NCBI GenBank assembly: GCA_021813025.1 | Contig: JAKAME010000001.1 | Location: forward strand, 2,201 to 66,200 | Direction of reading: 5' to 3' | From: Candidatus Micrarchaeota archaeon | Lineage (GTDB): Archaea > Micrarchaeota > Micrarchaeia > Anstonellales > Anstonellaceae | Length of the DNA stretch: 64,000 nt | Shown here: positions 1 through 64,000 of the stretch, one piece after another | Layout: each line of letters begins with the position of its first letter | Numbering within the stretch: the stretch's first letter is position 1 | The notes under the pieces: generated by a model | Database searches by the model: none | The model's input: the letters and a program-made list of their open reading frames with translations, nothing else | What the model was told of the DNA's origin: nothing | Translations under genes and position numbers: made by a program

Positions 1-32
1 TTGGGCATAGAAGCGGAATGGGGAGACGCCAT

Positions 33-1263
33 TTATAATTCATATAACTCTTCGATGCGGCGCACCATGTGCTGGATAGAGAACTCTTCCTTCATCCTCA
101 ATTTCCCGCTGTCGCCCAGGCGGGCGGCCAGTTTGGGGTCGTCATGCATTCGCAGCATGGCGCCCGCCAGTGCCCCCGCATCCCCGGGCGGCACCAGCAG
201 GCCGTTCTTTTCGTGCTCCACAAGCTCGGGAATGCCCCCGACCGAGGTGGAAACGACCGGAAGCCCGGCGAACATGGCCTCTATCAGGGAATAGGGAAGC
301 CCCTCGCGGATTGAGGGGCAGACGAAGAGGTCGGAGGCGCAAAGCCACTGGCGCACCGTTTCCTGCGGGCAGAAGCCTGCGAAAATCACGCGCTCGGAAA
401 CGCCCGCCTGCCGGCAGAGCTCCTCGATGCCCGCCTTGGTCTTGCCGTCCCCAAGCAGGACAAGCTTGGATGCCGGAACTGCCTTGGAGAATTGGGCGAA
501 TGCCTCCACAAGCTCCCTATGGCCCTTGACAAGCTCGAACACCGCAACGTCGCAGATGAGATAATCGCCGCCCGCCACGCCGTTTTCGCGCCTGAATTCT
601 GCAGAATCCAGCTTGCCAATCCGCGCATCCGGCCTGCGGGGGGCGGTGTAGACCACCTGTATTTTTTCGGGCGGAAGGCCGCGGAGGGAGCGCAATTCCT
701 CCCCTAGATATTTTGCATCAGGCAGGAACAGGTCTACCGAGCGCGAAGTGAGGGCGTCCAGCAGGCGGTCGAGGAGCGGGACCTGGCGCGCGAACGGGGT
801 GTTCAGCACGGAGAAAAGGATTTTTTTCGCCCCCGCAAGGCGGCCTGCCAGCGCTGCGGAATGGCAGGAGAATGCTGCCGGGTAGCCGCCGTTCATGAGA
901 TGCAGCACCGAGCCGCGCGAGCCGCGCAAATGGATGAGGAAGAGGAGGGTGTTGGGCAGGTAAAACAGGTAGCGGAAGCCGAAAAGCCCTGCGCGCATCA
1001 GCAGCTTGGCCGACTCTGGCAGGCGGGAGTGAAGAATCCGGTTGACCAGCCCGTTGGCGCTGAAGAAAAAGACGGAGCGCACCGGAATGGAGGGATGGAG
1101 GTTCTGCCGGATGCGGCCAATGAACTCGCGCTGGCCGTTGCACATGAGCAGCACGTCGTATCCGTCCGCGCGGAGCGAGTTGCACAGGTCGAAGAGGCAC
1201 TGCTCGGCCCCGCCGTGCTGCTGGCTCTCCATGAACAATATGATTTTCCTGGGGGCAGTCATG
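33..1263 (-). CDS. Glycosyltransferase family 4 (GT-B fold)
   Basis: C-terminal EGLPYSLIEAMFAGLPVVSTSVGGIPELV...NGLLV motif typical of GT4. ORF trimmed to the MTAPRKIILF start at 1263. Confidence 0.8.
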
Positions 1264-1278
1264 GGATAAACCCGCACG

Positions 1279-2085
1279 TCAGGCTTTTTTAGCTGCTGCC
1301 AGCACCCGGGCGGCCGCCTGCAGACAGAGGCTCTTGTTTTGGCCGTTGCATGCAACCACGCCTGCCTTCAGGCGCCGGGAGGCATAGGAGATTGGCCAGC
1401 CGTCCAAGCCGTATGCAGAGCCGCCGGCTTGGGACAGAATAATTTCCGGGGCGCAGAGGTCCCAGGCGCCAAGGGCTGCGAAAGTGGCGTAGACGTCCGC
1501 CTCGCCCCGCGCGATTAGCCCGAGCTTTATGCCGATGCTGCCGGTTTGCCGCACATGCCTGATGCCGGCAAGTCTGATGAAGTCCTTCTCGCTCTGGGTG
1601 AGGTGGTTTTTGCTCAAAACTGCCCGCAGCTCTGGGGGCAGACGGCGGGGGGAAACCGAGAGGCGCGCGGGCGCCGAGTTGCCGATTGCGCGATAGGCCC
1701 CCCGGCCAGCCTGCGCATACAGCATTTCATCGGACGCGGGCGCGTAGACGGCGCCAAAAGATGGGCGGCCTGAGAGCAGCAGGCCTGCCATGATGCAGAA
1801 CTGCCCGTCATGGCGGATGAAGTTGGAGGTTCCGTCCAGAGGGTCGAGCAGCCAGCATGAGGGGGGAAGGCCGGCGGGGCCCTCGGTTTCCTCAGACACT
1901 ATGGGATATTCCGACAGGCTGGCCAGCCCGTCCTGCAAAACATGGTTGGAGGCATCGTCGGCTTTCGTGACCGGGCTCTGGTCGCTTTTCTCGCCTGCCC
2001 CAAGCTCGCCGGAGCGGTAAATCTCCATCACGGCAGCGCCCGCGCTGCGCATAAGAGGCAGGATGGAGGAGGGCTGCAAATCCAT
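1279..2085 (-). CDS. Inositol monophosphatase / CysQ-family phosphatase
   Basis: IVSEETEG...WLLDPLDGTSNF metal-binding motifs of the IMPase/CysQ family. Sits inside the glycan cluster. Confidence 0.7.
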   Translation of the reverse strand: MDLQPSSILPLMRSAGAAVMEIYRSGELGAGEKSDQSPVTKADDASNHVLQDGLASLSEYPIVSEETEGPAGLPPSCWLLDPLDGTSNFIRHDGQFCIMAGLLLSGRPSFGAVYAPASDEMLYAQAGRGAYRAIGNSAPARLSVSPRRLPPELRAVLSKNHLTQSEKDFIRLAGIRHVRQTGSIGIKLGLIARGEADVYATFAALGAWDLCAPEIILSQAGGSAYGLDGWPISYASRRLKAGVVACNGQNKSLCLQAAARVLAAAKKA

Positions 2086-2183
2086 GCACAGAGGATGGCT
2101 GGATTATTTATTAAATGGGAAGCGCCAAATTGTGGACGGAGCTGGCGGCAAGCGCGAATGGACGGACTGAACGGGGGATCGGC

Positions 2184-2984
2184 ATGCGCGTAATCTACAT
2201 GGCCAAGAACAAGGCCTCATGCATCGGGGGCCTGCGCTACCTGCTGGAGAAGGGCGTGGAGGTGGCGGCAGTGGTTGCCCCGCCCAAGGACGACCCTTCG
2301 ATGGGCGGGCGAAGCCTGGCCGAATTCGCCAAAAGCAGGGGGCTCAGGCTGGCGACTGACCAGGAGCTCTACGATGCGCTGGAAGGCAAGCCCTCGCCGG
2401 TGCCGAAATCGGCTCTGGAAAATGTTGATTTTGTCATTTCTTTCCTGTTCTGGAAGCGCATCCGCGCGCCCCTCATCCGCCTGCCGAAATTTGGGTGCGT
2501 CAATTTCCATCCCGCCCCCCTGCCAGATTTCCGCGGCGTGGGAGGATACAACGTGGCCATATGCGAAGGATTCCCCCAATGGGGCGCTTCAGTCCATTTT
2601 GTGGACGAGGCTCTCGATACCGGCGACATCATCCGCGTAGAGCGCTTCCCCATAGACCAGGAGGCAGAAACCGCCCTGTCTCTGGACCGCAAGACGCAGA
2701 ATGTGCTGCTTGGCATGTTCAGGGATTTCGTTGACCATGCCGTGCGCGGGGAGAAGTTCCCGCGCATGAAGCAGGGCCCGGGCAGGTATGTGAAAAAAGA
2801 GGAATTCGAGGCTTTGCGCAAAATCGGGGCGCATGAGGACGCCGCTTCCATAGGCCGCAAAATACGCGCGTTCTGGTATCCGCCCTACCCCGGCGCCACG
2901 ATTGAGGTGGACGGGAAGGCCTACACGCTTGTTGACGAGAAGATGATGAAAAAAATCGGCGAGATGGTGCACAAGGAAGATTGA
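2184..2984 (+). CDS. Formyltransferase (Fmt/ArnA-N-like), putative sugar N-formyltransferase
   Basis: Formyl-transferase fold with an N-terminal Rossmann-like region and a catalytic segment containing FHPAPLPDFRGVGGYNVAICEG. Context is amino-sugar genes. Start taken at MRVIYMAK. Confidence 0.75.
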   Translation: MRVIYMAKNKASCIGGLRYLLEKGVEVAAVVAPPKDDPSMGGRSLAEFAKSRGLRLATDQELYDALEGKPSPVPKSALENVDFVISFLFWKRIRAPLIRLPKFGCVNFHPAPLPDFRGVGGYNVAICEGFPQWGASVHFVDEALDTGDIIRVERFPIDQEAETALSLDRKTQNVLLGMFRDFVDHAVRGEKFPRMKQGPGRYVKKEEFEALRKIGAHEDAASIGRKIRAFWYPPYPGATIEVDGKAYTLVDEKMMKKIGEMVHKED

Positions 2985-3013
2985 ACAATGACTGGACTAC
3001 GTATATAATTTTT

Positions 3014-4189
3014 TTATTCGTCCATCATCTGCTTCTGGAACAGCTTGGCGTCCAGCGGAATATCGCAAAGCACTTTCACTATGCGCTCTGACGCATGGCC
3101 GTCCCCATAGGGCGAGGCGCAGCGGGCTGTGAGGGATTTGCGGAAAGACGGCGACAGGGCTTTCTTGACAGCTGATTCTATGGCCTTCCTCTCATGCCCC
3201 ACGCTGAGCACGTTGCCCCCCTGCTCCCGGCCTGCCTGCCGGGGGCCGATGTTCACCGCAGGCGTGCAGAACGAGGGGGCCTCCAAAATGGCGCTTGAAG
3301 TGTTGCCAACCATGGCCCCGCAATGCTTCATTAAGGAAAGGTAATCGGCATATGGCACGCTTGGGCAAATCCTCACGAGCGGCAGGCGCTTCCTTCTCTG
3401 CTCGATAACCTCAATCATCTGCCTGCCGCCTGCATCTGAGTTGGGGTAAATCAGCACCGCGGGCAGGCGGAGGCTTTCAAGCACGCTGAGGGTGAGGCCC
3501 ATCTGGGAGGCGGCCGCATCAGGGCTTGTGGAGAGAGGATGCTGCAGCACAAGCAGGAAAGGCTTTTTCGGCTCAAGACCGTATTTGCGGCAGATTGAGT
3601 CTTTAGAATCAAGCTTTTGCGAGAGTATGAAATCCACGGCAGGCGAGCCTGCGCGGAAGATGCGCCACTTGGCCTCGCCCATCCTCAGCAGGCGGGCCTC
3701 GCTCTTCTTTGAAACAGGGAAATGGATTTGTGCCAGCTTGGTAATCGCCCCGCGAGCATACTCGTCCAGCCCGCCGGTGGCATTGTCGCCCCCGTGCAAA
3801 TGGGCGAGGGGGATGGACATGTAGGTGGCGGTGATGGCGGCAGTGAGCATCTCGATGCGGTCGCCCAGCACAAGCACTATGTCCGGTTTGAGGCGCCTGA
3901 ATTCGGCAGCCATTCCCTCCACGCCGCGCGAGATGGAGAGGGTGCGCTCATAGGGCGTTTCTTCCTCTTCGTTCATGTTCTGGACCTCGGCATCCGCATC
4001 GAATCCGTCCGCGCGTATCTGGGCTATGGTGTGGCCAAATCTCTTGAGCAGATGCATGCCGCATACCAGAAGCTGCAATTTCAGCCTAGGCTCTTTCCGG
4101 ATTGCACGAAGCAGGGCTGTGAGGATGCCGTAGTCGGCCCGCGTCCCGGTAATCACGCAGATTTTCCTTTGCATAGTCTGCACCTGCAT
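3014..4189 (-). CDS. UDP-N-acetylglucosamine 2-epimerase (hydrolysing), NeuC/LegG-like
   Basis: KICVITGTRADYGIL N-terminus and GDRIEML...HLHGGD motifs of the NeuC family. Confidence 0.8.
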   Translation of the reverse strand: MQVQTMQRKICVITGTRADYGILTALLRAIRKEPRLKLQLLVCGMHLLKRFGHTIAQIRADGFDADAEVQNMNEEEETPYERTLSISRGVEGMAAEFRRLKPDIVLVLGDRIEMLTAAITATYMSIPLAHLHGGDNATGGLDEYARGAITKLAQIHFPVSKKSEARLLRMGEAKWRIFRAGSPAVDFILSQKLDSKDSICRKYGLEPKKPFLLVLQHPLSTSPDAAASQMGLTLSVLESLRLPAVLIYPNSDAGGRQMIEVIEQRRKRLPLVRICPSVPYADYLSLMKHCGAMVGNTSSAILEAPSFCTPAVNIGPRQAGREQGGNVLSVGHERKAIESAVKKALSPSFRKSLTARCASPYGDGHASERIVKVLCDIPLDAKLFQKQMMDE

Positions 4190-4192
4190 TGC

Positions 4193-5308
4193 TCATGCTT
4201 CTACATCCTTCTTATAGATGGGGGCCCCGCTGGCTATTGCAGTCCTGAGCCGCCGGCCAACCAGAGAATACAATTCCTCTGATTTGAATGCCCCCTCAAG
4301 CATGGGCCGTTTTGAAACCAAATCCTCCTCGTGGATTATGCCGCCTGCCTTCAGCCCGCGGGTGGCGAACACGCTTTTTCGCACCAGCTGCCGCGTTGCC
4401 AGCTCGGAAGGCACGGGTTCTTTTTCATGCCTGCCCAGCATAGCAGCATTCTTGTCCAACAGGTGCCTTGACTCTTCTTGCGCCCGGGGCGTCTTTAACT
4501 CCAGCCTGCGTATGAGGGCGACCATCTCCCCCAGCCCGCCGGGCTCCAGCGAGGCGGCATGGTCAGGGCCCTGCATCTTTCTGTCCAGGGTGAAATGCTT
4601 CTCGATTATGCAGGCGCCCAAGCCGACTGCCAGCGCCGGGGCCTCGATTCCCCTGCTGTGGTCGGAATAACCTATGGGAACCGGAAATTCCTTTTTCAGG
4701 GTCAGGATGTTGTTCAGGTTCAGGGAGGAGGGGGGGGCGGGATATTCGCTGGTGCAGTGCAGGATGGCCAGCTGGGTGCAGCCATTGGACTGCAGGAATT
4801 CGTATGCTTTTCTGACCTCCTGCAGGCTGGACATGCCTGTGGAGAGGATGACCGGCTTTCCGCTCTTGGCAGCAGCCTTGAGCAATTGCAGGTTGGTGAT
4901 TTCACCAGACGGGATTTTGTAGGCAGCCACGCCCAGCTTTTCCAAAAGCTCGAAGCTGACGAGGTCAAATGGTGAGGAGAGGAAGAGGATGCCCTTCTTT
5001 TCGCAATAGGTTTTGAGCGTTCGGTAATCCTCTGCCTTGAGCTGCAAACTCTTGAGCATCTCCTGCTGGTTGGCATGGCGCTTGTCATTGGTTTTCTGGT
5101 ATTGGGCTTTGCCGGCCAAGGGGGAGGCGAGCTGCTCAGCCACAAAAGTCTGGAACTTGACCGCGTCTGCCCCCGCCGCATGGGCCGCATCAACAAGCTG
5201 GAGCGCAAGCTTTACGCTGCCGTTGTGGTTGACGCCCGCCTCGGCTATTATGAAGCACGGATGGCCCCGCCCTATGAGCCGGCCTGCGACTGAGAACTCC
5301 TTCTTCAT
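4193..5308 (-). CDS. Nonulosonic acid synthase (NeuB/LegI/PseI family) with C-terminal SAF domain
   Basis: CFIIAEAGVNHNGS...AVKFQTF signature. The C-terminal portion is consistent with an SAF/antifreeze-like domain. Start taken at MKKEFSV. Confidence 0.85.
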   Translation of the reverse strand: MKKEFSVAGRLIGRGHPCFIIAEAGVNHNGSVKLALQLVDAAHAAGADAVKFQTFVAEQLASPLAGKAQYQKTNDKRHANQQEMLKSLQLKAEDYRTLKTYCEKKGILFLSSPFDLVSFELLEKLGVAAYKIPSGEITNLQLLKAAAKSGKPVILSTGMSSLQEVRKAYEFLQSNGCTQLAILHCTSEYPAPPSSLNLNNILTLKKEFPVPIGYSDHSRGIEAPALAVGLGACIIEKHFTLDRKMQGPDHAASLEPGGLGEMVALIRRLELKTPRAQEESRHLLDKNAAMLGRHEKEPVPSELATRQLVRKSVFATRGLKAGGIIHEEDLVSKRPMLEGAFKSEELYSLVGRRLRTAIASGAPIYKKDVEA

Positions 5309-5368
5309 GAACCTGATTTGGCGGGCCCAAGCATTAAAACCCAAGCATTTTGGGGAGGATTGGTGCGC

Positions 5369-6100
5369 CTATTTCTTCCTGCGCTCGCGGGCCCAAAACT
5401 CGGCCCACTTAAAATCCATTTCGTCGTCAATCTCGATGCTGAACTCGCCCCCCACCACAACGTAGCGGGTCTTGTCCGTGATAAAGCGCTTGAGTTGCTC
5501 GTATGCCGCAGTCTCGATGAGGTAGAACGGGCCGCCGAAGTAGGCCTTGGGCAAATCCTGATGGCGGGCGTAATACTTGTCAGGATAGAGGGCGCGCAGA
5601 AGGCCTGTGCCGTCGTCCACTAGGGTCCAGAACGGCGGGTCCTTGGCCTCGAACACCCCGAACACGCTGTCGCAGCGGGGGTCGGTGCGCAGAATCCCGA
5701 TTGCCTTGGCCACGTCCTCCCGCCGCCTGAACGGGGTGGTGGGCATGAGCAGGGCGAAGGCGAGGGGGTATTTGCCATCCTGCCTGAGCAGGCCCAGCCA
5801 GTGTTCCACCACTTCTTTCATTAGCGAGGTGTCCTTGGCAAATTCGGCAGGCCGCTCGATGGCGCGCGCGCCAGCCTTTTTCGCAAGCTCCAGAATCTCC
5901 GCATCGTCGCTGCTCACATACACCCCGCTGAACAGCCCGCTCTTTATGGCGAAATCGATTGTGTGCAGAATCAGCGGCTTGCCGTCAAGCTCGCGCAGGT
6001 TCTTGCGCGGGATTGTCTTGCTGCCCCCGCGCGCGGGGATGAGGCAGGGCATCTTCAGGCTCTCGAAACCTGGCTTGAATGCGACGGCGCTCTTTTTCAT
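5369..6100 (-). CDS. CMP-nonulosonic acid synthetase (acylneuraminate cytidylyltransferase, NeuA/LegF family)
   Basis: IPARGGSKTIPRKN motif. Start ambiguous between 6052 and 6133. Confidence 0.8.
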   Translation of the reverse strand: MKKSAVAFKPGFESLKMPCLIPARGGSKTIPRKNLRELDGKPLILHTIDFAIKSGLFSGVYVSSDDAEILELAKKAGARAIERPAEFAKDTSLMKEVVEHWLGLLRQDGKYPLAFALLMPTTPFRRREDVAKAIGILRTDPRCDSVFGVFEAKDPPFWTLVDDGTGLLRALYPDKYYARHQDLPKAYFGGPFYLIETAAYEQLKRFITDKTRYVVVGGEFSIEIDDEMDFKWAEFWARERRKK

Positions 6101-6111
6101 ACATATCACCT

Positions 6112-7551
6112 TCATAACAATCTGCTGAACCACTGCAGCATGCGCATGCCCACCTCGCCGCTTTTTTCAGGGTGGAACTGGGTGCCGAAAACATTGCCTT
6201 TGCGTATGACAGAGCAGAATTCCTGGCCCCCGTGCACCGAGCTGGCCAGCACCGAGCCCCCGTCCTCGGGCGCCGCGTAGAATGAGTGCACGAAATAGGC
6301 TTCCGAGCCGTCGGGCACGCTCTCAAGCGGAGTTCCATCCCATTGCGCCCCCTTCGGCTTTGAAATCTGGTTCCAGCCGATTTGGGGCACGCGGTAGCCC
6401 GGCTCCCTGACCTCGGGCACAGGCTTGAACGGCAGCACGCGGCCCGGTATTATGCCAAGCCCCCCATGGCGGCCGAATTCGAGACTTTCGGAGAGAAGCA
6501 GCTGCATGCCGAGGCAGATGCCGAAAAACGGCCGGCCGCTCTTCACATAGCCGCGGATGGGGGCGATGAGCCCGCGCTTTTCCAGCTCGCTCATGCCGAA
6601 CCCGAACGCCCCGTCGCCGGGAAGCACGAGCAGCTGGGCCTGCTCTATCTCGGCCGCGCTCGTCACAAGCTTGACAGGATTGCCAAGGTTGGAGAAGGCG
6701 GTGCGCACGCTCTTGAGGTTGCCCGCGCCGTAGTCGATGATGGAGACCTCTTTTGGATTCGGGGAGGGGTTGGCCTGCACGCGGGCAAGCATTGCCTTCC
6801 TTGTCGCGATGCCGGCGCGCGCCAGCTCCTCCTTCACTCCCCCTATGGTGGCGCGGTTGTAGTGCAGTATGGAGGCAAAGCAGGCGCCGTCGCATCCGGT
6901 TTTGCGCAAGCAGTCGGCCACGTCGGCCCCGTCCCGCGCCCCGCCGCAGGCGAGGACAGGGACTGAAACCGAGGATGCGATGCGGCCCAGAAGCTCGTGG
7001 TCATAGCCGGACATCGTCCCTTCCCTGTCCACCGATGTTACCAGAAGCTCGCCGGCGCCGAAGCCCGCCAGCTTTTTCGCCCATTCCAGCGCGTCAAGCC
7101 CCGTGCGCTCGCGGCCGTTGTCAACGTAGCATTCCCATTTCCCTTCATTGAATTTCGCCTCTATCGAGCCGACTATGCACTGCGAGCCGAAGATTTCTGC
7201 AGCCTTGGTAATAAGTTCCGGGTTTCTGGTGGCTGCGGTGTTGATGGCCACCTTGTCCGCCCCCGCGCGCAGGAGCGTGCGCACGTCCTCCACGCTGCGT
7301 ATGCCCCCGCCAACGGTGACAGGTATGTAGATGCCGTTGGACGCCATGTTCTCCACTATTTCGGTGAGGTTGTTGCGCTCATAGAGGCTGGCCACCGTGT
7401 CTATGTAGAGGATTTCGTCAGCTCCCTGCTCGTAATAGCGCTTGGCCAGAACGGCCGGGCTGCCTATGACGCGCAGGCCCTCGAGCTGGATGCCCTTGAC
7501 GACGTTGGGGCCCTTGATGTCCAGGCGGGGTATGATTCGCACCCGTTTCAT
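6112..7551 (-). CDS. Fused imidazole-glycerol-phosphate-synthase-like protein (HisF cyclase domain N-terminal + HisH glutaminase domain C-terminal), glycan-modifying amidotransferase paralogue
   Basis: N-terminal half [10 protein letters not shown]...VTVGGGIR is HisF-like. C-terminal half [11 protein letters not shown]...[11 protein letters not shown]...FVHSF...QFHPEKS is a HisH-like class-I glutamine amidotransferase. Lies between NeuA and the aminotransferase. Confidence 0.8.
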
Positions 7552-7702
7552 AGCACGACCTTTTAGGATAGAACAAGCCTCATGCGGCCAGCTTCATTTC
7601 AAGCGTTCTGTGGAGACCGACCTTTATAACGTTTAATCGCCGGCGATGGGCGGCTTTTTATTCATTCTATTCGAAATAAAAGCAGGATTTTGGCGTGATT
7701 GC

Positions 7703-8839
7703 ATGCCTTTTCGCATACCCCTGCACAAGCACTTTCATGACGAGGCGGACAGCGAAGCGGTCCTGTCGGTGATCCGCCGCGGCATGCACTGGGCCAACGG
7801 GCCGGAAATAGAGCAGCTTGAGAAGGAGCTGGCCGCGTATTCTGGCCTGCCGCACGCGCTTGCGTTCAGCAACGGCACCTGCGCCCTGCACGCCCTGATG
7901 CTGGCAAGCGGCATTGGGCCGGGCGACGAGGTCATCGTCCCCTCATTCACCTTCATAGCCACCGCCAACGCCGTCCTTTTCACTGGAGCCAAGCCGGTGT
8001 TTGCTGACATCGAGCCAAATACGCTGGCGCTGGACGCGCAGGACGTGCGCAGGCGCATCACCAGGAAAACAAAGGCCATCATGCCGATTCATTATGCAGG
8101 CACGCCCGCCTCGCAAATAAACGGGCTTGCGGCCCTTGCAAAGGAGAAGAATCTTCTGCTTCTGGAGGACGCTGCCGAGTCCATTGGCGCGAAGCTGGGG
8201 GGGAAGATGACAGGCGCCTTCGGAGATGCGGGCGTCTACAGCTTCTGCGCCAACAAGGTGATTACCTCGGGGGAGGGCGGGGCGGTGGTCACCCGCTCTC
8301 GCGAGATGCATGAGAAGCTCAAGCTTTTGCGCTCGCACGGGCGGGCCGAGACTGAGAACTACTTCGAGTCCAGCCAGCACATGGATTACGTCGCTCTGGG
8401 ATACAATTTCCGCATGCCCTCCATGGTGGCCGCGCTGGCCCTCTCGCAGCTGCGCAAGATAGACAAAATAATTTCCCTGCGCCGCTCGGTAGCCCAGCAT
8501 TACGGCCGCCTGCTCGCGCCCCTGAGCGGCGTCACGCTGCCCGCCGACGGCGGCGAACTCTTCAGCGTCTACCAGCTCTACACCATCCGCCTCAAGGACA
8601 GGGCCGCGCGCGACGGGCTGAAGAAGCACCTGGAGGGCGCTGGCATCATGTGCAAGGTGTATTTCGAGCCCGTGCACCTCACCCATTTTTACAAGAACGT
8701 GCTCAAATACTCGGAGCGGCTGCCGGTCACTGAGGAGACCGCCTCGCGCGTTCTCTCGCTGCCGATTTATGCTGACATGAAAAAGGAGGAAATCGAGCTG
8801 GTGTGCGGGGAAATCAAGCGCTATTTCCAGGGGGGATGA
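7703..8839 (+). CDS. DegT/DnrJ/EryC1-family PLP sugar aminotransferase (PseC/LegC-like)
   Basis: Family-typical N-terminus and a PLP-binding lysine region FCANKVITSGEGG. Start moved to MPFRIPL. Confidence 0.85.
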   Translation: MPFRIPLHKHFHDEADSEAVLSVIRRGMHWANGPEIEQLEKELAAYSGLPHALAFSNGTCALHALMLASGIGPGDEVIVPSFTFIATANAVLFTGAKPVFADIEPNTLALDAQDVRRRITRKTKAIMPIHYAGTPASQINGLAALAKEKNLLLLEDAAESIGAKLGGKMTGAFGDAGVYSFCANKVITSGEGGAVVTRSREMHEKLKLLRSHGRAETENYFESSQHMDYVALGYNFRMPSMVAALALSQLRKIDKIISLRRSVAQHYGRLLAPLSGVTLPADGGELFSVYQLYTIRLKDRAARDGLKKHLEGAGIMCKVYFEPVHLTHFYKNVLKYSERLPVTEETASRVLSLPIYADMKKEEIELVCGEIKRYFQGG

Positions 8840-8840
8840 C

Positions 8841-9881
8841 ATGGCACAGAACCTGAAAACATTCTTCGACAAAAAAACCATCCTGGTCACCGGCGGGGCC
8901 GGCTCAATCGGCAGCGAGCTGGTGCGCCACCTGGTCAAGAACTACTCGCCGCGCGCGGTGAGGGTGTTTGATTCCAACGAGACCGCGCTTTTCGAGCTTG
9001 AGCAGGAGTTCGGGGTGGGCAACAGCCCCATCCGCCTGTTCGTGGGCGACGTGCGGGACCGCGACCGCCTGCGCATGGCCATGGACGGAGCCGACCTCGT
9101 ATTCCACGCGGCCGCCCTCAAGCACGTCTATCTCAACGAGTACACGCCCGCCGAGGCCGTCAAGACCAACGTGCTGGGCACCCAGAACGTGATTGACATG
9201 GCGCTTGAGAAAAACGTCGAGCGTGTGATAAACATCTCCACAGACAAGGCAGTGGACCCCACCAGCGTGATGGGCACCACCAAGCTGCTTGCCGAGAAGC
9301 TCACCACCGCGGCCAACGGCCAGCGCGGCTCGCGGCGCACGGTGTTCGCATCCGTGCGCTTCGGCAACGTGCTTGCCTCGCGAGGCTCGGTGCTCCCGCT
9401 CTTCGTCAGCCAGATAAGGAAGGGAGGCCCGGTAACGGTGACAGACCCCAAGATGACGCGCTTCTTCATGACCATTCCGGCTGCGGTGTCGCTCATACTT
9501 GAGGCGACCGCGAGGGCGTCGGGGGGCGAGCTGTTCATACTTCGCATGCCATCGATGAAAATCGGCGACCTGGCCGAGGCGGTGGTGGAGAAATACGCCC
9601 CCCGCCTCGGGCGCAAATCATCTGACATCAAAATCAAGGTGATTGGCGCGCGCAAGGGGGAGAAGATGCACGAATCCCTGCTCACCGAGCATGAGCGCCT
9701 GTTCGCCCGCATGAGCGGCGGGCTGATTTGCATCCATCCCGAAATCCTTTCCAGGCACGGCACCGTGCCGGCGCCGGAGGGGCGGCCGGCGGACTGGGTG
9801 GAGGACGCGCTGGTCAGCAGCAGGACTAACAACCTCTCCAAGGCTGAAGTGCGCAAGATGCTGGACGAAGGCGAGGGCTAG
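8841..9881 (+). CDS. UDP-sugar 4,6-dehydratase, CapD/PseB/LegB-like (short form)
   Basis: ILVTGGAGSIGSEL Rossmann motif and MGTTKLLAEKL catalytic YxxxK-like region of the polysaccharide-biosynthesis CapD family. Confidence 0.8.
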   Translation: MAQNLKTFFDKKTILVTGGAGSIGSELVRHLVKNYSPRAVRVFDSNETALFELEQEFGVGNSPIRLFVGDVRDRDRLRMAMDGADLVFHAAALKHVYLNEYTPAEAVKTNVLGTQNVIDMALEKNVERVINISTDKAVDPTSVMGTTKLLAEKLTTAANGQRGSRRTVFASVRFGNVLASRGSVLPLFVSQIRKGGPVTVTDPKMTRFFMTIPAAVSLILEATARASGGELFILRMPSMKIGDLAEAVVEKYAPRLGRKSSDIKIKVIGARKGEKMHESLLTEHERLFARMSGGLICIHPEILSRHGTVPAPEGRPADWVEDALVSSRTNNLSKAEVRKMLDEGEG

Positions 9882-9974
9882 CGCCGGCGGGCGGGCGGCA
9901 GATTTTTGCGCGGCTTGCAATTAAAACTTCCCCTTATCCGCCTGGCATAAATAACTGCGCCCCGCAATTGGACC

Positions 9975-11240
9975 ATGGCCATCTCCATCGAAACCGCCGC
10001 CTTGGCGAATTTCTTCGTCGCGGTGCTGATGCTGCTCTTTTCGTCCCACTTCTTCGGATACCTCTTGGGGCGCTTTTCAATTCCGCGCGTGGTGGGAGAG
10101 ATTTTCGGGGGGCTGGTGCTCGGACCCACCCTGCTGGGCCACTTCTTTCCCCAAACCTATGCCGCCATCTTCCTAGACCAAGGGTTGCTGCTGGCCGGCC
10201 TGTATTGGATAGGGCTTGTGCTGCTGATGTTCATCTCGGGCTTTGAGCTCGCGCCCGGAGTCGAGAGTAAAGACAGGCGCACCATAGCCGCCCTTGTGCT
10301 CGGCACCACCACCATCCCCCTCCTGTGCGGCTGGGCCTTGACCTCGTTCTTTGACCTGGGGGCCTGGATGGGCCCGGCACAGAACGAGCTGGCGCTCAAG
10401 CTCGTCGTCACAGTGGCGCTCGCAGTCACGTCGATTCCGGTCATCTCCAAGATTTTCCTGGATTTGGGCGTCATCCAAACGCGCTTTGCCAAAATCGTGC
10501 TGGCGACCGCCACTATCCATGACATCATCCTATGGGTCTTCGTTTCGGTGGCCACCGGCCTGGTCGCCGCGCAGGCCCTGTCGCTGGCCGGCATTGCATC
10601 CTACGTGCTGGTGACCGTCCTGTTCTTCATGGCGGCCCTGCTCCTCATGCCCCGGATTTTCAAACTCGTTTCGGAGAGGAAACCCCACCTGATTCCCGAC
10701 AGCTATGAGTCCGCGTTCATGGTCCTCATCCTGCTGCTGTTCACGGCCGTAGCTGGCGGGCTGCAGGTCAATCTGGTGTTCGGCGCGCTGCTGGCCGGCG
10801 TGGTGGTCAATTCCATCCAAAGCCGGCGGTTTGAGGACGCCAAGCGCCACGTGAAGGAGTTCTCGATGGCGTTCTTTGTTCCAATCTATTTCGGGGTGGT
10901 CGGCCTGAAGCTCGACCTCTTGCGCCATCTCGACCCGGTCTCCGTCCTGACCTTCATCGCGTTTGCGATGGCGGTGCAGACCGCCGCCGTGCTGCTGACC
11001 ACGCGCCTGCTCAGGTATGACTGGCGTTCCGGCTTCAACTTGGCCATGGCACTTAACAACCGGGGCGGACCCTGCATCGTGCTGGCGACGCTGGCGCTGG
11101 ATGTCGGCATCATCAGCGGGGCCTTTTTCACCGCCTTGGTGCTGCTGGCCATCTTCACCTCCATGACCGCCGGGCTGTGGCTGAAATACGTGCTGGAGAG
11201 AAAGTGGCCCCTGCTGCAAGGCGAGCAGGCAGATGGATGA
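9975..11240 (+). CDS. Cation:proton antiporter (CPA2/Kef-NapA type), polytopic membrane protein
   Basis: Multiple TM helices. N-terminal FGYLLGRFSIPRVVGEIFGGLVLGP is typical of Na+/H+ exchanger family proteins. Confidence 0.75.
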   Translation: MAISIETAALANFFVAVLMLLFSSHFFGYLLGRFSIPRVVGEIFGGLVLGPTLLGHFFPQTYAAIFLDQGLLLAGLYWIGLVLLMFISGFELAPGVESKDRRTIAALVLGTTTIPLLCGWALTSFFDLGAWMGPAQNELALKLVVTVALAVTSIPVISKIFLDLGVIQTRFAKIVLATATIHDIILWVFVSVATGLVAAQALSLAGIASYVLVTVLFFMAALLLMPRIFKLVSERKPHLIPDSYESAFMVLILLLFTAVAGGLQVNLVFGALLAGVVVNSIQSRRFEDAKRHVKEFSMAFFVPIYFGVVGLKLDLLRHLDPVSVLTFIAFAMAVQTAAVLLTTRLLRYDWRSGFNLAMALNNRGGPCIVLATLALDVGIISGAFFTALVLLAIFTSMTAGLWLKYVLERKWPLLQGEQADG

Positions 11241-11273
11241 GCGGATGGCCTGCCGCCGCCCGCTTGGACCGGC

Positions 11274-12269
11274 TCAAACCTTGACCATGAGCCCGCTGCG
11301 GGCCGATGACTTTTTGGCAGCATCCGCTATTTGCACGTCAGACAGGCCGTCGGCGAGGGGGCAGGCGGATTTCTCCTTGCCGTCCAGCACCCGGATGAAA
11401 TGCTCCATCTCGCGCACATACATCCGGTTGCGGTCTTCATGGAGGTCCTGCTCCTGCGCGGCGACCAGGCCTGTGCGAACAACGGCTTTCCCGCTTATGA
11501 AATCGTACGCTGCCGCCCCTTCGGTTCCAATCGCCTTCACCCAGCGGGCCGGCAGGCGGCTGAGATAATCCAGGTGGACGGCCGAGCGGGCGCCGCCCGC
11601 GTGCATGAGCACCACGTCAGCCGTGTCCTCTGTTTCGATTCCCAAGCCCCCGCAGGTGCCGCAGAGGCAGGAGACGCCCGAAACCCGGCCTGCGAGGGCG
11701 CGAACATAGTCGATTTCGTGTATGCCGTCCAGCAGTATGCCGCCGCCAGTGGCCTTTTTGGCCGCGTAATTCTTCAGATAGTCGGTGCCCGGCCGCCATT
11801 CAGGCAGATAGGAGCTGTTGTGGGCCAGCAGCTGGACGATGCTGCCCAGGCGGCCTGAGCGCACGATGCGCTCGAACTCAATGAAGCCTGCATTGAAGCG
11901 CATGTTGCAGCCCACGAGAGTCTTGAGCCTTCTTTTGGCGGCTGCCTTCAGCACCGGCCCAGCGCCGGCCGAGGACATGAACGCGGGCTTTTCCAGAAAG
12001 AAATCCAAATCATGCGACAGGCACAGCTTCACGTGCTGCATGTGCAGGTGATTCGGCGAGCAGATGAGGGCTGCGTCATAGTTGCCGGCTTTCTCGAATG
12101 CCTTCTCGATGCTTGTGAAGGCCTCTGCCCCGCTTGCCTGCGATATTTGCCTCGCCTTTTCCGGGGAGGGGTTGAACACGCCCCCAAGCGTCTCGCCCAG
12201 CTGCACGAGGTTGCGCGCGTGCCGCTGGCCGATGGAGCCGGCGCCGATGAGAAGAAAGGAATAGGTCAT
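11274..12269 (-). CDS. Gfo/Idh/MocA-family NAD(P)-dependent oxidoreductase
   Basis: LLIGAGSIGQRHARNL N-terminal dinucleotide-binding motif and LCSPNHLHMQH...EKP region. Confidence 0.75.
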   Translation of the reverse strand: MTYSFLLIGAGSIGQRHARNLVQLGETLGGVFNPSPEKARQISQASGAEAFTSIEKAFEKAGNYDAALICSPNHLHMQHVKLCLSHDLDFFLEKPAFMSSAGAGPVLKAAAKRRLKTLVGCNMRFNAGFIEFERIVRSGRLGSIVQLLAHNSSYLPEWRPGTDYLKNYAAKKATGGGILLDGIHEIDYVRALAGRVSGVSCLCGTCGGLGIETEDTADVVLMHAGGARSAVHLDYLSRLPARWVKAIGTEGAAAYDFISGKAVVRTGLVAAQEQDLHEDRNRMYVREMEHFIRVLDGKEKSACPLADGLSDVQIADAAKKSSARSGLMVKV

Positions 12270-12306
12270 GTCGACACATCTCGTTTGGGTTAAATAAGGA
12301 TTTTAT

Positions 12307-12418
12307 AGGGAGGAGATGGGGAGGGGGTCAGGAGGAACCTGAAACTGGGGGGAGGGGGAACCCCTCCCCGCGGTTCGGGCACAAGCTTTATGAGCTTGGG
12401 CCGAACCGGATTTAAACC
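12307..12418 (+). repeat. Copy A of about 110-nt element: gggagggggtcaggagga + G-rich palindrome (ggggggagggggaacccctcccc) + gcggttcggg + tRNA-3'-end-like tail
   Basis: About 75% identical to 24018-24160, which ends in the genuine 3' end of the intron-containing tRNA. Confidence 0.55.
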
Positions 12419-13372
12419 ATGAAAATAGTCATCACCGGCGGGGCGGGCTTCATAGGCTCTCACCTGGCGGAGCGGCTCTGCCCACGGCACGAGGTCGTGG
12501 TCATAGACAACCTCTCAAGCGGCAGCATGGAGAATCTGGCCGGGCTGAAAGGAAGAATCAGGTTCGCTCGGGCGGACATCACCTGCCCCGGCGCGCTGGC
12601 GCCGCATTTCTTGGGGGCTGACGCCGTCCTGCACCTTGCCGCCCTGACTTCGGTGGGCGAGAGCGTGAAAAACCCGCAGCCCACGCTCAAGACAAACGTG
12701 GAGGGCACGCGCAACGTGCTGGAGCAGGCGCGCAAATCCGATGTCGGGCGGGTCGTGCTGGCAAGCTCGGCGAGCGTGTACGGGGACGCCAGCAGGCAGC
12801 CTGTGGCCGAGGACGACCCCCTCGCCCCCATGAGCCCCTATGCCGAGTCAAAGATGGTCAACGAGCTGGACGCGCGGGAATATTTCGAGCGCTACGGGCT
12901 GAAAACCATCTCCCTGCGCTATTTCAACGTCTACGGCCCGCGCCAGAGGCCTGACTCGGACTATGCGCCCGTGATTCCCAAGTTCATTTCCTCCATGACA
13001 AGCGGTCGCCGGCCGGTGATTTACGGCGACGGGCGGCAGAGCCGGGATTTCATTTTCGTCAGGGACGTGGCAGGAGCGAACGAGAAGGCGCTGGCGGCCA
13101 GGAAAGGGTTTGGGGAGGCTTTCAACATCGCGTCAGGAAAAAGCGTCAGCATACTCGAGCTCTACCGCGCCATCGCCCGCGAGATTGGATTTTCCGCCCC
13201 GCCGCGCTTCGGGCCCGCGCGGAAGGGCGACATACGCAAAAGCGAGGCCAGCATCGGCAAGGCCAAGGCGGTGCTGGGCTTCTCGCCCTCCACCGGCCTC
13301 AAGGACGGCCTGAAGGAAACTGCCCGGTGGTTCGCCGGCAGGACGGATGCCGAAAAGAGTGGTTTGGAATGA
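12419..13372 (+). CDS. NAD-dependent sugar epimerase/dehydratase (SDR extended family)
   Basis: MKIVITGGAGFIGSHL and YAESK catalytic motif. Confidence 0.85.
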   Translation: MKIVITGGAGFIGSHLAERLCPRHEVVVIDNLSSGSMENLAGLKGRIRFARADITCPGALAPHFLGADAVLHLAALTSVGESVKNPQPTLKTNVEGTRNVLEQARKSDVGRVVLASSASVYGDASRQPVAEDDPLAPMSPYAESKMVNELDAREYFERYGLKTISLRYFNVYGPRQRPDSDYAPVIPKFISSMTSGRRPVIYGDGRQSRDFIFVRDVAGANEKALAARKGFGEAFNIASGKSVSILELYRAIAREIGFSAPPRFGPARKGDIRKSEASIGKAKAVLGFSPSTGLKDGLKETARWFAGRTDAEKSGLE

Positions 13373-14379
13373 AAGTCCTCTACTTCGTCCACACGTTCTA
13401 CCCGGAGCTCAACGGCATCTCTATCCACCTGCATTACCTGACGAAAAATCTCGGAGCCAACGTCGAGACGGTCGTCATGCCGGGCAGGGGTTTCGCCATT
13501 CCGGGCTTTTCATCAATGCGCCTCCCGCTCGCCGAGTTTTTCAGCGCGCTGGGCGCGCCCTGCGACCTGGTGCATGTGCACGGCTACAGCTTTTTCAGCG
13601 GCGCGGGCGCTATTCTGGCCCGCCTGCGCGGCAAGCCGCTGGTGTGGACAGTGCATGGAGTGCCAAAATTCAAGGACAGGCGCAAGTGGCTGCTGGCCCT
13701 CTACGATTTTCTCTTCCTTGGCTGGCTAAAGTCGGCGGACGCGATAATATCGGTCAGCCATGACGCGAAAGTGAAGGAGTGGGAGGGGCAGGGCAGGCCG
13801 ATAAATTATCTGCCAAACGGGGTTGACACCGACTTGTTCAGGCCTGCCGGCTCCTACCGACAGGCGAAATACGCGGCCTACTTCGGCCGCCTTGACAAGG
13901 ACAAGGGAGTGGAGGAGATGATGGGGATACGCTCGCTCCCGGTTCTGCTGGTCGGGCCTGACGAGGGCATGCTTGACAAGCTCAGGGCCATGGGCGGGCT
14001 GCAATACCGCTCGGCCCCGCACGAGGAAATGCCCTCCCTCTACAGCCAGTGCCGCTACGTGCTGCTGCCCTCTCGCTATGAGGGCTACCCGCTCACCATG
14101 CTTGAGGCGCTGGCGTGCGAGCGGCCTTTTGTCGCACGGCCTGTAGGCGAGATTCCGCAGGTGATGAAGGAGCTGCTCGGCGGGGACAAATGGCGGAAAT
14201 ACATGATAGGGGATGACGAGCCTCTGGAAGCGCCGCTCGCCCGCCTTGAGAAGGAGAATCTGGAGCCAGAGCTGAAGGCTGCGCGCAGAAAAATAGAGCA
14301 AACCCTATCATGGAGCGCGGCTGCGGCCCGGACTTGTGCCATTTACGAGCAGGTGCTGGGGAAAAGAAGGCAGAAATAG
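13369..14379 (+). CDS. Glycosyltransferase family 4
   Basis: GT-B N-terminal domain. C-terminal SRYEGYPLTMLEALACERPFV motif. Start ATGA-coupled to the upstream epimerase. Confidence 0.75.
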   Translation: MKVLYFVHTFYPELNGISIHLHYLTKNLGANVETVVMPGRGFAIPGFSSMRLPLAEFFSALGAPCDLVHVHGYSFFSGAGAILARLRGKPLVWTVHGVPKFKDRRKWLLALYDFLFLGWLKSADAIISVSHDAKVKEWEGQGRPINYLPNGVDTDLFRPAGSYRQAKYAAYFGRLDKDKGVEEMMGIRSLPVLLVGPDEGMLDKLRAMGGLQYRSAPHEEMPSLYSQCRYVLLPSRYEGYPLTMLEALACERPFVARPVGEIPQVMKELLGGDKWRKYMIGDDEPLEAPLARLEKENLEPELKAARRKIEQTLSWSAAAARTCAIYEQVLGKRRQK

Positions 14380-14393
14380 GCTGTTTCCCCATT

Positions 14394-16025
14394 CTATTTC
14401 GTTTCTTCTCCGGCATGCAGGCGCGCGTCCCAGAACACCATGCGGGCCAGCGGCGTCTGCCATGCGCGCGGCACCCCGAATTTGGAAAGTATTTTGCCGA
14501 ACACCGCCCTGTCCTCAGGCTCGAAAAGATGCAGCACGTTGACAAGCACAAGGTAGAGCAGGCTGCCCGCGCCCAAAAACACGCCAAGAACCGCCATCTT
14601 GATTAGCTTGTCCAGCACGCCGCCAAGCAGCGCGGAGTCGGGGATGATTATCGGGAGGTGGACCAGCGGGTCATAGGCCGCCAGCTCGATTAGCATGAGC
14701 ACTGCCAGCACCACGGCGCCCGCAAGCAGGTTTTTCCACGCGCTTTGGGGGAATGAGAAGCCCATGCGCCTGCTCGCGTAGTGGTGGTTGACCAGGCTCA
14801 TCACGCTGAAGGCTGCCAGGCTCGCCACGGCGGCGCCGTTGATGCCATAGGCGGGGATGAGCAGCAGGCAGAGCAGGACGTTGACTGCAGCGCCGCAAAT
14901 CATGGAGTAAAGCTCGATGCGCACCAGGCGCATGCCTGCCAGGGCCGTGCGCTGGATTGCGCCCATCGCGCTGGCGAGGGTGCCAAGGCTGAACAGCACC
15001 AGCACCCAGGCCCCTGCCTCGTAGCTGGCGCCATAGAGCGAGCGCAGGATGGGGGCCGCGAAGGCGCAGACGAAAGCCGCGATGGGAACGGAAGAGAACA
15101 GGGTCCAGCGCAGGGCGGTCTGTGACATGCGCTGCACGCGGGCGCGGTCCTCGCGGCCTATCAGTTCGGATACCACAGGCAGGAAGATGGGCGTGATGGA
15201 GCCTGCGAAAATCAGCACCAGGCCGGCGAAGCTGGAGGCTATGGTGTAGATGGCGATTTGGGGGTTTACGTCGCTGGACAGGTAATAGCCCAGCAGCACC
15301 CGGTCGGTGTAGGCAACGAAGTTGGAGAACAGCACCACGCCCACGATGGTGAGGCCGAAGGGGACCATCTCGCGCGCGATGGGCCAGTATGTTTGGAGCG
15401 GGAAGCGCGGATGCTGGCCCAGCGAGGACAGCGGCTTGAGCAGGGCCCACATCAGGTAGAAGCAGGGGATGACGAAGGAGAGCATGTAGGTGATGGAGAG
15501 CGAGCGGGCGTCCACGCCAAGGGTGAAGATGAGGGAGAGCAGCAGGAGGATTTTGAGCACGTTCTGCGCGCTGTAGCCCACAGAGTATGCGTGCAGCTGC
15601 TTGAAGGCGACCAGCAGGCTGAGCAAAATGTTGAATGCGGCGTAAATCGAGAGCTGGATGGCGAGCAGCTGCATCACGGGCCCGAGGCCGGGGTTGTGGA
15701 AGAAGGCGGCGAAGGCGTCCGCCAAGAGGAAAGTGGCTACGCTGCAGAGGGCCAGCAGCGCGGTGCCGGCCGTGACTGAGAAGCGGATGACCTGCTCGGC
15801 GACTGCCTTCTCCTTGCGGCCCAGATGGTAGGGGATGTAGCGCTGAATGGCGGTGGAAAGGCCGAAATCCGCGAAAATGCCCATGATGCCCACGATGCTG
15901 AGGCCGAAATAGAACAGCCCGACCTGCTCCTGCGCGGCGAGGCGGGCTACGAGTATGGTGTAGACAAAAGAGCAGAGCTTGACTATTATGCTGGAGAGGT
16001 TCTGCCACATCGTGCCCTTGGCCAT
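14394..16025 (-). CDS. Polysaccharide/oligosaccharide flippase (Wzx-like, MOP superfamily), 12+ TM
   Basis: Long hydrophobic protein with the Wzx-type topology. Start ambiguous (16010-16070). Confidence 0.7.
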   Translation of the reverse strand: MAKGTMWQNLSSIIVKLCSFVYTILVARLAAQEQVGLFYFGLSIVGIMGIFADFGLSTAIQRYIPYHLGRKEKAVAEQVIRFSVTAGTALLALCSVATFLLADAFAAFFHNPGLGPVMQLLAIQLSIYAAFNILLSLLVAFKQLHAYSVGYSAQNVLKILLLLSLIFTLGVDARSLSITYMLSFVIPCFYLMWALLKPLSSLGQHPRFPLQTYWPIAREMVPFGLTIVGVVLFSNFVAYTDRVLLGYYLSSDVNPQIAIYTIASSFAGLVLIFAGSITPIFLPVVSELIGREDRARVQRMSQTALRWTLFSSVPIAAFVCAFAAPILRSLYGASYEAGAWVLVLFSLGTLASAMGAIQRTALAGMRLVRIELYSMICGAAVNVLLCLLLIPAYGINGAAVASLAAFSVMSLVNHHYASRRMGFSFPQSAWKNLLAGAVVLAVLMLIELAAYDPLVHLPIIIPDSALLGGVLDKLIKMAVLGVFLGAGSLLYLVLVNVLHLFEPEDRAVFGKILSKFGVPRAWQTPLARMVFWDARLHAGEETK

Positions 16026-16111
16026 TACGGCCGTCTCCTCGTCAAGCTCCATAGCAAACCAAAGGGGCATAGCACGGCGACCTTTTAATAATCAAATCAC
16101 ATGATTCGGCC

Positions 16112-16660
16112 ATGAAGCTCCGCCTCTCTCCCACCCTCTCCTACCTCATAGGCCTGTGGAAGCACTGCCGCACGCGCGAGGGCATCGGCATAGTGGGAAA
16201 CGAAGCCATGCGCACGGCCTTCCTCTCCAAAGTGATTGAGGCCGGGCTCACTCCGGCCGACAAGGTTGTGGTGGAGGACAATGCAACCTATTTCCACCAC
16301 ACCGCCTACCGCGCGTTTTTTGAGGAAGTGCTGAAAGAGGAAACCGAGCGCTTCTGCCATGCGAATGATTTTTCCGCCGCATTCCTGGCCGGCCTCTATG
16401 ACGCCAACGGCGGGACGGAGAAGGGCAAGCTGTATTTGGGCAGATGGGACCAGCATGACGAGATGGTGCTGCTTAGGCTCAACTTCATGGCTGCAAAGGC
16501 TGGCGGGAGGCTCTGGGTGGGGCCTGCGGACGTGTTTTTGAAATTCACAAAGGAGTGGAGACAGGTGGACAGGCCGAGTGTGAGGGTGGAGAGGACGGAC
16601 AGGCGGGGCGAGAGGGGGCGAGGATTGGATAAAGAAGAAGGCTCTAAATATCCAGAATAG
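16112..16660 (+). CDS. Degenerate LAGLIDADG homing-endonuclease-like protein
   Basis: Motif LAGLYDANGG followed by KGKLYLG resembles a LAGLIDADG block with the second acidic residue replaced by N. A weaker first block SYLIGLW lies about 85 aa upstream. Confidence 0.4.
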   Translation: MKLRLSPTLSYLIGLWKHCRTREGIGIVGNEAMRTAFLSKVIEAGLTPADKVVVEDNATYFHHTAYRAFFEEVLKEETERFCHANDFSAAFLAGLYDANGGTEKGKLYLGRWDQHDEMVLLRLNFMAAKAGGRLWVGPADVFLKFTKEWRQVDRPSVRVERTDRRGERGRGLDKEEGSKYPE

Positions 16661-16741
16661 GCCGGATAGATGCGCCATCCACAGGTGTGGTAATAATACA
16701 AACGATATGTTTATATATCGCTTTGGGCAGAATAATAGACG

Positions 16742-17404
16742 GTGAGATTCATGACTTCCCCATGGACGCTGATGCAAAAACCACAGATGCCACCGCGAAA
16801 TCCACAAATGGCAATGGCGCAACGACCGAATGAATTGGTTCTTAGACAAAGTCGAGTTTTAACAAGACAAAATCCATTTTTAACAACCTTGGAAGGGCAC
16901 ATGAAACAAGAGGCAGGCCTGAAATTGGACTTAATACGTCAAAAGCTCTTACGTGGCGAATTTCATGATTACTTAGAAGTGCAAGCAACGACTCTGAGAT
17001 GGATAGAAGATTTAGATATGAACTTTAGAGGGATGGCGGTAGGACACGTAGCCGCCGACATTGCCAACAAATTTGCGCCTGACAGAACACAAATAATTGG
17101 TGACGAACTGAGGGTCATTGTAAAGAGAAACGCCCGCGGCTATACGCTGGATGAGGTTGCAAGGGAGTCTGCAAAACTTGGCAGGCAGCTTAAGCAGATA
17201 AAAATTGAAAAGGGCGCCAGTGTCAAATACGGGCTGTATTATGTTTTAGCCAAAAAGATTGACCAGCAAATGAGAAAGCGCACGAAAGAAAACATCTCCA
17301 GAGCACTAACAGGCATTAAGGAACTCGACAGCCTCATCGAGGATATTGAAAAGAAAATTGACGGCCTGTACATGCTTCCGAAAAGCGAGGGTTTGATTAA
17401 ATAA
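16742..17404 (+). CDS. Hypothetical protein in AT-rich islet
   Basis: ORF with a clear GC drop relative to its flanks. No recognisable family. Followed by a hairpin plus T-tract. Confidence 0.5.
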   Translation: MRFMTSPWTLMQKPQMPPRNPQMAMAQRPNELVLRQSRVLTRQNPFLTTLEGHMKQEAGLKLDLIRQKLLRGEFHDYLEVQATTLRWIEDLDMNFRGMAVGHVAADIANKFAPDRTQIIGDELRVIVKRNARGYTLDEVARESAKLGRQLKQIKIEKGASVKYGLYYVLAKKIDQQMRKRTKENISRALTGIKELDSLIEDIEKKIDGLYMLPKSEGLIK

Positions 17405-17405
17405 C

Positions 17406-17440
17406 GCGCAAAAACAAATGCGCGTATTTTATTTATTGCA
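17406..17440 (+). terminator. Candidate intrinsic terminator (hairpin cgcgca-aaaacaaa-tgcgcg followed by tattttattt)
   Basis: Perfect 6-bp inverted repeat immediately after the stop codon, followed by a T-rich tract. Confidence 0.45.
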
Positions 17441-17497
17441 TAGCGGGAGCCATGAGCGGCCACAGCACCAGAACCGATGATATGGGCAGCACGATTT

Positions 17498-19063
17498 CTA
17501 CTTTGTCACAATGAGCTGCGCATTCTTGCCCAGAAGCAGCACAAGCTCGCCCGGCTGGCCGCCCGGCACGGGATTTGACTTCACCCAATAGTCCACCATC
17601 GCGTCGCGCAAAGAGAGCAAGTCTCCGGGCTTGATGCCGTCCGCGCGCGGGGGCTGCACGTAAAGAGGCAGCTGGTGCTTGCCGTCTGAGAGAAGCAGGC
17701 GGTTGTAGGCCAGCAGCTTCTTGCCGTGCGGCACGGATACCACCATGTTGTCCAGAACTTCGAGCGGCAGGGTGGAGAGTTTCTTCAAGCCCGGCTTGAG
17801 GCCGGAGAGGTTCTCGATTCCCTCCTGGTGCGTGCGCTTGACAGCTATTTCAAAGGCAAGCTCGATGTCGGATTTTGCCTCCTTCATGAGCCTCTCCTTC
17901 TCCTTCTTTATTTCCGAGGCCTTGATGCCGGGCGTGAGCGCAATCGCATAGGCGAGCTTGTAGTAGTAGAGCGCGTGCCTCGGCATCTTCACGCCCTCCT
18001 CGTCCATTGACTGCGGCTCGGCAGGCTCCTCTGCCAGCATGGAAGGGATTGCGGCAGTCGGCGAGGGGGCTTTGGGCTGGAGGTATTCGGGGATGGGGAA
18101 ATTGGTGGCTTCCTCCATGCGGGATTGCATTGAAGGGGAGGAAGAGGAAAGGGACGGCTGGCGGGATGAGCCGGCCTCTGCCTGGCCAGAATAACCCGCG
18201 TGCGCGCCCCTCATTCGCCGCAATTCTTCCGGCGAGCGCAAATGCGCAGGCACGCCCACGTCTGCTTCGGCCTGCTCAAGCATGCTGGAGCGCGCAGCGC
18301 GGATGGCTTCCATGCCCGCCATCGGGTCGCGGGCGGGAATGGGAACCGATGCGGGAACAGCATCAGAGGAGTCGTCATCTCCTGCATCTTCCCCCTCAGC
18401 CTGCATCCGCGCAGCTTCCTCGGCCTGGGCAGCCCTGGCGCTCTCGGCCTGCTGGGCCCTTGCAGTTGCTTTCTCCTCGTCGCTCAGGTGCGCAGTAGCA
18501 ACCTGCTCGAAAGAGGGGCGTGAAGTGGAATGGCCTGCCTCGGCCGGGCGGGAGGCCGGAGTTTGGGAGGGCGCAGCCCCGCCGGGCGCGCCGGGCATCC
18601 ATGAAAACAGCTTCTCGATAGAGGGCAGAAGCCTGTCTCGCGCCGCCTTGTTTTTGGAGAAAAGGCGCTCAAGGGATGGAAGGAGCTTCTGGCGCGCCTC
18701 GGCCATGTCCGCGGGCGGAGGCTTGCCCTCCTGCCTTGCCTCGAAAATCTTCTCAAGGCTCACCAGAGCCTCCCTCTCCTCGCCCTTGAAGCTGTCAAGG
18801 GCTGCGCGCGCCATCTCCTGCACGCCAGGGTCCTTGTCTGCCCCCAATTCGAGCAGGGCGAACACCGCGCGCGGGTCGTCCAGCCCGGCCAGCTCCTGCG
18901 CCGCCCGGCGGCGCACGTCTGGGTTGGAATCATAGGTAAGGGAAACAAGCTTGTCTATACGGGCGCTCTCGTCCTGCGCGGGCGGAGGGGCGGGGGGGAG
19001 GTGGGACTGGCCTGCAGAGGCTGCGGCGCTGCCCTTTGTGCCTTTGCGCTCGCTCATGGCCAT
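17498..19063 (-). CDS. HEAT-repeat (PBS-lyase type) protein with low-complexity A/E/S-rich linker and uncharacterised C-terminal domain
   Basis: NPDVRRRAAQELAGLDDPRAVFALLELGADKDPGVQEMA HEAT-like repeats at the N-terminus. Confidence 0.65.
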   Translation of the reverse strand: MAMSERKGTKGSAAASAGQSHLPPAPPPAQDESARIDKLVSLTYDSNPDVRRRAAQELAGLDDPRAVFALLELGADKDPGVQEMARAALDSFKGEEREALVSLEKIFEARQEGKPPPADMAEARQKLLPSLERLFSKNKAARDRLLPSIEKLFSWMPGAPGGAAPSQTPASRPAEAGHSTSRPSFEQVATAHLSDEEKATARAQQAESARAAQAEEAARMQAEGEDAGDDDSSDAVPASVPIPARDPMAGMEAIRAARSSMLEQAEADVGVPAHLRSPEELRRMRGAHAGYSGQAEAGSSRQPSLSSSSPSMQSRMEEATNFPIPEYLQPKAPSPTAAIPSMLAEEPAEPQSMDEEGVKMPRHALYYYKLAYAIALTPGIKASEIKKEKERLMKEAKSDIELAFEIAVKRTHQEGIENLSGLKPGLKKLSTLPLEVLDNMVVSVPHGKKLLAYNRLLLSDGKHQLPLYVQPPRADGIKPGDLLSLRDAMVDYWVKSNPVPGGQPGELVLLLGKNAQLIVTK

Positions 19064-19139
19064 CCCTCGCTATAGGAGGGGGCAGAGGCAGCCAAACCTT
19101 AAAAGACGCTTCCAGACGACGAAGAGGCTTTGCGGGGTG

Positions 19140-19195
19140 GGCGTCGCTAGTATATTTTTATACAAAAATGTTTATATTTAGAAAGCGGAGCAGGA
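19140..19195. promoter_or_regulatory. AT-rich archaeal TATA/BRE-like promoter region (possibly bidirectional)
   Basis: tatatttttatacaaaaatgtttatatttag in otherwise GC-rich DNA, upstream of the HEAT-protein start. Confidence 0.4.
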
Positions 19196-19566
19196 GTAGT
19201 TGGTGATGATTGTGAACAGTTTCATGCCCAGAAAAATCCCGCAGCCCGCCATATTCGTGGTGCTCAACAGCCAAAAGCGCGAGGAGAAGGCGAGGGAAAA
19301 AGCGCCTGACTCCAACTCCTCGTTCGGGGGCTATCGGCAGTTCGCGTTCAAGCGGGGCGAGGGGCTCGGCAGCGAGCTGATGGGGCGGCAAAAAAATCCC
19401 ATGACAAAGTCGGAGCAGAATGAAACGCCCAAGGACAAGACGCCGGCCAAAAGCGAGGAGACGGCCAAAAGGCCGGCCAATGTTGAAAAGGAAAAACACA
19501 GATTTGATTATGGCCCGGAGGTGCAGCCTGGAGGATTCAGAATACCGCCCGGGACATACTGCTGAT

Positions 19567-19638
19567 TGGACTCGGAGGGATTTGAACCCTCGACCTTTCC
19601 GTTGCAAACGGAACGCGCTACCGCTGCGCCACGAGCCC
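19567..19638 (-). tRNA. tRNA-Ala (anticodon UGC)
   Basis: Reverse complement folds as a cloverleaf GGGCTCG...anticodon loop TTTGCAA...GGTTCAAATCC, with the G3:U70 alanine identity pair. Confidence 0.9.
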
Positions 19639-19730
19639 GCATTAAAATTGGCGCATTTGGGGCTAATAAACAATATGGACGGAAATCCGCCCCCCTCGCC
19701 CATAAAAAGAACTGGGCCTCAGAAAAAGGC

Positions 19731-21113
19731 ATGGATGATTCGCCGGCCCCCCCTCTTTCCCCTCCCGCCAGATGGGGGGAATTCTTGGCGCGCGCGCAGG
19801 AATGCCACGAGGTGGTGGAGCGGATGAAAAGCCCGCTCATAGTCAACCACTACGACTGCGACGGCCTGACTTCGGGGGCAATAGTGTGCGCCTTTTTGGA
19901 AGAAAGAAAAATTCCTTATCGGATTAACACCATACGCAAGCTCGATGAAGCCGTGCTCAATGAAATCAGGCGCGAGCCGGAGCTTGTTTTCACTGATTTG
20001 GGCGGCGGAACTGACGGCGTGCAGGAATTGGAAGGAGAGGTGGTTATTTTCGACCACCATCCAATTGCCCCAAAAAATGCGCGCCTGCAGCTCAACCCGC
20101 ACATGTTCGGGATAGATGGTGGGGCGCAGATGTGCGGAGCCACCACCGCCTATTGGAGCCTGCGCGCCCTGCCTGAAGCGGCCATAGTGGGCGCGGTGGG
20201 GGACGTGCAGTCCCCCATGCAGGGGCCCAACCGCCTGCTGCTGCAGGAGCTGCAGGCGGCGGGAGTGGTGCAGGCACCAATCGACCTCAAGATGTACGGG
20301 CGCATCAGCAGGCCGCTGCCCCAGCTTCTGGCCTATGCGGACGACCCCTATTTGCCCGGCCTTAGCGGGCATGAGGAGAGATGCGCCCAGTTTCTGGAAA
20401 GCATTGCCAAAAGCTTTGGAAAAAAGGATGCTGGGTGGAAGACTTATGGCGAGCTGGATGCGGAGGAGCGCAAAAAGCTCATAGGCGCGCTGGCAGTGCA
20501 TCTGGCGGAAAGCGCAGGGGGCAGGGCGGCCGCCTCCCGCCTGGTTGGCGAAGTCTATCTTTTCCCAAGATTTGCAAACACGCCTGAATTGTATGAGGCG
20601 GGAGAATTCTCCACCCTCATGAACGCCTGCGGCAGGCATGAGCAGCCGCAGCTTGGGATAGACATCTGTTTGGGCAGGGCGGAGGCGCTGGAAAAAGGCG
20701 CTGCCCTGCTTGCCCTGCACCGCAGGCTCCTGCGCGAGGGCGTGGAATATGCTTATGCCAGCGTGCGCGACTGGGGGCCTTTCCTTTTCCTTGACGGCCG
20801 CGGAGTGATTGACGACGGCATAATCGGAGTGGTGGCAGGCATGCTTTATCCGGGCGGGAGGCAGAAGCCCATAGTGGCAATCGCGCTTGACAGGGAGGGG
20901 AAAATCAAGGTTTCCATGCGCGGCACCAAGAAACTTGTGTCACAAGGCCTTAACCTCGGCCTTGCCCTGCGCGAAGCCTGCATGCCGTTGGGCGGGGCGG
21001 GCGGGGGGCACGCCATAGCTGCCGGAGCGAGCGTGCCGCCCGACAGGCTGGACGAGTTTTTGAAGAGCTTTCCGAAAATTTTGCAAAAGCAGATGGTGAA
21101 AGCGGGTGAGTAG
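19731..21113 (+). CDS. DHH-family phosphoesterase with DHHA1 domain (archaeal RecJ/GAN-like or NrnA-like)
   Basis: NHYDCDGLTSGA, FDHHP and C-terminal GGGHAIAAGA motifs. The ORF track N-terminus overlaps tRNA-Ala and was trimmed to MDDSP. Confidence 0.7.
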   Translation: MDDSPAPPLSPPARWGEFLARAQECHEVVERMKSPLIVNHYDCDGLTSGAIVCAFLEERKIPYRINTIRKLDEAVLNEIRREPELVFTDLGGGTDGVQELEGEVVIFDHHPIAPKNARLQLNPHMFGIDGGAQMCGATTAYWSLRALPEAAIVGAVGDVQSPMQGPNRLLLQELQAAGVVQAPIDLKMYGRISRPLPQLLAYADDPYLPGLSGHEERCAQFLESIAKSFGKKDAGWKTYGELDAEERKKLIGALAVHLAESAGGRAAASRLVGEVYLFPRFANTPELYEAGEFSTLMNACGRHEQPQLGIDICLGRAEALEKGAALLALHRRLLREGVEYAYASVRDWGPFLFLDGRGVIDDGIIGVVAGMLYPGGRQKPIVAIALDREGKIKVSMRGTKKLVSQGLNLGLALREACMPLGGAGGGHAIAAGASVPPDRLDEFLKSFPKILQKQMVKAGE

Positions 21114-21120
21114 GCCCCGG

Positions 21121-22551
21121 TCAAACTTTTTGGCGCAGATAAAACATCAGCAGCAGGCCCGCCCCGAGCATCAGCAGCCCGCCGGCGGCAGGCGCAAGAG
21201 AGGATGGCTGGAAATAATCCGCCTGCGCCCCGCGCCAGGAATTTGAATTTGATAAAAGGACGCGGATAAGGCCCCGATAGGGGGAGGATTGGAGTGAAGC
21301 TGCATGCGCTCTTTCATCTGCCAATATTGCGGTTGCATTTTCCGCCACAGCGCCCGCTATTCCCGATGGCGCGCGCGTGAGAAGGGGGAAGGAGGCGTTC
21401 CATTTGTCGTTGAAATCATCGCTCCACTCAAGCGTGAGGTTTGACCGGCCAAGCGGGAATGGATAGAGCATCTGCTGCGAGTACTGGTAAGCGAAAGCGC
21501 GGCCTTGCGAATCAAGCTCGGATGGGGAGAGGAAAAGATGGCTGAAATTGGTTGAAATTGAAGGCGAGAAAGACATGGAATCATTTGGCTTGTTCGGCCA
21601 TTCGCTTGTGTCGTTCTCCTGCCTGCTTATGCTCCAAAAGCCGACTTCGTCTTTTAGCATGGAGTAATGCGCATAGCGGGTGGAGGAAATCGGAATGCCG
21701 TTCAGGGCAAGAACTGAGGAAAACGGCAGGCGGCTGGAAAGGTCTGCGCGCCAGAAGCCTGAGGAGAGGGAAAGCTGCTCTCTGTCTGCTGGGCGCAGCT
21801 TGAGGAAAAGAGGCTCGCCATGCTCCACCCCATAGGCGCGGGCGGAATGCACGGGCAGGGCGAAAGTCACGAGTGCTGAGGAGCGGGATGATTGGCAAGA
21901 CTCGATTGCGTTGCCTGCTGCATCGGCTGATTTGACCAGATAGTGCTCTTCCACTTCCTTCATGTACGGCACCTGCACCGTGCCTGAGAAGGAAATGGAG
22001 AATGGGGGCAGGATTGCTGATTTGTTTTGGCCTTCTGTTGTGCTAAGCGAGGCCCATGCCGAAGCCGGCAGAGGGTTTTGCAGCAGGGCGGGCGCATGGT
22101 CGTCAATAGGCTGCACCACAGATGCGCCCGGCAAAGACCATGTTAGCGTGCCTGACAGCGCAGGCTTGCCAAATTCGCTTAATGAAATTTTTGACTGGCC
22201 GCATGAGGAGTCAAGAGTGTAATAGGAAACAACGAATGGCGCATGCGATTCGCCCCATGTCCAGAAGAAAACTGGCGGATGGAGGCTGGAAACCCGCCCA
22301 TCCACTGACGGGCTGGCCGGGCTAAGCTCTATGAAAGCCCACTCGATTGGCTGTGAGGTGGTTGGCGCAACCGGATGCACCCAAGAGGGAGGAGAAGAGA
22401 GCGGGGAAGAAGCCGCCGAGCCTGCATTTGCCTGCCGCATCCAGACATGGTCTGGAAAATCTGTTGTTTGGGCGGAAAGGGGAGGAATGAAAAAAAGGAG
22501 AAAGAGGGGGAGAAAGGCAAAAAGCGCCCGACCGGCACATGGCCATCCCAT
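21121..22551 (-). CDS. Secreted/surface protein with signal peptide, at least 7 N-glycosylation sequons and C-terminal TM anchor (S-layer or surface glycoprotein candidate)
   Basis: N-terminus LFAFLPLFLLFFIPPLSA. Sequons NKS, NDT, NDS, NFS, NLT, NAS, NAT. C-terminus AAGGLLMLGAGLLLMFYLRQKV (hydrophobic stretch plus basic tail, archaeosortase-signal-like). Confidence 0.6.
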   Translation of the reverse strand: MGWPCAGRALFAFLPLFLLFFIPPLSAQTTDFPDHVWMRQANAGSAASSPLSSPPSWVHPVAPTTSQPIEWAFIELSPASPSVDGRVSSLHPPVFFWTWGESHAPFVVSYYTLDSSCGQSKISLSEFGKPALSGTLTWSLPGASVVQPIDDHAPALLQNPLPASAWASLSTTEGQNKSAILPPFSISFSGTVQVPYMKEVEEHYLVKSADAAGNAIESCQSSRSSALVTFALPVHSARAYGVEHGEPLFLKLRPADREQLSLSSGFWRADLSSRLPFSSVLALNGIPISSTRYAHYSMLKDEVGFWSISRQENDTSEWPNKPNDSMSFSPSISTNFSHLFLSPSELDSQGRAFAYQYSQQMLYPFPLGRSNLTLEWSDDFNDKWNASFPLLTRAPSGIAGAVAENATAILADERAHAASLQSSPYRGLIRVLLSNSNSWRGAQADYFQPSSLAPAAGGLLMLGAGLLLMFYLRQKV

Positions 22552-22560
22552 CTTTTTCCC

Positions 22561-23076
22561 TTACACCACCAGTTCGTACGTGGAGAACAGCCTCTCGCAA
22601 TAGGCGCAGCGCAGGCGGCCCTTCTCTGCTGAGAACACGCTCGCCTCGCGCTCAAGGCGGCTGATGCAGGAGGGGTTGGGGCAGGCGGCGATGTCCTCAA
22701 GCTTTGAGGGCAGCTTGACGTCGACCTTCTGCACCACCTTGCCTGCGCGAATGACGTTGAGACGCGCGCGCGGGGCGATGAGGGCTATCTTGTTCGCCTC
22801 CACCGGCTTGATTTCCCTGCCCTCGATTTTGAGTATGTCCTTGCGGCCCATGTGACGTGACGGCACGTTGATGACAAGAGCCACGCGGTGGGCCAAATCT
22901 GGCTTGGCTGGAGAGGCGGGGCTGCGAGAGGATTTTTCATTGCCTGAAGCCTCGCTCTGGCGAGCCGCCTGATTTGACGGCACCAGCTTGAGGATTTCCA
23001 ATACATGTATTCCGGCGAAAGCCTCGATTCGGTCAATCACCGTGCCCTGCTCTATGCGTTCAACCAAGAGCGGCAT
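22561..23076 (-). CDS. pyrI: Aspartate carbamoyltransferase regulatory subunit
   Basis: C-terminal zinc domain CPNPSC...CAYCE. N-terminal allosteric domain. Confidence 0.9.
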   Translation of the reverse strand: MPLLVERIEQGTVIDRIEAFAGIHVLEILKLVPSNQAARQSEASGNEKSSRSPASPAKPDLAHRVALVINVPSRHMGRKDILKIEGREIKPVEANKIALIAPRARLNVIRAGKVVQKVDVKLPSKLEDIAACPNPSCISRLEREASVFSAEKGRLRCAYCERLFSTYELVV

Positions 23077-23077
23077 G

Positions 23078-23980
23078 TCATCCCTCCTTGAGAGCGTGCT
23101 CCAGCACGGCCATTCTCACCGGCACCCCGTGGCTGGCCTGCTGGAAGTAGTGCGCGTGCGGCGAGGCGTCCACCTCTGCCGGTATTTCGTCTATTTTCGG
23201 CAAGGGATGCAGCAGAATCATGTCCTGCTTTGCATCCAGCAGGAGTTCGGGCATTATGCGGAATGAGGCCTGCATCTTGGCGGCCTGATAGGGGTCTGAG
23301 AAGCGCTCTTTCTGTATTCTGCACACATAGGCCACGTCAGCGCCGGCCAAATCAAGCTGCTCTGATGCCTCCACCTGCGCATCGAATTTCTCCTTCACTT
23401 CCTCCACAATCTGCGAATCCATCTCCAATCCTCGCGGGGCGATGAGCTTGACTTTGGCCCCGAACATGGCAAGGCCGTAGAGCAGGGAGCGCATGGCGCG
23501 CGCGTGTGATAAATCTCCTATGAGCGAGACGTTGAGGCCTTTTATTTTGCCTTTCGCCTTCTGGATTGTGTATAGGTCGATGAGCGTTTGGGTGGGGTGC
23601 TGGTTGCCCCCGTCGCCGGCGTTGATTACAGGGTGGCGGCACACCTCGGCAGCATAGCGTGCGGAGCCTTCCGCAGGGTGGCGGATTACGAGAAGGTCTG
23701 CATAGCCGTCCACGATTTTGAGGGTGTCGCTCAAGGACTCGCCCTTGGTGGAGGAGGAGGCGGCGTGGTAGTAGGGCACCACGCTCATCCCTAAGCGCTG
23801 TGCGGCCGTTTGGAAGGAAAGATGCGTTCTCGTGCTTGGCTCGAAGAAGAGTGTGGCCGCCACTTTGCCCGGGAACTTGTCGTAGGAGGTGAAAAGGTTT
23901 TTCTCCATTTTTTCTGAAACCGAAAGCAGCTTCTCGATAGTCGGCTTGTCCAAATCCCGGATTGAAATCAGGTCGGCCAT
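23078..23980 (-). CDS. pyrB: Aspartate carbamoyltransferase catalytic subunit
   Basis: STRTHLSF, HPTQ and HPLP motifs. 2-nt spacing to pyrI. Confidence 0.9.
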   Translation of the reverse strand: MADLISIRDLDKPTIEKLLSVSEKMEKNLFTSYDKFPGKVAATLFFEPSTRTHLSFQTAAQRLGMSVVPYYHAASSSTKGESLSDTLKIVDGYADLLVIRHPAEGSARYAAEVCRHPVINAGDGGNQHPTQTLIDLYTIQKAKGKIKGLNVSLIGDLSHARAMRSLLYGLAMFGAKVKLIAPRGLEMDSQIVEEVKEKFDAQVEASEQLDLAGADVAYVCRIQKERFSDPYQAAKMQASFRIMPELLLDAKQDMILLHPLPKIDEIPAEVDASPHAHYFQQASHGVPVRMAVLEHALKEG

Positions 23981-24017
23981 CCCAGCACCTAATTATTGGC
24001 GAGTTTGAGATTTAAAA

Positions 24018-24138
24018 AAGGGGGGGAGGGTCAGGAGGACAATCGACGGCCCTTGTTGGCCGTCGGTGCACCGGCGCGCTCGGGCGCGCCGGTTGACCAG
24101 GAACTGGGGAGGGGGGCTTGAGGCCCCCCTCCGCGGTT
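24018..24138 (+). repeat. Copy B of the same element, immediately 3' of the intron-containing tRNA
   Basis: gggggggagggtcaggagga ... ctggggaggggggcttgaggcccccctcc gcggtttggg. Confidence 0.55.
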
Positions 24139-24252
24139 TGGGCCCGAAGGGATTTGAACTCTTGACCACCTGCTCTCCTCGAGAGCTCATCCGACAATCC
24201 GGACGAATCCACATATAAGACAGGCGCTCTAACCGGGCTGAGCTACGGGCCC
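24139..24252 (-). tRNA. Intron-containing tRNA (about 39-nt intron after position 37); positional anticodon UAU, so candidate tRNA-Ile(UAU)
   Basis: Reverse complement gives GGGCCCG-TA-GCTC-AGCCCGGTTA-GAGC-G-CCTGT-CTTATA[intron]A-GCAGG-TGGTC-AAGAG-TTCAAAT-CCCTT-CGGGCCC-A. U33 and purine 37 are in place. One A-C mismatch in the T stem. Confidence 0.65.
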
Positions 24253-24349
24253 GATAAGATTAGGGAAAACGGCGTTTATAATCACTTGGCAAGATTCCCG
24301 TTCTTGTCCACTGAAGCGCTTTCTCTTTTCACAGGAAAGAAAATGACCC

Positions 24350-24388
24350 AAGACAGGCACTATGAACCGGGCTGAGCTACGGATCCGG
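24350..24388 (-). other. Degenerate duplicate of the 5' half of the adjacent tRNA (non-functional fragment)
   Basis: ccggatccgtagctcagcccggttcatagtgcctgtctt versus the tRNA 5' half gggcccgtagctcagcccggttagagcgcctgtctt. The D-stem is disrupted. Confidence 0.6.
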
Positions 24389-24415
24389 AATGAATGGCGA
24401 ATGGAACTTTGTGAA

Positions 24416-25681
24416 CTACCACGTCCTGATGGGTGCGGCTTCCGGCGTTCCATCCGAAGGATGCTCATCCGGCCGGTTCAGGGCCAGTCCACAGGTGGCC
24501 CCGCTTCCGTCCATATAGGGCAGAAGCCTCTTTCCAATGTTGATGGCACCATTAAGGTCGGCGTTGTATTGGCCGCAATTTGAGCAGACAAAACAGCCCT
24601 GGCTCTTTCGCTGGCCTTCCAGACCGCAGGCATGGCAGGTGCGGCTGGTCATTCTCTCGTCCACAGCCACAACTGGAATGCCCAATAGCCCTGCCTTGTA
24701 TTCAATCATCGACCGCAGCTTATAGAAAGGCATTGAGGAAACAATGCGGTTGAACCGCTTTCCCCTGCCTCTGGCCCCCTTTCGGATGCCACGCAAATTG
24801 CCCAAGGCAATGCAGGAATTGGAAGCCACGGCAGCATCCACAAGGTGGCGGCTGACGCAGTGGAGAATGTCGTTTACGCGAATTCTCTCCCGCGCTCCAA
24901 TCCTTTTCACTACCTTTAGCAACTTGCGCTCCTGCAGCCTCTTTCGCAGCCAGGCATGGTGCCTTCGTATTCCCCTGATTTCCCGGCCCAAGAACATGGG
25001 CTTCATCACTTGGCCTTCCCACAGCAGCACCGCAGTCGCGGGGGTCCGCTCGCCCATGTCAATGGCCAGAACAGAGGAAAAGTGAGTTTTGAGTTTGGTA
25101 GGGATTTCATAGACCAGATTGGCTATGAATTTCCCCTTTCTTTTGAACAATTTGCTTTCGCACAATTTGGCGTCGACAGGAATAGGCCGATGAGGCTTGA
25201 AGGGGACTTTGATGCCGCCCCGCTGGCCTGCTACTGGGATTCTCAAGAAGTAGAAACTCTTGCTTTTTTGCACATTAATAAGGTCATTTCTCAGACTGAG
25301 AGGATATTGGACGCCTTTCTTGATTTTCTTGTAGAAACGCAGGGCCTGCTGTTTGTGGGCAGAATAGAGAGGGGCATTCCCTCCTTGCAGAACGATTTGG
25401 AGGTTGGCATATTCCCTATCCAGAAGCTGCTGCTTGCGCTGGGTGAGCTTGATGAGGCCGCAGCGGATGGTCAGGCGCATGAGAATTTGCCGGTTTGAAA
25501 CGCCTTTAAGATTTGGAGAGGGTGACTTTCCGCTCGTCGGAGAAGGGAGAGTCTTCATCAGGCGTCTGAAGGCGCCGATTTTCACGAGAGCGAGAGCATA
25601 TAAGATTGAACTGCCCATACCTCTTTCATGTTCCACCGCCTCTTCTATCCCCGCCAGACCTGCATGCTCGCGGCCACGCAC
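24416..25681 (-). CDS. tnpB: TnpB (IS200/IS605-family OrfB, RNA-guided RuvC-like nuclease)
   Basis: RuvC-I (LAIDMGE), a zinc finger (CHACG...CSNCG) and a RuvC-III-like block (DLNGAINIGKR). No tnpA nearby. True start may be internal. Confidence 0.85.
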   Translation of the reverse strand: MRGREHAGLAGIEEAVEHERGMGSSILYALALVKIGAFRRLMKTLPSPTSGKSPSPNLKGVSNRQILMRLTIRCGLIKLTQRKQQLLDREYANLQIVLQGGNAPLYSAHKQQALRFYKKIKKGVQYPLSLRNDLINVQKSKSFYFLRIPVAGQRGGIKVPFKPHRPIPVDAKLCESKLFKRKGKFIANLVYEIPTKLKTHFSSVLAIDMGERTPATAVLLWEGQVMKPMFLGREIRGIRRHHAWLRKRLQERKLLKVVKRIGARERIRVNDILHCVSRHLVDAAVASNSCIALGNLRGIRKGARGRGKRFNRIVSSMPFYKLRSMIEYKAGLLGIPVVAVDERMTSRTCHACGLEGQRKSQGCFVCSNCGQYNADLNGAINIGKRLLPYMDGSGATCGLALNRPDEHPSDGTPEAAPIRTW

Positions 25682-26281
25682 GAGGACAAGTCCAATGTAA
25701 CCGTTGTTGACTGGGCCACGCCTGTGTCTGTCAAGCCTCCCATGCTGGCAGTTGCCCTCAACCTCAAGAGCTACAGCCTCGAGCTGCTGCTGGCCTCGCG
25801 CTGCTTCACCCTCTCGGTGCTGCCCGAATCAATGGCAGACAAGGCGGCTGCGGTCGGCTCGGCCACGGGCAGGGTGATTGACAAGGTGGACGAATACCAG
25901 CTCAAGCTCAAGCCGGCCAAATCGGTGAAGGCGCCCCGCCTTGACGGCGCGATGGCATGGGTGGAATGCGAGCTTCAGGGCGTGTTCAGCTCCGGCGACC
26001 ACGCGCTTGTTGTGGCCGAGGTGATGGAGACTCATTTCCCTGACGAGGAGGCTGGCAAGACGCCGATGCTGTTCAACTGGGGCAACAAGAATTACTTTGG
26101 GATTAAGAGGGAGTGGAAGGAGGAGAAAGGGAAGGAGAGGGAGGAGAAGAACGGCAGGGAGAAAGACGAGAAAAAAGAAGATACTCGTCTCGTGGTTGTG
26201 AAAAAGGAAGAAAAGAAAGAGGAAAACAAAAAAGAAAAAGAGAGTTCGACCACGGAGAAAAAAGAGGAAAAGAAATCTTGA
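25664..26281 (+). CDS. Flavin-reductase-like (FMN-binding split-barrel) protein with long K/E-rich C-terminal tail
   Basis: Flavin reductase-like domain (VTVVDWATP...SGDHALVVAEV) followed by about 70 aa of KEEK low-complexity sequence. Confidence 0.65.
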   Translation: MLAATHEDKSNVTVVDWATPVSVKPPMLAVALNLKSYSLELLLASRCFTLSVLPESMADKAAAVGSATGRVIDKVDEYQLKLKPAKSVKAPRLDGAMAWVECELQGVFSSGDHALVVAEVMETHFPDEEAGKTPMLFNWGNKNYFGIKREWKEEKGKEREEKNGREKDEKKEDTRLVVVKKEEKKEENKKEKESSTTEKKEEKKS

Positions 26282-26293
26282 TGCTGGTTCTCT

Positions 26294-26620
26294 ATGTCCA
26301 AATTCAAATCCAGCCTCGACCCCCTGCCCGTCATCGCCAATCGGAGAATCGACACCCTTCTGGCATTTGCAAAATCCGAGGTGCGCGCCCACCCTGATTT
26401 GGCCAAGCGCTATGTGAAACTGGCGCGCGCGATTGCGATGCGCCACCGCGTGCCTCTTGGCAGGGGAAGAAAGCATTTGTTTTGCCAAGAGTGCAATCTT
26501 CCATGGGTGGTCGGCTATAATGTGAAGGTGAGGCTGGAGCCCAAAACTAGGCGGATGATTTATTCGTGCAAGTGCGGAAAGAGGACGGCATTTGTTTATT
26601 CGAAAAAGCGGGCAAAATGA
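26294..26620 (+). CDS. RNase P protein subunit Rpp21/Rpr2 (zinc ribbon)
   Basis: LAKRYVKLARAIAMRHRV then CQECNLPWVVGYNVKVRL...CKCGK, the typical Rpr2 architecture. Confidence 0.75.
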   Translation: MSKFKSSLDPLPVIANRRIDTLLAFAKSEVRAHPDLAKRYVKLARAIAMRHRVPLGRGRKHLFCQECNLPWVVGYNVKVRLEPKTRRMIYSCKCGKRTAFVYSKKRAK

Positions 26621-26741
26621 CCCCGCCTGCCCCCGCTCACCCCGTCCCCATAGTCTTTTATACCCCAAATTCCCATTACTGACGTCTATTTCCCCAGGGA
26701 TTAGACCATCGCCCGCAAGGGCTCACATTCAGAGGTGGAAC

Positions 26742-27167
26742 ATGGTTACAGCCTACGATGCTAACCCTCACCAGCTAGTCCGCGCGACCGCGGCACGCTT
26801 GGAGAAAATCGAGGGACTGACGCCCCCCAAGTGGGTGGGCCTCGTGAAATCAGGAGCGCACAAGGAGCGCCTGCCGCAGGACGACAAGTTCTGGTACATG
26901 CGCTGCGCGTCTTTGCTATACCAGGCCTACTGCCACTCCCCAATCGGAGTCTCGAGCCTGCAGAGCCACTACGGCGGAAGACAAAAGCGCGGAGTGGCAC
27001 GCGAGCACTTCAGGCGCGCCGGCGGCAACATGATTCGAAAAGGGCTGCAGGCCATGGAAAAGGCCGGCCTGCTTGCCAAGAAGAAGGTTGGCAGATACAT
27101 CGCCCCCAAGGGGCAGCAGATGCTTGACGCAGTTGCAAAGGAACTGGCCAGCGTGAAGAAAGAGTGA
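26742..27167 (+). CDS. rps19e: Ribosomal protein eS19 (S19e)
   Basis: MVTAYDANPHQLV start. VSSLQSHYGG...RGVAREHF...GNMIRKGLQAMEKAGL signature. Confidence 0.9.
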   Translation: MVTAYDANPHQLVRATAARLEKIEGLTPPKWVGLVKSGAHKERLPQDDKFWYMRCASLLYQAYCHSPIGVSSLQSHYGGRQKRGVAREHFRRAGGNMIRKGLQAMEKAGLLAKKKVGRYIAPKGQQMLDAVAKELASVKKE

Positions 27168-27173
27168 TGAGAA

Positions 27174-27509
27174 ATGCCGGACGAGCAGGACATCCAAGCC
27201 TTGCGCCAGAAAAAGATGGCAGAGGCATACCAGCAGGCGCAGGCACGGGCAGAGCAGGAGGAACAACTGCGCTCGGCCCTGAGCCAGATGCTGGAGCCAG
27301 CCGCCTATGAGAGGCTGATGCTGGTGAAGATGTCCAGCCCGCCCACATTTGCGAAAGTGGTGCAGGGCCTGAGCTACCTGCAGCAGGCGGGGCAGCTGAA
27401 AGGCCGCATCAATGACGCGCAGCTCAAGGGGCTGCTGGGAAAGATGGCGGGCTCCAAGCCCGAGCCGACCATCACAATCAGGAGAAAAGGCGGCGAGGAG
27501 AAAAAATAG
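27174..27509 (+). CDS. PDCD5/TFAR19-like double-stranded-DNA-binding protein
   Basis: Conserved archaeal partner of S19e. Family-like helical protein with the ILTPEARERLxxL-type block AYERLMLVKMSSP. Confidence 0.7.
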   Translation: MPDEQDIQALRQKKMAEAYQQAQARAEQEEQLRSALSQMLEPAAYERLMLVKMSSPPTFAKVVQGLSYLQQAGQLKGRINDAQLKGLLGKMAGSKPEPTITIRRKGGEEKK

Positions 27510-27521
27510 GAGGCGCATGCT

Positions 27522-27854
27522 ATGTACCACCCCGGAAAAGTGATTGAAGTCCTGCGGCCTGCCGACAAGGACGTCAAGGCGTCAGGCGCGGACACGCAGG
27601 CCACGGTGCGCATGTGGGACGACAACATACTCACGCTTCTGGTGGCTCCGAAGCTGGCGGCCGCCATCAAGGCAGGGCAGACGGTGCTTGTGGACTATAG
27701 GCCCATGCCGGACTTCCGCGCGGCCGTGCCAAGCCACACGGTGGTGAAAATACTGGAGGGCAAGAAGGCGGAGACCGTGTGGATGGCGTACCGCGACATG
27801 CACGATCGGCAGAAGCGTTCGGCCACGCCGCCCGCGCAGAATTACATAGGATAA
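27522..27854 (+). CDS. Conserved hypothetical protein in ribosomal operon
   Basis: Fills the slot between the PDCD5-like gene and L39e with good spacing. No family recognised. Confidence 0.5.
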   Translation: MYHPGKVIEVLRPADKDVKASGADTQATVRMWDDNILTLLVAPKLAAAIKAGQTVLVDYRPMPDFRAAVPSHTVVKILEGKKAETVWMAYRDMHDRQKRSATPPAQNYIG

Positions 27855-27874
27855 GGTTTACTGAGGTGGATGAA

Positions 27875-28033
27875 ATGGGTATCAAGACGCCGAAGAAGAA
27901 AGCGCGCCTCGCGCGTGCTATGAAGACCAGCCGGCGCGTCCCGGTGTTCGTGATTGCAAAAACCAACCGCCGGGTGCGCTACCCGACGAGGAGCCGCAAC
28001 TGGCGGCACAGCCGGCTGCAAATCAAGGACTAG
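27875..28033 (+). CDS. rpl39e: Ribosomal protein eL39 (L39e)
   Basis: 52-aa basic protein MGIKTPKKKARLARAMKTSRRVPVFVIAKTNRRVRY. Confidence 0.85.
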   Translation: MGIKTPKKKARLARAMKTSRRVPVFVIAKTNRRVRYPTRSRNWRHSRLQIKD

Positions 28034-28036
28034 GTG

Positions 28037-28606
28037 ATGCTGATGGCAGAAGAAAACAAGGTTACTTCCAAGAAACTGGAGCGCATCTACACCGTGCCGT
28101 TCGGCAAGGCGTACGAGTATTTGCGCACGCGCCGCACACGGCGCGCCATGAAGCTGCTGCGCGCATTTTTGTCGCGCCACTTCAAGGTCAAGGACGAGGC
28201 GGTGCGCATTTCACAAGGCGTCAATGACGCCATGTGGCGCGACGGCATCCAAAAGCCCCCCCGCTCGCTCAAAATAAGGGGCGTGTTCGAGGACGGCAGG
28301 CTTACCGCATGGATGATTGGCGAGGAGGAGAAGGTCAAGAAGGCAATGGATGAGAAAAAGGCGGCAGAGGAGAAGATGAAGAAGGAGAGGGAAGCCAAAA
28401 AGCCGGCTGAAAAGAAAGAGGAGAAAAAAGAAAGCAAACCTGCCCCGGCCAAAACAGAGGAAAAGAAAGAAAACAAGCCCGAGGCGGCCAAGCCTGCTTC
28501 AGGCTCGCCCGCTCCTGTCTCAAAAACAGCCGAACCCAGAGCCGGCGACGTCAAGCCCATGCCCAAAACATCGGGCGGCCCGCTGCTTGGGCGCAAGCAA
28601 ATCTAA
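28037..28606 (+). CDS. rpl31e: Ribosomal protein eL31 (L31e) with about 90-aa K/E/A-rich C-terminal extension
   Basis: L31e core (YTVPFGKAYEYLRTRRTRRAMKLLRAFL...) then a KEEKKESKPAPAKTEEKKENKPE tail. Confidence 0.8.
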   Translation: MLMAEENKVTSKKLERIYTVPFGKAYEYLRTRRTRRAMKLLRAFLSRHFKVKDEAVRISQGVNDAMWRDGIQKPPRSLKIRGVFEDGRLTAWMIGEEEKVKKAMDEKKAAEEKMKKEREAKKPAEKKEEKKESKPAPAKTEEKKENKPEAAKPASGSPAPVSKTAEPRAGDVKPMPKTSGGPLLGRKQI

Positions 28607-28617
28607 GAGGAACAACC

Positions 28618-29283
28618 ATGGCGGTCTGGAGAGGGCATTATGAAGGCAATCCGTACGTGGGCCTTTATGCCAAAGCCACAGACCGCCTGTGCCTGATTCC
28701 GCGCGGCGCGCCAGAGAAGTTCATGCGCGGCGCGTCCGCGCTGGGCGTGCCCCTCATCCAGGCGTCGGTGGACGGCTCGCCATACGTCGGCCTCTATTTT
28801 GCCATGAATTCGAACGGCATACTTGCCCCTCCGTTTTTGAGCAAAGAGGAGCGTGGAGTGCTTGAAGAGGCAGGCTTGAACGTGGCGGTGATGCGCGACA
28901 GCCGCTTCTCCGCCCTTGGAAACAACATTGCATGCAATGACCATGGCGCGCTGGTGAATCCCGACATACACCATGAGGATGCTCGCCTGATTGAGAAAAC
29001 GCTTGGCGTGCCGGTGCGCTATGGAGCAGTTGCCGGCTACCACACGCCGGGCAGCTGCCTTGTTGTGAGCAACAAGGGCTGGCTGGCCCACAACCGCATC
29101 TCTGAGCTTGAAGCCGGCATGCTCAAGGAGCTGTTCGGATGCGACGGCCTGAACGGCACCACCAACATGGGCAGCGCGTTTGTCGGAATCGGGGCGGTGG
29201 CCAATTCGAAGGGAGTCATTGTGGGCGAGAGCTCGTCGGGATTCGAGGAATCGAGGATTACGCAGGCGCTGGATTTGGTGTGA
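28618..29283 (+). CDS. eif6: Translation initiation factor 6 (aIF6)
   Basis: GNPYVGLY...SPYVGLYFAMNSNGILAPP pentameric repeat signature. Confidence 0.9.
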   Translation: MAVWRGHYEGNPYVGLYAKATDRLCLIPRGAPEKFMRGASALGVPLIQASVDGSPYVGLYFAMNSNGILAPPFLSKEERGVLEEAGLNVAVMRDSRFSALGNNIACNDHGALVNPDIHHEDARLIEKTLGVPVRYGAVAGYHTPGSCLVVSNKGWLAHNRISELEAGMLKELFGCDGLNGTTNMGSAFVGIGAVANSKGVIVGESSSGFEESRITQALDLV

Positions 29284-29285
29284 AC

Positions 29286-29696
29286 ATGGAATTCGTCGAC
29301 AAATACCTCATGCCCCATAAAAGAGCGCTCATGCTGCTATTGGCCATCACGTTCATACCTCTGGGAGGTATCGTTGGGTATTTGGCCGTGCTTGTCAATT
29401 TTGGCACGTTTATCTGGATAGGTTTTGACGGCCAGCGACGGCTTGGGTATGATTTTAGGGAAAGCGTCAAAACGGCCTTTGTCATCGGTGCGTTGTTTGC
29501 GGTATTAATGATCGTTTTTAGGATTGTGACATTAAGCCCAAAACCATTGGATGACACCATACGACTCGACATATTCAGTGGAATTGGCGATGGCATACTC
29601 GTTCTAATCGGATATGTCATCGCCCGGTATCTGGCCCCAAAACAGCCAGTTGCCAGCAAAACCAAACACAAACCAGTTTCAAAAAGAAAGGATTAA
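29286..29696 (+). CDS. Small membrane protein (3-4 TM), lower GC
   Basis: Hydrophobic segments LMLLLAITFIPLGGIVGYLAVLV and AFVIGALFAVLMIVF. Inserted between eif6 and rplX. Confidence 0.5.
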   Translation: MEFVDKYLMPHKRALMLLLAITFIPLGGIVGYLAVLVNFGTFIWIGFDGQRRLGYDFRESVKTAFVIGALFAVLMIVFRIVTLSPKPLDDTIRLDIFSGIGDGILVLIGYVIARYLAPKQPVASKTKHKPVSKRKD

Positions 29697-29721
29697 AGCA
29701 TGCTAATACTAAGGTGATGTC

Positions 29722-29898
29722 ATGAAATACACTGTCTATGGCTCGATGAAAATCAAGCGCGCGTGGAAGCCATTCGTCAAGGAGATGGAGGCCGCCAGCG
29801 AGTCCCGCTGCCGCGAGACGGCGCTTGCCACCATCGGCTCGGACCACCGGCTGCCCCGCACGCAAATCAGGATTGACAAGATGGAGGCGGTGAAGTGA
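29722..29898 (+). CDS. rplX: Ribosomal protein LX (L18Ae family)
   Basis: 58-aa protein MKYTVYGSMKIKRAWKPFVKEMEAASE...GSDHRLPRTQIRI, matching LX at its canonical operon position. Confidence 0.7.
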   Translation: MKYTVYGSMKIKRAWKPFVKEMEAASESRCRETALATIGSDHRLPRTQIRIDKMEAVK

Positions 29899-30335
29899 GC
29901 GTGCAAGACGACGAGAAGGACCTCAACCAGATCGCCATCCAGGCGCAGCTTCTCCAGCGCCAGGGCGGCACCCTGCAGAACCAGATTGAGGTGATGCAGA
30001 CCACCCTCAACGACTTGCAGGCCACAATCGAGACCTTGGAGAACCTGTCCAAGGCAAAGGAGCTGGGCCTGCTGCCCGTGGGCTCGGGCGCATACATCAC
30101 CTGCAAGCAGGTGGACACCGATTCTGTGCTGCTCTCGGTCGGCTCAGGCCTCATAGTAACCAAGAAGGCGGCTGACGCGGCTGAAGTCCTGCGCAAGCGC
30201 TCCAAGTCCCTGCTTGAGGCGCTGGACAAGGCGAACACGAGCATGGCCAGCATCAACCAGCAGATGCAGGACCTCAACGCCAAGGCCTCGGTGCTGGCGG
30301 CGAGGATTGAGGATGTTCGGCCTTCTCAAGGATAA
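29895..30335 (+). CDS. pfdA: Prefoldin alpha subunit
   Basis: Coiled-coil/beta-hairpin/coiled-coil architecture and operon position. GTG start overlaps the rplX stop. Confidence 0.8.
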   Translation: MSVQDDEKDLNQIAIQAQLLQRQGGTLQNQIEVMQTTLNDLQATIETLENLSKAKELGLLPVGSGAYITCKQVDTDSVLLSVGSGLIVTKKAADAAEVLRKRSKSLLEALDKANTSMASINQQMQDLNAKASVLAARIEDVRPSQG

Positions 30336-31884
30336 ACTCGCCGGCTTTGTCAACAAGCTGATAAGGCGGGAGGAGGACAAGGCGCCAGTGCAGGCGCCAG
30401 TCGTTCCCTCGGAACCTGTTTCTTCTCCTCCGAAAAAGGAGGAACCTGCGCCAATCGTAAAAGTGGAGCCAAAAAAAATAGAAACTCCAAAGCCGGCTCA
30501 GAAAGTTGCGCCAATTATTTCCGCGCCAAAACCTGTTGAGAAGCCCGCGCCGGTTATTTCCATTCCCCAACCGAAGCCGGCCGAGAAAGCAGCGCCTCCT
30601 GTCTTTGTTCCAGAGCCGAAGCCCGCTCCAAAAATTGAGCCCGTTGTTTCCATGCCGGCTCAGAAGCCTGTTGAGAAACCAGCGCCTCCAACCCCTGTTT
30701 CGGAACCCAAGAAAAACATCCTTTCATCAATCTGGCCGTTTGGCGGAAAAAAGGAGGAAAAGAAAGTTCCTGCGCCGCAGCCGGCGCCTAAACCTATTCA
30801 AACAAGCTCGCCGGCTGTGATGCCTGAGCCAAAGAAAGAAGGGCCTGCCCCGGCAATGAAGACTGCCCAGACCATAGCCGCTTCCCCTGCCATCACAACT
30901 GCCGCAAAACCAATCGAAACCGCCCCTGAAATCGATGACGCAGGCTTGGCGCGCTTGGAGAAAAAATCAATGTCTGATGCCGAGCGCGAGATGAAGGTGA
31001 GGATGGGGCTTGGAAAATCCATGCTTGGCTTCATCGCGCCAACAGTAACTATAGAGGAAAACGACGTGCGCGACTTGCTTGACGAGCTTGAGCTGTCGCT
31101 GCTTGAATCAGACGTGGCTGTTGAGGTTTCAACTGAGGTGACCAAGCGCCTGCGCTCCACTCTTGTTGGCATGAAAGTAGGCAAGAATGAGATGCAGGAG
31201 GAAGTGCAGAGGCAGCTGCGGATGGTCCTGACAGATGTCATGACTTCGGCCAGCGCCTTCAACTTCCTTGAGAGAGTGCAGCAGAAGCCAAGGCCCGTGA
31301 AAATCCTTTTCGTAGGCCCAAATGGGGCTGGCAAGACCACCACAATGGCCAAAATAGCCCATCTGCTGATGGAGGCAAGGCTGAGTGTTGTATTTGCGGC
31401 AGGAGACACATTCCGTGCGGCAGCAATTGAGCAGACCGAAGTGCATGCCAAGCGCTTGGGCATACCAGTGGTCAAGTCAAAATACGGCGCAGACCCCGCC
31501 TCGGTGGCTTGGGATGCGGTGAATTACGCGAAAGCGCACCAGACAGACGTCGTGCTGATTGATTCGGCAGGCAGGCAGGACACCAACGCCAACCTGCTGG
31601 ACGAGCTGAAGAAGATAAACAGGGTAATTTCGCCTGACTTGAAAATCTACATAGGCGAGAGCATAGGAGGCCATGCTCTGATGGAGCAGGTGCGCGCATT
31701 CCATGAGGCCATTGGAATAGATGGCGCAATTCTCACCAAGCTTGACTGCGACGCAAAAGGCGGCACGGCTCTTTCACTTACGCATGCCACCGGAGTGCCC
31801 ATCCTCTACTTGGGCACGGGGCAGGGCTATGAGGATTTGGAAAAGTTCGATGCAGACAAGGTGGCTGGGCAGATACTGACGTGA
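30313..31884 (+). CDS. ftsY: Signal recognition particle receptor FtsY with long P/K/E-rich repetitive N-terminal region
   Basis: NG domain: FVGPNGAGKTTT, DTFRAAAIEQ, DSAGR, TKLD. Confidence 0.9.
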   Translation: MFGLLKDKLAGFVNKLIRREEDKAPVQAPVVPSEPVSSPPKKEEPAPIVKVEPKKIETPKPAQKVAPIISAPKPVEKPAPVISIPQPKPAEKAAPPVFVPEPKPAPKIEPVVSMPAQKPVEKPAPPTPVSEPKKNILSSIWPFGGKKEEKKVPAPQPAPKPIQTSSPAVMPEPKKEGPAPAMKTAQTIAASPAITTAAKPIETAPEIDDAGLARLEKKSMSDAEREMKVRMGLGKSMLGFIAPTVTIEENDVRDLLDELELSLLESDVAVEVSTEVTKRLRSTLVGMKVGKNEMQEEVQRQLRMVLTDVMTSASAFNFLERVQQKPRPVKILFVGPNGAGKTTTMAKIAHLLMEARLSVVFAAGDTFRAAAIEQTEVHAKRLGIPVVKSKYGADPASVAWDAVNYAKAHQTDVVLIDSAGRQDTNANLLDELKKINRVISPDLKIYIGESIGGHALMEQVRAFHEAIGIDGAILTKLDCDAKGGTALSLTHATGVPILYLGTGQGYEDLEKFDADKVAGQILT

Positions 31885-33137
31885 AAAGGGGCTATGGCGC
31901 TGCCAAAGGCGCCTTCCGCGGGGCCGCCGCCACTTTAATTAACCTCCTCCTCCAACCCACCATCATGACGGTCCGCCTCGAGCAGATTGTCCCCCGCGCG
32001 GTGCTTGAGCAGGTGCACCGGATAAACGAGCAGCCGGGGGAAGGCTACTTTTCCTCCGGCGCGCCAGTGCGCAGAAACGCAGGCTTTGGCGGCGAAACTT
32101 CCCGCTTCACTGAGCTGGAAAACGGCCAACTGGCCGGCGCGCCCGCCGAGGACGGCATGCCTCCGCTGCCAAGCCTTGACTTCATAGCCCCGCCGCCCAT
32201 GCCAAACCCGCTGGCGCAGCAGGGGCTGGCCGAGGTGGGAATTGCCCGCAGCTTCATGGAACAGGTGGAGCGCCGCCTGATTGAGAAAAGCAGGCACGGG
32301 GCGCCCAAACCTTGGCTTACGCCCACCCGCACGCCTGACGAGGAAATAGCCGAGCGCCTGGCGCCATCCATCAGCCAGGCGGCAGGGGCGGTGGCGCAAT
32401 GGCTTAATCAGGACTGCAACGGCAACATGGCATTGATGCAGAGGGTGCTGGACCGCTTCTGGGCCAAATGGGCCGTGGAGCGCTTCGCCAGCCCGGATTT
32501 GAGCAGCTTGCTTATGATGGCGTATGAAGAGGTGCTGTCTGAAGAGGGAGGCAAGCCTGTGCAGGGCTTGGAGAGCTGGCCTGCTTTGCGCATAGAGCCT
32601 GCGGTGCTGAGGCCCCTGAGCGAGCCCATGGCTGTGAGCGTGCAGACCCAGCAGATACTTCTTGCCACCCGCCACGGGCCGGAGAGGCCTGATGAGGGGG
32701 GCGGGCAGGAGCCTGCCTCAATTGCGGGAGTGCAGCCGGCCATAGGCCCAAGGCGGGAGGATGAAGTGGAAGTGCGCCTTGTTTCTGTGCGCGAGATGCT
32801 GCGCAGATATTTCCAAGGCAGGCCTGCCGAATACGCGGCCGCTCTGGCTGGCGCGCTTGATTTGGAGAGGGGCAACTGGAACGCCTCGCTGATTGGCGCG
32901 CGCCTGAGCAGCGAGCGCTCGCGTGTTGGCGCTGCGGGCGTGTGCATAAAGCTTTGGCAGGTGGTGCGCGGCAGGCACAGCACGCCTCCGCGCAAGCCTC
33001 AGGAGGTGGCCGCATGGGGGGCGGCTCCATTGGAGGAGCCGATGGTGTGGGAGCTTGCGCCGCGCTGGCTGCCCCTTGACTTGGGGCAGAAGCTGCGCCT
33101 GCTCATGGGCTGGATTGAGCAGAGCGAGGCAGGATAA
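31881..33137 (+). CDS. Hypothetical protein (GTGA-coupled to ftsY)
   Basis: 418-aa ORF with no recognisable family. A competing antisense ORF exists, so the coding strand is not certain. Confidence 0.4.
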   Translation: MKRGYGAAKGAFRGAAATLINLLLQPTIMTVRLEQIVPRAVLEQVHRINEQPGEGYFSSGAPVRRNAGFGGETSRFTELENGQLAGAPAEDGMPPLPSLDFIAPPPMPNPLAQQGLAEVGIARSFMEQVERRLIEKSRHGAPKPWLTPTRTPDEEIAERLAPSISQAAGAVAQWLNQDCNGNMALMQRVLDRFWAKWAVERFASPDLSSLLMMAYEEVLSEEGGKPVQGLESWPALRIEPAVLRPLSEPMAVSVQTQQILLATRHGPERPDEGGGQEPASIAGVQPAIGPRREDEVEVRLVSVREMLRRYFQGRPAEYAAALAGALDLERGNWNASLIGARLSSERSRVGAAGVCIKLWQVVRGRHSTPPRKPQEVAAWGAAPLEEPMVWELAPRWLPLDLGQKLRLLMGWIEQSEAG

Positions 33138-33142
33138 GAAAC

Positions 33143-34828
33143 TCATTCTGTGACAACAACCCCGCGCCCCATCAGCGCAGAGGCCTGCAGTTCGAATAGC
33201 GCGGCTGGCTGCTCAAGGCCGAATGACTCCAAAACTGCAGGGTGCACTTCGCCAATCAAGCCGATTGGGGAGGAGAGCACAGAGGCCGACTGACTGCCCG
33301 CCGGTTCGGCCGGGCCTTCGCCGCCCCCGATTCGCAAACACACCCGCGCCGAGCGGCCCGGAATGAAGCCTTCCATGTCGGTTTCCTCCAGCGCCAGCGC
33401 GATGCCCAGAGCCGAGCCAACGCCCTGCAGGTGCGCCCAGCTTTCCGAAAAGCAGGATTTCGGATGCATTGCAATTGCGGCGAAATGCTCGGACTGGACA
33501 AAGTCGGCCGCCTTTGACGCGCCCGGCCCGCCTTCCGGCTCCTCCACAGGCCCCACCTCGTAGAGATAGATTGGCAGGGGCTGGGATTTGGAATGTGAGA
33601 GGATGCCGAGCAGGTTTGGATAAAGCCACGGGCGCAGGGTGGTGAATTCTTCAGTGAGAGGATTGCTCACTTTGAGCGCAGGCCCTTCTGCGCGCGAGTT
33701 GGCAATGACTTGCTGGTTGGTGAGAATCCAGCTCATGGCCTCGAAATAGCCCAAGCCGAGCGCAGCCTCGTGCAGCGGGCCTGAGGAGTCCTGCCGCGCG
33801 CCCGTTGCGCCGAATGACGGCAGGTGCATGGGCAGCTCGTTGTAGCCAATCGAGATGGCGATGTCTTCTATCAGGTCGGCTTCCCCAAGCAAATCCGCGC
33901 GGAAAGCCGGCGAATGCACGCTGCGCCCGCTGACTGCGTGCCCCATGCGCGAGAGATGGCGGGCAATGGCGGGCGCGTCCAAATCAACGCCAAGCAGCTT
34001 TTTGGCAGAAGCGATTGGCAGGGGCGTCACCTGCGGCTCGAAGACGCGGCAGGGCTTGGAATTGATTTTCACTTCCTCCACCTGCCCGCCCCGGTCGGCC
34101 AGTGCGGCGCAGAGGATGCTGACAGTCACTCGCACCGCCTGCTCGCTGGTGCCTGTGCAGTCTATGAGCAGGTCATGGCTTGAGAGGGTGACGCGCGTGC
34201 GCTCGCCGTTGATTATGGGCGGGAATGAGAGCACGTCTCCGTCCGCATCCACAATCAGCGGGCATCGCTCGCCGACCAGGTGCGCATAGGCGCGCCCCTT
34301 CTCATGCTCGACAAGTATCTGGCCCGGAGTCATGGGCGCGCTCTTGCCCAGCGGGACGAAGCGCGCCTCGCTCCGGCCAACCGCCTTGTATGTGAAAGGC
34401 GGGCGTATTGCCATCATGTCATGCAGGCCTATGGCCATCTTGCGCCTGCCCCTGCCCAGAGTGTCGTGCAGCTTTTCCTGCAGCTGGATGAGCGACTGGA
34501 GGGACTCCTCGTCGAGAACCACGTTTCGCACAAGCGCGCTGCCCAAGACAGGACGCACGTTGCGCACAGACTCGTCAAGCGCAAAATGCACTTTGGCTGG
34601 ACCGGCTTTGTAGATTTTTGGCTTGGCGGTGCGCCAGCTAAAGCAGGAGCGCGCGATGCCCTCAACAGAGAGCCAGTCGGGCCTGTTGGGGGTGATTTCA
34701 AGCGCCAAGTCGTCGCCCTCCTGCCCCTCCAGCGGGATTCCCAATGACGTGAGCGTGGGCTCTATCTGTTGGGGTTTGAGGCCTGAAAGCTTGCACAGGC
34801 TGCTGGCGGAGACGTGGATGAGGGCCAT
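33143..34828 (-). CDS. pheT: Phenylalanine--tRNA ligase beta subunit (archaeal type)
   Basis: Archaeal PheT length and B3/4-B5 region. ITPNRPDWLSVEGIARS motif. Confidence 0.9.
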   Translation of the reverse strand: MALIHVSASSLCKLSGLKPQQIEPTLTSLGIPLEGQEGDDLALEITPNRPDWLSVEGIARSCFSWRTAKPKIYKAGPAKVHFALDESVRNVRPVLGSALVRNVVLDEESLQSLIQLQEKLHDTLGRGRRKMAIGLHDMMAIRPPFTYKAVGRSEARFVPLGKSAPMTPGQILVEHEKGRAYAHLVGERCPLIVDADGDVLSFPPIINGERTRVTLSSHDLLIDCTGTSEQAVRVTVSILCAALADRGGQVEEVKINSKPCRVFEPQVTPLPIASAKKLLGVDLDAPAIARHLSRMGHAVSGRSVHSPAFRADLLGEADLIEDIAISIGYNELPMHLPSFGATGARQDSSGPLHEAALGLGYFEAMSWILTNQQVIANSRAEGPALKVSNPLTEEFTTLRPWLYPNLLGILSHSKSQPLPIYLYEVGPVEEPEGGPGASKAADFVQSEHFAAIAMHPKSCFSESWAHLQGVGSALGIALALEETDMEGFIPGRSARVCLRIGGGEGPAEPAGSQSASVLSSPIGLIGEVHPAVLESFGLEQPAALFELQASALMGRGVVVTE

Positions 34829-35068
34829 GAGGATTACCTAGATTTTTCGCCGAGTGAGCCAGTCGCGCGCGGCAGCCAGCGGGCTTGCCGGGCCTGACAT
34901 CACGCGGTATTGGCGCGTCGGGAGTTGGGCTTGAATGATTTTAAAGCGCATGGACGGCTCGGACGTCGGAAAAGAGCGGGATGGAAAAGATGGAGGGGAG
35001 GCACGGCGAAGGGAAACCTGGCCGGGATGGCCCGCTCTTTTTGCTTTTTTATTTTTTCGCGCAGCCAT

Positions 35069-35902
35069 TCATTTCACCCTCTGTATCCTGCCGGCCTTGC
35101 AAAGCTTGTCCAGCGCGTCCTCCACCCGCTGGCCGCCCACGCCAAGCGAGCGGGCCACCTCGCGGATGCTCATCGAGCCGTCATGAGCGCGCAGCCATTC
35201 CATAAGCTCCTCCTCAAGCACCGAATCCGGCAGGTGCTCGAGATGGCGGATGCGGGCCTGCAGGGACTGGATGGCCTGCGCATCAAGCAGGGCGCGCTTG
35301 GCATCAGCCTCGCGCTGCGCTTCCATCGGCCTTATGCGGGCCTGCAGCTCCTTGAGCTGCTTTCCCATGGCCTCGAGCTGGAGATGCATGGCCTGCGAGT
35401 CTTCGGAAACAAGAGCCAGCGCGTCAGAGAGAGCCTGAGAGAGGTGGCGGCTGAATTCGCCGGAGGCAGGCATTGCGCCGGAGGCCGAGAGGGTGAGCAA
35501 GAGCAGATGCCATGCCTGCAGCCGCCGCACGGCAGGATGCTGGTCCGCTCTGCGCGTGTATTCGGCCTCCGCGCCCCTGCGCGAGAGGCGCAGGCGGATG
35601 AACTGGTGAGGCCTGCCCTGCAAATCCAGCGCTTCGGCCAGCTCAAGCAGCAGGCCGTCGCGCGATTGCGAGAGGCTGCTGAAGCCCAAGTCGGCAAGAC
35701 CGGATGCCCACTGCTGCGGGGAGCCCGCCAAATTTAGCGGGACTGAGAAGTGCTCTGCTGAGACATCGGCCGGCGAGCCGGAGGGAAGCAAGCGGCGAAG
35801 CTGGTCTGCAAGAGGCTGGGCTGGGTCCGGGAGGGAAGAAGGAACAGACATTGATTGGATGTCTGCGGGTGCGAGGCCTGGCTTAGTTCTTTTTTGGCTC
35901 AT
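35069..35902 (-). CDS. Coiled-coil protein with C-terminal winged-helix DNA-binding domain
   Basis: C-terminus SIREVARSLGVGGQRVEDALDKLCKAGRIQRV is wHTH-like. Central heptad-like region. Start may be at 35851. Confidence 0.5.
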   Translation of the reverse strand: MSQKRTKPGLAPADIQSMSVPSSLPDPAQPLADQLRRLLPSGSPADVSAEHFSVPLNLAGSPQQWASGLADLGFSSLSQSRDGLLLELAEALDLQGRPHQFIRLRLSRRGAEAEYTRRADQHPAVRRLQAWHLLLLTLSASGAMPASGEFSRHLSQALSDALALVSEDSQAMHLQLEAMGKQLKELQARIRPMEAQREADAKRALLDAQAIQSLQARIRHLEHLPDSVLEEELMEWLRAHDGSMSIREVARSLGVGGQRVEDALDKLCKAGRIQRVK

Positions 35903-37490
35903 CAGACACCTCGATTAAGACCAGTTCGTTTGGCGACACGCCAAGCGAGCGAGCGGCAAGGCGCGAGAAGAGGGACACCAGCGGCTCCTCAGGCACGCCA
36001 ATGCCGCGCATGAATGAGAGAATTACCGAGCGGCTCAGGCCCCAGCCAAGCAGCAGGCGGGCCAGCTCGTCGGCAGCCAGCGTGCGGTCGGCACGCTCGA
36101 AAGCATCGCACACCTGGCTGATTTGCGGGTCGGTAAGCCCGAGGCGCCAGAGGCGCTTGCGCAGCACTTCACGCTCCACTTCAATGTCCATGTCACCCAC
36201 CCTCATAATGAACGATCTGGCCGGCTCCTCCCCCTCGATTCGCACAAGGAATGGCGCGGCAGCCTCGTCCGGCCTGTCCCAGCCCAAGCGCAGCAGGGCG
36301 CAGCCCACCGGCAGGCGCTCCAGCTCGTCCGACAGCCCCTGCGGAATCTGCAATGACTGGCGCAAGGATTCGCGATACTCATGCAGACTAAGCCTGAAGG
36401 CAAGAAGGGTGCCCGCGTTTGAGAAAATCGTCTTGGAAAGGTCTGTCGGGTTCTGGCTGGCCACTATGAGGCCGAAGGCGTATTTGCGCCCCTCGCGCAG
36501 GATTGCGACCAAATCCGAGCGCTCGTCCTGCGCGATTTTCCATGCCTCGTCCGCCACAACCAGCAGGCGCAGGGAGCGGCTCGCGCTCCAGCCTGACGAG
36601 CGCATGCGCTCCTTGAGCATTTGCAATATTGTGAGGCCGGCCAATGAGCGGTGGGCTTCGTGCGGCAGGCCGGAGAGGTCGACAGACACCACGCCGCTGC
36701 CTATGAGGTCGTCAAGGCGCAGGCCGCCGGAGCGGGAGAAATAATCCGCGCCTGGCGGGCAGAAGAATTCGAGGGTGGAGATGGCCAGCATCAGCTCCTC
36801 GTCATCCTTGCTCTTTTTGGCCCGCTTTTTGAGCAGGATGAGGGCATCACGCAGGGTGGGCAGGCGCGATGAGGATAGCGAAGCCTTGAGAGGCTTGTCC
36901 GGCGCGAGTCTGCGGCGCTTGAAAGACTCCTGCATCACTTCCTGCAGAATTCTTGCGGCGCGCGGATGGCCGTCAAGCCCGCCGAGGATTTTGAAAGATT
37001 CCACAAGCTGCTCGATGCGGAAGCGGGGGGTGTGGGCAAAGGGTGAGTGGGAATAGGGATGGGCAGGGGCGGTTTCATTTTTTCTTTTTCTCTTCTCTTT
37101 CTTTTCCGGCCTGCAGTCCAGCACGTTGAGGCCCGCGCCGCGCGCAAGCGGCACTACCCTGCCGCCCGCCTGCTCCACCCAGGGAGTGTATTCTCCTGCC
37201 CAGTCAAGAATTAGCGAGGGAGTTGCCCACTGATGCCACGCCCGGGTGATGAATGCCTTGATGAAATAGGATTTGCCGCTGCCTGTCATGCCTACCACTG
37301 CCAGGTGCGGGTTGGCCAGAGTGTGGAAGTCCCAATAGACAGGCACTGCCATCAGGCGGCTGCGGCCCAGATAAAGGCCGGCATCGGAGGAGGCGAGAAG
37401 GAGGTGGGCAGGGGGCTCGGGCGGACGCACCCAGATGCGCCTGCGCGCGAGGTCGCGGCTGTAAAGGGATTGGGGCTGCAAAACGCTCAT
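35883..37490 (-). CDS. HerA/FtsK-superfamily ATPase (DUF87-like) with C-terminal extension
   Basis: Walker A AVVGMTGSGKSYFIK, Walker B LLVVADEAWK, sensor ASQNP. Confidence 0.75.
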   Translation of the reverse strand: MSVLQPQSLYSRDLARRRIWVRPPEPPAHLLLASSDAGLYLGRSRLMAVPVYWDFHTLANPHLAVVGMTGSGKSYFIKAFITRAWHQWATPSLILDWAGEYTPWVEQAGGRVVPLARGAGLNVLDCRPEKKEKRKRKNETAPAHPYSHSPFAHTPRFRIEQLVESFKILGGLDGHPRAARILQEVMQESFKRRRLAPDKPLKASLSSSRLPTLRDALILLKKRAKKSKDDEELMLAISTLEFFCPPGADYFSRSGGLRLDDLIGSGVVSVDLSGLPHEAHRSLAGLTILQMLKERMRSSGWSASRSLRLLVVADEAWKIAQDERSDLVAILREGRKYAFGLIVASQNPTDLSKTIFSNAGTLLAFRLSLHEYRESLRQSLQIPQGLSDELERLPVGCALLRLGWDRPDEAAAPFLVRIEGEEPARSFIMRVGDMDIEVEREVLRKRLWRLGLTDPQISQVCDAFERADRTLAADELARLLLGWGLSRSVILSFMRGIGVPEEPLVSLFSRLAARSLGVSPNELVLIEVSDEPKKN

Positions 37491-37502
37491 GCGCCATTCC
37501 CC

Positions 37503-38294
37503 CTAGAACGTCTGGTCCTCCAGCTCTTCCTTGCTCATGGGAATCCATTTCTGCCATTCTGCCGCGCGCAAGAATTCTTCGCCTCGCAGGGGTGCTACTG
37601 AGCATGAAAGCGAACCGGACAGCACGGCCGAGGCTTCCTGCGCCTGCGAGCGGGCGCGCTGCAAAGCCTCCTCGCGCGTGAGGCCGGCGGCGGTGGTGAG
37701 AGCCCATGCCGACACCTTCATCGGCCGCTCTCCTCCCGTGAGGCGGCGGATTTGGGCATTGCATGACTCGATGTCGCGCTCCAATTTGGCCGCCTCGTCA
37801 GAATCCTTCTGCCCCCGCAGGCGCGCGCGCCGATGCTCTGCCAGGCTGCGGCGCTCCTCCAGACGCTGGATTTGCTGTGAAGTGTCAAGCGGGCACACCA
37901 GAAGAGTGAGCGAGAGAGGATAGCGCAGGCCTCCAATCGCCTTCTCGAACAGCTCCATCATCAGAGCCTGCTGCCCCTGCGTGGAGAGAGTGGCCGAGTC
38001 GCGAAGCTGCACGCCCAAGCACACGCTGGCCCGCCAGCCACCCGAAGTGCGCTGCAGCATCACATCTTGTGAGGGGGGGAATTCGCAGTCTCCTTCAGAC
38101 ACGCGCAGGCGGGAGGCGGAGGCAAGGGCAGGGCCCAGCATCCAGCCAAGGCGCCACACAAGAAGGGAGAGAAAGAAGAGGAGAGCTGCGGGAAGAAGAG
38201 CCAGAGGCTCGCCCAAAACCCAGGCGGCTGCCATGCAGAGCAGCCCGCCCGCCAATCCGGCGAGGGTGATGGATTTGTTCGATGCCGCATCCAT
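37503..38294 (-). CDS. Membrane protein (2 N-terminal TM helices + coiled-coil soluble domain)
   Basis: Hydrophobic LAGLAGGLLCMAAAWVLG and LALLPAALLFFLSLLVW. 12-nt spacing to the ATPase gene. Confidence 0.55.
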   Translation of the reverse strand: MDAASNKSITLAGLAGGLLCMAAAWVLGEPLALLPAALLFFLSLLVWRLGWMLGPALASASRLRVSEGDCEFPPSQDVMLQRTSGGWRASVCLGVQLRDSATLSTQGQQALMMELFEKAIGGLRYPLSLTLLVCPLDTSQQIQRLEERRSLAEHRRARLRGQKDSDEAAKLERDIESCNAQIRRLTGGERPMKVSAWALTTAAGLTREEALQRARSQAQEASAVLSGSLSCSVAPLRGEEFLRAAEWQKWIPMSKEELEDQTF

Positions 38295-38304
38295 GAATGG
38301 GACC

Positions 38305-38934
38305 TTAGAGCAGTATGCGCACGTCCGTGCTGGGCGAGCTTTGCGCCACAAGGCGCTTGAACTCGGCCGGGTCTATGCGCAGGTCTGAGAGGTAATTGTA
38401 ATGATACGGGACGACTACCTTGGGCTTGATGTCAGCCACTGCCGAGGCAGCCTCGGCCATGTCCATCGTGTAAGTGCCGCCTATGGGCAGGATGGCCACG
38501 TCGCACTTGTAGCCTGCCATCTCTTGTATGCGGTCGGTGTCTCCTGCAACATAGACGCGCACGGGCGGAGAGGAGCCGAAAGCGAGTATGTATCCAACCC
38601 CTGTTCCGCGCGGATGGAATTGCTTGCTTGGATTGTAGGCCTGCACCGCCTGTATTGTGATTGAACCCAGTTTGAAAGACTGGCCGGGCGAGACTGACTG
38701 GCCCGGATGCTTGCAGCTTGGGCTGGCGATGAGCGTGGTGTTTGGCTTGAGGATTGATGGGGCGGGAACGCAATGGTCGAAATGGCCGTGGGTGTGAAGC
38801 ACAAGGTCGGCGGGCTTGGCGCCCCGCGGCAAAACATAGGGGTCTACATAGATGACTAGGCCCCCGTACTCGAAAGAAACGCTGGAATGCCCATGGCAGG
38901 TGATTCGCACGCCGCCGACGGTGGTGGTGTTCAT
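38305..38934 (-). CDS. Metallo-beta-lactamase-fold hydrolase (UPF0173-like)
   Basis: HTHGHFDH metal-binding motif. Confidence 0.8.
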   Translation of the reverse strand: MNTTTVGGVRITCHGHSSVSFEYGGLVIYVDPYVLPRGAKPADLVLHTHGHFDHCVPAPSILKPNTTLIASPSCKHPGQSVSPGQSFKLGSITIQAVQAYNPSKQFHPRGTGVGYILAFGSSPPVRVYVAGDTDRIQEMAGYKCDVAILPIGGTYTMDMAEAASAVADIKPKVVVPYHYNYLSDLRIDPAEFKRLVAQSSPSTDVRILL

Positions 38935-39002
38935 GGCCTCCCCATTAGAGAAGGAAGATGGGTTATAAGAAGCTGATGGAGAAAAGCCGCCTTTTTCTTT
39001 TT

Positions 39003-39338
39003 CTAAATCCCGCGCTCGCTGAAATCCGAATCCTGCCCGCCGACCGCCACGAAATGAATCGGCATGAGGGCGTCCAGCGGATTGCCCAATTTCGGCGAGG
39101 CTCCGGCCTGAGGCTCGTAATACACCATCTCGCGGCCGCGCTGCACCACGTGCGAGAGTATGCGCCCGTCAGGCTCTGTAACTGTAAGAGTGGTTGTGCC
39201 GGGGCCGACGCCTATGTTGATTATGCGCTTCTGCTTGCCCACCTCAACTGAGAAGGAGTGGAAGGCGCCGTTCTGCGAGACTGAGATGCGCTTGACCTTG
39301 GTCCAGTCGACCTTGGAGAGGAAGGCGCGCAAATCCAT
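39003..39338 (-). CDS. Hypothetical small protein
   Basis: ORF trimmed to MDLRAFLSKV. No family recognised. Confidence 0.35.
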   Translation of the reverse strand: MDLRAFLSKVDWTKVKRISVSQNGAFHSFSVEVGKQKRIINIGVGPGTTTLTVTEPDGRILSHVVQRGREMVYYEPQAGASPKLGNPLDALMPIHFVAVGGQDSDFSERGI

Positions 39339-39339
39339 C

Positions 39340-39570
39340 TTAAGCCCTCCGATGGCGGGGTGGCGAGGCGGGCGCGTAGCGCGCTGCTTTGTCTGCAAAA
39401 TCCTCGATGAATTTGAGGGTGGGCGCAAAAGTCGGGCTTTTTGGCGTGAGCTCGGTTGTTTTTGTGACATGCACGCCTGCAAGTTTGAGGGTGTCTGGGG
39501 CCAGCTCGGCCTGCTCAAACGCCTTGCGCGCCTCTTGCGCGGCTTTCTTTCCAACGGGAGCCGGAACCAT
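39340..39570 (-). CDS. Hypothetical small protein
   Basis: ORF from MVPAPVGKKAAQEARKAFEQ. Directly upstream of 39003-39338 and possibly co-transcribed. Confidence 0.3.
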   Translation of the reverse strand: MVPAPVGKKAAQEARKAFEQAELAPDTLKLAGVHVTKTTELTPKSPTFAPTLKFIEDFADKAARYAPASPPRHRRA

Positions 39571-39773
39571 GTATAAAATGGCGCGCTGGGGACTTAAAAA
39601 GATGGAGGATGCGCCAGAAAACAAAAGGATTGGAAATGTGCATGCGAAAGGAAAATGCGCGGGGCAGAATTTTCGTTCGGAGTGAGAATATATTAAATAT
39701 ATACAGATGTATCTTTTAGCAATACATCAACAAACCACCTGGGTTTTTTAGCCGACAGGAAAAACAGCAGCCC

Positions 39774-39923
39774 ATGGCTCTCTCCGAATGCCCCAAATGC
39801 GCAATCCACATCATCCGCCACCCTGACTGGAAAGAGGGCATGGTTGTCGAATGCCCGGAGTGCGGCGCCAAGCTTGTGGTGTCAAGCCTTGAGCCACTCG
39901 AATTGGAAGAGGCGCAGGAATAG
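39774..39923 (+). CDS. LysW-like zinc-ribbon protein (third paralogue, lacks the EDWGE tail)
   Basis: MALSECPKCAIHI...VVECPECGAKLVVSSLEPLELEEAQE. CxxC...CxxC spacing and acidic C-terminus as in LysW. AT-rich promoter-like sequence upstream. Confidence 0.5.
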   Translation: MALSECPKCAIHIIRHPDWKEGMVVECPECGAKLVVSSLEPLELEEAQE

Positions 39924-40054
39924 GCGAGCCGGTGCGCATGGACGCAGGAATGGCATTTTGCGCTTTTTGACGAACCTTCTTTAACTTTCATCCCCCACTT
40001 AAGCGCCATAATGAACGACGGGCCGTGGGAGACTCGTTTTTGAGGAGAGCATGC

Positions 40055-41254
40055 ATGACAACTCCTTCCATTTCGCGACGAACTCAGGGCTTGGGCACCG
40101 AGAACGCGTTCGAGGTGCTGGCTGAAGTGAACAAGCTCAAGCGCGAAGGAAAAGACGTTGTGAGCTTCTGCATAGGCCAGCCGGATTTCGGCACGCCAAA
40201 CCACATCAGAGAGGCCGCAATTGAGGCCATCAAGGCAGGCAAGAGCGGCTACACCGATTCTGCCGGCATTCTGGAGGCTCGCGAGGCGGTGGCGCGCTAT
40301 TTTTCGCGCACGCGCGGAATTGAGGTGAAAGCACAGGATGTTGTAATCGCCAACGGAGCCAAGCCATTCATTGGATATGCTATAGCCTGCGCAACAGACC
40401 CCGGCATCGGGGATGAAGTGATTTGCCCTGTGCCGGGCTATCCAATCTACCAGTCGCAGGTGGTGGCGCACGGCGCAACGGCAGTGGGGCTGCCTCTTTC
40501 GGAAGAAAAGAAATTCAGCTTTGATTTGGATGATTTGCGCGCGCGCATAAGCCCGCGCACGCGCCTGCTGATTCTCAACACCCCCCACAATCCGACCGGA
40601 GGAGTAATTGGCAGAAGCGATTTGGAGGAAATTGGCGCGCTGGCCAAGAAACACGATTTCTGGATTTATGCTGACGAAGTGTACAGCCAAATCATTTATG
40701 ACGGCAAATTCGAAAGCATCGCGTCCGTGGAGGGAATGTACGAGCGAACCATCCTCTCGGACGGCGCGTCCAAATCCTATGCAATGCCCGGCTGGCGCTT
40801 GGGCTTTGCTGCCAATCCAAGCCTTGCCCCGCATTTGGCGCGCTGGGTGACAAACACAGAAAGCTGCGCGAATCACATGACCCAGCATGCAATAATACGC
40901 GCGCTGGACGGGCCTCATGACGACACGCATGCCATGGTGGCCGAGTTCAAGCGGAGGCGCGATGTCATGGTGCGCCTGCTCAATGAGATGGACGGCGTGA
41001 GCTGCCAGATGCCGGCCGGGGCTTTCTATGCCTATCCGAACATGAATGGCGCGCTCAAGAAACTGAACCTTCGCAGCGCGGAGCAGCTGCGCCAGATGCT
41101 GCTCAAGGAAGGCGTGGCCGTGCTGGCGGACCACCACTTTGGCAGGCGCGAGCCGGGAGAGAAAAACCACTACATTCGCCTGAGCTATTGCACTTCAATG
41201 GAAAACATCGAGAAGGGCCTGGCGCGCATGAAAGGAGTGCTGGGCGCGAAGTAA
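40055..41254 (+). CDS. Class-I PLP aminotransferase (AspC/LysN-like)
   Basis: Aminotransferase class I/II fold. Has the family-typical N-P-T-G block and SKSY-type PLP lysine. Confidence 0.85.
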   Translation: MTTPSISRRTQGLGTENAFEVLAEVNKLKREGKDVVSFCIGQPDFGTPNHIREAAIEAIKAGKSGYTDSAGILEAREAVARYFSRTRGIEVKAQDVVIANGAKPFIGYAIACATDPGIGDEVICPVPGYPIYQSQVVAHGATAVGLPLSEEKKFSFDLDDLRARISPRTRLLILNTPHNPTGGVIGRSDLEEIGALAKKHDFWIYADEVYSQIIYDGKFESIASVEGMYERTILSDGASKSYAMPGWRLGFAANPSLAPHLARWVTNTESCANHMTQHAIIRALDGPHDDTHAMVAEFKRRRDVMVRLLNEMDGVSCQMPAGAFYAYPNMNGALKKLNLRSAEQLRQMLLKEGVAVLADHHFGRREPGEKNHYIRLSYCTSMENIEKGLARMKGVLGAK

Positions 41255-41266
41255 GCAGGTGGATGG

Positions 41267-43276
41267 ATGGGCATCATCGGAACAGACGGAAAGGAGAAGG
41301 CTTTTTCTTCGGCACAAATCAAGCAGGCTGCCGCCGAAATGCGCGGCTATGCCCTGATTTCGATTCATTGCGCAGGCTCAGGCCATTCAGGCGGCACGCT
41401 CTCTGCAATGGATGCGCTGGCCGCACTATATTTGCGCGTCATGAAGCACAAGCCGTCCGAGCCTGACTGGGCAGGGCGGGACAGGCTGTTTTTCTCTGCA
41501 GGCCACAAGGCTCCGGCATGGTATGCCCCGTTGGGCTGGTGCGGCTATTTTGACGTGAAGCAGACTGCAACCCTGAGAAAGCTTGGAAGCTCGTTTCAGG
41601 GTCATCCAGACAGGAGGAAATGCGCAGGAATCGAGCTTTCGTGCGGAAGCTTGGGACAGGGCCTGAGCGTGGCTGTGGGAGACGCGCTGGCTGCCCGCCT
41701 GCGCGGGCAAAATTATCGCGTGTACTGCCTGATGGGGGACGGCGAGCAGCAGGAAGGCCAGATTTGGGAGGCTGCCATGGAGGCAGGCCACTACAAGCTG
41801 GACAATCTTGTGGGAATTGTGGACAAGAACGAGCTGCAGATTGACGGATGGGTGCGCGAAGTCATGGACATCGACCCCATAGCGGACAAATACCGCGCAT
41901 TCGGCTGGCATGCAATTGAATGCGATGGGCATGACATTGATGCGCTACTTGCTGCATTTGAGGAGGCAGGGCGCACGAAAGGAAAACCAACCGTGATTAT
42001 TGCGCGCACCATCAAGGGCAGGGGAGTCTCGTTCATGGAAAAGCAGGCGGGATGGCATGGAAAAGCGCCAAATGCTCAGGAGCTGGATACGGCGCTCAAG
42101 GAGCTTGGAGTGGAGCACCTGCCAAAAGACGAGATGAAGGCAATTGCCGCAGCGCACCAGAGGAAGGCGGAAAGCGAGCTGGCAGATTCGATGCCAAAAT
42201 TCTCCAAAAATTACTGGTGGAACGCGCAAGAGGACATGAAAGTGGAAATGAAGCCGACGCGCACGGGATTCGGGGAGGCTTTGCGCGACAGCACAAACCC
42301 CAATGTGGTGGCGCTTGGGGCGGACATTTCCAGCTCAATCAGCATTTCCATGTTCCATGAGGGCAAGCCTGAGCGAAAAGGCCGCTGGTTTTCGATGGGA
42401 ATTGCCGAACAGTCAGGCACCTGCGTTGCCGCAGGCATGGCCAAGGAAGGCTTCATACCATTCTTCGGAACTTATGGAGTGTTTGCGGCAGGGCGGGCGC
42501 TTGACCAGCTGCGCACCACCGTAGCTTATGGGAACTACAATGTCAAGATAGCGGGCGCGCACGGAGGCGTGTCGGTGGGGCCAGACGGGGCAACCCATCA
42601 GGCATTGGAGGAGATTTTCCAGATAGCAGGTTTGCCGAACATGAGCCTGCTCACGCCATGCGACGCAGAAGAGACAAGAAAATGCACCGAAGCCATTATC
42701 GCTCGCGATGGGCCGTGCTATCTGCGCTATGCGCGCGAGGCAACGCCGGTTGTGACAGATGGGAAGACGCCTTACAAATTCGGCGAGGCCACAGTGATAA
42801 GGTATCGCGGAAAGAAAGCAAAATTCGCGGATGCGTATGAACACATGCTTGCATCAGAGGCCAAGAACGAAGCTGAAGCAATCGCCATCATTGCCTGCGG
42901 GCCGCAGGTGCCTGAGGCAATGCGCGCGGCCTGGATTTTGAAAGAGGAATACGGAATAAGCGCGCGCGTAATCAACATATCCACCATCAAGCCGCTTGAC
43001 AAGAGCGCCGTCATTGCGGCGGCGCGAGACACAGGCTGCGTGCTCACGGCAGAGGAGCACCAGAAAGGCGGGCTTGGAAATCTTGTCTCGTCCGCCATAC
43101 TCTGCGAGCCCTCGCTTTACGGCCGGCCAGTCATGTTTGACATGATTGGGGTGCCTGACACGTTCGGCGAGTCTGGCGCGGCATGGGAATTAATCAAAAG
43201 ATTCGGATTGAGCGCAGAGCATATCGCTCAAAAGGCGAAAGAAATGATTGATAGGAAAAAGAAGGTGATTGAATGA
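41267..43276 (+). CDS. tkt: Transketolase (full length, N- and C-terminal halves fused)
   Basis: ThDP-binding motifs GSGHSGG and GDGEQQEG, plus pyrimidine-binding and C-terminal domains. Confidence 0.9.
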   Translation: MGIIGTDGKEKAFSSAQIKQAAAEMRGYALISIHCAGSGHSGGTLSAMDALAALYLRVMKHKPSEPDWAGRDRLFFSAGHKAPAWYAPLGWCGYFDVKQTATLRKLGSSFQGHPDRRKCAGIELSCGSLGQGLSVAVGDALAARLRGQNYRVYCLMGDGEQQEGQIWEAAMEAGHYKLDNLVGIVDKNELQIDGWVREVMDIDPIADKYRAFGWHAIECDGHDIDALLAAFEEAGRTKGKPTVIIARTIKGRGVSFMEKQAGWHGKAPNAQELDTALKELGVEHLPKDEMKAIAAAHQRKAESELADSMPKFSKNYWWNAQEDMKVEMKPTRTGFGEALRDSTNPNVVALGADISSSISISMFHEGKPERKGRWFSMGIAEQSGTCVAAGMAKEGFIPFFGTYGVFAAGRALDQLRTTVAYGNYNVKIAGAHGGVSVGPDGATHQALEEIFQIAGLPNMSLLTPCDAEETRKCTEAIIARDGPCYLRYAREATPVVTDGKTPYKFGEATVIRYRGKKAKFADAYEHMLASEAKNEAEAIAIIACGPQVPEAMRAAWILKEEYGISARVINISTIKPLDKSAVIAAARDTGCVLTAEEHQKGGLGNLVSSAILCEPSLYGRPVMFDMIGVPDTFGESGAAWELIKRFGLSAEHIAQKAKEMIDRKKKVIE

Positions 43277-43480
43277 GTATGAAAAAGAGTCCAGTGAAGC
43301 GCAACCCGGATGCCCCGGGCATGCGCAGCGAATTTCCATACAATATTTATTTCAGCAAAAAGAGTGGCGAGAGCATCGCGCGCCCGGAGTGCAGGCGCGA
43401 AAAAGCCGAAATGCACAAAGGCGAGGTGGTGGACCCGGAGCCAGATGCCCGCGAAATAAGGCAATGATGCGCGGCTGGCT

Positions 43481-43942
43481 TCACCCGTCATATTTTTTCA
43501 TTGCCTTCAATTTGTCAACATAGCTTTGCGCAGAGAAGTCTATCCTCTTCAAATCATCCTCGCTCGCTTGGCGCACAACCTTGCCCGGCACGCCCATCAC
43601 CACAGAGTGCGGCGGGATGACGGCGTTTTCGAGCACCAGCGCGCCGGCGGCTATGATTGAATGCTCGCCTATTTGGCATTTGTTTAGCAGGGTGGCGTGC
43701 ATTCCAATGAGCACATGGCTGCCGACAGAGCATCCGTGCACAATCGCGCCATGGCCCACAGTAACATAGGAGCCGATTTTGACCCTGTGGCCATGGACTA
43801 CGCATGACTCCTGCACAGAAGTGCAGTCTCCTATTTCTATCTCGCCCTCATCAGCGCGAATCGCGGCAAAGGCGGCAACATAGACATTCCGGCCGAGTTT
43901 TGCCCTCGAATCAACTTCTGATTTTGGGTGGATGAAGGACAT
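43481..43942 (-). CDS. Hexapeptide-repeat (LbH) protein, gamma-carbonic-anhydrase/PaaY-like
   Basis: Left-handed beta-helix repeats with His ligands (VHGHRVKIG...HGAIVHG). Confidence 0.8.
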   Translation of the reverse strand: MSFIHPKSEVDSRAKLGRNVYVAAFAAIRADEGEIEIGDCTSVQESCVVHGHRVKIGSYVTVGHGAIVHGCSVGSHVLIGMHATLLNKCQIGEHSIIAAGALVLENAVIPPHSVVMGVPGKVVRQASEDDLKRIDFSAQSYVDKLKAMKKYDG

Positions 43943-43951
43943 TGGGATGCC

Positions 43952-45076
43952 TCATTTTGCGTGGCTGGCCAGAGCGGGCTGGTGCAAGAACTTCTCCAGC
44001 ACAACAATGGCCTTCTCATAGTCCGCCCATGCAAGATATTCCGCATCCGTGTGGTCGAGCTTGGAATCTCCCGGCCCGTAGGCAATGGTGGGGATGCCGG
44101 CCGCCATGGACAGGTTCATGTCAGCGCTGCCGGACTTCTTCAAATAGCGCGGGGTGAGGCCGGAGGAGCGTATGGCGGCCACCATGGCGCGCGCAAGCGG
44201 ATGGTTTGGGGAAAGCTCGCAGCCTGCGAATGATTCGGTGATGGTAACCTTGAGGCCGGAGGGGGCGGAGGAGCGGAAGAGGTGGATTATGTCCTCCACC
44301 TTCTTGGAGGGCGGCACGCGCACGTCCATGAAGAAATCCATATGGCCCGGAATGACGTTGAGCGCGTCGCGGCGGCCGTAGTCCACGTGGGTGATGTTGA
44401 AGATGACTGAGTCAAAGGCGTGGTTGCGTGGGAAGTGGCTGCGCAGCTTCTCGTAATACTCGATGGTTCGCTCAATAGGATTCTCGGCATGCGAGCCGGC
44501 GTGCATGGGCGTGCCTTCCGAGCGGCATTCGGCCAGTATGCGGCCCTTGTAGGCAATTGTGAGGCCGTCGCTGTTGGATGGCTCGCCATTGAGCGCGAGG
44601 CGCGGCTTGAGACAAGCGAGCAGGTGCTTGGCTCCGCGAGAAGTTGGGGCCTCCTCTTCAGTAACTCCGGCCACCACAAGCTTGAGAGAGGAGGGGGAGG
44701 CCGGACGGGCCTCGCGGCCGCCGGCGTGGGCCCCGTCCCGCGGGGGCATGACGCTTGCGCCGGCCTCTATGAATGAGGCAAGGCAGCCCTTGGCATCCAC
44801 TGCGCCTCTTCCAGATACGCCCTTCTCATCTGCCTTGACAAGCCAGAAGCCGCCCACTGTGTCCAAGTGGGAGAAGAGCAGCAGGTCGCAATGCGGGTCG
44901 CGGGTGTAATCGTAATTGCCGCCCACCACATTGCCGGCCTCGTCTATTCTGACGTGCTTGTAGCCAAGCTCGCGCATGCGCTGGGCGCACAGCAGCGCTG
45001 CGGCGGATTCCTTGCCAGAAAAGCTCTTGGTCTTCACCAGCTCGATCAGGAACTTGCGGCTTGCGGGCATGGTCAT
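43952..45076 (-). CDS. argE: [LysW]-lysine/ornithine hydrolase (M20 peptidase, ArgE/LysK)
   Basis: M20 family HxD...D motif region LLFSHLDTV and GRGAVDAKG. ATGA-coupled to argD/lysJ. Confidence 0.8.
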   Translation of the reverse strand: MTMPASRKFLIELVKTKSFSGKESAAALLCAQRMRELGYKHVRIDEAGNVVGGNYDYTRDPHCDLLLFSHLDTVGGFWLVKADEKGVSGRGAVDAKGCLASFIEAGASVMPPRDGAHAGGREARPASPSSLKLVVAGVTEEEAPTSRGAKHLLACLKPRLALNGEPSNSDGLTIAYKGRILAECRSEGTPMHAGSHAENPIERTIEYYEKLRSHFPRNHAFDSVIFNITHVDYGRRDALNVIPGHMDFFMDVRVPPSKKVEDIIHLFRSSAPSGLKVTITESFAGCELSPNHPLARAMVAAIRSSGLTPRYLKKSGSADMNLSMAAGIPTIAYGPGDSKLDHTDAEYLAWADYEKAIVVLEKFLHQPALASHAK

Positions 45077-46275
45077 GCGGGCAGCACCTCGTCCAGTGTT
45101 TGCAGGGCTTGCTCGAAATCCTCGCGCGGCGTGTTGAGTGGGGGCAGAAGGCGCACCACCAAATCTCCGGCAGCAAGCACAAGCAATCCCCTGAGTTGAG
45201 CGGCTTGCAGCACTGGCTTTGACTCGCTCTTGAGCTCGATGGCCAGCATGAGGCCCATGCCGCGTATTTCGGTGATGGATGCATGGCGGGCCTTGAGAGC
45301 GTTGAGCCGCTCCATAAGCCATGAGCCGTTTTGGGCAGCCATTTGCAGAACATTCTCCTTCTCCATAACATCCAGCATGGCATTGGCTGCGGCGCAGGCG
45401 AGCGGATTGCCGCCAAAAGTGGAGCCATGCTCCAGAGGCTTGAAAGCACAGACATCTTCGCTGGCGATGAGGGCGCCGATGGGCACGCCTCCACCCAATC
45501 CCTTTGCCAGAGTGACTGCATCAGGCGAGATGCCATAATACTCGAAAGCAAAGAAGCGGCCAGTCCTGCCGCAGCCGGTCTGGATTTCGTCTATGATGAG
45601 CAATGCGCCGGCAGAAGTGCAGATTTCGCGCGCAGCTTGGATGTATTCCTGCGTGGCCGGCCTGATGCCGCCCTCGCCCTGAATGACTTCAAGGAAAACT
45701 GCCGCAGTGTCGGAATTGACTGCTGTGCGCAAGCCCTCGATGTCGTTGTAGCGCACGCGGGTGACTGGCCCGATGAGCGGCTCGAAGCGCTCGCGGTACT
45801 TGGGCTTGAATGTAAGGCTTAAGCTGCCGGTGCTTCTTCCATGGAACGCGTTCATGGCTGCTACAAAGCCCTTTCTTCCGGTCTTGGCGCGGGCAAGCTT
45901 CATGGCTGCTTCAATGGCCTCGGTGCCTGAATTGCACAAGAAAATGCGGCCGGAAGAGCGAGTAGCCTGATTCCAGAGCTTCGCCAGACGCTCAAGCAAT
46001 CTTGCCCTCTCGTCATTTGCAAAAGACTCGTTGCAGGTGATGAGCGTGTTGGCTTGCCTGCCCACTGCCTCCACTATTCTCGGGTGAGCATGGCCCAGAA
46101 TGGCGATGCCTATGCCTGAAGTGAAGTCTATGTATTCCTTTCCATCCGCGTCCCAGACATGGCTTCCGCTGCCGCGCACCAGCGCGATGCCGCGCTTTGG
46201 GTAGACGCCAATTTCGTGCGCTGTTTCGGAAGCGATGAGTGAAGAGTTTGTTTGGTTGCCAGTCATTTCAATCAA
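45073..46275 (-). CDS. argD: Acetylornithine/[LysW]-aminoadipate-semialdehyde aminotransferase (class III)
   Basis: Class-III aminotransferase motifs (DEIQTGCGRTG, PLP lysine in TLAKGLGGG). Confidence 0.9.
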   Translation of the reverse strand: MIEMTGNQTNSSLIASETAHEIGVYPKRGIALVRGSGSHVWDADGKEYIDFTSGIGIAILGHAHPRIVEAVGRQANTLITCNESFANDERARLLERLAKLWNQATRSSGRIFLCNSGTEAIEAAMKLARAKTGRKGFVAAMNAFHGRSTGSLSLTFKPKYRERFEPLIGPVTRVRYNDIEGLRTAVNSDTAAVFLEVIQGEGGIRPATQEYIQAAREICTSAGALLIIDEIQTGCGRTGRFFAFEYYGISPDAVTLAKGLGGGVPIGALIASEDVCAFKPLEHGSTFGGNPLACAAANAMLDVMEKENVLQMAAQNGSWLMERLNALKARHASITEIRGMGLMLAIELKSESKPVLQAAQLRGLLVLAAGDLVVRLLPPLNTPREDFEQALQTLDEVLPA

Positions 46276-46276
46276 C

Positions 46277-47122
46277 TCAATTCTTGGTGATGTGCGTGCC
46301 TGCGCCTGCGAGCAGGCTGGAAATTGGCGAGGCGACCGTGCCGTTTCCTATAATGACTTCGCGCACGCCCCCATTGATGGCTTCGATGCAGCCCATGAGC
46401 TTCTTCTTCATTCCGCCCGAGGCTGCGCCAGCACCAGCATTCTTCATGGCTGCCTCAAGCTCTGAAGCAGTAAGGCTCGGCACGAGGTCGTTGGGGAAAT
46501 TCCGATAATAGCCATCAACATCAGTGAGTGAGATGGCCATGTCTGCATGCAGGGCGGATGCAAGGGCGGCCATGAGCCTGTCGCCGTCAATATTGAGAGG
46601 CTGATTGGACTCGCCAATAGCCAAGGCCGCGAGGACGGGAGTATAACCGGCCGAAAGCAGGGTTTGCAAAAGCTCGGCATTCACCTTCTCAATCTTGCCA
46701 GTATAATCATCTCTTATGATTTTCTGCTTGCCGCTCTCATCAACAGATGTGATGATTTTCTGCCTTGCAGTAACGGCCCGGCCATCAAGGCCGGTGAGGC
46801 CGATGGCATTCACGCCAGCTGCCTGAAGCGCGCAGACGATTTGAGAATTTGCCTGCCCGCCGCAGGCCATGGCATAGAGCGAGATGATTTGCGCATCAGT
46901 GGCGCGCGACTTGATGCCGGCAGGGGAGGTGTAGAACTTGGGCGCGATGCCAAGGCGCTTGCACAGCTCGTTTGTCTGGGAGGAGCCGCCATGCGCAAGC
47001 ACGAATGAGTATTGCGAGCTGAGGCTGGCCATGTCTTGCGCAATGGAGGCAAGAGCAGCCGGATTGCCGGCTGTGGAGCCGCCAATCTTGAGCACGATGA
47101 TGGGAGTTTGAGCCATGGGCAT
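46277..47122 (-). CDS. argB: [LysW]-aminoadipate/glutamate kinase (ArgB/LysZ)
   Basis: Amino-acid kinase fold IIVLKIGGS...LAHGGS. Confidence 0.85.
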   Translation of the reverse strand: MPMAQTPIIVLKIGGSTAGNPAALASIAQDMASLSSQYSFVLAHGGSSQTNELCKRLGIAPKFYTSPAGIKSRATDAQIISLYAMACGGQANSQIVCALQAAGVNAIGLTGLDGRAVTARQKIITSVDESGKQKIIRDDYTGKIEKVNAELLQTLLSAGYTPVLAALAIGESNQPLNIDGDRLMAALASALHADMAISLTDVDGYYRNFPNDLVPSLTASELEAAMKNAGAGAASGGMKKKLMGCIEAINGGVREVIIGNGTVASPISSLLAGAGTHITKN

Positions 47123-47131
47123 CCGTCCTTT

Positions 47132-48202
47132 CTAGATTGGATGGAAGCCAGGCACCCAGAGGCCGGTCTTCTCGTCCAGTCCGTGCATCAGGTTGAAGCA
47201 CTGGATGGCAGGTCCGGCCGAGCCGCGCACCAAATTGTCGATGGCTGACATTACCACTATGCGCGGATGAGTTGCATCCAGCTCAAAGCCGATGTCTGCA
47301 AAGTTCGTGCCCGCGACTGGCTTGGGCTCCGGGTAGCGGTAGAGGGTGCCCTTGTCCTTGACCAGGCGGATGAAGGGGGAATTTGCATAGAAGGAGCGGT
47401 AGGCCTTCCAAACTTCGATGTCGGTGAGAGGCCGGACCACAGGAGCATGAATGGTGGAGAGTATTCCTCTTACCATTTCTACTGCGTGCGGTGAGAATCC
47501 AACCGACACATTGGCTGGATGCCCTGCACCAACCGCAATCTCATTGAGCTCCTGCTCCATCTCAGCCGTGTGCCTATGTCCGGTGGGCTTGTAGGCGCGC
47601 ACCGTGCCCTGCCTCTCTGGGTGATGGGTGGAAATGTCGAAGGCAGCGCCTCCGGCTGAAGAGCCGATTTTTGAGTCGGCGATAATGCGCGAGGCATCGA
47701 TTAGGCCGGCATGCACAAGAGGCGCGGTTGCAAGTATGACTGAGGAGGCCAGACAGCCCACACCAGATACCAGCTGCGCCCCCCTGATTTGCTCACGGTG
47801 CAATTCGGGCAGGCCGTAGACTGCTCTTGGCAGAAGCTCGGGGCAGGGGTGGGGCTGGTAGTACTTTTCATAGGTGCGCGCGTCATGCAGGCGGAAATCG
47901 GCCGAGAGGTCGATTATCTTCACGCCGGTTTCGATGTATTGCTTCACAAAAGGCGCAGACACCTTGTGAGGCAGGCACAGGAAAAGCGTGTCAACATCTG
48001 TGTTGAGCTGCTTGGATGACACGAATTCTGCCTGCGTAAAGCCGCGCAGATTCGGGTTGAGCTTGGTGACTGGGGTGCCGGCAAACCGCTCTGAAGTCAC
48101 TTGCGCGATTTGCATTTCTGGGTGCAGGAGCGCCCAGCGCATAAGCTCGCCGCCCGTGTAGCCGGACGCGCCGATGATGGAGACTGTATAGGCCATGTGC
48201 AT
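47132..48202 (-). CDS. argC: [LysW]-aminoadipyl/glutamyl-phosphate reductase (ArgC/LysY)
   Basis: VSIIGASGYTGGEL N-terminus. Catalytic Cys region GCLASS. Confidence 0.9.
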   Translation of the reverse strand: MHMAYTVSIIGASGYTGGELMRWALLHPEMQIAQVTSERFAGTPVTKLNPNLRGFTQAEFVSSKQLNTDVDTLFLCLPHKVSAPFVKQYIETGVKIIDLSADFRLHDARTYEKYYQPHPCPELLPRAVYGLPELHREQIRGAQLVSGVGCLASSVILATAPLVHAGLIDASRIIADSKIGSSAGGAAFDISTHHPERQGTVRAYKPTGHRHTAEMEQELNEIAVGAGHPANVSVGFSPHAVEMVRGILSTIHAPVVRPLTDIEVWKAYRSFYANSPFIRLVKDKGTLYRYPEPKPVAGTNFADIGFELDATHPRIVVMSAIDNLVRGSAGPAIQCFNLMHGLDEKTGLWVPGFHPI

Positions 48203-49056
48203 TACCTCTTTGCTGCTGAAACGAAATATTCAATCATCCTGCCCGGAATGTCGACGCCGGTTGGCGCGACTGAGTTGCGGAATTCGGTGGTGTGGTTGAC
48301 TTCGTGCACCACGAGCCCGTTCGCCGACTCCATCATGTCAACTCCATAAATTCCTTCGCCGAAAACATTTGCAGCACGAACTGCAAGGTCGCCGAGCTCG
48401 TCGGACACCTCGCACTTGCTGGCCGTGCCGCCTCTTCCCGTATTTGTTATCCACCCAGACTTCTCTGTCGAATTGCGGTAGATGGCGGCAATGCACTCAT
48501 TGCCCACCACAAAGGCGCGGATGTCGCGCCCCGGCTTGTCGATGTGCTCCTGTAGGTAATACACCTTCTGGAACGCATGCCCCATCTCCTCGCGGTTCTC
48601 AAGCTCTGCCTCCAGAGCTTCGCGGCTCTGGATTTTGTGAACCATGCGCGCCCACGAGCCGAACACCGGCTTGGTGACAAGGGGGAAGGAAAGATGCGCG
48701 GCAGCCTGGGTGGCGGATTCGGGCGAGAACGCCCCGTATGTCTTGGGCGTGGGTATTCCGGCCTTGGCCAGCAGGGTGGAGGCAAGAAACTTGTCGCCGC
48801 ACAGCTGGTGCGCCCTGTATGGATTGCACACGAACGCGCCCGCCTGCTCGAACCAGAACGAGGTGTAGAGGGTGCGGGCATAGGAGGAGGAGCGCTGGAG
48901 GATTGCGTCATAGTCTGTGTGCGGTTCGGTGAGCTCAAGCTGCAGCTCGCCATCAGCCAGGCGCTCAAGCTCCAAGCCCCTGGCCTTCGCTGCCTCGATG
49001 AGAAGCTTGTTCTCGGCCGATATGATGGTGTAGAGCAGTGCGGCACGCATAGACAA
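48202..49056 (-). CDS. lysX: Alpha-aminoadipate--LysW ligase LysX (RimK-type ATP-grasp)
   Basis: ATP-grasp fold. Adjacent to lysW. Confidence 0.85.
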   Translation of the reverse strand: MSMRAALLYTIISAENKLLIEAAKARGLELERLADGELQLELTEPHTDYDAILQRSSSYARTLYTSFWFEQAGAFVCNPYRAHQLCGDKFLASTLLAKAGIPTPKTYGAFSPESATQAAAHLSFPLVTKPVFGSWARMVHKIQSREALEAELENREEMGHAFQKVYYLQEHIDKPGRDIRAFVVGNECIAAIYRNSTEKSGWITNTGRGGTASKCEVSDELGDLAVRAANVFGEGIYGVDMMESANGLVVHEVNHTTEFRNSVAPTGVDIPGRMIEYFVSAAKR

Positions 49057-49071
49057 CAGACTCCGTTCTAC

Positions 49072-49242
49072 TTATTCGCCCCAGTCCTCGTCCACGTTGG
49101 GGGCTTTCTGCAGGAGGAGTGGTGAGACTGATTTTACCTCGAGTTTGGCCCCGCAGTCCGGGCAGGCGAGTATTTCGCCGACTTCAAGATTGGGGCGCGG
49201 CGTTATATGGCCGGCGCATTCTGGGCATTCGGACTCAGGCAT
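49072..49242 (-). CDS. lysW: Amino-group carrier protein LysW
   Basis: 56-aa MPESECPECAGHI...ACPDCGAKLEV...EDWGE with the characteristic EDWGE C-terminus. Below the ORF-track length cutoff. Confidence 0.8.
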   Translation of the reverse strand: MPESECPECAGHITPRPNLEVGEILACPDCGAKLEVKSVSPLLLQKAPNVDEDWGE

Positions 49243-49280
49243 GATTATCACCAGATTATACGACGCCGGCTTATAATAAA

Positions 49281-50529
49281 TACATAATGTTGTGAATGTA
49301 ACATATCGGCACCAACCAGAACGACCGGAATCCTACCCTCTACAAACCCACATAGGCTAGCTAGGCTTTATCTTAGTTATGAGAGCTTACCGCTTTCGCC
49401 TCTACCCCTCCAAATGGCAGGAGAAGGAGTTGCTTCATCATCTCTTTATAGAGAAAAACCTCTGGAACATGCTTCTGGAGAAAACCAAGAAAAAATATAA
49501 CGAAGAGGGGAAATTCTACTCCAAATCCGAGATTCAACTTCTGGTTAAAGACAGCGGCCTGTACTCCCAATCGGCCCAAGCCATCGCTCATCGCCTCCAC
49601 CATGCCCTCCAGGCAAAAGTTCGGGCCAAGAACAGAGGTCAGAAGTGGGGGTTCCCAAGATTCAAATCCATCGAGCGCATGAAAAGTATCTACTACCCCC
49701 AATCTGGTTTTTCTCTTGGCCAAAAGCTCAAGGTCTCACCATTCGGAGAAATTTCTATCGTTCGGCATCGGATAATCAAAGGCCGTATCAAAACCCTCAC
49801 ACTCAAGAAAGAAGCTTCTGGTAAGTGGCATGCCATTTTCATGGTTGAGGAAGAATCCGTTCCTCAAAAACCCAACAACGGTCCAACTGTTGGATTGGAT
49901 TTGGGCCTCAACCATCTGGCTACTCTTTCTAACGGGAATTTCATTGAAAATCCACGCATTTTCAGCCAGTTTGAGAACGAGCTTGCACGGACCCAACGCC
50001 ATCTGTCCAGAAAGCGCAGAGGAAGCCACAATCGAGAGGAATCTAAGAAGAAAGTGGCTCGAGTCTATGAATCTTTAGCCAACGCCAGAAAAGACTATCT
50101 TCACAAGGCAGCCAACGCCCTTCTTTCTCAATACTCTAAAGTTGCTATGGAGGATTTGAGGATACAGAAGATGGCCAGAGAGGGTCATGGTAAAAACATT
50201 CATGATGCCTCATGGGCCCTGTTCACAAATATGCTCTGCTACAAGGCTGAGAGTGCCGGTTCAGAGATTGTGTTTGTGGACCCAAGGAATACGTCAAAAG
50301 AGTGCAGTCGTTGCCATTCAATTGCCAGCAAAAGCCTGTGGGAGCGAACTCATCAATGCTCCTCTTGCGGTCTGGTGCTTGACCGGGATGTCAATGCTGC
50401 CATCAACATACTCCAACGAGCTACGGCCGGGATGGCCGGAAGTAACGCCTGTGGAGATGGAATAGAGATTCCGTCTTTGAAGCAGGAAGCCGCGCCCAGT
50501 ATGGCGTGGTGATTCACTACATAATGTTG
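49281..50529 (+). mobile_element. IS200/IS605-family (IS1341-type) tnpB-only element, lower GC, flanked by 12-bp direct repeat tacataatgttg
   Basis: Repeat copies at 49281-49292 and 50518-50529. A single TnpB gene inside. Inserted between the lysW promoter and argF. Confidence 0.65.
49379..50512 (+). CDS. tnpB: TnpB (IS605 OrfB family)
   Basis: N-terminus MRAYRFRLYPS. C-terminal zinc finger CSRCHS...CSSCG and DRDVNAAINILQRA (RuvC-III). Confidence 0.85.
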   Translation: MRAYRFRLYPSKWQEKELLHHLFIEKNLWNMLLEKTKKKYNEEGKFYSKSEIQLLVKDSGLYSQSAQAIAHRLHHALQAKVRAKNRGQKWGFPRFKSIERMKSIYYPQSGFSLGQKLKVSPFGEISIVRHRIIKGRIKTLTLKKEASGKWHAIFMVEEESVPQKPNNGPTVGLDLGLNHLATLSNGNFIENPRIFSQFENELARTQRHLSRKRRGSHNREESKKKVARVYESLANARKDYLHKAANALLSQYSKVAMEDLRIQKMAREGHGKNIHDASWALFTNMLCYKAESAGSEIVFVDPRNTSKECSRCHSIASKSLWERTHQCSSCGLVLDRDVNAAINILQRATAGMAGSNACGDGIEIPSLKQEAAPSMAW

Positions 50530-50535
50530 CGATAG

Positions 50536-51447
50536 CTACTTGCGCCCAGCCAGCCAGACCAGCAGCCCCTTCTGGGCATGCAGGCGGTTGTTGGCCTGTT
50601 GGAAGACAATGCTTTGCGCCCCGTCCAGCACCTCGCTTGCCACTTCCTCGCCCCTGTGCGCTGGCAGGCAGTGCATGAAAACAGCTGTTGGTTTGGCATA
50701 AGCCATGAGCTTGGAATTGACTTGGTATGGGGCAAAGAGCTTGAGGCGGGCGGCTGCTTCCTTCTCATCGCCCATCGAAACCCACGTGTCTGTGTAGACG
50801 ATGTCTGAATTGGCGAGACCGGACGCTGCATCAGAAGTAAAAGAAACATTTGTACCGAATGCTTTCGCATTTTTCAAATATTCCGCCTTTGGCTTTGCTT
50901 TCTGCGGCCCCACAAGGGAAACGCCCATACCCATCATTGCACAGCCGAGCATGAGCGAGCGGGCCACGTTGTTGTCGCAGTCGCCGGCATAGGCAAGTTT
51001 GCGGCCCTTCAGCTCGCCAAGCTTCTCCTGTAGTGTAAGCAAATCCGCAAGTATTTGGCACGGATGCTCCTCGTCAGTAAGCCCGTTGATGACAGGGCAT
51101 GGCGAGCCGGAGGCCAGCGCTTCGAGGTCGGCGTGGCTGTTCAGCCTTGCCATGATGAAGTCCGCCATTCCGCCCAGAGCCGCGCCGGTGTCATAATAGG
51201 ATTCGCCGCGTGAGGTTTGCGACGCGCGGGCGTCAAGAAAAATCGCATGCCCGCCAAGCTGGGCCATGGCTGTTTCGAAGGAGACGCGCGTGCGGCTGGA
51301 GTTTTTCTCGAAAAGCATGAGAAGTGTTTTCTTGCCCAGCAGGGGGGGTGCGCGGCCTTTTGCATAGTCTGCCTTGAGCTTGGAGGAAATGGCGAGAATT
51401 TCGCGCAGTTGCGCGGGCGTGATGTCGGTTATTTTGAGAAAATCCAT
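50536..51447 (-). CDS. argF: Ornithine carbamoyltransferase
   Basis: SSRTRVSFETA, HCLP and DxxxSMG motifs. Confidence 0.9.
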   Translation of the reverse strand: MDFLKITDITPAQLREILAISSKLKADYAKGRAPPLLGKKTLLMLFEKNSSRTRVSFETAMAQLGGHAIFLDARASQTSRGESYYDTGAALGGMADFIMARLNSHADLEALASGSPCPVINGLTDEEHPCQILADLLTLQEKLGELKGRKLAYAGDCDNNVARSLMLGCAMMGMGVSLVGPQKAKPKAEYLKNAKAFGTNVSFTSDAASGLANSDIVYTDTWVSMGDEKEAAARLKLFAPYQVNSKLMAYAKPTAVFMHCLPAHRGEEVASEVLDGAQSIVFQQANNRLHAQKGLLVWLAGRK

Positions 51448-51457
51448 GGAGACCGCT

Positions 51458-52369
51458 TCATTTCTTTGCTTTTGCGAGGGCGAATTTCACTATTTTTTCA
51501 GCCACCTGCCCTGCCTTCTCCCCGGCAGATTTGGAGAATTCGGGCGCATGGTTCACTTCCAGCACGGCCGCATGGCCGTCCGGGTATTCGATGAGGTCAA
51601 CGCCATAAATACCTGCTCCAAAGCAGCTGGCCGTCCGATGCACCAGCTCGGCCATCTCGTCCGTCATGCTGAATTCCTCGGCCGCGCCCCCGTGATTGAG
51701 GTTGGTGATGAAAGAGCTTGAGCTGGTCTCTGATATTTTGCGGTAGATGGAGAAGGCAACTTCGTCTCCCACCACAAACACCCGTATGTCGCGCTGGGGC
51801 TTGTCAACATATTCCTGAACATAATACACCTTGTCAGTGTAATGGCCAAGGCTGTCCTTTAGCCCCACCACGGCTTCGGCTGCGTGCTTGTCGCTGATTT
51901 TGCACACCATGCGCCCCCAGCTGCCCACCGGAGGCTTGATGACGCAAGGGTATCCCATCTGTTCAACTGCCTGAAGGGCGGAGGATGGTGAGAAGGCAAG
52001 CAGCACTTTTGGAGTGGGAATGTTTTTTTGCATCAGAAACGCGCTGGTGAGCGCCTTGTCGCCACACAGTGACTGGGCTGAGCTGGAGTTGATGGTGGGC
52101 ACGCCGGCATATTCGGCCAAGCGTGAGAGGTAGAGCGAGCGGGTGAAGGAGGAGGAGCGGGCAAGAATGACATCAAGATTGGAGAGGGAAGGCTCGCCAT
52201 GAAGTGAGAAGGGCGCCTGCTCGTCCCGAATTATGGAAAGCTGGGCGCCGGCCGCCTCGGCCGCCTTTTTGATGGCCATGTTCTCAGGAGTGAGCATGGT
52301 GCAGACTAGACCAAGTTTCGCCATAGCGCCCATCCGTCCATTTGCTGGTAAATCAAAGAAACGAAACAA
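51458..52369 (-). CDS. Second LysX-type ATP-grasp ligase (glutamate--LysW ligase, ArgX-like)
   Basis: Paralogue of the 48202-49056 protein. Adjacent to the second lysW and to argF. Confidence 0.8.
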   Translation of the reverse strand: MFRFFDLPANGRMGAMAKLGLVCTMLTPENMAIKKAAEAAGAQLSIIRDEQAPFSLHGEPSLSNLDVILARSSSFTRSLYLSRLAEYAGVPTINSSSAQSLCGDKALTSAFLMQKNIPTPKVLLAFSPSSALQAVEQMGYPCVIKPPVGSWGRMVCKISDKHAAEAVVGLKDSLGHYTDKVYYVQEYVDKPQRDIRVFVVGDEVAFSIYRKISETSSSSFITNLNHGGAAEEFSMTDEMAELVHRTASCFGAGIYGVDLIEYPDGHAAVLEVNHAPEFSKSAGEKAGQVAEKIVKFALAKAKK

Positions 52370-52372
52370 CCC

Positions 52373-52549
52373 CTACTCGCCGAAGTCCTCCTCGATTTGC
52401 GGCGCGTGGCCGATTTGCATTGGGATGAGGGAGAGCACTTCCAGGCGCGCGCCGCAGTCCGCGCAGCTTAGCAGCTGGCCGACTTCGGTCTGGGGTGCGA
52501 GGGCCTTGTGGCCGCCGCAGTCCGGGCATTCGATTTGGTTTGCGTTCAT
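52373..52549 (-). CDS. lysW: Second LysW-family carrier protein
   Basis: 58-aa MNANQIECPDCGGHK...CADCGARLEV...EEDFGE. Confidence 0.75.
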   Translation of the reverse strand: MNANQIECPDCGGHKALAPQTEVGQLLSCADCGARLEVLSLIPMQIGHAPQIEEDFGE

Positions 52550-52700
52550 GGCGTGGCACCTCTGCCGGGTTTGTTGAAAGAGATGGGCCGGCTTCGCGGA
52601 TTTAAAAGCTAGGTGAATTTGGGGACAAAATTGGTTTGAAAAGTATTAATTGAAACAAGAAGAGAGAGGTTAGAGGCTCGCGCGGATGGCGGCGGGTTTT

Positions 52701-53750
52701 TCAGAGGTTGGCGCGGATGGCTTCAACCATCTGCGCCGTGCTGGCGCTCCCGCCAACATCCTTGGTAACGATGCGCTGCTCATAGGCGCGCGCAATCGCC
52801 TTCTCCAGCCGGACGGCCTCCTTCTTGCAGCCGATGCGCTCCAGCATCATGGCTGCCGAGCGCAGCATGCCGGTGGGGTTTGCAATGCCCCTGCCTGCGA
52901 TGTCTGGAGCCGAGCCGTGCACAGGCTCGAAGAGGGAGTGCTTCTCGCCGATGTTGGCGGATGGGGCCACGCCAAGCCCTCCAATCAGCGCGCTGGCCTC
53001 GTCAGAGAGGATGTCGCCGAAGAGGTTGGTGGTTGCGATGACCTGGAAATCCTGCGGGCTCTTCACCAGGCGCATGGCAACTGAATCCACAATGGCGTCG
53101 TCGCAGGAAATGCCGGCGCGGGCGTATGACTTGGCGATTTCGCGGCCTGCCTCCAAAAACAGCCCGTCGGTCTTGCGAAGCACGTTGGCCTTGTGAACCA
53201 GAGTGACGCGGCTGAACTTGCGCGCCTTGGCGTAATCGAAGGCGAACTTGACTATTCTCTCACTGGCGTGGCGGGTAATCACCCGCAGAGCGGTGGCCCG
53301 CTGGCCGTCAGACTCCTCTATGCTAGAGTAAAGGCCTTCGGTGTTTTCGCGCACTATGGCGAAATGGAGAGGGGAAGCCGAAGGCGGCTGCTGGAGGCCG
53401 CCAGATGCCCAAGCAGGCACCGACACGTTTGGCAAAGAATCGAACGGGCGCAAATTGGCGTAAAGGTCAAGCTCTTGGCGCAGGGTGATGATGGCGCTCT
53501 TGTAGTTTGGTATGTTGGGAGGAGTGGTGACTGCGCAGAAGAGGACGGAATCGCAGGCGCGTGCGGAATCTATGGTGGCCTGCGGCAGGGGGGTGCCCTG
53601 CTGCTTGAATGTGGCATAGCCAGCATGGCCCTCCACCCATTCGACGTCTACCAGCTCGTCTATGACTGAGCGCGCGCTGGCCATGAGCTCGGGGCCGACG
53701 CCGTCGCCGTTGATGTATAGGATGCTTTTGGTCATGGGAATCAAATCCAA
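52701..53750 (-). CDS. Homoisocitrate/isopropylmalate dehydrogenase (beta-decarboxylating dehydrogenase family)
   Basis: ICDH/IPMDH family motifs (NLFGDILSDEASALIGGLG). Confidence 0.85.
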   Translation of the reverse strand: MDLIPMTKSILYINGDGVGPELMASARSVIDELVDVEWVEGHAGYATFKQQGTPLPQATIDSARACDSVLFCAVTTPPNIPNYKSAIITLRQELDLYANLRPFDSLPNVSVPAWASGGLQQPPSASPLHFAIVRENTEGLYSSIEESDGQRATALRVITRHASERIVKFAFDYAKARKFSRVTLVHKANVLRKTDGLFLEAGREIAKSYARAGISCDDAIVDSVAMRLVKSPQDFQVIATTNLFGDILSDEASALIGGLGVAPSANIGEKHSLFEPVHGSAPDIAGRGIANPTGMLRSAAMMLERIGCKKEAVRLEKAIARAYEQRIVTKDVGGSASTAQMVEAIRANL

Positions 53751-53756
53751 TTCTGA

Positions 53757-54386
53757 TTAGAGCCTGCGCTTGCGCGAGGATGGTTTTGTGGCAGAGGGCT
53801 TCCTGCCAGGGCTCGCCGAGGCCGGCGTTTGGCCATTTTTTGTGGCCGGGCCATTTCCAACTCCGGCCGGAAGCTCGCTCTCACCGCTGCCGGCGCTGGA
53901 TTCCAGTTCCTCGATTTTGTGGCTCTTGAGGAAATTCAAAATGCCTCCAAATTCACGCAGCTTTTGCATGAGGGGCGGGATGGAGACTGGGGCCGAAGTG
54001 CGCCGCGTCTTGTTCACCAGCCGCCCATTCTCTATCGCCATCTCGTCCCCATCCTGCACCGAATCCACGAATGCTGCAGGCGCGACCAGCGCCATCACCC
54101 CGTTGTTGATGCAGTTGCGGTAGAAGATGCGCGCATAAGACTTGGCCACGATGGCCATAAGGCCGTTGGCCTTGAGCGCATATACTGCCGTTTCGCGCGA
54201 GGAGCCGCAGCCGAAATTTCGGCCTGCCACCAAGAAGTCGCCTGACCTGACGCCCTTGGCATATTCCGGCCTGTGCTCGATGAAGGCTATTCGCCCAAGC
54301 TCGGCCATGTCAAGTGTCATGTTGTAGCGGCCAGGGGTGATGAGGTCGGTGTTGACCGAGTCTGCGAACTTCCATGCGCGTGCCAT
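53757..54386 (-). CDS. Homoaconitase/3-isopropylmalate dehydratase small subunit with about 50-aa basic disordered C-terminal tail
   Basis: LeuD-like swivel domain. The tail SAGSGESELPAGVGNGPATKNGQTPASASPGRKPSATKPSSRKRRL is atypical. Confidence 0.85.
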   Translation of the reverse strand: MARAWKFADSVNTDLITPGRYNMTLDMAELGRIAFIEHRPEYAKGVRSGDFLVAGRNFGCGSSRETAVYALKANGLMAIVAKSYARIFYRNCINNGVMALVAPAAFVDSVQDGDEMAIENGRLVNKTRRTSAPVSIPPLMQKLREFGGILNFLKSHKIEELESSAGSGESELPAGVGNGPATKNGQTPASASPGRKPSATKPSSRKRRL

Positions 54387-54402
54387 AGTATCACATCCGA
54401 TG

Positions 54403-55668
54403 TCATGCCCTGAAGTACTTGCGCGGGTCGGCCAGCTTGCCTTCTATTGCCGAGGCGGCGGCCGTGGCAGGCGAGGCGAGATAGATTTTGGCCTTTGGCG
54501 AGCCCATCCTGCCGGTGAAATTGCGGTTGGAGGTGGAGACGCACACGTCGTCATCATCCAGCACGCCCATATGGCGGCCCAAGCATGCGCCGCAGCCTGG
54601 GGAGGTGATGATTGCGCCCATGCGCGAGAACTCGGCTAGTAGGCCGCGCTCGAGCGCCTGCTCAAACACCTGGCGCGAGGCGGGCGTGATGATGAACTTG
54701 AGGTTTTTGGCTATCTTCCTGCCCTTGAGGATGTTGTAGGCGACTTCCAAATCCTCAATCCTGCAATTGGTGCAGGAGCCTAAGAAAACTTGGGTGATGG
54801 GCGTGCCTGCCACTGCTGAGACCGGCACGTCGCGGTCGATGTCTGGCGGGCAGGCAACAGTTGGCTCGATTTTCGAGACATCGTATGTGAGGGTTTGCTC
54901 GAATTCAGCGTTTGGGTCGGAAGCCGTGCGCTCAAAGGGGCGATAGCGGCCCTGTCTTCGCAAATATTCCTCAGTTCTCCTGTCTGCCGGCACGATGCCG
55001 GTCTTGGCCCCTATTTCAGCGCACATGTTGGTGAGAGTCATGCGAGAGGGCACGTCGAACTGGGCTATGGCGCTGCCGCCGAATTCCACCACCTTGTAAT
55101 TGGCCCCCTCTGCCGAGAGGTCCTTGGCAATGGAGAGGATGACGTCCTTGGGATAGACGCCGCCGGGCAGCTTGCCTTCCAAATTAATGCGAATGGTGCC
55201 AGGCACGCGCGTCCATATTTTGCCCGTAGCCATCGCAACGGCCGCATCGGTGGAGCCAAAGCCCATGCACAGCGCGCCCGTGCCGCCGCCGGTGGGCGTG
55301 TGGCTGTCGGCGCCGGCCAGCAGGGTGTTTGGATAGAGGAAGCGCTCTGACATCACCTGATGGCATACTCCGTCCGTAATGATGGGAATGCCCTGCTCCT
55401 GCGCGAACTTCCTAATCTTGGTCTGCAATTGCGCGGCCTGCACGCTGGGGGCGGGGTAGGCGTGGTCGAAGAAGATGTGGATTTTCTTCGGGTCAAAGAC
55501 CTTTTTCGCTATCTGATGGAATGGCTCGATGGCCCATGCGCAGGTGGTGTCGTGCGCCAGCACGTAATCCACCCTCACCACTGCCAAATCCCCGACTGAG
55601 AGCGGGCGGCCCGCATGGGCTGAGAGAATCTTCTGCGCCAGAGTCTGGGGGGAGGTGCGGGAAGCCAT
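54403..55668 (-). CDS. Homoaconitase/3-isopropylmalate dehydratase large subunit
   Basis: Aconitase family with Fe-S cysteine motifs (CGACLG, GSCTNCR). Confidence 0.9.
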   Translation of the reverse strand: MASRTSPQTLAQKILSAHAGRPLSVGDLAVVRVDYVLAHDTTCAWAIEPFHQIAKKVFDPKKIHIFFDHAYPAPSVQAAQLQTKIRKFAQEQGIPIITDGVCHQVMSERFLYPNTLLAGADSHTPTGGGTGALCMGFGSTDAAVAMATGKIWTRVPGTIRINLEGKLPGGVYPKDVILSIAKDLSAEGANYKVVEFGGSAIAQFDVPSRMTLTNMCAEIGAKTGIVPADRRTEEYLRRQGRYRPFERTASDPNAEFEQTLTYDVSKIEPTVACPPDIDRDVPVSAVAGTPITQVFLGSCTNCRIEDLEVAYNILKGRKIAKNLKFIITPASRQVFEQALERGLLAEFSRMGAIITSPGCGACLGRHMGVLDDDDVCVSTSNRNFTGRMGSPKAKIYLASPATAAASAIEGKLADPRKYFRA

Positions 55669-55674
55669 GGCGGG

Positions 55675-55944
55675 TTACACCTCATTCGCCCCGTGCGTGT
55701 CAAGCACCAGATAGGAGGTGGCCTGCAGCACGCCGGGGCTGGCGCGCACTGCCTCGACCACGTCATTGATGGCCTGAATTGAGGGCGAGCGCACAAGAAC
55801 GAGAAGGTCGAGCGAGCCGGTGAGCTCCCAGACCTGACTGACGCCATTGATTTTGAGCAGTGCTTCGGAAATGGACGCGGTTTTGACTTTCTCGTCCGTG
55901 ACCGCGCCGATGAAGATGCTGATGTTGTTTTCCACATGAATCAC
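55675..55944 (-). CDS. Stand-alone RAM (Lrp/AsnC C-terminal ligand-binding) domain protein
   Basis: 89 aa with a beta-alpha-beta-beta-alpha-beta pattern. ISEALLKINGVSQVWELTGSLDLLVLV resembles AsnC C-terminal domains. No HTH. Confidence 0.55.
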   Translation of the reverse strand: MIHVENNISIFIGAVTDEKVKTASISEALLKINGVSQVWELTGSLDLLVLVRSPSIQAINDVVEAVRASPGVLQATSYLVLDTHGANEV

Positions 55945-55962
55945 CTTGTGCTTTTCCGCTCC

Positions 55963-57045
55963 TCACACTTCAAATTCAAACATGTCGCCTTCCTTTTCCT
56001 TTAGGCGGATGAGGGCCTTGGCGACCTGCTCGTCTGTCAGATGCAGGCCCAGAGCGTCGGACAAATATCTTACCACGTTCTTGCCGGAATACTCGCCCAC
56101 CACCACGCGCCGGCGTATACCCAAAGAGGTTGGGGAGAAAGCCTCATAGGCCTTGCCATCGGTTCGCAGCACCGCGCCCAAGTGGGTTCCTCCCTTGTGG
56201 CGGAATACGTTTTCTCCGACTATGGGGCTGAAGGGGTCGGCCGGAAGGCCGGTGATGGATGAGAAAAGGCGCGAAAGCTTCGGAAGCTCGACTGCCTTCA
56301 TCTCGTTTCGCTGGCCATAGAGCACTTGGAGAGCCATAACCACTTCGGCCAAGCGCGGGATGCCTGCGCGCTCTCCCGCGCCGTTGATGGAGGCGTGGAT
56401 GCAGTCTGCTCCGGCTTCTATTCCAGCCAGCGAATTTGCAAGCGCAAGGCCCAAGTCATTGTGGCAGTGCAAATCTAGGCCAATGTTTGGAAGGGCGGCG
56501 CGCACGTGGCGGATGAGGGCATGCATGCTCGAAGGAGTCATGATGCCGACAGTATCAGTAATAGATATTCTATCCGCTCCCGCCTCGGCCGCCACTTTGG
56601 CAAACTGCATCAGCTCCTCCATGTTGGTTCTTGACGCATCCTCGCATGTGAAGCGCATTTTCACCCCATGGCTTTTGGCATACTCAATCATTTTTCGCGT
56701 CTGCTCCAAGGCAGCTTGCCTGTCCATGTGCAGCTTGTGCTCCAGATGAACCGGGGAGGTGGAGAGGTAGATGGCAATCCATTGGGGGTCGAATTTGAGC
56801 AGGAGGTCGATATCGGATTGGGTGGCTCTTCCGTGGAGGATGACATTGGAGCGGAAGCCTGCTTGCAAGAGGTCTTTGGCTGTCTGCTCGCTTCTCTGGC
56901 TCACTATTGGAGAGTATTCGATGAAATCCACACCCAAGGTGTTGAGGCCGTGGGCTATCTTGAGCGCCTGCTCGGGGCTGAAACGCACTCTTGTGGCCTG
57001 CGCGCCCTCGCGCAGGGTGGAATCTAGCACCAGAATGTTTTGCAT
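55963..57045 (-). CDS. Homocitrate synthase / 2-isopropylmalate synthase family (short form without LeuA regulatory domain)
   Basis: DTLREGAQ N-terminus. HxH metal motif LHCHNDLGLA. About 360 aa. Confidence 0.85.
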   Translation of the reverse strand: MQNILVLDSTLREGAQATRVRFSPEQALKIAHGLNTLGVDFIEYSPIVSQRSEQTAKDLLQAGFRSNVILHGRATQSDIDLLLKFDPQWIAIYLSTSPVHLEHKLHMDRQAALEQTRKMIEYAKSHGVKMRFTCEDASRTNMEELMQFAKVAAEAGADRISITDTVGIMTPSSMHALIRHVRAALPNIGLDLHCHNDLGLALANSLAGIEAGADCIHASINGAGERAGIPRLAEVVMALQVLYGQRNEMKAVELPKLSRLFSSITGLPADPFSPIVGENVFRHKGGTHLGAVLRTDGKAYEAFSPTSLGIRRRVVVGEYSGKNVVRYLSDALGLHLTDEQVAKALIRLKEKEGDMFEFEV

Positions 57046-57411
57046 AAGTTGGAATGAGGCTGGCTTTAATTAAATACTAAATGTTGCAGGTATAACAAAA
57101 TAAGATGAGGAGGAACGGACGGACTGATACCTTTTCGTTAGCCTGACCGACGGGGTTGTTTGGCTGATGACGAGTTTTGGACTAGTGAAACTTCGACACG
57201 CCCCTAAAAGAAAACGAAAGACGCGGAAATCATAGGAAACCACGGGAGAAAACCAGAACTGTTCGATAGTTTAAAACGTTCCTACTGCAATTTCTGTCAG
57301 ACTATGGATATCAAGATAACGCAGATAACCAAAATAGAGTGCAAACAGTGCGGGAAAACGAGATTGATAACAACAAGGATAAAATAACCTCAAGAACGGA
57401 TAAGTGATTGA

Positions 57412-58056
57412 ATGGCAAAAGTAATTGAAAAAAGAGAGGTAATAATCGCAGGAGTAGGTGCAGGTCGCATGATTTTATCCGAGATTGCAGACTGTGCGCA
57501 TGAATTCGGGGGCGGTAGATTACCTGCTGTATTGTATGATACACATATGGGAGGTATCGCGTGCGCCAAATCGCCGACTAAAGGCGTTTTAATCGGCAAA
57601 GAAATCTTTGGAGGGAGCGGTGCGTTTGGAGAAATTAAAAAATGCAGAATTTCCGCCTTAAAAGAACGGAAAAAGATTGGCGATGCAATTGCAGGTTCAA
57701 AAGTTGTAATCGTTGTGACATGTCTTGGAGGCGGCACTGGATCCGGCATTGCGCCGGTTGTGTGCGATATTGCAGGCAAACAAGGCGCATTTGTGATTGC
57801 GGTTGCCACTTATCCTGCGAAGTGTATCCCTAAGACATGGAAAAAATGCAGAGAGATGGCAGAAACAGGGCTGGATGGACTCAAAAAACATGCAGACGTT
57901 TTGATGATAGTGGATAGTGAAAAGATACGCAGGCATATGGAAAAAAATACCGAGTGGCCGGATTTGTGTTTGGTTTGTAATCGTATTGCGGCAAGGATGG
58001 TCTGGGACATATGCAAGGGTAAGGGCTTACAGCAAGTGTGGGATGCAAAGGATTGA
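57412..58056 (+). CDS. Tubulin/FtsZ-superfamily GTPase-domain-only protein (214 aa, lacks the C-terminal T7 domain)
   Basis: T1-like IAGVGAGRMILSEI. Tubulin signature VVTCLGGGTGSGIAPVV (GGGTGSG). FtsZ-like ADVLMIVDSEKI block. Confidence 0.5.
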   Translation: MAKVIEKREVIIAGVGAGRMILSEIADCAHEFGGGRLPAVLYDTHMGGIACAKSPTKGVLIGKEIFGGSGAFGEIKKCRISALKERKKIGDAIAGSKVVIVVTCLGGGTGSGIAPVVCDIAGKQGAFVIAVATYPAKCIPKTWKKCREMAETGLDGLKKHADVLMIVDSEKIRRHMEKNTEWPDLCLVCNRIAARMVWDICKGKGLQQVWDAKD

Positions 58057-58088
58057 CAACTGAGAAGGAAAATATCGAGGACAAGAAA

Positions 58089-58700
58089 ATGAACGACTCT
58101 GACGAAAATTTTTATAAATGCGGCACGCCCATGTCCAAACGGCATAATGAACGATGTAAAGAGTGCAAAACGCGGGTTTTCCAGCTACTATGTGGGCTAT
58201 TCGGAGAAGTAAAACGTGAGCATAATTTGGGGATTAGCAGCGGTTTAGATTCGTTCGAGCATTCCACAAACTATGCTCACTTGAGTAACATCCTCCATAT
58301 GCTTCAGGAATATCGTGGCTACAACAACTTCGTCAGAAGAAGGCGGATGACCAATGTGGATTTTTTTGTTCCCGCCCACGGGCTTATCGTTGAATTCGAT
58401 GAATCCCAACACTTCACTAAACCCCGTCAAATCGCGTTAGATAACTATCCTGCCGACCTCAAACTTGGATTTAATCGGAAACAATGGGTTGAACGATGCG
58501 TGCATCTGCATAAGACGGACAACGACCCGCCCTACCGCGACGAGACACGGGCATGGTATGACACATTGAAGGACTTTGCGCCGTCAATCCTCGATTTGAA
58601 GCCTACCGTTCGTTTATACTCCAAAGATTGTGTTTGGTGCGAATTGGATCTGGGGAATAGCGGAAACATAGCGGAGTTCAAGAGGAGGTTGGGCGTATGA
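58089..58700 (+). CDS. Zinc-ribbon protein with Vsr/DUF559-like (PD-(D/E)xK-related) nuclease-fold motif
   Basis: YKCGTPMSKRHNERCKECK zinc ribbon. VDFFVPAHGLIVEFDESQHF resembles the D...(I/V)E(V/F)DGxxH core of restriction-endonuclease-like proteins. Start ambiguous (58038 or 58089). Confidence 0.4.
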   Translation: MNDSDENFYKCGTPMSKRHNERCKECKTRVFQLLCGLFGEVKREHNLGISSGLDSFEHSTNYAHLSNILHMLQEYRGYNNFVRRRRMTNVDFFVPAHGLIVEFDESQHFTKPRQIALDNYPADLKLGFNRKQWVERCVHLHKTDNDPPYRDETRAWYDTLKDFAPSILDLKPTVRLYSKDCVWCELDLGNSGNIAEFKRRLGV

Positions 58701-59530
58701 AATGCGCAGTGGTTTCATTTATTATGCATGTAGATGGCGGAACTTCAAGCAAGCCGAAACGCGCTGGCAAAGCCAAACGCGGAAATAGGACGCCGAACAA
58801 CGCTGACCTCGTGTTGGAAGTTTTAGAAAAGACCAAAGATTTAGCGATGGTTCTATTCTCAGGCTGGACGCTTGATAATGAAAACGAGTTGAATCGCGTG
58901 ATTGATGGCCTCCACGCGCCTCATCCGACATTCATTTTAGAAGTAGGTAGCGGATACGATACAAACGACAATCCACATTCTCCAGCAGGTTTTTACGTGA
59001 TTCAAGATGGCAAACTCAAACTCAATAAGGTGAAACAGTGGTTTGCTACGAGCGAAGAAGCCAACCGTAATGAAAAAAATCTTATAGAAAACTATCTGAC
59101 TACGCTAGAAAAAGATAGATGTTTTAGTGTCGATGGTAAGCGAGTTCGTCTGATTATCTGTGGTGAGAATAACGTCCTCCGAAACGAACAATCTCATAAT
59201 AACAAAGTTTATTGCCGAGCGGAAGACAAAGAATCGCAGACAAAGCTGGAATCGATACTTAACGACACCGACATCTTCATCAACCCGGCTCACACGCCGA
59301 TGGGCAACTTGGGAAAGATGAAAAAACGCTGGAAGTTCTTGAGTGAAACCAACAGGGTGCTATTGTTCGTAACTAACGAGTGCGCGAAGGCAGGAGTGAA
59401 AAATTTCGAGCCAAACTTATCCAAGCAGTCGCTCAAGTACGCATTTATCAACGGAAAAGAAACTGAATTCTCGAAATTGGCGTCTGGGAAACAATATCAA
59501 ATATCACAGGTTGATATTCCGACAAATTGA
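58697..59530 (+). CDS. Hypothetical protein (277 aa) of the island operon
   Basis: ATGA-coupled to the upstream gene. No family recognised. Confidence 0.45.
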   Translation: MKCAVVSFIMHVDGGTSSKPKRAGKAKRGNRTPNNADLVLEVLEKTKDLAMVLFSGWTLDNENELNRVIDGLHAPHPTFILEVGSGYDTNDNPHSPAGFYVIQDGKLKLNKVKQWFATSEEANRNEKNLIENYLTTLEKDRCFSVDGKRVRLIICGENNVLRNEQSHNNKVYCRAEDKESQTKLESILNDTDIFINPAHTPMGNLGKMKKRWKFLSETNRVLLFVTNECAKAGVKNFEPNLSKQSLKYAFINGKETEFSKLASGKQYQISQVDIPTN

Positions 59531-59650
59531 CCCATAAACGAGAGCAGCCCTAGGGACACCTCCCTCATTTCCGCGTCTTGGGCTGTTTTAGGCGTTTTTC
59601 GCGTAGCTCAGGCAGACGAGTTCTCTCCTAACGGACGGACTGCCATCCCT

Positions 59651-60730
59651 TCATCTCTTATACACGCAAATCACGTCCCCGTCTTGAAGAACGTGGTCCA
59701 ACCCGGCCTTTTGCCCCGGAAATTTGGCGGACGGCCCCCACACCTGCGCGTAGCGGAACAGCTTCTTCAAATCCCGGTGCAGCCGCTCGCACGCATCCCC
59801 GACGTTGGAGCCTGCGCGCATCATCATGGGGGTGGAATCGGCATCCTCATTTCTGCGTTTGGTGTAGATGCGAATGAGCTGCAGTTTCTCCCATATTTTC
59901 TCCTTAAGCTCCTCCACCCCCTGATTTTTCTCTGCGGAAAGCGGCACGAAGCCGTAGGGAATTGCCTTGAGGAACTGCGGCTGGACCAAGTCGATTTTGT
60001 TGAGAAGGGTAATCGAGGGAGTGTATTTGCGCGAGCCTTCCAGCACGTCGATGAATTCATCAACAGTTGCATCCTGGCGAAGCATCACTTCGGCGTTGTG
60101 GATGCCCTGCTCGTGCAGAATAGCGATAATCATGCGCTCGTTCAGGTGCGTGAGCGGCACGGTGGCATGTATGTTGACGCCTCCGCGCAGCTTGGGATGC
60201 ACCAGCAGGTTGGGCCTTGACTTGTCCACGCGTATGCCGATGCCCTCAAGCTCCTCAATCAGCTTGGGCCGATAGAGAGGGTCGAATACGTCGAGCAGGA
60301 GCAGGATGAGGTCTGCGTTTCGCGCCACCGCTAAAACTTCCTTGCCACGCCCGGAGCCCTCTTTCGCGCCTGCAATAATGCCGGGCAGGTCCAGCAGCTG
60401 GATTTTCGCGCCCCGATAATCCAGGGCGCCGGGCACCACGGTCAGGGTGGTGAAGTGGTAGGCCGCAGTCTTGGATTTGGCGCCGGTGAGCGCGTTGAGA
60501 AGGGTGGATTTGCCGGTTGAGGGCAGGCCGATGAACACCACTGTTGCGTCGCCTGACTTCTTGACGTCAAACCCGCCTGTCTGCAATCCTGATTTCTTGG
60601 GGGCGGAGATGGCTTTCTTCAGGTGGGCTATTTTGGACTTGAGGATGCCGATGTGGAATTCGGTGGCTTTGTTTTTCTGGGTGCGGGCCAGCTCGTCCTC
60701 TAGCTCCTTGAGTTTGTCGGCAGAACCCAT
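59651..60730 (-). CDS. DRG/Obg-family GTPase with C-terminal TGS domain
   Basis: G1 GLPSTGKSTLLN, G3 DLPGII, G4 NKID. TGS-like C-terminus. Confidence 0.85.
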   Translation of the reverse strand: MGSADKLKELEDELARTQKNKATEFHIGILKSKIAHLKKAISAPKKSGLQTGGFDVKKSGDATVVFIGLPSTGKSTLLNALTGAKSKTAAYHFTTLTVVPGALDYRGAKIQLLDLPGIIAGAKEGSGRGKEVLAVARNADLILLLLDVFDPLYRPKLIEELEGIGIRVDKSRPNLLVHPKLRGGVNIHATVPLTHLNERMIIAILHEQGIHNAEVMLRQDATVDEFIDVLEGSRKYTPSITLLNKIDLVQPQFLKAIPYGFVPLSAEKNQGVEELKEKIWEKLQLIRIYTKRRNEDADSTPMMMRAGSNVGDACERLHRDLKKLFRYAQVWGPSAKFPGQKAGLDHVLQDGDVICVYKR

Positions 60731-60817
60731 GAGAGAATGAAGCGGTGGGGGAATAAAAATCAGGCGGGAGAGGAAAATCTGGCCAGAGAGGCTCGGGTTT
60801 CTGAGGTGGAGGACAGC

Positions 60818-61501
60818 TCAGGATTTGGAGGTAGTCACAATATCGTGCACCAGCGCACCGGCCTCCACTAACACCCCATTACTGAGGTCGCGCCAGTTGC
60901 CGACGAAGACCTCCCAGCCGGCACCAGATATGTTGTCATAGCCGGCACTGCGCCCAAGCGAGCCGAATTCGCTCCGGAATGAACGGTAGAGAGCATTTGT
61001 GCCAAAAGGACGCGAAGCCTGGCTTCCAGGCATACCTTCAACTGCGGAAAACCACCCTTTTGTTTGGGGTTGGTTGGCATAGAATTTGAGGAACTGGCGC
61101 CTATCCGCTGTGAATTCCTTGGAGACGAAAAGGCCAAAGTCGACGACGCAGATAGAAGGGTTGATAACCAAGAGGGGGTTCTGGGCCTTCAGCTCGTCTG
61201 GAGTGAGGACTTTCTCTGCATTGGGCAGGTGGAAGTCACCACCATTGCCGCGCACGGTGAGAGTGCCAGTCTTGGTGTTGATGGACTCACCCAAAGGCTT
61301 TTCGGTGTTGACCGAGAAACCCATAAAGAGAGGCATTTTGAGCGCTTTGAGTGCTTCGGGATTCTGCTGGGCGAACCGCTGCACTTCGGCCGGACCGAGC
61401 ATCTTTTCGAAGAATTTTTTCCCAGAGGTGTCGAAGGCAGTGATGCCTTTGATCAAATCGACCCCAGAAGCAACGCGCTGGGTTCGGAAGTTTAAAGCCA
61501 T
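60818..61501 (-). CDS. Hypothetical protein
   Basis: 227-aa ORF with good coding appearance. No family recognised. Confidence 0.5.
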   Translation of the reverse strand: MALNFRTQRVASGVDLIKGITAFDTSGKKFFEKMLGPAEVQRFAQQNPEALKALKMPLFMGFSVNTEKPLGESINTKTGTLTVRGNGGDFHLPNAEKVLTPDELKAQNPLLVINPSICVVDFGLFVSKEFTADRRQFLKFYANQPQTKGWFSAVEGMPGSQASRPFGTNALYRSFRSEFGSLGRSAGYDNISGAGWEVFVGNWRDLSNGVLVEAGALVHDIVTTSKS

Positions 61502-61616
61502 AGATACATCTCACTTGACGTAATTATTGTGTATTTTTGTGTTTAAATAAGTATCTGTGAAGCGACGGATGGGTGAGAGATTTAACAAGCTTAAGACCGG
61601 CCTCGAAGAGAAGCCC

Positions 61617-63980
61617 CTAGTTTTGGCTCTCTTCGCCAGCCGGTTCTTCGCTCGGGGCGGCTTCCTCCTCTTCTGCTTCCAGAACTTCGTCAGCTTCGAG
61701 AGGAGTTGATTTTGAGGCACGGGCGCGGGGCGCATTGTCTTGGCCGGATGGCGCAGGAACCGGCCGGCGGGCGGATTTTGCAGGAGCTGCCTTTTGCGCC
61801 GAAGCAGATGCCCCCGTTTTCTTTGTTTTTTTCTCCTGTCCGGTTGTTTGCGCAGTGGTTTCGCGCTCTTTCAATTCATCCGCCAGAATCTGGCTGAACT
61901 CGCCCACCAGCAGCTTGTCATAGGCGCCCCAGTCCGGCTCCTGCCCGGAATGCTCTTTCAAAATCCGATTCGCTGCCATGAGGCATTTGAGCACGAAGTC
62001 AAGCTCTATGAGGGCAGGCTCGTCATAATCCACAGAGGCATGGTAAATCAGGTCATAGAGCTTGCCTTTGTAGAATGCCTCCATGACATAGTCTTTCGCA
62101 GGCAGGCCGGTCTCGTCGGCGCGCCTCTGCAATGCGGGCGGGACGAACTTGAGCTTGAGGCGTCTGGCAATTGAGCCCAAATCGGCGTTGTAGAGCTCCT
62201 GCGCGCTTGCTTCAGGCAAATCGCAGAACAGGCATTGCAGGCGCGTGGAGGCAAGGTCCTCGCCGCGGTGCAAATCAAACACCTGCGCATACTGCCGCTT
62301 GTCCAAATCAGTCTCGTATTGGAAGCCCAGCATGCGGTAGACGCGCGACTTGCGGCCAAAGCGCACTTTCTTCAAAAATGAGTAGCGGTCGGTTGAATAC
62401 ATCGAGGCCGCAGGCATGCCGAACACCAATTCCAGGCGGTCCTGGATGTCTTTCAATGACTGGGCGTGAAGGTTGTAAAGCAAAAAGATGCCCGGCTGGG
62501 TGTTGAGCATGTTGATGACTCCCTGAATGGCGGTGCGGGAGCGTATTTCGTTGATAATGACGCAGGCGTCTCCCATGCGCAAAGACGCGTTGGTCATTGA
62601 AACTAGGTCAAGCTCGGAGCTTGTCTGCTGGGTTTCCTCATGCTCTGAGGAAGCCACGCGGATGGCGCCAATGTGGAAGCCGCGCTTGCGGTAGGCGCGG
62701 GTGGGGATTTCCTCTATGTCCTGAATCGGCAGGATGCGCCGATGCAGGCCGATGGCAGAGATTTTGGCTGAAGTAAAGGCCGTTTTGCCCACGCCTTTGA
62801 GGCCCAGCACCGCTTCCGAGCAGCCCAAGCCCACCATGACGTCGTCATAACCTGCGAAGAAGGGGGTGAAGGAGGAGTATTTGAGGTATTCGGCATAGGT
62901 GAAGGGCTGCTCTTTCATCAGCCTTAGCGCAGCCTGCAGTTCGCCGAATGTGGCTGGCGGGCGCTGGAGATGGCAGCGCATTGCAAGCCTTGTGAGCACG
63001 ATGTCGATTACCGGGTTGTCTTTGTCGAATTTGCGCCCGCCCCCTAATGAGATGACGATGTTGCGGAAAGCGCGCTCAAGCATTTCCGGCGAATACTGCC
63101 ACAAGGTGTGGCAGAGGCCGAACTTCTGGTGCTCGACATAGATTGGCGCATTGGGCGCGTCGATATAGACATCGGTGAGATTGTCGCGGTCCATTGCCAG
63201 GTTTTCCAGCGGGGAGCCAAGGCCCACTGTCCACGCAGCAGCTTCGCGGCCCATTGCAAGAGCCTGCTCTGAAGTGATTTGGATGTTCTTGAGCTGGGCC
63301 TGGTCTATGAAATGCTGGCGCAGGGTGCGCATCTTCGAGTCAAAGATTGTGGTGTAATCAACGGTTTCCTTGACAGCCTTGAGCTCGTCTGTTATGGTGT
63401 CCTGAAGCAGGGTGACAAGCGCCGGCGGCAGGCTTTCGATTATGGGATTGCGCAAAGAGTAGAGGTAGGCTTCTGAGCCGGGAGCCTCGTAGATTTCCAC
63501 CTGCACCCCATAGGGCAGCTCGTATTTGCCGCCCTCCAGCAGTTTGGCGCCGGCCGGGATGGTCTTGAGGAAGGTTTGTGAGTATGGCATGGCCTTGAGG
63601 CTGAGGAGCGAGAGGAACACCTGGCGCAAATCCTCCTCTTTTGAGGCAAGGGAATACATGCGGCTCTGCTGGTAGGCCGCGAGGATTCCATTCACCCACC
63701 CGCGGAAGGTGCGCCACCCTTCCACGAACACGGCGCGCTCTGGGGAGGCTTCCTCGTATTCGCGCAGCACTCTGGCCGCCTCCACCGGGCTTTGGAACAT
63801 TGACTCGTAGAAATCCTTGAGCAGCTTCTGGCGGCTTCTGTACTGCTCGTCCTGCTCATGGCCATAGACTTTGGGGTCGAGCATGATTTGCTCCACTTGG
63901 CGTATGATTGCGACATATTCCCAGAAGATGGCCGACTTGTCCTCGTCCAAGTCTATGATGACTTCCTCCTCATAGCGCAT
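61617..63980 (-). CDS. Large secretion-ATPase-superfamily (FlaI/VirB11/GspE-like) protein with atypical Walker A, about 470-aa N-terminal region and acidic/lysine-rich C-terminal tail. 5' end may extend beyond the window
   Basis: Walker-A-like GLKGVGKTAF. GEIR-box analogue ACVIINEIRSR. His-box-like NTQPGIFLLYNLHAQS. No in-frame stop between the annotated Met and the window edge. Confidence 0.5.
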   Translation of the reverse strand: MRYEEEVIIDLDEDKSAIFWEYVAIIRQVEQIMLDPKVYGHEQDEQYRSRQKLLKDFYESMFQSPVEAARVLREYEEASPERAVFVEGWRTFRGWVNGILAAYQQSRMYSLASKEEDLRQVFLSLLSLKAMPYSQTFLKTIPAGAKLLEGGKYELPYGVQVEIYEAPGSEAYLYSLRNPIIESLPPALVTLLQDTITDELKAVKETVDYTTIFDSKMRTLRQHFIDQAQLKNIQITSEQALAMGREAAAWTVGLGSPLENLAMDRDNLTDVYIDAPNAPIYVEHQKFGLCHTLWQYSPEMLERAFRNIVISLGGGRKFDKDNPVIDIVLTRLAMRCHLQRPPATFGELQAALRLMKEQPFTYAEYLKYSSFTPFFAGYDDVMVGLGCSEAVLGLKGVGKTAFTSAKISAIGLHRRILPIQDIEEIPTRAYRKRGFHIGAIRVASSEHEETQQTSSELDLVSMTNASLRMGDACVIINEIRSRTAIQGVINMLNTQPGIFLLYNLHAQSLKDIQDRLELVFGMPAASMYSTDRYSFLKKVRFGRKSRVYRMLGFQYETDLDKRQYAQVFDLHRGEDLASTRLQCLFCDLPEASAQELYNADLGSIARRLKLKFVPPALQRRADETGLPAKDYVMEAFYKGKLYDLIYHASVDYDEPALIELDFVLKCLMAANRILKEHSGQEPDWGAYDKLLVGEFSQILADELKERETTAQTTGQEKKTKKTGASASAQKAAPAKSARRPVPAPSGQDNAPRARASKSTPLEADEVLEAEEEEAAPSEEPAGEESQN

Positions 63981-64000
63981 GGTCTTCCAAGGCTTGTCAA

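Follow-up and report, generated by a model that had tools for sequence, protein, structure and literature searches.

The locus described here lies within a stretch of 64,000 nucleotides of archaeal DNA, referred to as the window (64 kb), and brings together a protein-coding gene, a TnpB-encoding element, a tRNA gene and a partial copy of that tRNA. A flavin reductase-like gene on the plus strand (25628..26281; Pfam Flavin_Reduct, E = 1.4e-30) is oriented divergently from the tRNA and forms the conserved left flank of the locus. The remaining features follow one another on the minus strand, namely a TTATA motif, the element with its tnpB gene, a short leader, the degenerate partial tRNA copy (B), a 'spacer' and the intact tRNA gene (A). 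A tRNA-like sequence so close to the 3′ end of a tnpB gene tempts one to link the guide RNA with the tRNA; the evidence set out below argues that their adjacency is a coincidence of the landing site.

The tnpB coding sequence occupies 24416..25480 on the minus strand and comprises 354 codons plus a stop codon (TAG, 24416-24418), which leaves 164 nt to the tRNA 5′ end at 24252, as the initial annotation had stated. The open reading frame given there is likewise present but overlong: the GTG at 25681 is merely the start of the mechanically called ORF, whereas translation truly begins at the ATG at 25480. The resulting 354-aa product matches database protein P0001 exactly and is about as long as its homologues. 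TnpB carries a Cas12f1-like TNB domain of the zinc-ribbon type (Pfam PF07282, E = 1e-20) and retains all three RuvC D/E/D motifs (aiDmG, IEYKA and NADlNgA), which align with those of solved TnpB and Cas12f chains (8hr5, 9nzp). A protein search returned 443 homologues, mostly archaeal TnpB/InsQ proteins, and the clade, uncharacterised so far, spans DPANN archaea, Bathyarchaeia, Methanomethylicia and Asgard-labelled metagenome bins.

The boundaries of the element emerge from a comparison of TnpB homologues at 57-88% identity together with their genomic contexts, which provided ten copies, the window included, in unrelated surroundings. At the right end, similarity among these divergent copies stops at ...GGTAGTTCAC, beyond which the sequences are unrelated; in most copies, including that of the window, GGTAGTTCAC ends 5 nt past the stop codon. 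The corresponding TTCAC of the window runs from 24415 down to 24411, which sets the right end at 24411. On the left side, copies in unrelated contexts remain homologous as far as TTATA(N); in eight of the nine readable copies the left end is preceded by TTATA and a further, variable base. The element thus delimited covers 24411..25598 on the minus strand, about 1188 bp, with an uncertainty of 1 nt at the left boundary. Its left end (25481..25598, minus strand) is conserved among copies and contains a CGTGAARAC motif, a hairpin and a GATGAA motif (approximately 25551-25585); the hairpin is kept, with changes in the stem, in the window and in six other copies (L003, L004, L005, L006, L017 and L022).

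No tnpA-like sequence was detected in the 64-kb window by tblastn, a weak test that relied on an IS608 TnpA sequence as query. Elements of this family are mobilised by a Y1 (HUH) TnpA that acts on subterminal hairpins, and any mobility of the present element would hence require a transposase supplied from elsewhere. The earlier description of an IS200/IS605-type TnpB element that lacks tnpA holds within the reach of that search. Judged by the defining features that sequence can reveal, this is a typical TnpB-only (IS1341-type) member of the IS200/IS605 family, and as such the element represents ordinary biology of a known type.

The last 125 nt of the element align well across the ten copies and form four helices, with compensatory changes in 19 of 28 base pairs; the omega-RNA scaffold so defined (24411..24535, minus strand, a minimum extent) coincides with the final 120 nt of tnpB and is almost wholly contained within the ORF, only 5 nt lying past the stop codon. 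The initial annotation had correctly sought the source of the guide in the DNA flanking the right end, but had placed the scaffold 3′ of tnpB rather than inside its coding sequence. It had also proposed a covariance search for the scaffold as a check on a tRNA-associated guide. A covariance model built from the nine other copies, with the window sequence excluded, gives a full-length match in the window at 24535-24411 (115.6 bits, E = 3e-33) but none anywhere in 24253-24410. The right end is accordingly upstream of 24390 and bears no relation to the tRNA-like stretch, and the suggested tRNA-associated guide or target relationship is not borne out. Rfam contains no family that matches the omega-RNA region, even at E <= 1. 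Two side observations concern the model and the window copy: a weak match is also found at 50413-50517, where another, distant TnpB gene has its 3′ end, and the terminal omega-RNA hairpin of the window copy has two mismatched pairs.

Experiments on the archaeal SisTnpB7, which shares the TTCAC end, have shown that the guide is the sequence immediately following UUCAC (PMC11043419). Since the copies compared here end at TTCAC, which in the window is reached at 24411, we infer that the guide is read from 24410 down to approximately 24391, AAAGTTCCATTCGCCATTCA, which is the leader of B. This sequence has no second target in the 64-kb window. B itself begins 24 nt beyond the right end and hence outside both the scaffold and a guide of 16-20 nt.

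A built-in relationship, in which B would be part of the right end or omega-RNA of the element and serve as a tRNA-derived scaffold or guide, draws on the fact that B is located a mere 24 nt from the right end and on the tnpB strand, so that any read-through omega-RNA transcript would include it. We nevertheless regard this reading as extremely improbable: the ten copies cease to be homologous after TTCAC and have unrelated flanks, the covariance model matches the 24535-24411 segment only, and there is no tRNA within the 0.16-3 kb of flanking sequence available on each side of the nine other copies. Nor does the DNA from the right end to the tRNA give a structural signal; the 163 nt of 24253-24415 are less stable than shuffled sequence (z = +1.68). 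Finally, B and its leader occur at the orthologous site in two relatives, L015 and L016, that are free of the element and are described below.

The intact tRNA gene A is a functional tRNA-Ile(UAU) gene at 24139..24252 on the minus strand, identified by an Rfam tRNA match and by its orthologues. It consists of exon 1 (24214-24252), a 40-nt intron at the canonical position 37/38 (24174-24213) and exon 2 (24139-24173), scores 54.8 bits against the Rfam tRNA gathering threshold of 29, and has an anticodon loop containing CUUAUA that specifies the anticodon UAU (Ile). Orthologues with the same intron are present in L007, L008, L015, L016, L027 and L028, and the helix of the intron shows compensatory changes among them. 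ARAGORN missed this intron-containing gene, for which the Rfam covariance model was needed, and the orthologue in L008 has a second intron in the T-loop.

The 'spacer' between A and B (24253..24349, minus strand) is, on its homology to L027 and L016, the native upstream region of the tRNA and its promoter rather than foreign DNA. It is homologous to the single-copy region upstream of the L027 tRNA-Ile (z = 8.0) and to the spacer of L016 (p ~0.001), and the latter two are homologous to each other (z = 17). The spacer includes the TATA box of A, ATTATAAA, at 24275-24282, with 24 nt between the TTATA core and the +1 position of the tRNA.

B, at 24350..24386 on the minus strand, is a degenerate partial copy of tRNA positions 1-34 and, according to self-alignment and alignment with orthologues, a pseudogene fragment. 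It is 37 nt long (GGTTCATAGTGCCTGTCTTGGG), and its homology to the tRNA ends at U34; the partial copy reported previously is thus real, although it extends over 24350-24386 and positions 1-34 rather than over 24350-24388 and positions 1-36. Within the window, a direct repeat pairs 24217-24267 with 24350-24401, and the 33-nt core of B is 91% identical to A with one indel (self-blastn E = 1.5e-5 in the window). Aligned to the tRNA of the window itself, B has 32 identities in 36 positions and needs one gap; against the L015 and L016 orthologues the count is 33 of 37 and no gap is needed, and B shares with both of them an extra C in the D-loop. Relative to the orthologues it has four substitutions, including G3A and C4U in the acceptor stem and two in the D stem. 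The D stem, previously called destroyed, is only weakened by them, with one wobble pair and one broken pair. Beyond B, weak repeat homology continues for ~15-24 nt into the leader (24387..24410, minus strand), the original leader of B, which now forms the DNA flanking the right end and the predicted guide template. Its sequence TTCCATTCGCC is conserved in relatives, both in the leader of the uninterrupted L015 tRNA-Ile promoter and in that of the partial copy of L016.

DPANN archaea are known for fragmented tRNA genes, and B could in principle be a functional gene for the 5′ half of a split or alternative tRNA of the kind seen in Nanoarchaeota, with a product that is joined to a 3′ half made elsewhere. 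B once had its own promoter at the correct spacing of 24 nt, it stops close to the anticodon, a T-rich tract comes next, and its loop can be read as CUUGGGU, a legal loop for a UGG anticodon. We give this reading next to no chance. The D stem and the acceptor strand are degraded compared with every orthologue, and the acceptor strand would mispair with the 3′ strand of A; there is no compatible 3′ half in the 64-kb window, where no partner with CGGATCC is found; the promoter has been removed by the element; and in L016 the equivalent copy is down to 11-16 nt. B likewise has no match to the Rfam tRNA family at E <= 1. On its sequence, B does not behave as a working half-tRNA.

The state of the site in the absence of the element can be read from L015 and L016, two JGI metagenome contigs retrieved by pattern matching of both tRNA copies. 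These empty-site relatives, which come from species other than that of the window, are at ~75-85% protein identity; the protein collection searched contained no relative of the flavin reductase above 75% identity, and an empty site from the same species as the window was not found. In L015 the flavin reductase gene and the tRNA-Ile gene diverge from a single TTATAA, the order being ATG, 23 nt, TTATAA, ATTCCATTCGCCAATTTATTTAC, the intact intron-containing tRNA-Ile and pyrB. The palindromic TTATAA is thereby equidistant, at 23 nt, from the flavin reductase ATG and tRNA +1, and the uninterrupted site CTTATAAATTCCATTCGCC... runs straight into the intact tRNA-Ile. L016 has the same promoter and leader (...CTTATAAATTCCATTCGCC...), followed by GGGCCCGTAGC, a spacer of ~115-120 nt, a second promoter and the full tRNA, with no insertion sequence; the tRNA stub at the first promoter amounts to 11-16 nt. 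A comparison with relatives, which had been suggested as a further check on a link between element and tRNA, thus yields the site without the element in both contigs and, in L016, a stub of the same type as B complete with its promoter.

When the flanks of the element in the window, ..CAGTTCAATCTTATA on the left and AAAGTTCCATTCGCC... on the right, are rejoined, the uninterrupted sequence of L015 and L016 is obtained, and the empty-site junction of the window reads CAATCTTATAAAAGTTCCATTCGCC. Joining the flanks also keeps the 24 nt that separate TTATA from +1 of the tRNA or tRNA-like sequence. Taken together, the restored site and the conserved spacing imply that insertion took place without target duplication. 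Sequence orthology identifies the promoter and leader of B as the pre-existing tRNA-Ile promoter, in line with the earlier proposal that the flank belongs to a tRNA promoter region. B and the spacer are older than the element, because the same promoter and stub are found in the element-free L016 and the spacer is native in L027; on these sequence comparisons the tRNA-like piece predates the insertion and is not derived from it.

tRNA genes are classic integration sites in archaea, and direct repeats of tRNA sequence call to mind the attL/attR-type repeats of an integrative element. B and the 5′ part of the tRNA could be the two repeats left when a virus or plasmid recombined with the 5′ half of tRNA-Ile, nearly all of that invader having been deleted since. 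The locus is indeed variable: an additional AAA-ATPase-like gene is found in L007 directly past the tRNA 3′ end, and the window and L016 agree closely in the left limit of the spacer but not in the junction between B and the spacer (tRNA position 34 in the window, 11 or 25 in L016). However, the 97 nt between the repeats correspond to a native, single-copy upstream region in L027, as the z values given above (8 and 17) indicate; no integrase ORF lies nearby; and neither a pattern search for the tRNA fragment nor a query with the TnpB protein found anything in viral contigs. This origin is very unlikely in our estimation, and B, on the available sequences, does not qualify as an att scar.

A third way of involving mobile elements in the origin of B assumes an earlier insertion of the same family into the anticodon loop of the tRNA, which would have created B and left the spacer as a decayed left end. 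The sequence CTTATA, which contains the TTATA motif found next to the element, does occur at 24214-24219 on the tRNA strand, at the position of the intron, and visual comparison shows GTGAAAA...GCGCTTCAG...AAGAAC to be common to the spacer and the left end. Against this, the homology of B stops at position 34 and not after 37, and the spacer is native upstream DNA. When the spacer was compared with the element left end by local alignment against dinucleotide shuffles, p was ~0.14 for the window and 0.98 for L016. As the likeness is not significant and the spacer is native, an older anticodon-loop insertion was dropped as the origin of B; its probability is minute.

An ordinary TnpB-only element that landed in the TATA box of an older, duplicated 5′ relic of tRNA-Ile, with B not being part of the guide RNA, is therefore the reading that we consider highly probable. 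The relic has a history of its own. In keeping with part of the initial reading, the flavin reductase-tRNA-Ile locus has been rearranged repeatedly in related genomes. Flavin reductase orthologues flank the tRNA-Ile in L007, L015, L016, L027 and L028. A gene of ~200 aa is present between the two in L007, L027 and L028, and absent from the window, L015 and L016. By PyrB distance the window is nearest to L028 (85%), a relative with the 200-aa gene and without B, while L016 groups with L015. B and the spacer are shared with L016, however, and this mismatch suggests that the duplication may have arisen twice or been moved by recombination. If the 5′ part of the tRNA was duplicated independently in the window and L016, a mechanism specific to intron-rich tRNA genes may be at work. 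The direct homology that a tandem duplication would predict between the DNA upstream of B and the spacer is weak (p = 0.02-0.18).

The older layer of this history would consist of a local duplication of ~134 bp in a Micrarchaeota-like ancestor, comprising upstream region, promoter, leader and tRNA positions 1-34, by tandem duplication or templated insertion. Loss of the ~200-aa gene alongside this event would have placed the duplicated promoter beside the flavin reductase gene. The upstream copy B would then have been kept only as a promoter-bearing stub and have decayed, a process that appears to be further along in L016; the state of L015 could have come about by recombination between two tRNA copies. 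In the younger layer, the element inserted immediately 3′ of TTATA, without target duplication, leaving the TATA box with the flavin reductase gene and cutting B off from its promoter. The loss of the TATA box of B was presumably harmless because the intact tRNA A has its own promoter (ATTATAAA), and the splitting of a bidirectional promoter would have been tolerated because its tRNA side had already been duplicated.

The motif at which this insertion took place is TTATA at 25599..25603 on the minus strand (CTTATA, 25599-25604). Its sequence and its conservation next to the left end make it the candidate transposon-adjacent motif (TAM) of the element and, at the same time, the probable core of an archaeal TATA box, which has stayed with the flavin reductase gene. 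In the window, 24 nt separate the motif from the flavin reductase ATG, and on the strand of that gene TATAA starts 29 nt upstream of the ATG. TTATA(A) would thus have been a bidirectional TATA element of B and the flavin reductase gene, the latter probably leaderless. The same geometry is seen in the three closest copies (window, L003 and L005), in each of which a divergent gene has its start codon 24-25 nt downstream of the TAM, a spacing that marks the TAM as the TATA box of that gene.

These positions raise the idea that this TnpB subfamily uses the TATA-box core TTATA as its TAM and thereby homes to promoters, a speculation that we think improbable as a general rule. Were such homing systematic, the element would insert in an orientation tolerated by the host and leave the TATA box with the divergent gene, and its guide would be copied from a transcription-start region, so that TnpB-omega-RNA complexes would be aimed at promoter-proximal DNA. 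Promoter-binding TnpB derivatives are known as RNA-guided transcription factors, and homing of this kind would offer a natural starting point for their emergence.

Once the element is in place, the omega-RNA would be derived from the tnpB transcript, with the scaffold ending in UUCAC at 24411 and read-through copying the leader of B as a guide of 16-20 nt. By analogy with characterised systems, the TnpB-omega-RNA complex would then cut the empty site restored by excision (TTATA followed by AAAGTTCCATTCGCC...), which would favour re-copying or retention of the element. Beyond this mechanism, the boundaries of the element, its TAM candidate TTATA and a scaffold supported by covariation could help genome-editing screens as well as annotation. 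The locus also documents a compact bidirectional promoter, in which one palindromic TTATAA would serve a tRNA and a leaderless gene.

How does this locus compare with known systems? Fragments or partial duplications of tRNA genes beside intact tRNAs are in most accounts interpreted as scars that integrative elements have left in archaeal and bacterial genomes. The present case resembles them in having a direct partial tRNA repeat near an intact gene and a redundant copy that is decaying; it differs in that the repeat comprises the 5′ part with the promoter instead of the usual 3′ part, in the native DNA between the repeats and in the lack of an integrase. With the split and multi-intron tRNAs of DPANN archaea and Thermoproteota it has in common a lineage with introns at position 37/38 and a fragment that ends near the anticodon, whereas B has neither a partner 3′ half nor a complementary joining sequence, and its stems are degraded.

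The element itself is best compared with SisTnpB7, its closest characterised relative (PMC11043419), and with ISDra2 TnpB, which provides the general model. Shared features are the RuvC triad and the zinc-ribbon TNB domain, a scaffold that extends over the tnpB 3′ end, a TTCAC right end with the guide straight after it, a short A/T-rich TAM on the left, insertion without target duplication and a subterminal hairpin at the left end. Unlike those systems, the one described here belongs to a Micrarchaeota-like DPANN archaeon, has no tnpA detected within 64 kb and is known from sequence alone. Its scaffold is almost entirely embedded in the ORF, with 5 nt past the stop codon, and its TAM is probably TTATA, as opposed to TTTAA in SisTnpB7 and TTGAT in ISDra2.

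Near the 5′ end of the orthologous tRNA-Ile gene in L015, a related contig that lacks the TnpB-only element, a single palindromic TTATAA lies (on the reverse complement) 23 nt from the start codon of the flavin reductase gene and 23 nt from the tRNA +1 position; the corresponding stretch of the window is 25599-25630. The arrangement has the look of a bidirectional archaeal promoter in minimal form, common to a leaderless mRNA and a tRNA.

The interval between the tRNA and pyrB is variable. Three GC-rich hairpins, AACTGGGGAGGGGGGC/GCCCCCCTCCGCGGTT among them, occupy window positions 24061-24138 between the tRNA 3′ end and pyrB and are partially conserved in the related contig L016. Possible roles are those of terminators or of a structured leader. 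In L007 (JAKAJC010000007.1), a gene encoding a 436-aa AAA-ATPase-like protein (2373-3683, minus strand) is inserted immediately past the tRNA-Ile 3′ end, and this gene is missing from the window, L015, L027 and L028.

The second tnpB of the window (49379-50512, plus strand; right end TTCAC at 50513-50517) belongs to an element that follows an ornithine/aspartate carbamoyltransferase-like gene, at a distance of 23 nt from its stop codon. A 15-nt direct repeat, TACATAATGTTG(T/C)GA, is present at both sides: its left copy (49281-49295) closely follows CTTATAATAAA, and its right copy (50518-50532) abuts the right end. Since IS200/IS605 elements are not expected to duplicate their target, this repeat is unexplained.

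Two further contigs carry TnpB homologues of the main-locus clade. L006 encodes two different TnpB proteins (3001-4110 and 5691-6914), and the flank past the right end of the second repeats the left-end sequence of the first type, TTTATAAACGTTTTTGTGCG, which suggests that the elements are adjacent or nested. In L017, a serine recombinase gene (Resolvase/HTH_7; 1667-2195) lies ~270 nt downstream of the TnpB gene, and the pair may represent an IS607-like association.

The tRNA-Ile itself carries a UAU anticodon in the window (24139-24252) and in its orthologues in L007, L015, L016, L027 and L028, with compensatory changes between lineages in the intron helix. A further tRNA-Ile(UAU) orthologue, in a Micrarchaeota bin (L008, CAIXYX010000087.1, 1-216), combines the 37/38 intron with a second, T-loop intron of ~100 nt that includes a perfect hairpin, CTTTTCTTTCTCT/AGAGAAAGAAAAG; this two-intron gene received no call by Rfam. 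AUA is decoded by a tRNA-Ile with a UAU anticodon in the Micrarchaeota-like genomes of the window, L007, L015, L016, L027 and L028. The usual AUA-decoding tRNA-Ile of archaea is of the CAU (agmatidine) type, and the UAU type has been noted earlier for Nanoarchaeum and Korarchaeum.

Follow-up and report, generated by a model that had tools for sequence, protein, structure and literature searches.

We analysed a 64,000 nt stretch of DNA (the window) from Candidatus Micrarchaeota archaeon (GCA_021813025.1, JAKAME010000001.1, positions 2,201 to 66,200, forward strand), in which the ORF listing places three closely spaced ORFs between 35069 and 38294, all on the minus strand. These code for a membrane protein, an ATPase and a third protein (genes 1, 2 and 3; Table 1), and public gene calls match all three products exactly; the ORF listing also offers a TTG start for gene 1, giving an ORF at 37503..38351. 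A 12 nt gap separates the stop of gene 1 (37503) from the start of gene 2 (37490), and genes 2 and 3 overlap by 20 nt (35883-35902), just as the initial annotation of this DNA had described three co-directional genes with 12-nt and overlapping junctions. The MBL-fold hydrolase that it placed immediately upstream is likewise present (it is also PRK00685-like at 1.4e-28, under the NCBIfam cut-off), and beyond this are aminotransferase-like and transketolase-like ORFs, named from their translations. The downstream flank contains pheT, then an ORF of 418 aa that matches no family, followed by ftsY and a prefoldin gene. Between gene 3 and pheT is an ORF whose Lys/Arg-rich tail and core motif [MY][RK]F[KL]I...Y.[VF] are found at the same position in most pheT-adjacent loci examined; it matches neither Pfam nor PHROG and may be a fourth member of pheT-adjacent operons.

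Table 1. Features of the three-gene locus and its immediate neighbours (window positions).
Feature	Coordinates	Strand	Basis
Membrane subunit (gene 1), 263 aa	37503..38294	-	ORF from ATG; identical public gene call
Two TM helices, hairpin, ~res 8-58	38121..38273	-	Kyte-Doolittle; AF2
Soluble alpha/beta domain, res 70-263, VirB4-NTD-like fold	37506..38087	-	Foldseek
ATPase subunit (gene 2), 535 aa	35883..37490	-	ORF; identical public gene call
Walker A, GMTGSGKS, res 67-74	37269..37292	-	Alignment of 30 homologues
Walker B, LLVVADEAWK, res 309-318	36537..36566	-	Alignment of 30 homologues
C-terminal helical domain, ~res 436-535, two helix-loop-helix repeats	35886..36185	-	Alignment; AF2
Third subunit (gene 3), 277 aa	35069..35902	-	ORF; identical public gene call
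Predicted coiled coil, ~res 160-225	35228..35425	-	Weak coiled-coil family/chain matches
Winged helix, res 230-277	35072..35215	-	Profile-level matches
Small ORF, 76 aa, between gene 3 and pheT	34838..35068	-	Recurs in most pheT-adjacent loci examined
Metal-dependent MBL-fold hydrolase, upstream of gene 1 across a 10 nt gap	38305..38934	-	Lactamase_B_3 1.8e-25

The three genes are genuine, well beyond chance, because the ATPase has hundreds of homologues (35-80% identity) and the three-gene synteny recurs in about 80 other loci; the operon, first annotated as uncharacterised, is also unnamed. The gene-neighbourhood comparison proposed at that stage finds the membrane gene directly upstream of the ATPase gene in 77/84 sources and a gene 3 homologue downstream in 81/84, so that orthologues are syntenic with both partners. 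Micrarchaeota have the triad at about 80 loci, which fall into three operon types (A, B and C), and pairwise distances measured for one of the proteins correlate with those for the other two (r = 0.88-0.92; 64 loci, paralogues included). Type A, to which the window copy belongs, is the pheT-adjacent type and makes up 12 of 81 typed loci; wherever a genome contributed two loci (eight genomes), type B is combined with either A or C. The MBL hydrolase is upstream in 11 of the 12 type A loci and absent from type B and type C operons, and since it accompanies the triad only in the pheT-adjacent type it probably neighbours the system without being part of it. Across genomes the module lies beside pheT/ftsY/prefoldin, purD or ribosomal-protein genes, and we found no close relatives on plasmids; it is a chromosomal module, passed on vertically across the phylum. 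The paralogous operons, and the pilin-like and 6-TM genes beside other copies that are described below, cannot be seen from the window alone.

The canonical Walker motifs reported for the ATPase are invariant across 30 homologues at G67, G70, G72, K73 and S74 (Walker A) and at D314, E315, A316, W317 and K318 (Walker B), and the Walker B stretch aligns with the corresponding region of TrwK. An N-terminal motif, RRxxVRPPEP, is also invariant. The description of this protein as a HerA/DUF87 ATPase holds for DUF87, which is the top Pfam match (2.8e-14, followed by AAA_10 at 1.6e-08), but not for HerA proper: neither the alignment nor the AF2 model (pLDDT 82.7) contains a HAS barrel, for which there is no space because Walker A begins at residue 67. 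In Foldseek searches the best match is the VirB4 CTD (4ag5; target-normalised TM 0.80, rmsd 3.4), compared with TM 0.77 for DndH-C and 0.55-0.57 for Sulfolobus HerA (4d2i). When compared by hhalign with a VirB3+VirB4 profile built from nine sequences, residues 29-490 match the C-terminal half of VirB4 (probability 98.5, E 2.4e-15) over 392 columns finishing at the VirB4 C-terminus. The profile searches suggested in the initial annotation gave CedB, CedD and CD1110 VirB4-like as the best NCBIfam domain-level matches, all below their family thresholds; the ATPase meets none of those for VirB4 (TIGR00929, 25.5 bits vs 643), CedB (69 vs 700) or CedD (58 vs 600). We conclude that the ATPase is a VirB4-CTD-like P-loop motor of the FtsK/HerA superfamily, closer to VirB4 than to HerA. 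Its C-terminal helical domain, helical in the AF2 model, is kept throughout the family, and in some type B loci it is encoded separately, by an ORF of ~98 aa that follows the ATPase gene; its similarities, to EF-hand pairs and the HhH of Topo V, are weak.

These data bear on two readings in which the ATPase acts as a HerA. A divergent HerA-type helicase for DNA-end resection, with its nuclease partner encoded elsewhere, would agree with DUF87, the HerA central domain, being the top Pfam match and with weak NCBIfam HerA matches (36-39 bits), but the equivalog cut-offs (800-970 bits) are far from met, the HAS barrel is missing, the obligatory partner is membrane-anchored, and the structural match is better to VirB4 than to HerA. 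None of the genes adjoining the triad encodes NurA, Mre11 or Rad50, in agreement with the annotation's view that this is not a HerA-NurA module, and we regard the resection reading as extremely improbable. HerA-based anti-phage defence, in which the ATPase would scaffold an effector, had been put forward as an option; PADLOC models for HerA, DndH and mad8 match the ATPase domain (best 1.6e-23), and PDB sequence matches include Sir2-HerA and DUF4297-HerA complexes. However, the model matches are limited to the shared P-loop core of a protein that has no HAS barrel, the partner proteins have no PADLOC match, and none of the genes adjoining the ATPase gene encodes Sir2, DUF4297, a nuclease or another effector. 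Island context is also lacking: the pheT/ftsY gene order is conserved in distant genomes, the opposite of a variable defence island, inheritance is vertical, and there are no close plasmid relatives. We therefore do not uphold the defence suggestion, which is very unlikely, and in our best reading the module is neither a defence system nor a HerA-NurA repair system.

Gene 1 had been described as coding for a small 2-TM membrane protein, and the two TM helices are indicated, but the product is structurally more than a generic partner. Hydrophobic helices are located at approximately residues 8-28 and 30-58, Kyte-Doolittle windows exceed 1.5 at residues 8-55, and the AF2 model (pLDDT 78) has helices at 3-27 and 30-60. 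Both termini are presumably on the same, cytoplasmic, side, because the protein must meet the cytoplasmic ATPase. Against the PDB, the only significant fold matches of the model are TrwK/VirB4 chains (7o42, 7o43, 7o41, 8rtb and 8rtd; E 9e-5 to 1e-2, probability 1.00, 173-190 columns); these account for all nine matches with E ≤ 0.013, seven of them at E ≤ 0.001, and the next match has an E value of 0.09. The overlap with TrwK is modest, as judged from one predicted model (TMq 0.36-0.38, rmsd 7-9 Å). The protein belongs to no Pfam family (PF03135 included) or NCBIfam family, and in hhalign its top alignment follows the VirB3 TM region and the VirB4 NTD in collinear order without reaching significance (probability 1-2%, P 0.025-0.06). 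The VirB4-NTD identity had been predicted ahead of the fold search. By structure the membrane protein looks like a VirB3-like hairpin fused to the N-terminal half of VirB4, and natural VirB3-VirB4 fusions occur in IncX and Campylobacter plasmids. With gene 1 as the N-terminal half, the ATPase would therefore belong to a split VirB4; no fused NTD-CTD form is present among the best 150 of 196 matches in a HMMER search of 1.84 billion representative proteins.

The third protein consists of a disordered N-tail, a conserved N-domain of ~100 aa, a predicted coiled coil and a C-terminal winged helix (alignment of 29 members). As a single sequence the winged helix scores below threshold with HTH_24 (18.9 bits, cut-off 21.9) and with MarR_2, but the winged-helix assignment in the initial annotation is backed at the profile level: among PDB sequences it comes closest to the winged helix of CdvB (ESCRT-III; 2xvc, E 4.9e-4), a domain of the ESCRT type that binds protein, over the whole of which the C-terminal 46 residues align, and EAP30/Vps36 winged helices are matched in 17 of the 29 members. 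Lrp/AsnC-type HTH proteins, with DNA-binding winged helices, rank after CdvB and score nearly equally (~5e-3), so that the winged helix of gene 3 may bind either DNA or protein. Unlike CdvB, the third protein has no ESCRT-III core (NF041008, 13 bits vs 370), and we noticed neither Vps4 nor CdvA near the locus. The coiled coil has weak matches to coiled-coil families or chains only (FlxA, ZapB and APG6_N).

The nearness of this winged helix to those of CdvB and ESCRT-II EAP30 raises the alternative that the module is an FtsK-like, membrane-anchored DNA pump or a machine coupled to division, which would clear or segregate chromosomal DNA at the closing septum and be tethered to the division apparatus by the coiled-coil/CdvB-like protein. 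A membrane-anchored ATPase of the FtsK/HerA superfamily, weak coiled-coil similarities to ZapB and DivIC, the housekeeping context and the phylum-wide presence would all suit such a pump. However, the ZapB and DivIC matches are compositional, the FtsK_SpoIIIE Pfam match is sub-threshold and covers the Walker A region only (23.4 vs 24), the gamma domain is absent, and VirB4 is favoured by fold as well as profile matches. A division factor would also be unusual in having two to three paralogous systems per phylum, and a pump of this type needs no genes for pilin-like, 6-TM or large surface proteins, yet the paralogues are linked to them. We consider this explanation improbable.

The linked genes are seen in type C operons and in three distant relatives (L085, L094 and L096), where two genes, one for a 2-TM pilin-like protein and one for a 6-TM protein, lie directly upstream of the triad. 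Pfam T4SS_pilin is matched by four of five members of the pilin-like family and TrbC/VirB2 by two of five, all sub-threshold; there is also a weak precomputed T4SS_pilin match, and comparison with mature TrwL gives a probability of 62% (E 7.5e-5). For the 6-TM family, similarity to VirB6 is undetectable. Type B operons include a surface protein of ~860 aa with a large extracytoplasmic part, and tandem arrays of 6-TM and membrane-subunit genes also occur in Micrarchaeota loci. Nowhere in the 64 kb around the window copy is there a gene for a pilin-like, 6-TM or other partner protein, and for this reason the window copy may have a different function from its paralogues. Among the loci whose genes were inspected we saw no relaxase, VirD4-type coupling protein, or VirB5 or VirB8-11 homologues.

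VirB4 acts in pilus biogenesis, as is established for T4SSs, and the module could be a motor only for a pilus or surface filament, extracting pilins for host attachment and moving neither DNA nor other cargo. The pilin-like gene is indeed the most consistently linked extra component, type B operons have their large surface protein, and the lack of a relaxase or coupling protein in the inspected loci points the same way. This reading nevertheless leaves the winged-helix protein, kept in every copy, unexplained, operons of the window type lack a pilin gene in cis, and the related Ced system imports DNA (PMC9905601, PMC11868833); we view a filament-only motor as rather unlikely.

We favour, as probable, the interpretation that these genes code for the motor, at the cytoplasmic face, of a minimal Ced/Ted-like translocation apparatus that derives from a T4SS and is fixed in the Micrarchaeota chromosome, which fits the Ced/Ted-like suggestion made initially. 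Gene 1 would supply the VirB4 N-terminal domain together with the VirB3-like hairpin to which it is fused, and gene 2 the VirB4 C-terminal ATPase with its extra helical domain; their products may form a VirB4-like oligomer on the inner face of the membrane, with RRxxVRPPEP of the ATPase as a candidate docking site for the gene 1 product. The gene 3 product could be a lineage-specific adaptor, either for holding nucleic acid or for recruiting another protein. Hydrolysis of ATP would power extraction of pilin-like subunits, passage of macromolecules through a polytopic channel, or both, the channel and pilin genes being those that adjoin paralogous copies of the module and not the window copy. 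If the analogy with Ced/Ted applies, DNA would be transported. The data show the domain assignments with the split, the conserved triad, its vertical and multi-copy occurrence, and the linkage to pilin-like and 6-TM genes at other copies; complex formation, the oligomeric state, the substrate, the transport direction and any part played in the symbiotic life of these tiny archaea (DPANN) are inferences. The Micrarchaeota module appears to be new to the literature.

Comparison with characterised systems places the module nearest to T4SS-derived machines. HerA, whether in HerA-NurA or in Sir2/DUF4297 defence, shares the FtsK/HerA P-loop superfamily and the DUF87 domain, but the Micrarchaeota ATPase differs in its obligatory membrane-anchored partner and in having neither a HAS barrel nor a nuclease/effector partner, and the structural match is poorer (TM about 0.4-0.57), with equivalog cut-offs missed by >700 bits. 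Likeness to VirB3/VirB4 (TrwM/TrwK, plasmid R388) is seen in the fold and profile of the C-terminal ATPase domain, in the gene 1 soluble domain with significant fold matches only to TrwK, in the VirB3-like 2-TM hairpin, and in the pilin-like and polytopic membrane genes beside the Micrarchaeota paralogues. The Micrarchaeota module differs in that NTD and CTD are on separate proteins, an additional helical domain ends the ATPase, a coiled-coil/winged-helix subunit without counterpart in any T4SS is present, and inheritance is vertical and chromosomal instead of plasmid-borne.

Ced (CedA/A1/A2/B/D) and Ted (TedA/B/C) are DNA-import systems of Thermoproteota, archaeal chromosomal domesticated minimal T4SSs that combine a VirB4-like ATPase with a polytopic channel and a VirB2-like pilin (PMC9905601), and CedB and CedD are the top NCBIfam matches of the Micrarchaeota ATPase. 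In Ced the VirB4-NTD equivalent is divided over two proteins, CedB and CedD (PMC11868833), so that two ATPases each have part of the NTD, whereas the Micrarchaeota split is between NTD and CTD. The Micrarchaeota module further differs in its DPANN lineage, its conserved winged-helix/coiled-coil partner, its two to three paralogous operon types, and the lack of channel and pilin genes in cis at the window copy. The chromosomal T4SS of Patescibacteria (CPR), which has VirB2-like gene arrays and experimentally demonstrated essentiality, includes TrsD, a separate virB4-associated protein remotely related to the VirB4 N-terminus (PMC12102498). That system is bacterial, of MPF-FATA type and with full-length VirB4; as likened by description, both are retained in the chromosomes of ultra-small, host-dependent organisms despite genome reduction, and both include gene arrays, which in Micrarchaeota are tandem arrays of 6-TM and membrane-subunit genes. 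Together, CedB/CedD (PMC11868833) and TrsD (PMC12102498) are precedents for a divided VirB4 NTD.

The operon comprises three genes, encoding a membrane subunit (gene 1), an ATPase (gene 2) and a third protein with a coiled coil and a winged helix (gene 3), and both the ORF listing and the public gene calls bear out the initial annotation of three co-directional genes with tight junctions. Genes 1 and 2 are separated by 12 nt and genes 2 and 3 overlap by 20 nt, and in the ORF listing an alternative TTG start at 38351 would add 19 codons to gene 1. The public gene calls contain the same three products, all either without a name or labelled "DUF87 domain-containing". An MBL-fold hydrolase gene does lie directly upstream, as had been noted; we rejected the hydrolase as a component of the system, as it accompanies only the pheT-adjacent operon type. 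Downstream, the order is a 76-aa ORF, pheT, a 418-aa protein without family match, ftsY and a prefoldin gene.

Coordinates of the three-gene operon, its neighbours and a tRNA in the window
Feature	Coordinates	Strand	Remarks
Membrane protein (gene 1)	37503-38294	minus	263 aa from ATG; ORF listing
ATPase (gene 2)	35883-37490	minus	535 aa; ORF listing
Third protein (gene 3)	35069-35902	minus	277 aa; ORF listing
MBL-fold hydrolase	38305-38934		ends 10 nt upstream of gene 1
76-aa ORF	34838-35068	minus	exactly between gene 3 and pheT
418-aa protein	31881-33137	plus	between pheT and ftsY
ORF upstream of MBL gene	39003-39554	minus	real start probably MDLRAF (about 110 aa)
tRNA, 114 nt	24139-24252	minus	Rfam 54.8 bits; missed by ARAGORN; probably an intron-containing archaeal tRNA

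The 76-aa ORF has a Lys/Arg-rich tail and a core motif, [MY][RK]F[KL]I...Y.[VF], which most of the pheT-adjacent loci examined share at this position, and the ORF has no Pfam or PHROG match. The 418-aa protein has no family match in Pfam, NCBIfam or PADLOC, and in several Micrarchaeota loci the interval from pheT to ftsY holds homologues of 331-373 aa. The ORF upstream of the MBL gene is conserved in the two closest relatives only (L004 and L006), and its borderline match to Pfam T2SS-T3SS_pil_N (23.5 bits, cut-off 23) may be due to chance. The local G+C content of the window is about 58-63%, with dips to 0.52 at 16000-18000 and to 0.47-0.51 at 56000-60000.

The ATPase carries the canonical Walker A and Walker B motifs that had been proposed for it, and these are invariant in the family alignment; Pfam matches it to DUF87 (2.8e-14) and AAA_10 (1.6e-08). 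Its designation as HerA did not hold. The AF2 model (pLDDT 82.7) has no HAS barrel, because only about 60 residues precede the Walker A motif at residue 67; the model matches HerA chains with TM-scores of only about 0.4-0.57, compared with a TMt of 0.80 for the VirB4 C-terminal domain 4ag5 (Foldseek), and the protein scores 39 bits against the 970 of the HerA equivalog NF040819. Among PDB entries the model most closely resembles the DndH C-domain and the Thermoanaerobacter VirB4 C-terminal domain (TM 0.77-0.80, rmsd 3.4 Å), and hhalign with a profile built on VirB3 and VirB4 of nine plasmid systems aligns residues 29-490 to the C-terminal half of VirB4 (probability 98.5%, E 2.4e-15). We conclude that the ATPase, with its RecA-like AAA_10-type P-loop domain, very probably corresponds to the C-terminal half of VirB4 rather than to HerA proper, and we hold this more firmly than the interpretation of the motor as a whole. 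A function in HerA-NurA repair appears extremely improbable in view of the missing HAS barrel, the NF040819 score and the absence of an adjacent NurA, Mre11 or Rad50, the neighbours including MBL, pheT and ftsY; the initial annotation had likewise set this module apart from HerA-NurA.

The resemblance to VirB4 is partial. The VirB4 N-terminal domain (CagE_TrbE_VirB, PF03135) is absent from the ATPase polypeptide, and an NTD-like fold is predicted for the separate upstream protein. Scores fall far below the curated cut-offs for VirB4 (TIGR00929 VirB4_CagE, 25.5 bits vs 643), CD1110 (NF045971, 49.1 vs 325) and the NCBIfam equivalogs CedB (69.4 vs 700) and CedD (57.7 vs 600), with the CedB and CedD models matching only the Walker B-to-sensor region. 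The C-terminal ~100 residues form a conserved helical domain, which is also present as a stand-alone ORF in some relatives and for which searches turned up no more than faint, noise-level resemblances to EF-hand, HhH and NOD2-wH, with no winged-helix family match.

In the gene 1 product two TM helices precede an alpha/beta domain, a pattern from which a VirB3 hairpin joined to a VirB4 N-terminal domain was predicted ahead of the fold search. When the AF2 model (pLDDT 78) was compared with the PDB, all nine matches with E <= 0.013 were TrwK/VirB4 chains from the T4SS of plasmid R388, seven of them at E <= 0.001 (range 9e-5 to 1e-2, probability 1.00), and the next match was at E 0.09. These matches span 173-190 aligned columns, for which the aligned TrwK residues are not reported, with modest query-normalised TM-scores of 0.36-0.38. 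Sequence comparisons gave little: Pfam, NCBIfam and PADLOC returned nothing meaningful either singly or on 31 members, including no PF03135, the gene 1 profile matched PDB sequences with coiled-coil noise only, and hhalign of this profile with TrwK alone gave no signal. Against the nine-member VirB3+VirB4 profile the result was not significant (probability 1-2%, P 0.025-0.06), and the top alignment, also below significance, is collinear with the VirB3 TM region and the VirB4 NTD. Judged by its predicted model, gene 1 looks like the missing N-terminal half of VirB4 with a VirB3-like hairpin attached, an assignment in which we place less confidence than in the motor as a whole. There are precedents for such an architecture: VirB3-VirB4 fusions occur naturally, CedB and CedD divide the VirB4 NTD between them (PMC11868833), and TrsD is a separately encoded protein resembling the VirB4 N-terminus (PMC12102498). 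When 1.84 billion representative proteins were scanned in full with HMMER, no fusion of the membrane domain with an ATPase was among the best 150 of 196 clusters, where the gene 1 matches measured ~240-280 aa or were shorter fragments, with the single exception of a partial match of 466 aa; the division into two proteins therefore appears to be fixed. One NCBI record 98% identical to the gene 1 product bears the label Marsarchaeota.

We then consider how widely the three genes occur together. The ATPase has hundreds of full-length homologues with 35-80% identity, nearly all named ones being labelled Micrarchaeota, from which we take the window to be chromosomal DNA of a Micrarchaeota (DPANN) archaeon. 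A scan of species-representative genomes gave >411 relatives, from which 80 loci were kept; the ORFs of the loci were searched by iterative HMM in 84 sources. Synteny with the membrane and winged-helix genes, on which the proposed operon depended, is strongly conserved: gene 1 immediately precedes the ATPase in 77 of the 84 sources and gene 3 lies downstream of it in 81. Pairwise distances of the three proteins are correlated with r = 0.88-0.92 across 64 loci. The module has been inherited vertically and duplicated as a whole unit. By tblastn against 72,556 plasmids the ATPase gave distant P-loop matches with identity <=39% among the matches listed and no place with 80% query coverage, and we therefore conclude that it is not a recent plasmid acquisition; in PHROGs it gave generic FtsK/terminase-like P-loop matches with no viral context. 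These observations weigh against a HerA-based defence system, which had also been suggested and which we now consider very improbable: the partners have no PADLOC match, there is no adjacent effector (Sir2, DUF4297 or nuclease), no variable island context and no close plasmid or viral relative, and distant genomes share the core-gene synteny.

Three operon arrangements can be distinguished. Type A (12 loci, including the window) has the order MBL, membrane subunit, ATPase, gene 3, small ORF and pheT; type B (about 40 loci) has membrane subunit, ATPase, a Zn-ribbon 2-TM protein, gene 3 and a ~860-aa protein, sometimes with a C-domain ORF added after the ATPase; and type C (about 28 loci) has a ~80-aa 2-TM protein, a ~320-aa 6-TM protein, membrane subunit, ATPase, gene 3 and purD. 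In the eight genomes with two loci the pair is always type B with either A or C (8/8), and therefore types A and C look like positional variants of one paralogue. The ~860-aa protein has two TM segments, a large external part and no Pfam match. Both additions are constant in type B (e.g. L014:3910-6489 and L018:8560-9180): the zinc-ribbon protein (CxxC...CxxC) with two TM helices, and the ~860-aa protein, whose TM segments lie near residues 80-115 and 610-640. A GT4 glycosyltransferase frequently comes next.

Copies of the module elsewhere are linked to pilin-like and polytopic membrane proteins. In the distant relatives L085, L094/L095 and L096 the order is pilin-like, 6-TM, membrane subunit and ATPase, with a gene 3 homologue after the ATPase in L094, and one of these relatives adjoins an archaeal ribosomal-protein operon. 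The small 2-TM family, several members of which have a signal peptide, shows a weak but repeated resemblance to T4SS pilins: sub-threshold Pfam matches to T4SS_pilin in four of five members and to TrbC in two of five, a weak precomputed PF18895 match, and a 62% hhalign probability with TrwL. In type C, L085, L094 and L096 the gene just ahead of the membrane subunit encodes the 6-TM protein (310-370 aa); this protein has no Pfam or PDB sequence match and no hhalign similarity to TrwI/VirB6, and its comparison with VirB6 is one of size, topology and position only. Neither pilin-like nor 6-TM genes, nor a second copy of the ATPase, are present within the 64-kb window. In the type-B-like loci L043 (160-6990) and L055, 5-6 tandem 6-TM paralogues and then two tandem membrane-subunit genes stand ahead of one ATPase, recalling the VirB2 gene arrays reported in Patescibacteria (PMC12102498). 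A second HerA_C-like P-loop ATPase of 738 aa at the end of the L085 operon (L085:5518-7734) could be a coupling-protein analogue. That the module serves in filament assembly only is a close variant of the interpretation we prefer, and we regard it as unlikely.

Alignment of 29 gene 3 members shows, from the N-terminus, a variable disordered tail, a conserved ~100-residue domain, a predicted ~65-residue coiled coil and, at the C-terminus, a winged helix. The best match of the winged helix is to that of CdvB/ESCRT-III (2xvc, E 4.9e-4), with Lrp/AsnC-type HTH proteins scoring nearly equally, and the Pfam family matched by most members (17/29) is ESCRT-II EAP30. Only the terminal winged helix aligns with 2xvc, and there is no ESCRT-III (Snf7) core ahead of it (NF041008, 13.1 bits vs 370); hhalign with TrwJ/VirB5 and TrwG/VirB8 gave nothing. 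The CdvB-like winged helix, together with the housekeeping gene context, would suit an FtsK-like pump acting in division or segregation, an explanation that we nonetheless find distinctly improbable given the VirB4-type folds and the pilin, 6-TM and surface-protein partners. The ATPase also scores just below the FtsK_SpoIIIE cut-off (PF01580, 23.4 bits vs 24, residues 45-82 only), and no FtsK gamma (KOPS-binding) winged helix was found on it, its C-terminal domain being helical.

The module thus encodes a VirB4-NTD-like membrane protein and a VirB4-CTD ATPase together with a coiled-coil/winged-helix protein. We propose that the products of genes 1 and 2 would come together at the membrane as an oligomeric motor of VirB4 type, which may energise pilin extraction and/or the passage of macromolecules through the polytopic protein, with the gene 3 product as a putative adaptor. 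On the model of Ced/Ted (PMC9905601), DNA might be carried, although any statement on cargo is made with less confidence than that on the motor. For the window copy, which has no channel or pilin genes in cis, these parts may be encoded elsewhere in the genome, or its role may have diverged. Taken as a whole, a split-VirB4, T4SS-derived motor is probable, and the Ced/Ted-like machine suggested in the initial annotation is supported and sharpened to this form. More tentatively, the module and its paralogues could be a conduit for DNA, nucleotides or other macromolecules from Thermoplasmatota hosts into Micrarchaeota, a DPANN counterpart of the Patescibacteria T4SS, with the CdvB-like winged-helix/coiled-coil protein as a new kind of adaptor, for substrate or for membrane remodelling.

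The genomes of DPANN archaea are tiny and the cells rely on hosts, and the passage of material between the partners is a long-standing question. If our interpretation is correct, a T4SS-derived, chromosome-fixed, duplicated and phylum-wide machine becomes a testable candidate for DPANN-host traffic, paralleling the essential chromosomal T4SS of epibiotic Patescibacteria (PMC12102498). With it, the domesticated T4SS relatives of archaea (Ced/Ted) would no longer be confined to Thermoproteota, and VirB4 would be split over separate polypeptides in a third manner. It would also bring to secretion systems a new partner, in which a coiled coil is combined with a winged helix of ESCRT type, and would suggest functions, provisionally, for several families whose present label is "hypothetical" or "DUF87". 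We found no description of the module in the literature searched on Micrarchaeota or DPANN; for SPEARE proteins of nanohaloarchaea, VirB4-like domains have been reported (PMC10266531). The kind of machine is not new; the module is an unannotated phylum-wide candidate for such traffic. It would work in the manner of the VirB3/VirB4 and Ced/Ted motors and scores below every curated membership threshold of VirB4, CedB or CedD. It differs from these systems in that the split lies between the NTD and the CTD, the ATPase carries an additional domain at its C-terminus, a winged-helix/coiled-coil subunit is a constant component, and the operons are paralogous and belong to a DPANN lineage.

Follow-up and report, generated by a model that had tools for sequence, protein, structure and literature searches.

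An inserted mosaic cassette in a Micrarchaeota archaeon carries a half-size FtsZ, a Vsr-like predicted nuclease and a nitrilase-fold protein

The window (the whole 64-kb stretch of DNA that was analysed) contains a small cassette of three genes located between two host loci, the gene for a DRG/Obg-family GTPase and the homocitrate synthase (HCS) gene of the lysine operon. The features of this cassette and its flanks are collected in Table 1. The host is assigned to the Micrarchaeota (DPANN) on the basis of the DRG gene, which is 85–88% identical to those of Micrarchaeota MAGs.

Table 1. Features of the cassette and its flanking host loci (positions in the window)
Feature	Position	Strand	Remarks
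Host HCS (lysine operon) promoter region	57046–57104	-	Conserved with the empty site, outside the insert
Left direct repeat AACGGACGGACTG, 13 bp	57114–57126	+	Exact match; near the left breakpoint
Imperfect sub-terminal inverted repeat, left arm TCGTTAGCCTGACCGACG	57135–57152	+	
Small CxxC...CxxC zinc-ribbon gene, relic or variant	57208–57387	+	Open frame from 57208
Perfect 13-bp inverted repeat, left arm AAGACGCGGAAAT	57218–57230	+	Just 5' of the decayed zinc-ribbon start
Gene 1, mini-FtsZ, 214 aa	57412–58056	+	N-terminal GTP-binding domain and helix H7
Gene 2, Vsr/DUF559-like PD-(D/E)xK predicted nuclease, 203 aa	58089–58700	+	
Gene 3, divergent carbon-nitrogen hydrolase (nitrilase superfamily) fold, 277 aa	58697–59530	+	
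Perfect 13-bp inverted repeat, right arm	59567–59579	-	37 nt past the gene 3 stop
Imperfect sub-terminal inverted repeat, right arm TCGTCTGCCTGAGCTACG	59602–59619	-	
Right direct repeat, 13 bp	59630–59642	+	Exact match to the left copy
Host DRG/Obg-family GTPase gene	59651–60730	-	Stop codon is the right-hand insert limit

The same gene order (DRG, then HCS-AsnC-aconitase) is found in a related Micrarchaeota genome (L024), in which the gap between the DRG and HCS genes is 59 nt, compared to 2605 nt in the window. Consequently, the ~2.5-kb lower-GC segment is foreign DNA inserted between the DRG gene and the lysine-operon promoter, as an earlier note on this DNA had proposed. The sharp drop in GC content described in that note is also present, as the DNA between the direct repeats has a GC content of 0.449, compared to 0.566 for the HCS gene, 0.574 for the DRG gene and 0.582 for the window. 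This segment has the lowest GC content anywhere in the 64-kb window and falls 13 points under the genome. Homology to the L024 empty site ends at approximately 57104, with the left direct repeat lying 9–10 nt further in, and a TTTAATTAAA box in the HCS promoter region is kept in L024 (L024 and window aligned by eye). On the other side, the DRG stop codon (59651–59653) is located 8 nt from the right direct repeat. The three genes are missing from the DRG/HCS locus in the relatives examined, while the island is 100% identical in all recovered contigs of the host species, none of which contains an empty site.

The ends of the insert have features of a mobile element. The 13-bp direct repeat is exact at both positions, as originally noted, and is not a common motif in the window, which has only one further copy, with 1 mismatch, at 2157 (shuffle expectation 0.03 matches). 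Comparison with L024 places the breakpoints 8–10 nt from the perfect repeats. Breakpoint windows of 45 and 50 nt, set independently from the related genome, both contain the 13-mer; the longest word common to these windows in 5000 shuffles was 10, and none gave 13. The repeat may represent a target-site duplication or, alternatively, an att-like core. IS4-family target duplications are 10–13 bp, and an IS4/IS5-type DDE_Tnp_1 gene adjoins a related gene cluster in locus L005. The empty site that had been sought as a check is present in L024, but without the 13-mer. As this is the only empty site available and a single-copy target was not found, target duplication stays a candidate only.

The direct repeats had been interpreted as an insertion signature rather than IS ends, a distinction that is not supported, as inverted repeats sit just inside the direct repeats and the ends look IS/MITE-like. 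The arms of an imperfect inverted repeat, separated from the direct repeats by 8 and 10 nt on their inner side, agree at 14 of 18 positions (score 16, versus 7.7 ± 1.8 on near-symmetric diagonals; reached by 0.18% of shuffles). An inner inverted repeat is perfect over 13 bp, and when the two 130-nt ends were shuffled, 0.35% of the shuffles reached its score. The extreme tips (the outermost 8–10 nt inside the direct repeats) do not match as inverted repeats. Similar to IS-derived non-autonomous elements (MITE-like or IS4-family), the insert has flanking 13-bp repeats as well as inverted repeats near its ends, and it lacks a transposase. In contrast to these elements, it contains 2.1 kb of cargo, is present in a single copy, has tips that are not inverted repeats and has a target 13-mer that is missing from the sole empty site. 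Searches of the window, and of 1.58 Mb comprising the window and fetched loci, gave no second copy of the ends. Consistent with the earlier reading, no integrase, transposase or recombinase was identified within the island, and the sole transposon gene in the 64-kb window is a TnpB at 49379–50512. The lack of a recombinase suggests that the segment was probably mobilised in trans, and the insertion event would have left both the 13-bp direct repeat and the inverted-repeat ends.

The three genes are all on the same strand and genes 2 and 3 overlap through an ATGA at 58697–58700, as first described. The overlap reported between genes 1 and 2 (58038–58056) requires a GTG start and is not retained, as public gene calls (203 aa) and the family alignment, in which conservation begins at His19 of the 203-aa form, favour the ATG at 58089. 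This start leaves a 32-nt spacer between genes 1 and 2 that contains an AGGA Shine-Dalgarno-like site. A Shine-Dalgarno-like site is located ahead of every gene start in the cassette and the dN/dS values are 0.2–0.3, indicating that the genes are real.

The 285-nt AT-rich leader preceding gene 1, previously described as non-coding, contains a decayed small zinc-ribbon gene. The ancestral ATG of this gene has become ATA at 57232–57234, and the first ATG in the frame, at 57304, gives only 27 aa before the stop at 57385–57387. The DNA at 57250–57388 is 82% identical to a 51-aa zinc-ribbon ORF (L015:7802–7957; dN/dS ~0.14) that lies directly 5' of a gene 3 homologue, an arrangement also found in one more contig. 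The zinc-ribbon ORF and gene 3 homologue are contiguous in L015 and are separated by genes 1 and 2 in the window, demonstrating that the cassette operon is a mosaic of two modules.

The identification of gene 1 as a truncated tubulin/FtsZ-fold GTPase is supported by profile searches and alignments. The protein matches Pfam Tubulin (PF00091) at 6.5e-18 and 66 bits (cut-off 33), while its score against TIGR00065 ftsZ (92 bits) is under the cut-off of 295. It aligns to residues 76–195 only of M. jannaschii FtsZ, with PDB alignments ending at 195, and stops ~40 residues past the T6 region. Neither a T7 synergy loop nor a C-terminal domain (PF12327) was identified. The T1 (GVGAGR, residues 14–19) and T4 (GGGTGSG, residues 106–112) loops are invariant in the family and the T3 loop is GSGAFG. 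The Rossmann-like GTPase domain, the T1/T3/T4 loops and helix H7 are shared with canonical FtsZ. In contrast to canonical FtsZ, gene 1 ends after H7, and contains YPAKCIPK in place of FxFEG at T5 and VDSEK in place of PN(D/E)K at T6. Homologues of gene 1 are 212–216 aa and cover 97–98% of the protein, and dN/dS values of 0.23–0.31 show that it evolves under purifying selection. The family is rare, forming one 50%-identity cluster among 1.84 billion (1.84e9) representatives. By sequence, true archaeal FtsZ is the nearest relative of gene 1 (34–36% identity).

The T7 loop and the C-terminal (GTPase-activating) domain allow FtsZ to form head-to-tail filaments and to hydrolyse GTP. Oliva, Cordell and Lowe reportedly showed in 2004 that the isolated FtsZ N-domain binds nucleotide, with hydrolysis requiring the C-domain of the neighbouring subunit. 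Based on its GTP pocket and "top" face, gene 1 is predicted to bind GTP and may dock on an FtsZ/tubulin-type subunit, while the absence of the T7 loop and the C-terminal "bottom" face predicts that it can neither extend a filament nor trigger hydrolysis. Gene 1 is therefore likely to function as a GTP-dependent sensor, switch or filament cap and not as a cytoskeletal polymer.

Comparison with other tubulin-family proteins also sets gene 1 apart. TubZRC partition systems likewise place a tubulin-fold GTPase on acquired DNA beside a small DNA-related protein. However, TubZ comprises both tubulin domains and assembles into filaments, while gene 1 has only the N-domain and is predicted to be incapable of the canonical filament mechanism; the TubR partner is a winged-helix protein, whereas the neighbour of gene 1 has a nuclease fold; and no iterated repeats comparable to the TubZRC centromere array were seen in the chromosomal cassette. 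The initial exclusion of tubZRC partition is thus upheld. Divergent tubulin-superfamily proteins without a division role include FtsZl1 and FtsZl2 (Makarova and Koonin 2010, PMC2875224) and the tubulins reported in GTPase-centred conflict systems (Kaur et al. 2020, PMC7159879). Like gene 1, these proteins occur in multi-gene neighbourhoods, and FtsZl1 likewise lacks a recognisable T6-H7/C-domain. In contrast to the 214-aa gene 1 protein, FtsZl1 has ~1000 aa with a coiled coil and FtsZl2 has an extra C-terminal region of ~300 aa; genes for vWA, OmpA, HSP70 or TRAFAC GTPase proteins accompany these proteins and the conflict-system tubulins but are absent here, and gene 1 is much nearer to true FtsZ than FtsZl1 and FtsZl2 are. 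Elsewhere, relatives of gene 1 lie in variable islands alongside genes for HAD and metallo-beta-lactamase proteins. The L001 locus includes an MmeI-like RM system, SLFN/AlbA_2, a Csa3/CARF-like HTH protein, ClpP and a tubulin-ankyrin protein. Fusions of FtsZ to TIR and to HD-CE domains also exist.

The Vsr-like nuclease fold proposed for gene 2 is well founded, as the protein has a restriction-endonuclease-like alpha/beta core. The motif D91...E102-F-D104-E105-S-Q107-H108 includes six residues (D91, E102, D104, E105, Q107 and H108), assigned to the acidic/His metal site on the core strands, that are invariant in 62 sequences, and the family pattern vDFfv...ivEFDEsQH matches the DUF559 motif. 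The suggested zinc ribbon is more aptly termed an invariant H19/C23/C26/C184 cluster; the first Cys pair identified by the earlier reader is not conserved. Gene 2 is sub-threshold to both DUF559 and DUF7255 (17.6 bits for the latter, below the cut-off of 27), with its relative P0020 reaching 29.1 bits against DUF7255. In contrast to the Vsr/DUF559/I-Bth0305I branch and DUF7255, gene 2 has ~100 additional residues, among them a strongly conserved DNDPPYRDEQRAWYDTLRDF helix and the H/C cluster; its family also differs from that branch in its obligatory association, by linkage or fusion, with a second domain that resembles an enzyme. Members of this family occur at more than 570 metagenome loci, in bacteria and archaea.

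Gene 3, originally listed as unknown, carries a carbon-nitrogen (CN) hydrolase fold, a four-layer alpha-beta-beta-alpha sandwich as found in the nitrilase superfamily. No sequence-level match was found in Pfam (including PF00795), NCBIfam or PDB. C155 and E157 (RLIICGENN), which correspond to the catalytic Cys on the nucleophile elbow and the Glu at +2, are invariant; hhalign pairs C155 with the Cys found in the canonical CN-hydrolase partners, at a probability of only 9.9%. K113 is less strictly conserved, as 13 of 17 family members have it and the remainder carry R, Q, S or I. The first catalytic Glu of the nitrilase E-K-E-C tetrad is missing, as LFSGW replaces FPE (Ser/Pro-Gly at this position), and the invariant E82 might substitute for it. 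Immunity by the RT-nitrilase systems DRT1/UG1 and UG5 depends on the nitrilase domain and on its Cys (PMC9226505; PMC13436386), and UG5 contains a Lys-Cys-x-Glu triad (Lys833-Cys876-Glu878; PMC13436386). The Lys...Cys-x-Glu arrangement of DRT1/UG1 and UG5-large/DRT11 is shared by gene 3 (K113, C155, E157), for which a similar position of a CN-hydrolase fold inside a conflict system is proposed. In contrast to the RT-nitrilase domains, gene 3 has neither a PF00795 match nor the first catalytic Glu, and its partner is a predicted nuclease instead of a reverse transcriptase.

The cassette could in principle serve an ordinary host function, with gene 1 as a division FtsZ paralogue and genes 2 and 3 as repair and metabolic enzymes that are neighbours by chance. 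The proximity of gene 1 to true archaeal FtsZ is consistent with this explanation, as is the presence of Vsr proteins and nitrilases as housekeeping families in many organisms. However, the absence of the genes from the same locus in relatives, the GC content of the island, the extreme rarity and truncation of the gene 1 family, and the scores of genes 2 and 3, which fall below every curated family threshold, make it extremely unlikely.

Genes 2 and 3 recur together as a pair, as shown by linkage and fusion. They adjoin or overlap in L012, L013, L182 and 12 of 80 metagenome loci, and a canonical PF00795 CN_hydrolase adjoins the nuclease in L107 and is fused to it in L135. The second gene beside the constant nuclease varies between loci, and at least two other partner families have no detectable relation to CN-hydrolases. 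The pair also occurs without gene 1, and gene 1 is found elsewhere beside other genes. All three genes were found together only in contigs of this one species, so the idea of a conserved triad does not stand and the juxtaposition of gene 1 with genes 2 and 3 may be functionally meaningless.

The behaviour of the pair bears on two further explanations. The module could be a selfish, addiction-type (toxin-antitoxin-like) unit with no role in virus defence, wherein a gene 2 toxin is checked by gene 3 (or gene 1) and loss is lethal. A constant nuclease with a variable adjoining partner would fit such a unit, as would a compact overlapping module found as an isolated insert among housekeeping genes of unrelated genomes, and an island that is invariant among the recovered contigs of the species with no empty site. 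The frequent fusion of nuclease and partner into one polypeptide is unusual for such pairs, however, and the enzyme active site retained by the partner (invariant C155/E157) is a poor fit to a simple inhibitor, leaving this explanation rather unlikely. It could also be proposed, purely by inference, that the CN-hydrolase strips or converts a base modification of invader DNA (amide- or nitrile-bearing bases of the carbamoylmethyl, amido or cyano-deazaguanine types) before the Vsr-like nuclease nicks it. This form of modification-dependent restriction is improbable given the nuclease partners that are, as far as detectable, unrelated to CN-hydrolases.

The genomic context is suggestive of conflict at some loci. 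A defence-island-like context is clear in L001, L013 (integrase, N6_N4 methylase, type I HsdR/HsdS and AIPR) and L015, and partial in L012 (NACHT-HEAT and NucS). The neighbours of 24 family members include four N6_N4_Mtase, two N6_Mtase/Eco57I, BrxC, DruA and TdeIII, although this survey mixes defence and ordinary genes and its counts have no background control set. The window itself and the closest gene 2+3 pair (L182–L184) are located among housekeeping genes and not in defence islands. Some fused members have an N-terminal domain with a weak resemblance to that of type IV restriction enzymes. At the default E-value cut-off of 0.001, no model of the catalogued defence systems in PADLOC-DB 2.0 matched any of the three proteins, in line with the earlier statement that this is not a known defence cassette; the only match was gene 2 to mREase_II (E 0.0072), and relatives and partner proteins gave only ankyrin and a weak N-terminal mREase_IV match.

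IMG/VR viral contigs yielded no match to any of the three genes and PLSDB plasmids none to gene 2, limiting the support for mobility to one event. These results also bear on whether the genes serve the mobility or maintenance of the element itself, with gene 2 as a homing or TnsA-like end-cleaving enzyme and gene 1 as a TubZ-like segregation GTPase remaining from a plasmid or virus. It is improbable that this proposal accounts for the cassette: there is no partner transposase, no second copy of the ends was found in the window and fetched loci, gene 1 lacks the C-terminal domain required for TubZ/FtsZ filaments, and the conserved link to an amidase fold is left unexplained.

The explanation we prefer, while holding it with somewhat less than even confidence, is that the locus is a mosaic, horizontally acquired cassette comprising a nuclease and CN-hydrolase conflict module with a half-FtsZ add-on. 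Genes 2 and 3 would be the core, representing in split form a widespread unit of nuclease and CN-hydrolase that pairs a Vsr/DUF559-type metal-dependent endonuclease with a Cys-nucleophile amidase/nitrilase-fold enzyme. The two would act as the effector pair of a conflict system (defence or selfish addiction-type), with the gene 2 nuclease predicted to attack DNA and the gene 3 CN-hydrolase predicted to supply a second activity, C-N bond cleavage on a base, nucleotide or protein. The genomic context points to a putative role in defence. Gene 1 would be an add-on drawn from another kind of variable island, and any functional link between it and genes 2 and 3 is putative. It is very unlikely, but conceivable, that the half-FtsZ serves as guard or decoy towards filaments of the tubulin family: its GTP-bearing face would dock where a polymer of the FtsZ/tubulin type, from host or virus, exposes its end, and this GTP-dependent docking would switch on the nuclease and CN-hydrolase effectors.

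Several aspects of this locus are of wider significance. The analysis exposes a large, unstudied family in which a Vsr-like nuclease always has a second domain, either adjoining or fused, that can be exchanged and is often a CN-hydrolase. The nuclease-nitrilase architecture is simpler than that of the RT-nitrilase systems and would offer an independent route to the function of nitrilase domains. Little is known, to our knowledge, about mobile elements and immunity in DPANN archaea, and a clean, recent cassette insertion with transposon-like ends is now documented in one of them. Isolated FtsZ N-domains have already been made artificially by biochemists, but we know of no description of a stand-alone FtsZ N-domain as a gene family; gene 1 is a natural, selected example. 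As it should bind GTP without polymerising canonically, the half-FtsZ is both a ready-made tool and a puzzle for studies of capping and GTP sensing. If the guard or decoy proposal is correct, the cassette would be a DPANN immune module that monitors the cytoskeleton, and would form part of wider, undescribed archaeal islands with N-domain-only tubulins, alone or fused to ankyrin repeats.

A perfect 13-bp direct repeat, AACGGACGGACTG, is present at 57114-57126 and 59630-59642, both copies being exact as the earlier note had claimed. The drop in GC content that it described between the copies is equally real (0.449 between the repeats vs 0.582 for the whole window and 0.566 and 0.574 in the two flanking genes), and this interval is the lowest-GC kilobase range of the window. 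The 13-mer has one other copy in the 64-kb window, with 1 mismatch, where 0.03 matches are expected from shuffles. This near-copy (AATGGACGGACTG, window 2157-2169) is intergenic, lies about 30 nt upstream of an ATG and is probably due to chance. The DRG-family GTPase beside the island is 85-88% identical to proteins from Candidatus Micrarchaeota MAGs, indicating that the host is a DPANN archaeon; the same contig is also present in NCBI assembly GCA_027332465.1.

The boundaries of the island were set independently by comparison with L024 (Micrarchaeota WY3.bin72), in which the DRG protein and homocitrate synthase (HCS) are 85.5% and 81% identical to those of the window. The gene order DRG, HCS, AsnC-type regulator, aconitase is common to both, and the distance from the DRG stop to the HCS start is 59 nt in L024 vs 2605 nt in the window. 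Homology extends through the HCS promoter (TTTAATTAAA box) to about 57104 and restarts at the DRG stop codon at 59651, placing the 13-mers 8-10 nt inside the breakpoints; in shuffles of the breakpoint windows, the longest shared word was 10 and none was longer. The search for an empty site was answered in part: L024 lacks the island, but it also lacks the 13-mer, so a single-copy 13-mer target was not seen. Within the same species no empty site was found, an exact look-up of the HCS protein returning 6-8 contigs that all carry the island with 100% identity. An exact search of the JGI metagenomes with the reconstructed empty site likewise gave no match; a junction with a single 13-mer would read DRG stop, agggatgg, CAGTCCGTCCGTT, cctcctcatc, HCS promoter. 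The segment is very probably an acquired insertion. Different genes follow DRG in two other related loci, L022 (a pair of unknown genes, of which one has a GNAT domain, then LysK/W/X) and L023, so the 3' side of DRG is a variable spot in the lineage. Low-complexity poly-C/poly-T sequence at the end of L023 is probably an assembly artefact.

The ends of the island carry inverted repeats. An imperfect repeat of 18 bp (57135-57152 / 59602-59619, 14/18 matching) lies 8 and 10 nt inside the direct repeats and scores 16 vs 7.7 +/- 1.8 for shuffles when only near-symmetric diagonals are considered, a score reached by 0.18% of shuffles. A perfect 13-bp inverted repeat (57218-57230 / 59567-59579) has a score reached by 0.35% of shuffles. 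The element end sequence is TCGTYWGCCTGASCKACG, and the extreme tips of the island are unpaired. The earlier note viewed the direct repeats as an insertion signature rather than IS ends, with no integrase, transposase or TnpB; the absence of a recombinase from the island stands, but inverted-repeat ends are present. The combination of direct repeats, inverted-repeat ends and lack of a recombinase fits a non-autonomous, transposon-like insertion. No IS family was assigned, as the tips are unpaired, neither the window nor a 1.58-Mb set of window and fetched loci contains a second copy of the island ends, and the window's single transposon gene, an unrelated TnpB, lies 7 kb from the island. Around other copies of the gene 2+3 pair (L012, L013, L182), the search for flanking repeats yielded only low-complexity AT-rich matches. 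IMG/VR, scanned with profiles of all three proteins for a viral origin, and PLSDB, searched with gene 2 for a plasmid origin, gave no match.

Several other features of the window were recorded. The TnpB-only element (49379-50512, + strand; 377 aa, OrfB_IS605 + Cas12f1-like TNB + HTH) lies inside the lysine/arginine biosynthesis cluster, where local GC falls to 0.49, and its neighbours are an OTCase-like gene (50536-51447) and a second LysX-type ATP-grasp gene with LysY (47132-49056). A second, milder low-GC stretch (16097-19063; 0.52 vs 0.58-0.62), located between a polysaccharide-export (MurJ/MatE-like) gene and tRNA-Ala (19567-19638), contains ORFs without Pfam match and a 520-aa HEAT-repeat protein. 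Upstream of DRG are a 227-aa protein with no family match (60818-61501, - strand) and a FlaI/VirB11/TadA-like secretion ATPase of 787 aa, whose long C-terminus is acidic and of low complexity (61617-63980, - strand); the ATPase-DRG arrangement is kept in Micrarchaeota relatives at 57-85% identity.

Three co-directional ORFs occupy the interval between the repeats. The ATGA overlap reported for genes 2 and 3 (58697-58700) is real, while the overlap proposed for genes 1 and 2 requires a GTG start at 58038; public gene calls (203 aa) and the family alignment point instead to ATG 58089, with an AGGA site 9 nt ahead of it. The leader, described as non-coding, contains a recognisable small zinc-ribbon gene: 57250-57388 is 82% identical to the 51-aa zinc-ribbon gene of L015, a contig with a gene 3 homologue, the ATG having become ATA in the window. 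In the leader and trailer, ARAGORN found no tRNA, despite the tRNA-like-looking GTAGCTCAG in the trailer, Rfam matches (E up to 5) were limited to snoRNA-type ones attributable to chance, and promoter and terminator scans with bacterial-type models did no better than shuffles.

Coordinates and extents of compared features
Feature	Locus	Positions	Description
Gene 1 (mini-FtsZ)	Window	57412-58056	214 aa
Genes downstream of DRG	L022	7204-8839	Unknown 175-aa ORF and 330-aa GNAT-domain protein, then LysK/LysW/LysX; no homocitrate synthase
Gene downstream of DRG	L023	9078-9477	Zinc-ribbon protein
Slot gene, ~180-200 aa	L001	10694-11302
Slot gene, ~180-200 aa	L005	2976-3515
Slot gene, ~180-200 aa	L015	8869-9462
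Tubulin-ankyrin fusion	L001	7054-8706	550 aa, N-domain-only tubulin + ankyrin repeats; same island type
Tubulin-like protein	L015	2192-2791	199 aa, stand-alone, N-domain only; same island type
HFX_2341_N/Csa3-like HTH regulator	L012	6744-7340	One family
HFX_2341_N/Csa3-like HTH regulator	L001	5499-6110	One family
HFX_2341_N/Csa3-like HTH regulator	L015	1506-2138	One family
~90-aa N-terminal domain	L134, L135, L142; P0081, P0086, P0088 etc.		Precedes the nuclease; in L134, L135 and L142, N-termini of fused gene 2 relatives

Gene 1 matches Pfam Tubulin at 6.5e-18 and reaches one third of the cut-off of the FtsZ equivalog. Residues 49-172 align to residues 76-195 of M. jannaschii FtsZ, and solved FtsZ structures are matched in the N-terminal GTPase domain only. 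The protein ends about 40 residues past the aligned region, after the helix corresponding to H7; it possesses the T1 (GVGAGR), T3 (GSGAFG) and T4 (GGGTGSG) loops and lacks the T7 loop and the C-terminal domain. Two other loci encode homologues (212 and 216 aa) that align end to end at 70-73% identity, and dN/dS is 0.23-0.31, which together indicate that gene 1 is not a gene fragment. The family comprises four sequences among 5.8 billion clusters; in a set of 1.84 billion representatives it amounts to one cluster at 50% identity, the next matches being ordinary or tandem FtsZ, and short (180-230 aa) matches in that search were rejected as relatives, being truncated fragments of canonical FtsZ. 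A neighbour-joining tree built from 158 domains places the family on a long branch by itself, at a distance of at least 0.72 from everything, and no kinship with TIR-FtsZ, HD-CE-FtsZ or tubulin-ankyrin proteins is claimed. Among the best matches of the gene 1 profile are P0153 (465 aa) and P0165 (619 aa), full-length FtsZ proteins (N- and C-domains) with an N-terminal TIR fusion and an N-terminal HD-CE domain, respectively. Oliva, Cordell and Lowe reportedly found in 2004 that the isolated FtsZ N-domain folds and binds nucleotide, and that it depends for hydrolysis on the T7 loop contributed by the following subunit. By this biochemistry, gene 1 is predicted to bind GTP and should be incapable of extending a canonical filament.

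Gene 1 is not part of the gene 2+3 unit. The triad proposed in the earlier note was found complete only in this species, and the clusters that hold the two relatives of gene 1 consist of HAD, HAD, mini-FtsZ, a hypervariable ~200-aa gene and a metallo-beta-lactamase (MBL). One of these, L001, adjoins an MmeI-like RM enzyme, SLFN/AlbA_2 proteins, ClpP, a tubulin-ankyrin fusion and a Csa3/CARF-like regulator. In L015, the mini-FtsZ slot holds a 156-aa gene, the 51-aa zinc-ribbon gene and a gene 3 homologue (75% identity to that of the window); there gene 3 directly adjoins the zinc-ribbon gene, from which genes 1 and 2 separate it in the window, so the window operon is a recombinant of modules circulating among such islands. 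The ~200-aa genes that follow the gene 1 homologues in L001 and L005 were rejected as gene 2 homologues and do not resemble one another. Across L001, L005 and L015, the slot gene shows no detectable similarity and no Pfam match; its flanks are a mini-FtsZ or gene 3 homologue upstream and a 70-89% identical metallo-beta-lactamase downstream. Judged by these sequences, the slot looks like a hypervariable or cassette-swapped position between conserved neighbours. The 199-aa protein of L015 shares 36% identity with the N-terminus of the L001 fusion and about 33% with gene 1, and both it and the fusion adjoin a divergently transcribed Csa3/CARF-like HTH regulator. This regulator, 93% identical between L001 and L015, heads their mini-tubulin/HAD/MBL islands, and its L012 relative (31-32% identity to both) lies directly upstream of a gene 2+3 pair, which hints at shared regulation of the two modules.

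With an E-value limit of 0.01, 612 proteins belong to the gene 2 family, which is present in both bacteria and archaea and at no fewer than 577 JGI metagenome loci. Across 62 relatives the motif D91...E102-F-D-E-S-Q-H108 does not vary, nor do H19, C23, C26 and C184. Many members carry a domain of about 90 aa ahead of the nuclease (motif G..YPPKY.IS.ANKYANG; recorded as PF26345), which weakly matches the N-terminus of the PADLOC model for type IV methyl-directed restriction enzymes (E 0.0076) and has no match among PDB sequences. In gene 3, C155 and E157 (RLIICGENN) are invariant, K113 is present in 13/17 members and the Glu that opens the canonical tetrad is absent. The resulting Lys...Cys-x-Glu arrangement is the one described for UG5, a defence protein, in its nitrilase domain (PMC13436386). 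Genes 2 and 3 adjoin or overlap each other in L012, L013, the loci of the closest gene 2 relative (L182-L184) and 12 of the 80 best metagenome loci. Elsewhere the downstream partner belongs to a cluster of seven canonical CN-hydrolases (PF00795; confirmed by Pfam in L107), and in L135 this domain is fused to the nuclease. This fusion provides direct evidence that the nuclease and CN-hydrolase work together, and by gene linkage genes 2 and 3 form a genuine pair. At least two unrelated families also serve as adjacent or fused partners; hhalign gave no support for these as hidden CN-hydrolases.

No PADLOC model fits the element, in agreement with the view that it matches no catalogued defence cassette, and it is not TubZRC, also as proposed, nor FtsZl1/2 or an RT-nitrilase system. 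Literature searches found no description of a selected, stand-alone N-domain-only FtsZ or of the architecture of a Vsr-like nuclease with a CN-hydrolase (or other partner), and nothing on DUF7255 or linking nitrilases with restriction-fold gene neighbourhoods.

The cassette may be a conflict-type module (defence or selfish addiction element) with the gene 2+3 pair as effector, a tentative reading that we place slightly short of an even chance. It draws on the RM, BREX, Druantia, NACHT, AIPR and integrase genes near family members (in a neighbour survey with no control set), the compactness and sporadic distribution of the module, the constancy of the nuclease beside a variable partner, and the weak resemblance of the N-terminal domain of some fused members to type IV restriction enzymes. 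It also draws on the precedent of RT-nitrilase immunity, in which the nitrilase domains are catalytically required (PMC9226505, PMC13436386). Some gene 2+3 contexts are plain housekeeping. That the cassette is specifically an addiction/TA-like module is unlikely, and the remaining rival readings are less likely still. Within a conflict-type module, gene 1 would serve as a sensor, switch or cap that depends on GTP. Proteins of the tubulin family have been noted in such systems (PMC7159879), and FtsZ also occurs fused to a TIR or an HD-CE domain. Each fold is known already, and the element would belong to a known kind, nuclease-centred conflict cassettes on acquired DNA, with gene 1 as an unusually interesting accessory.
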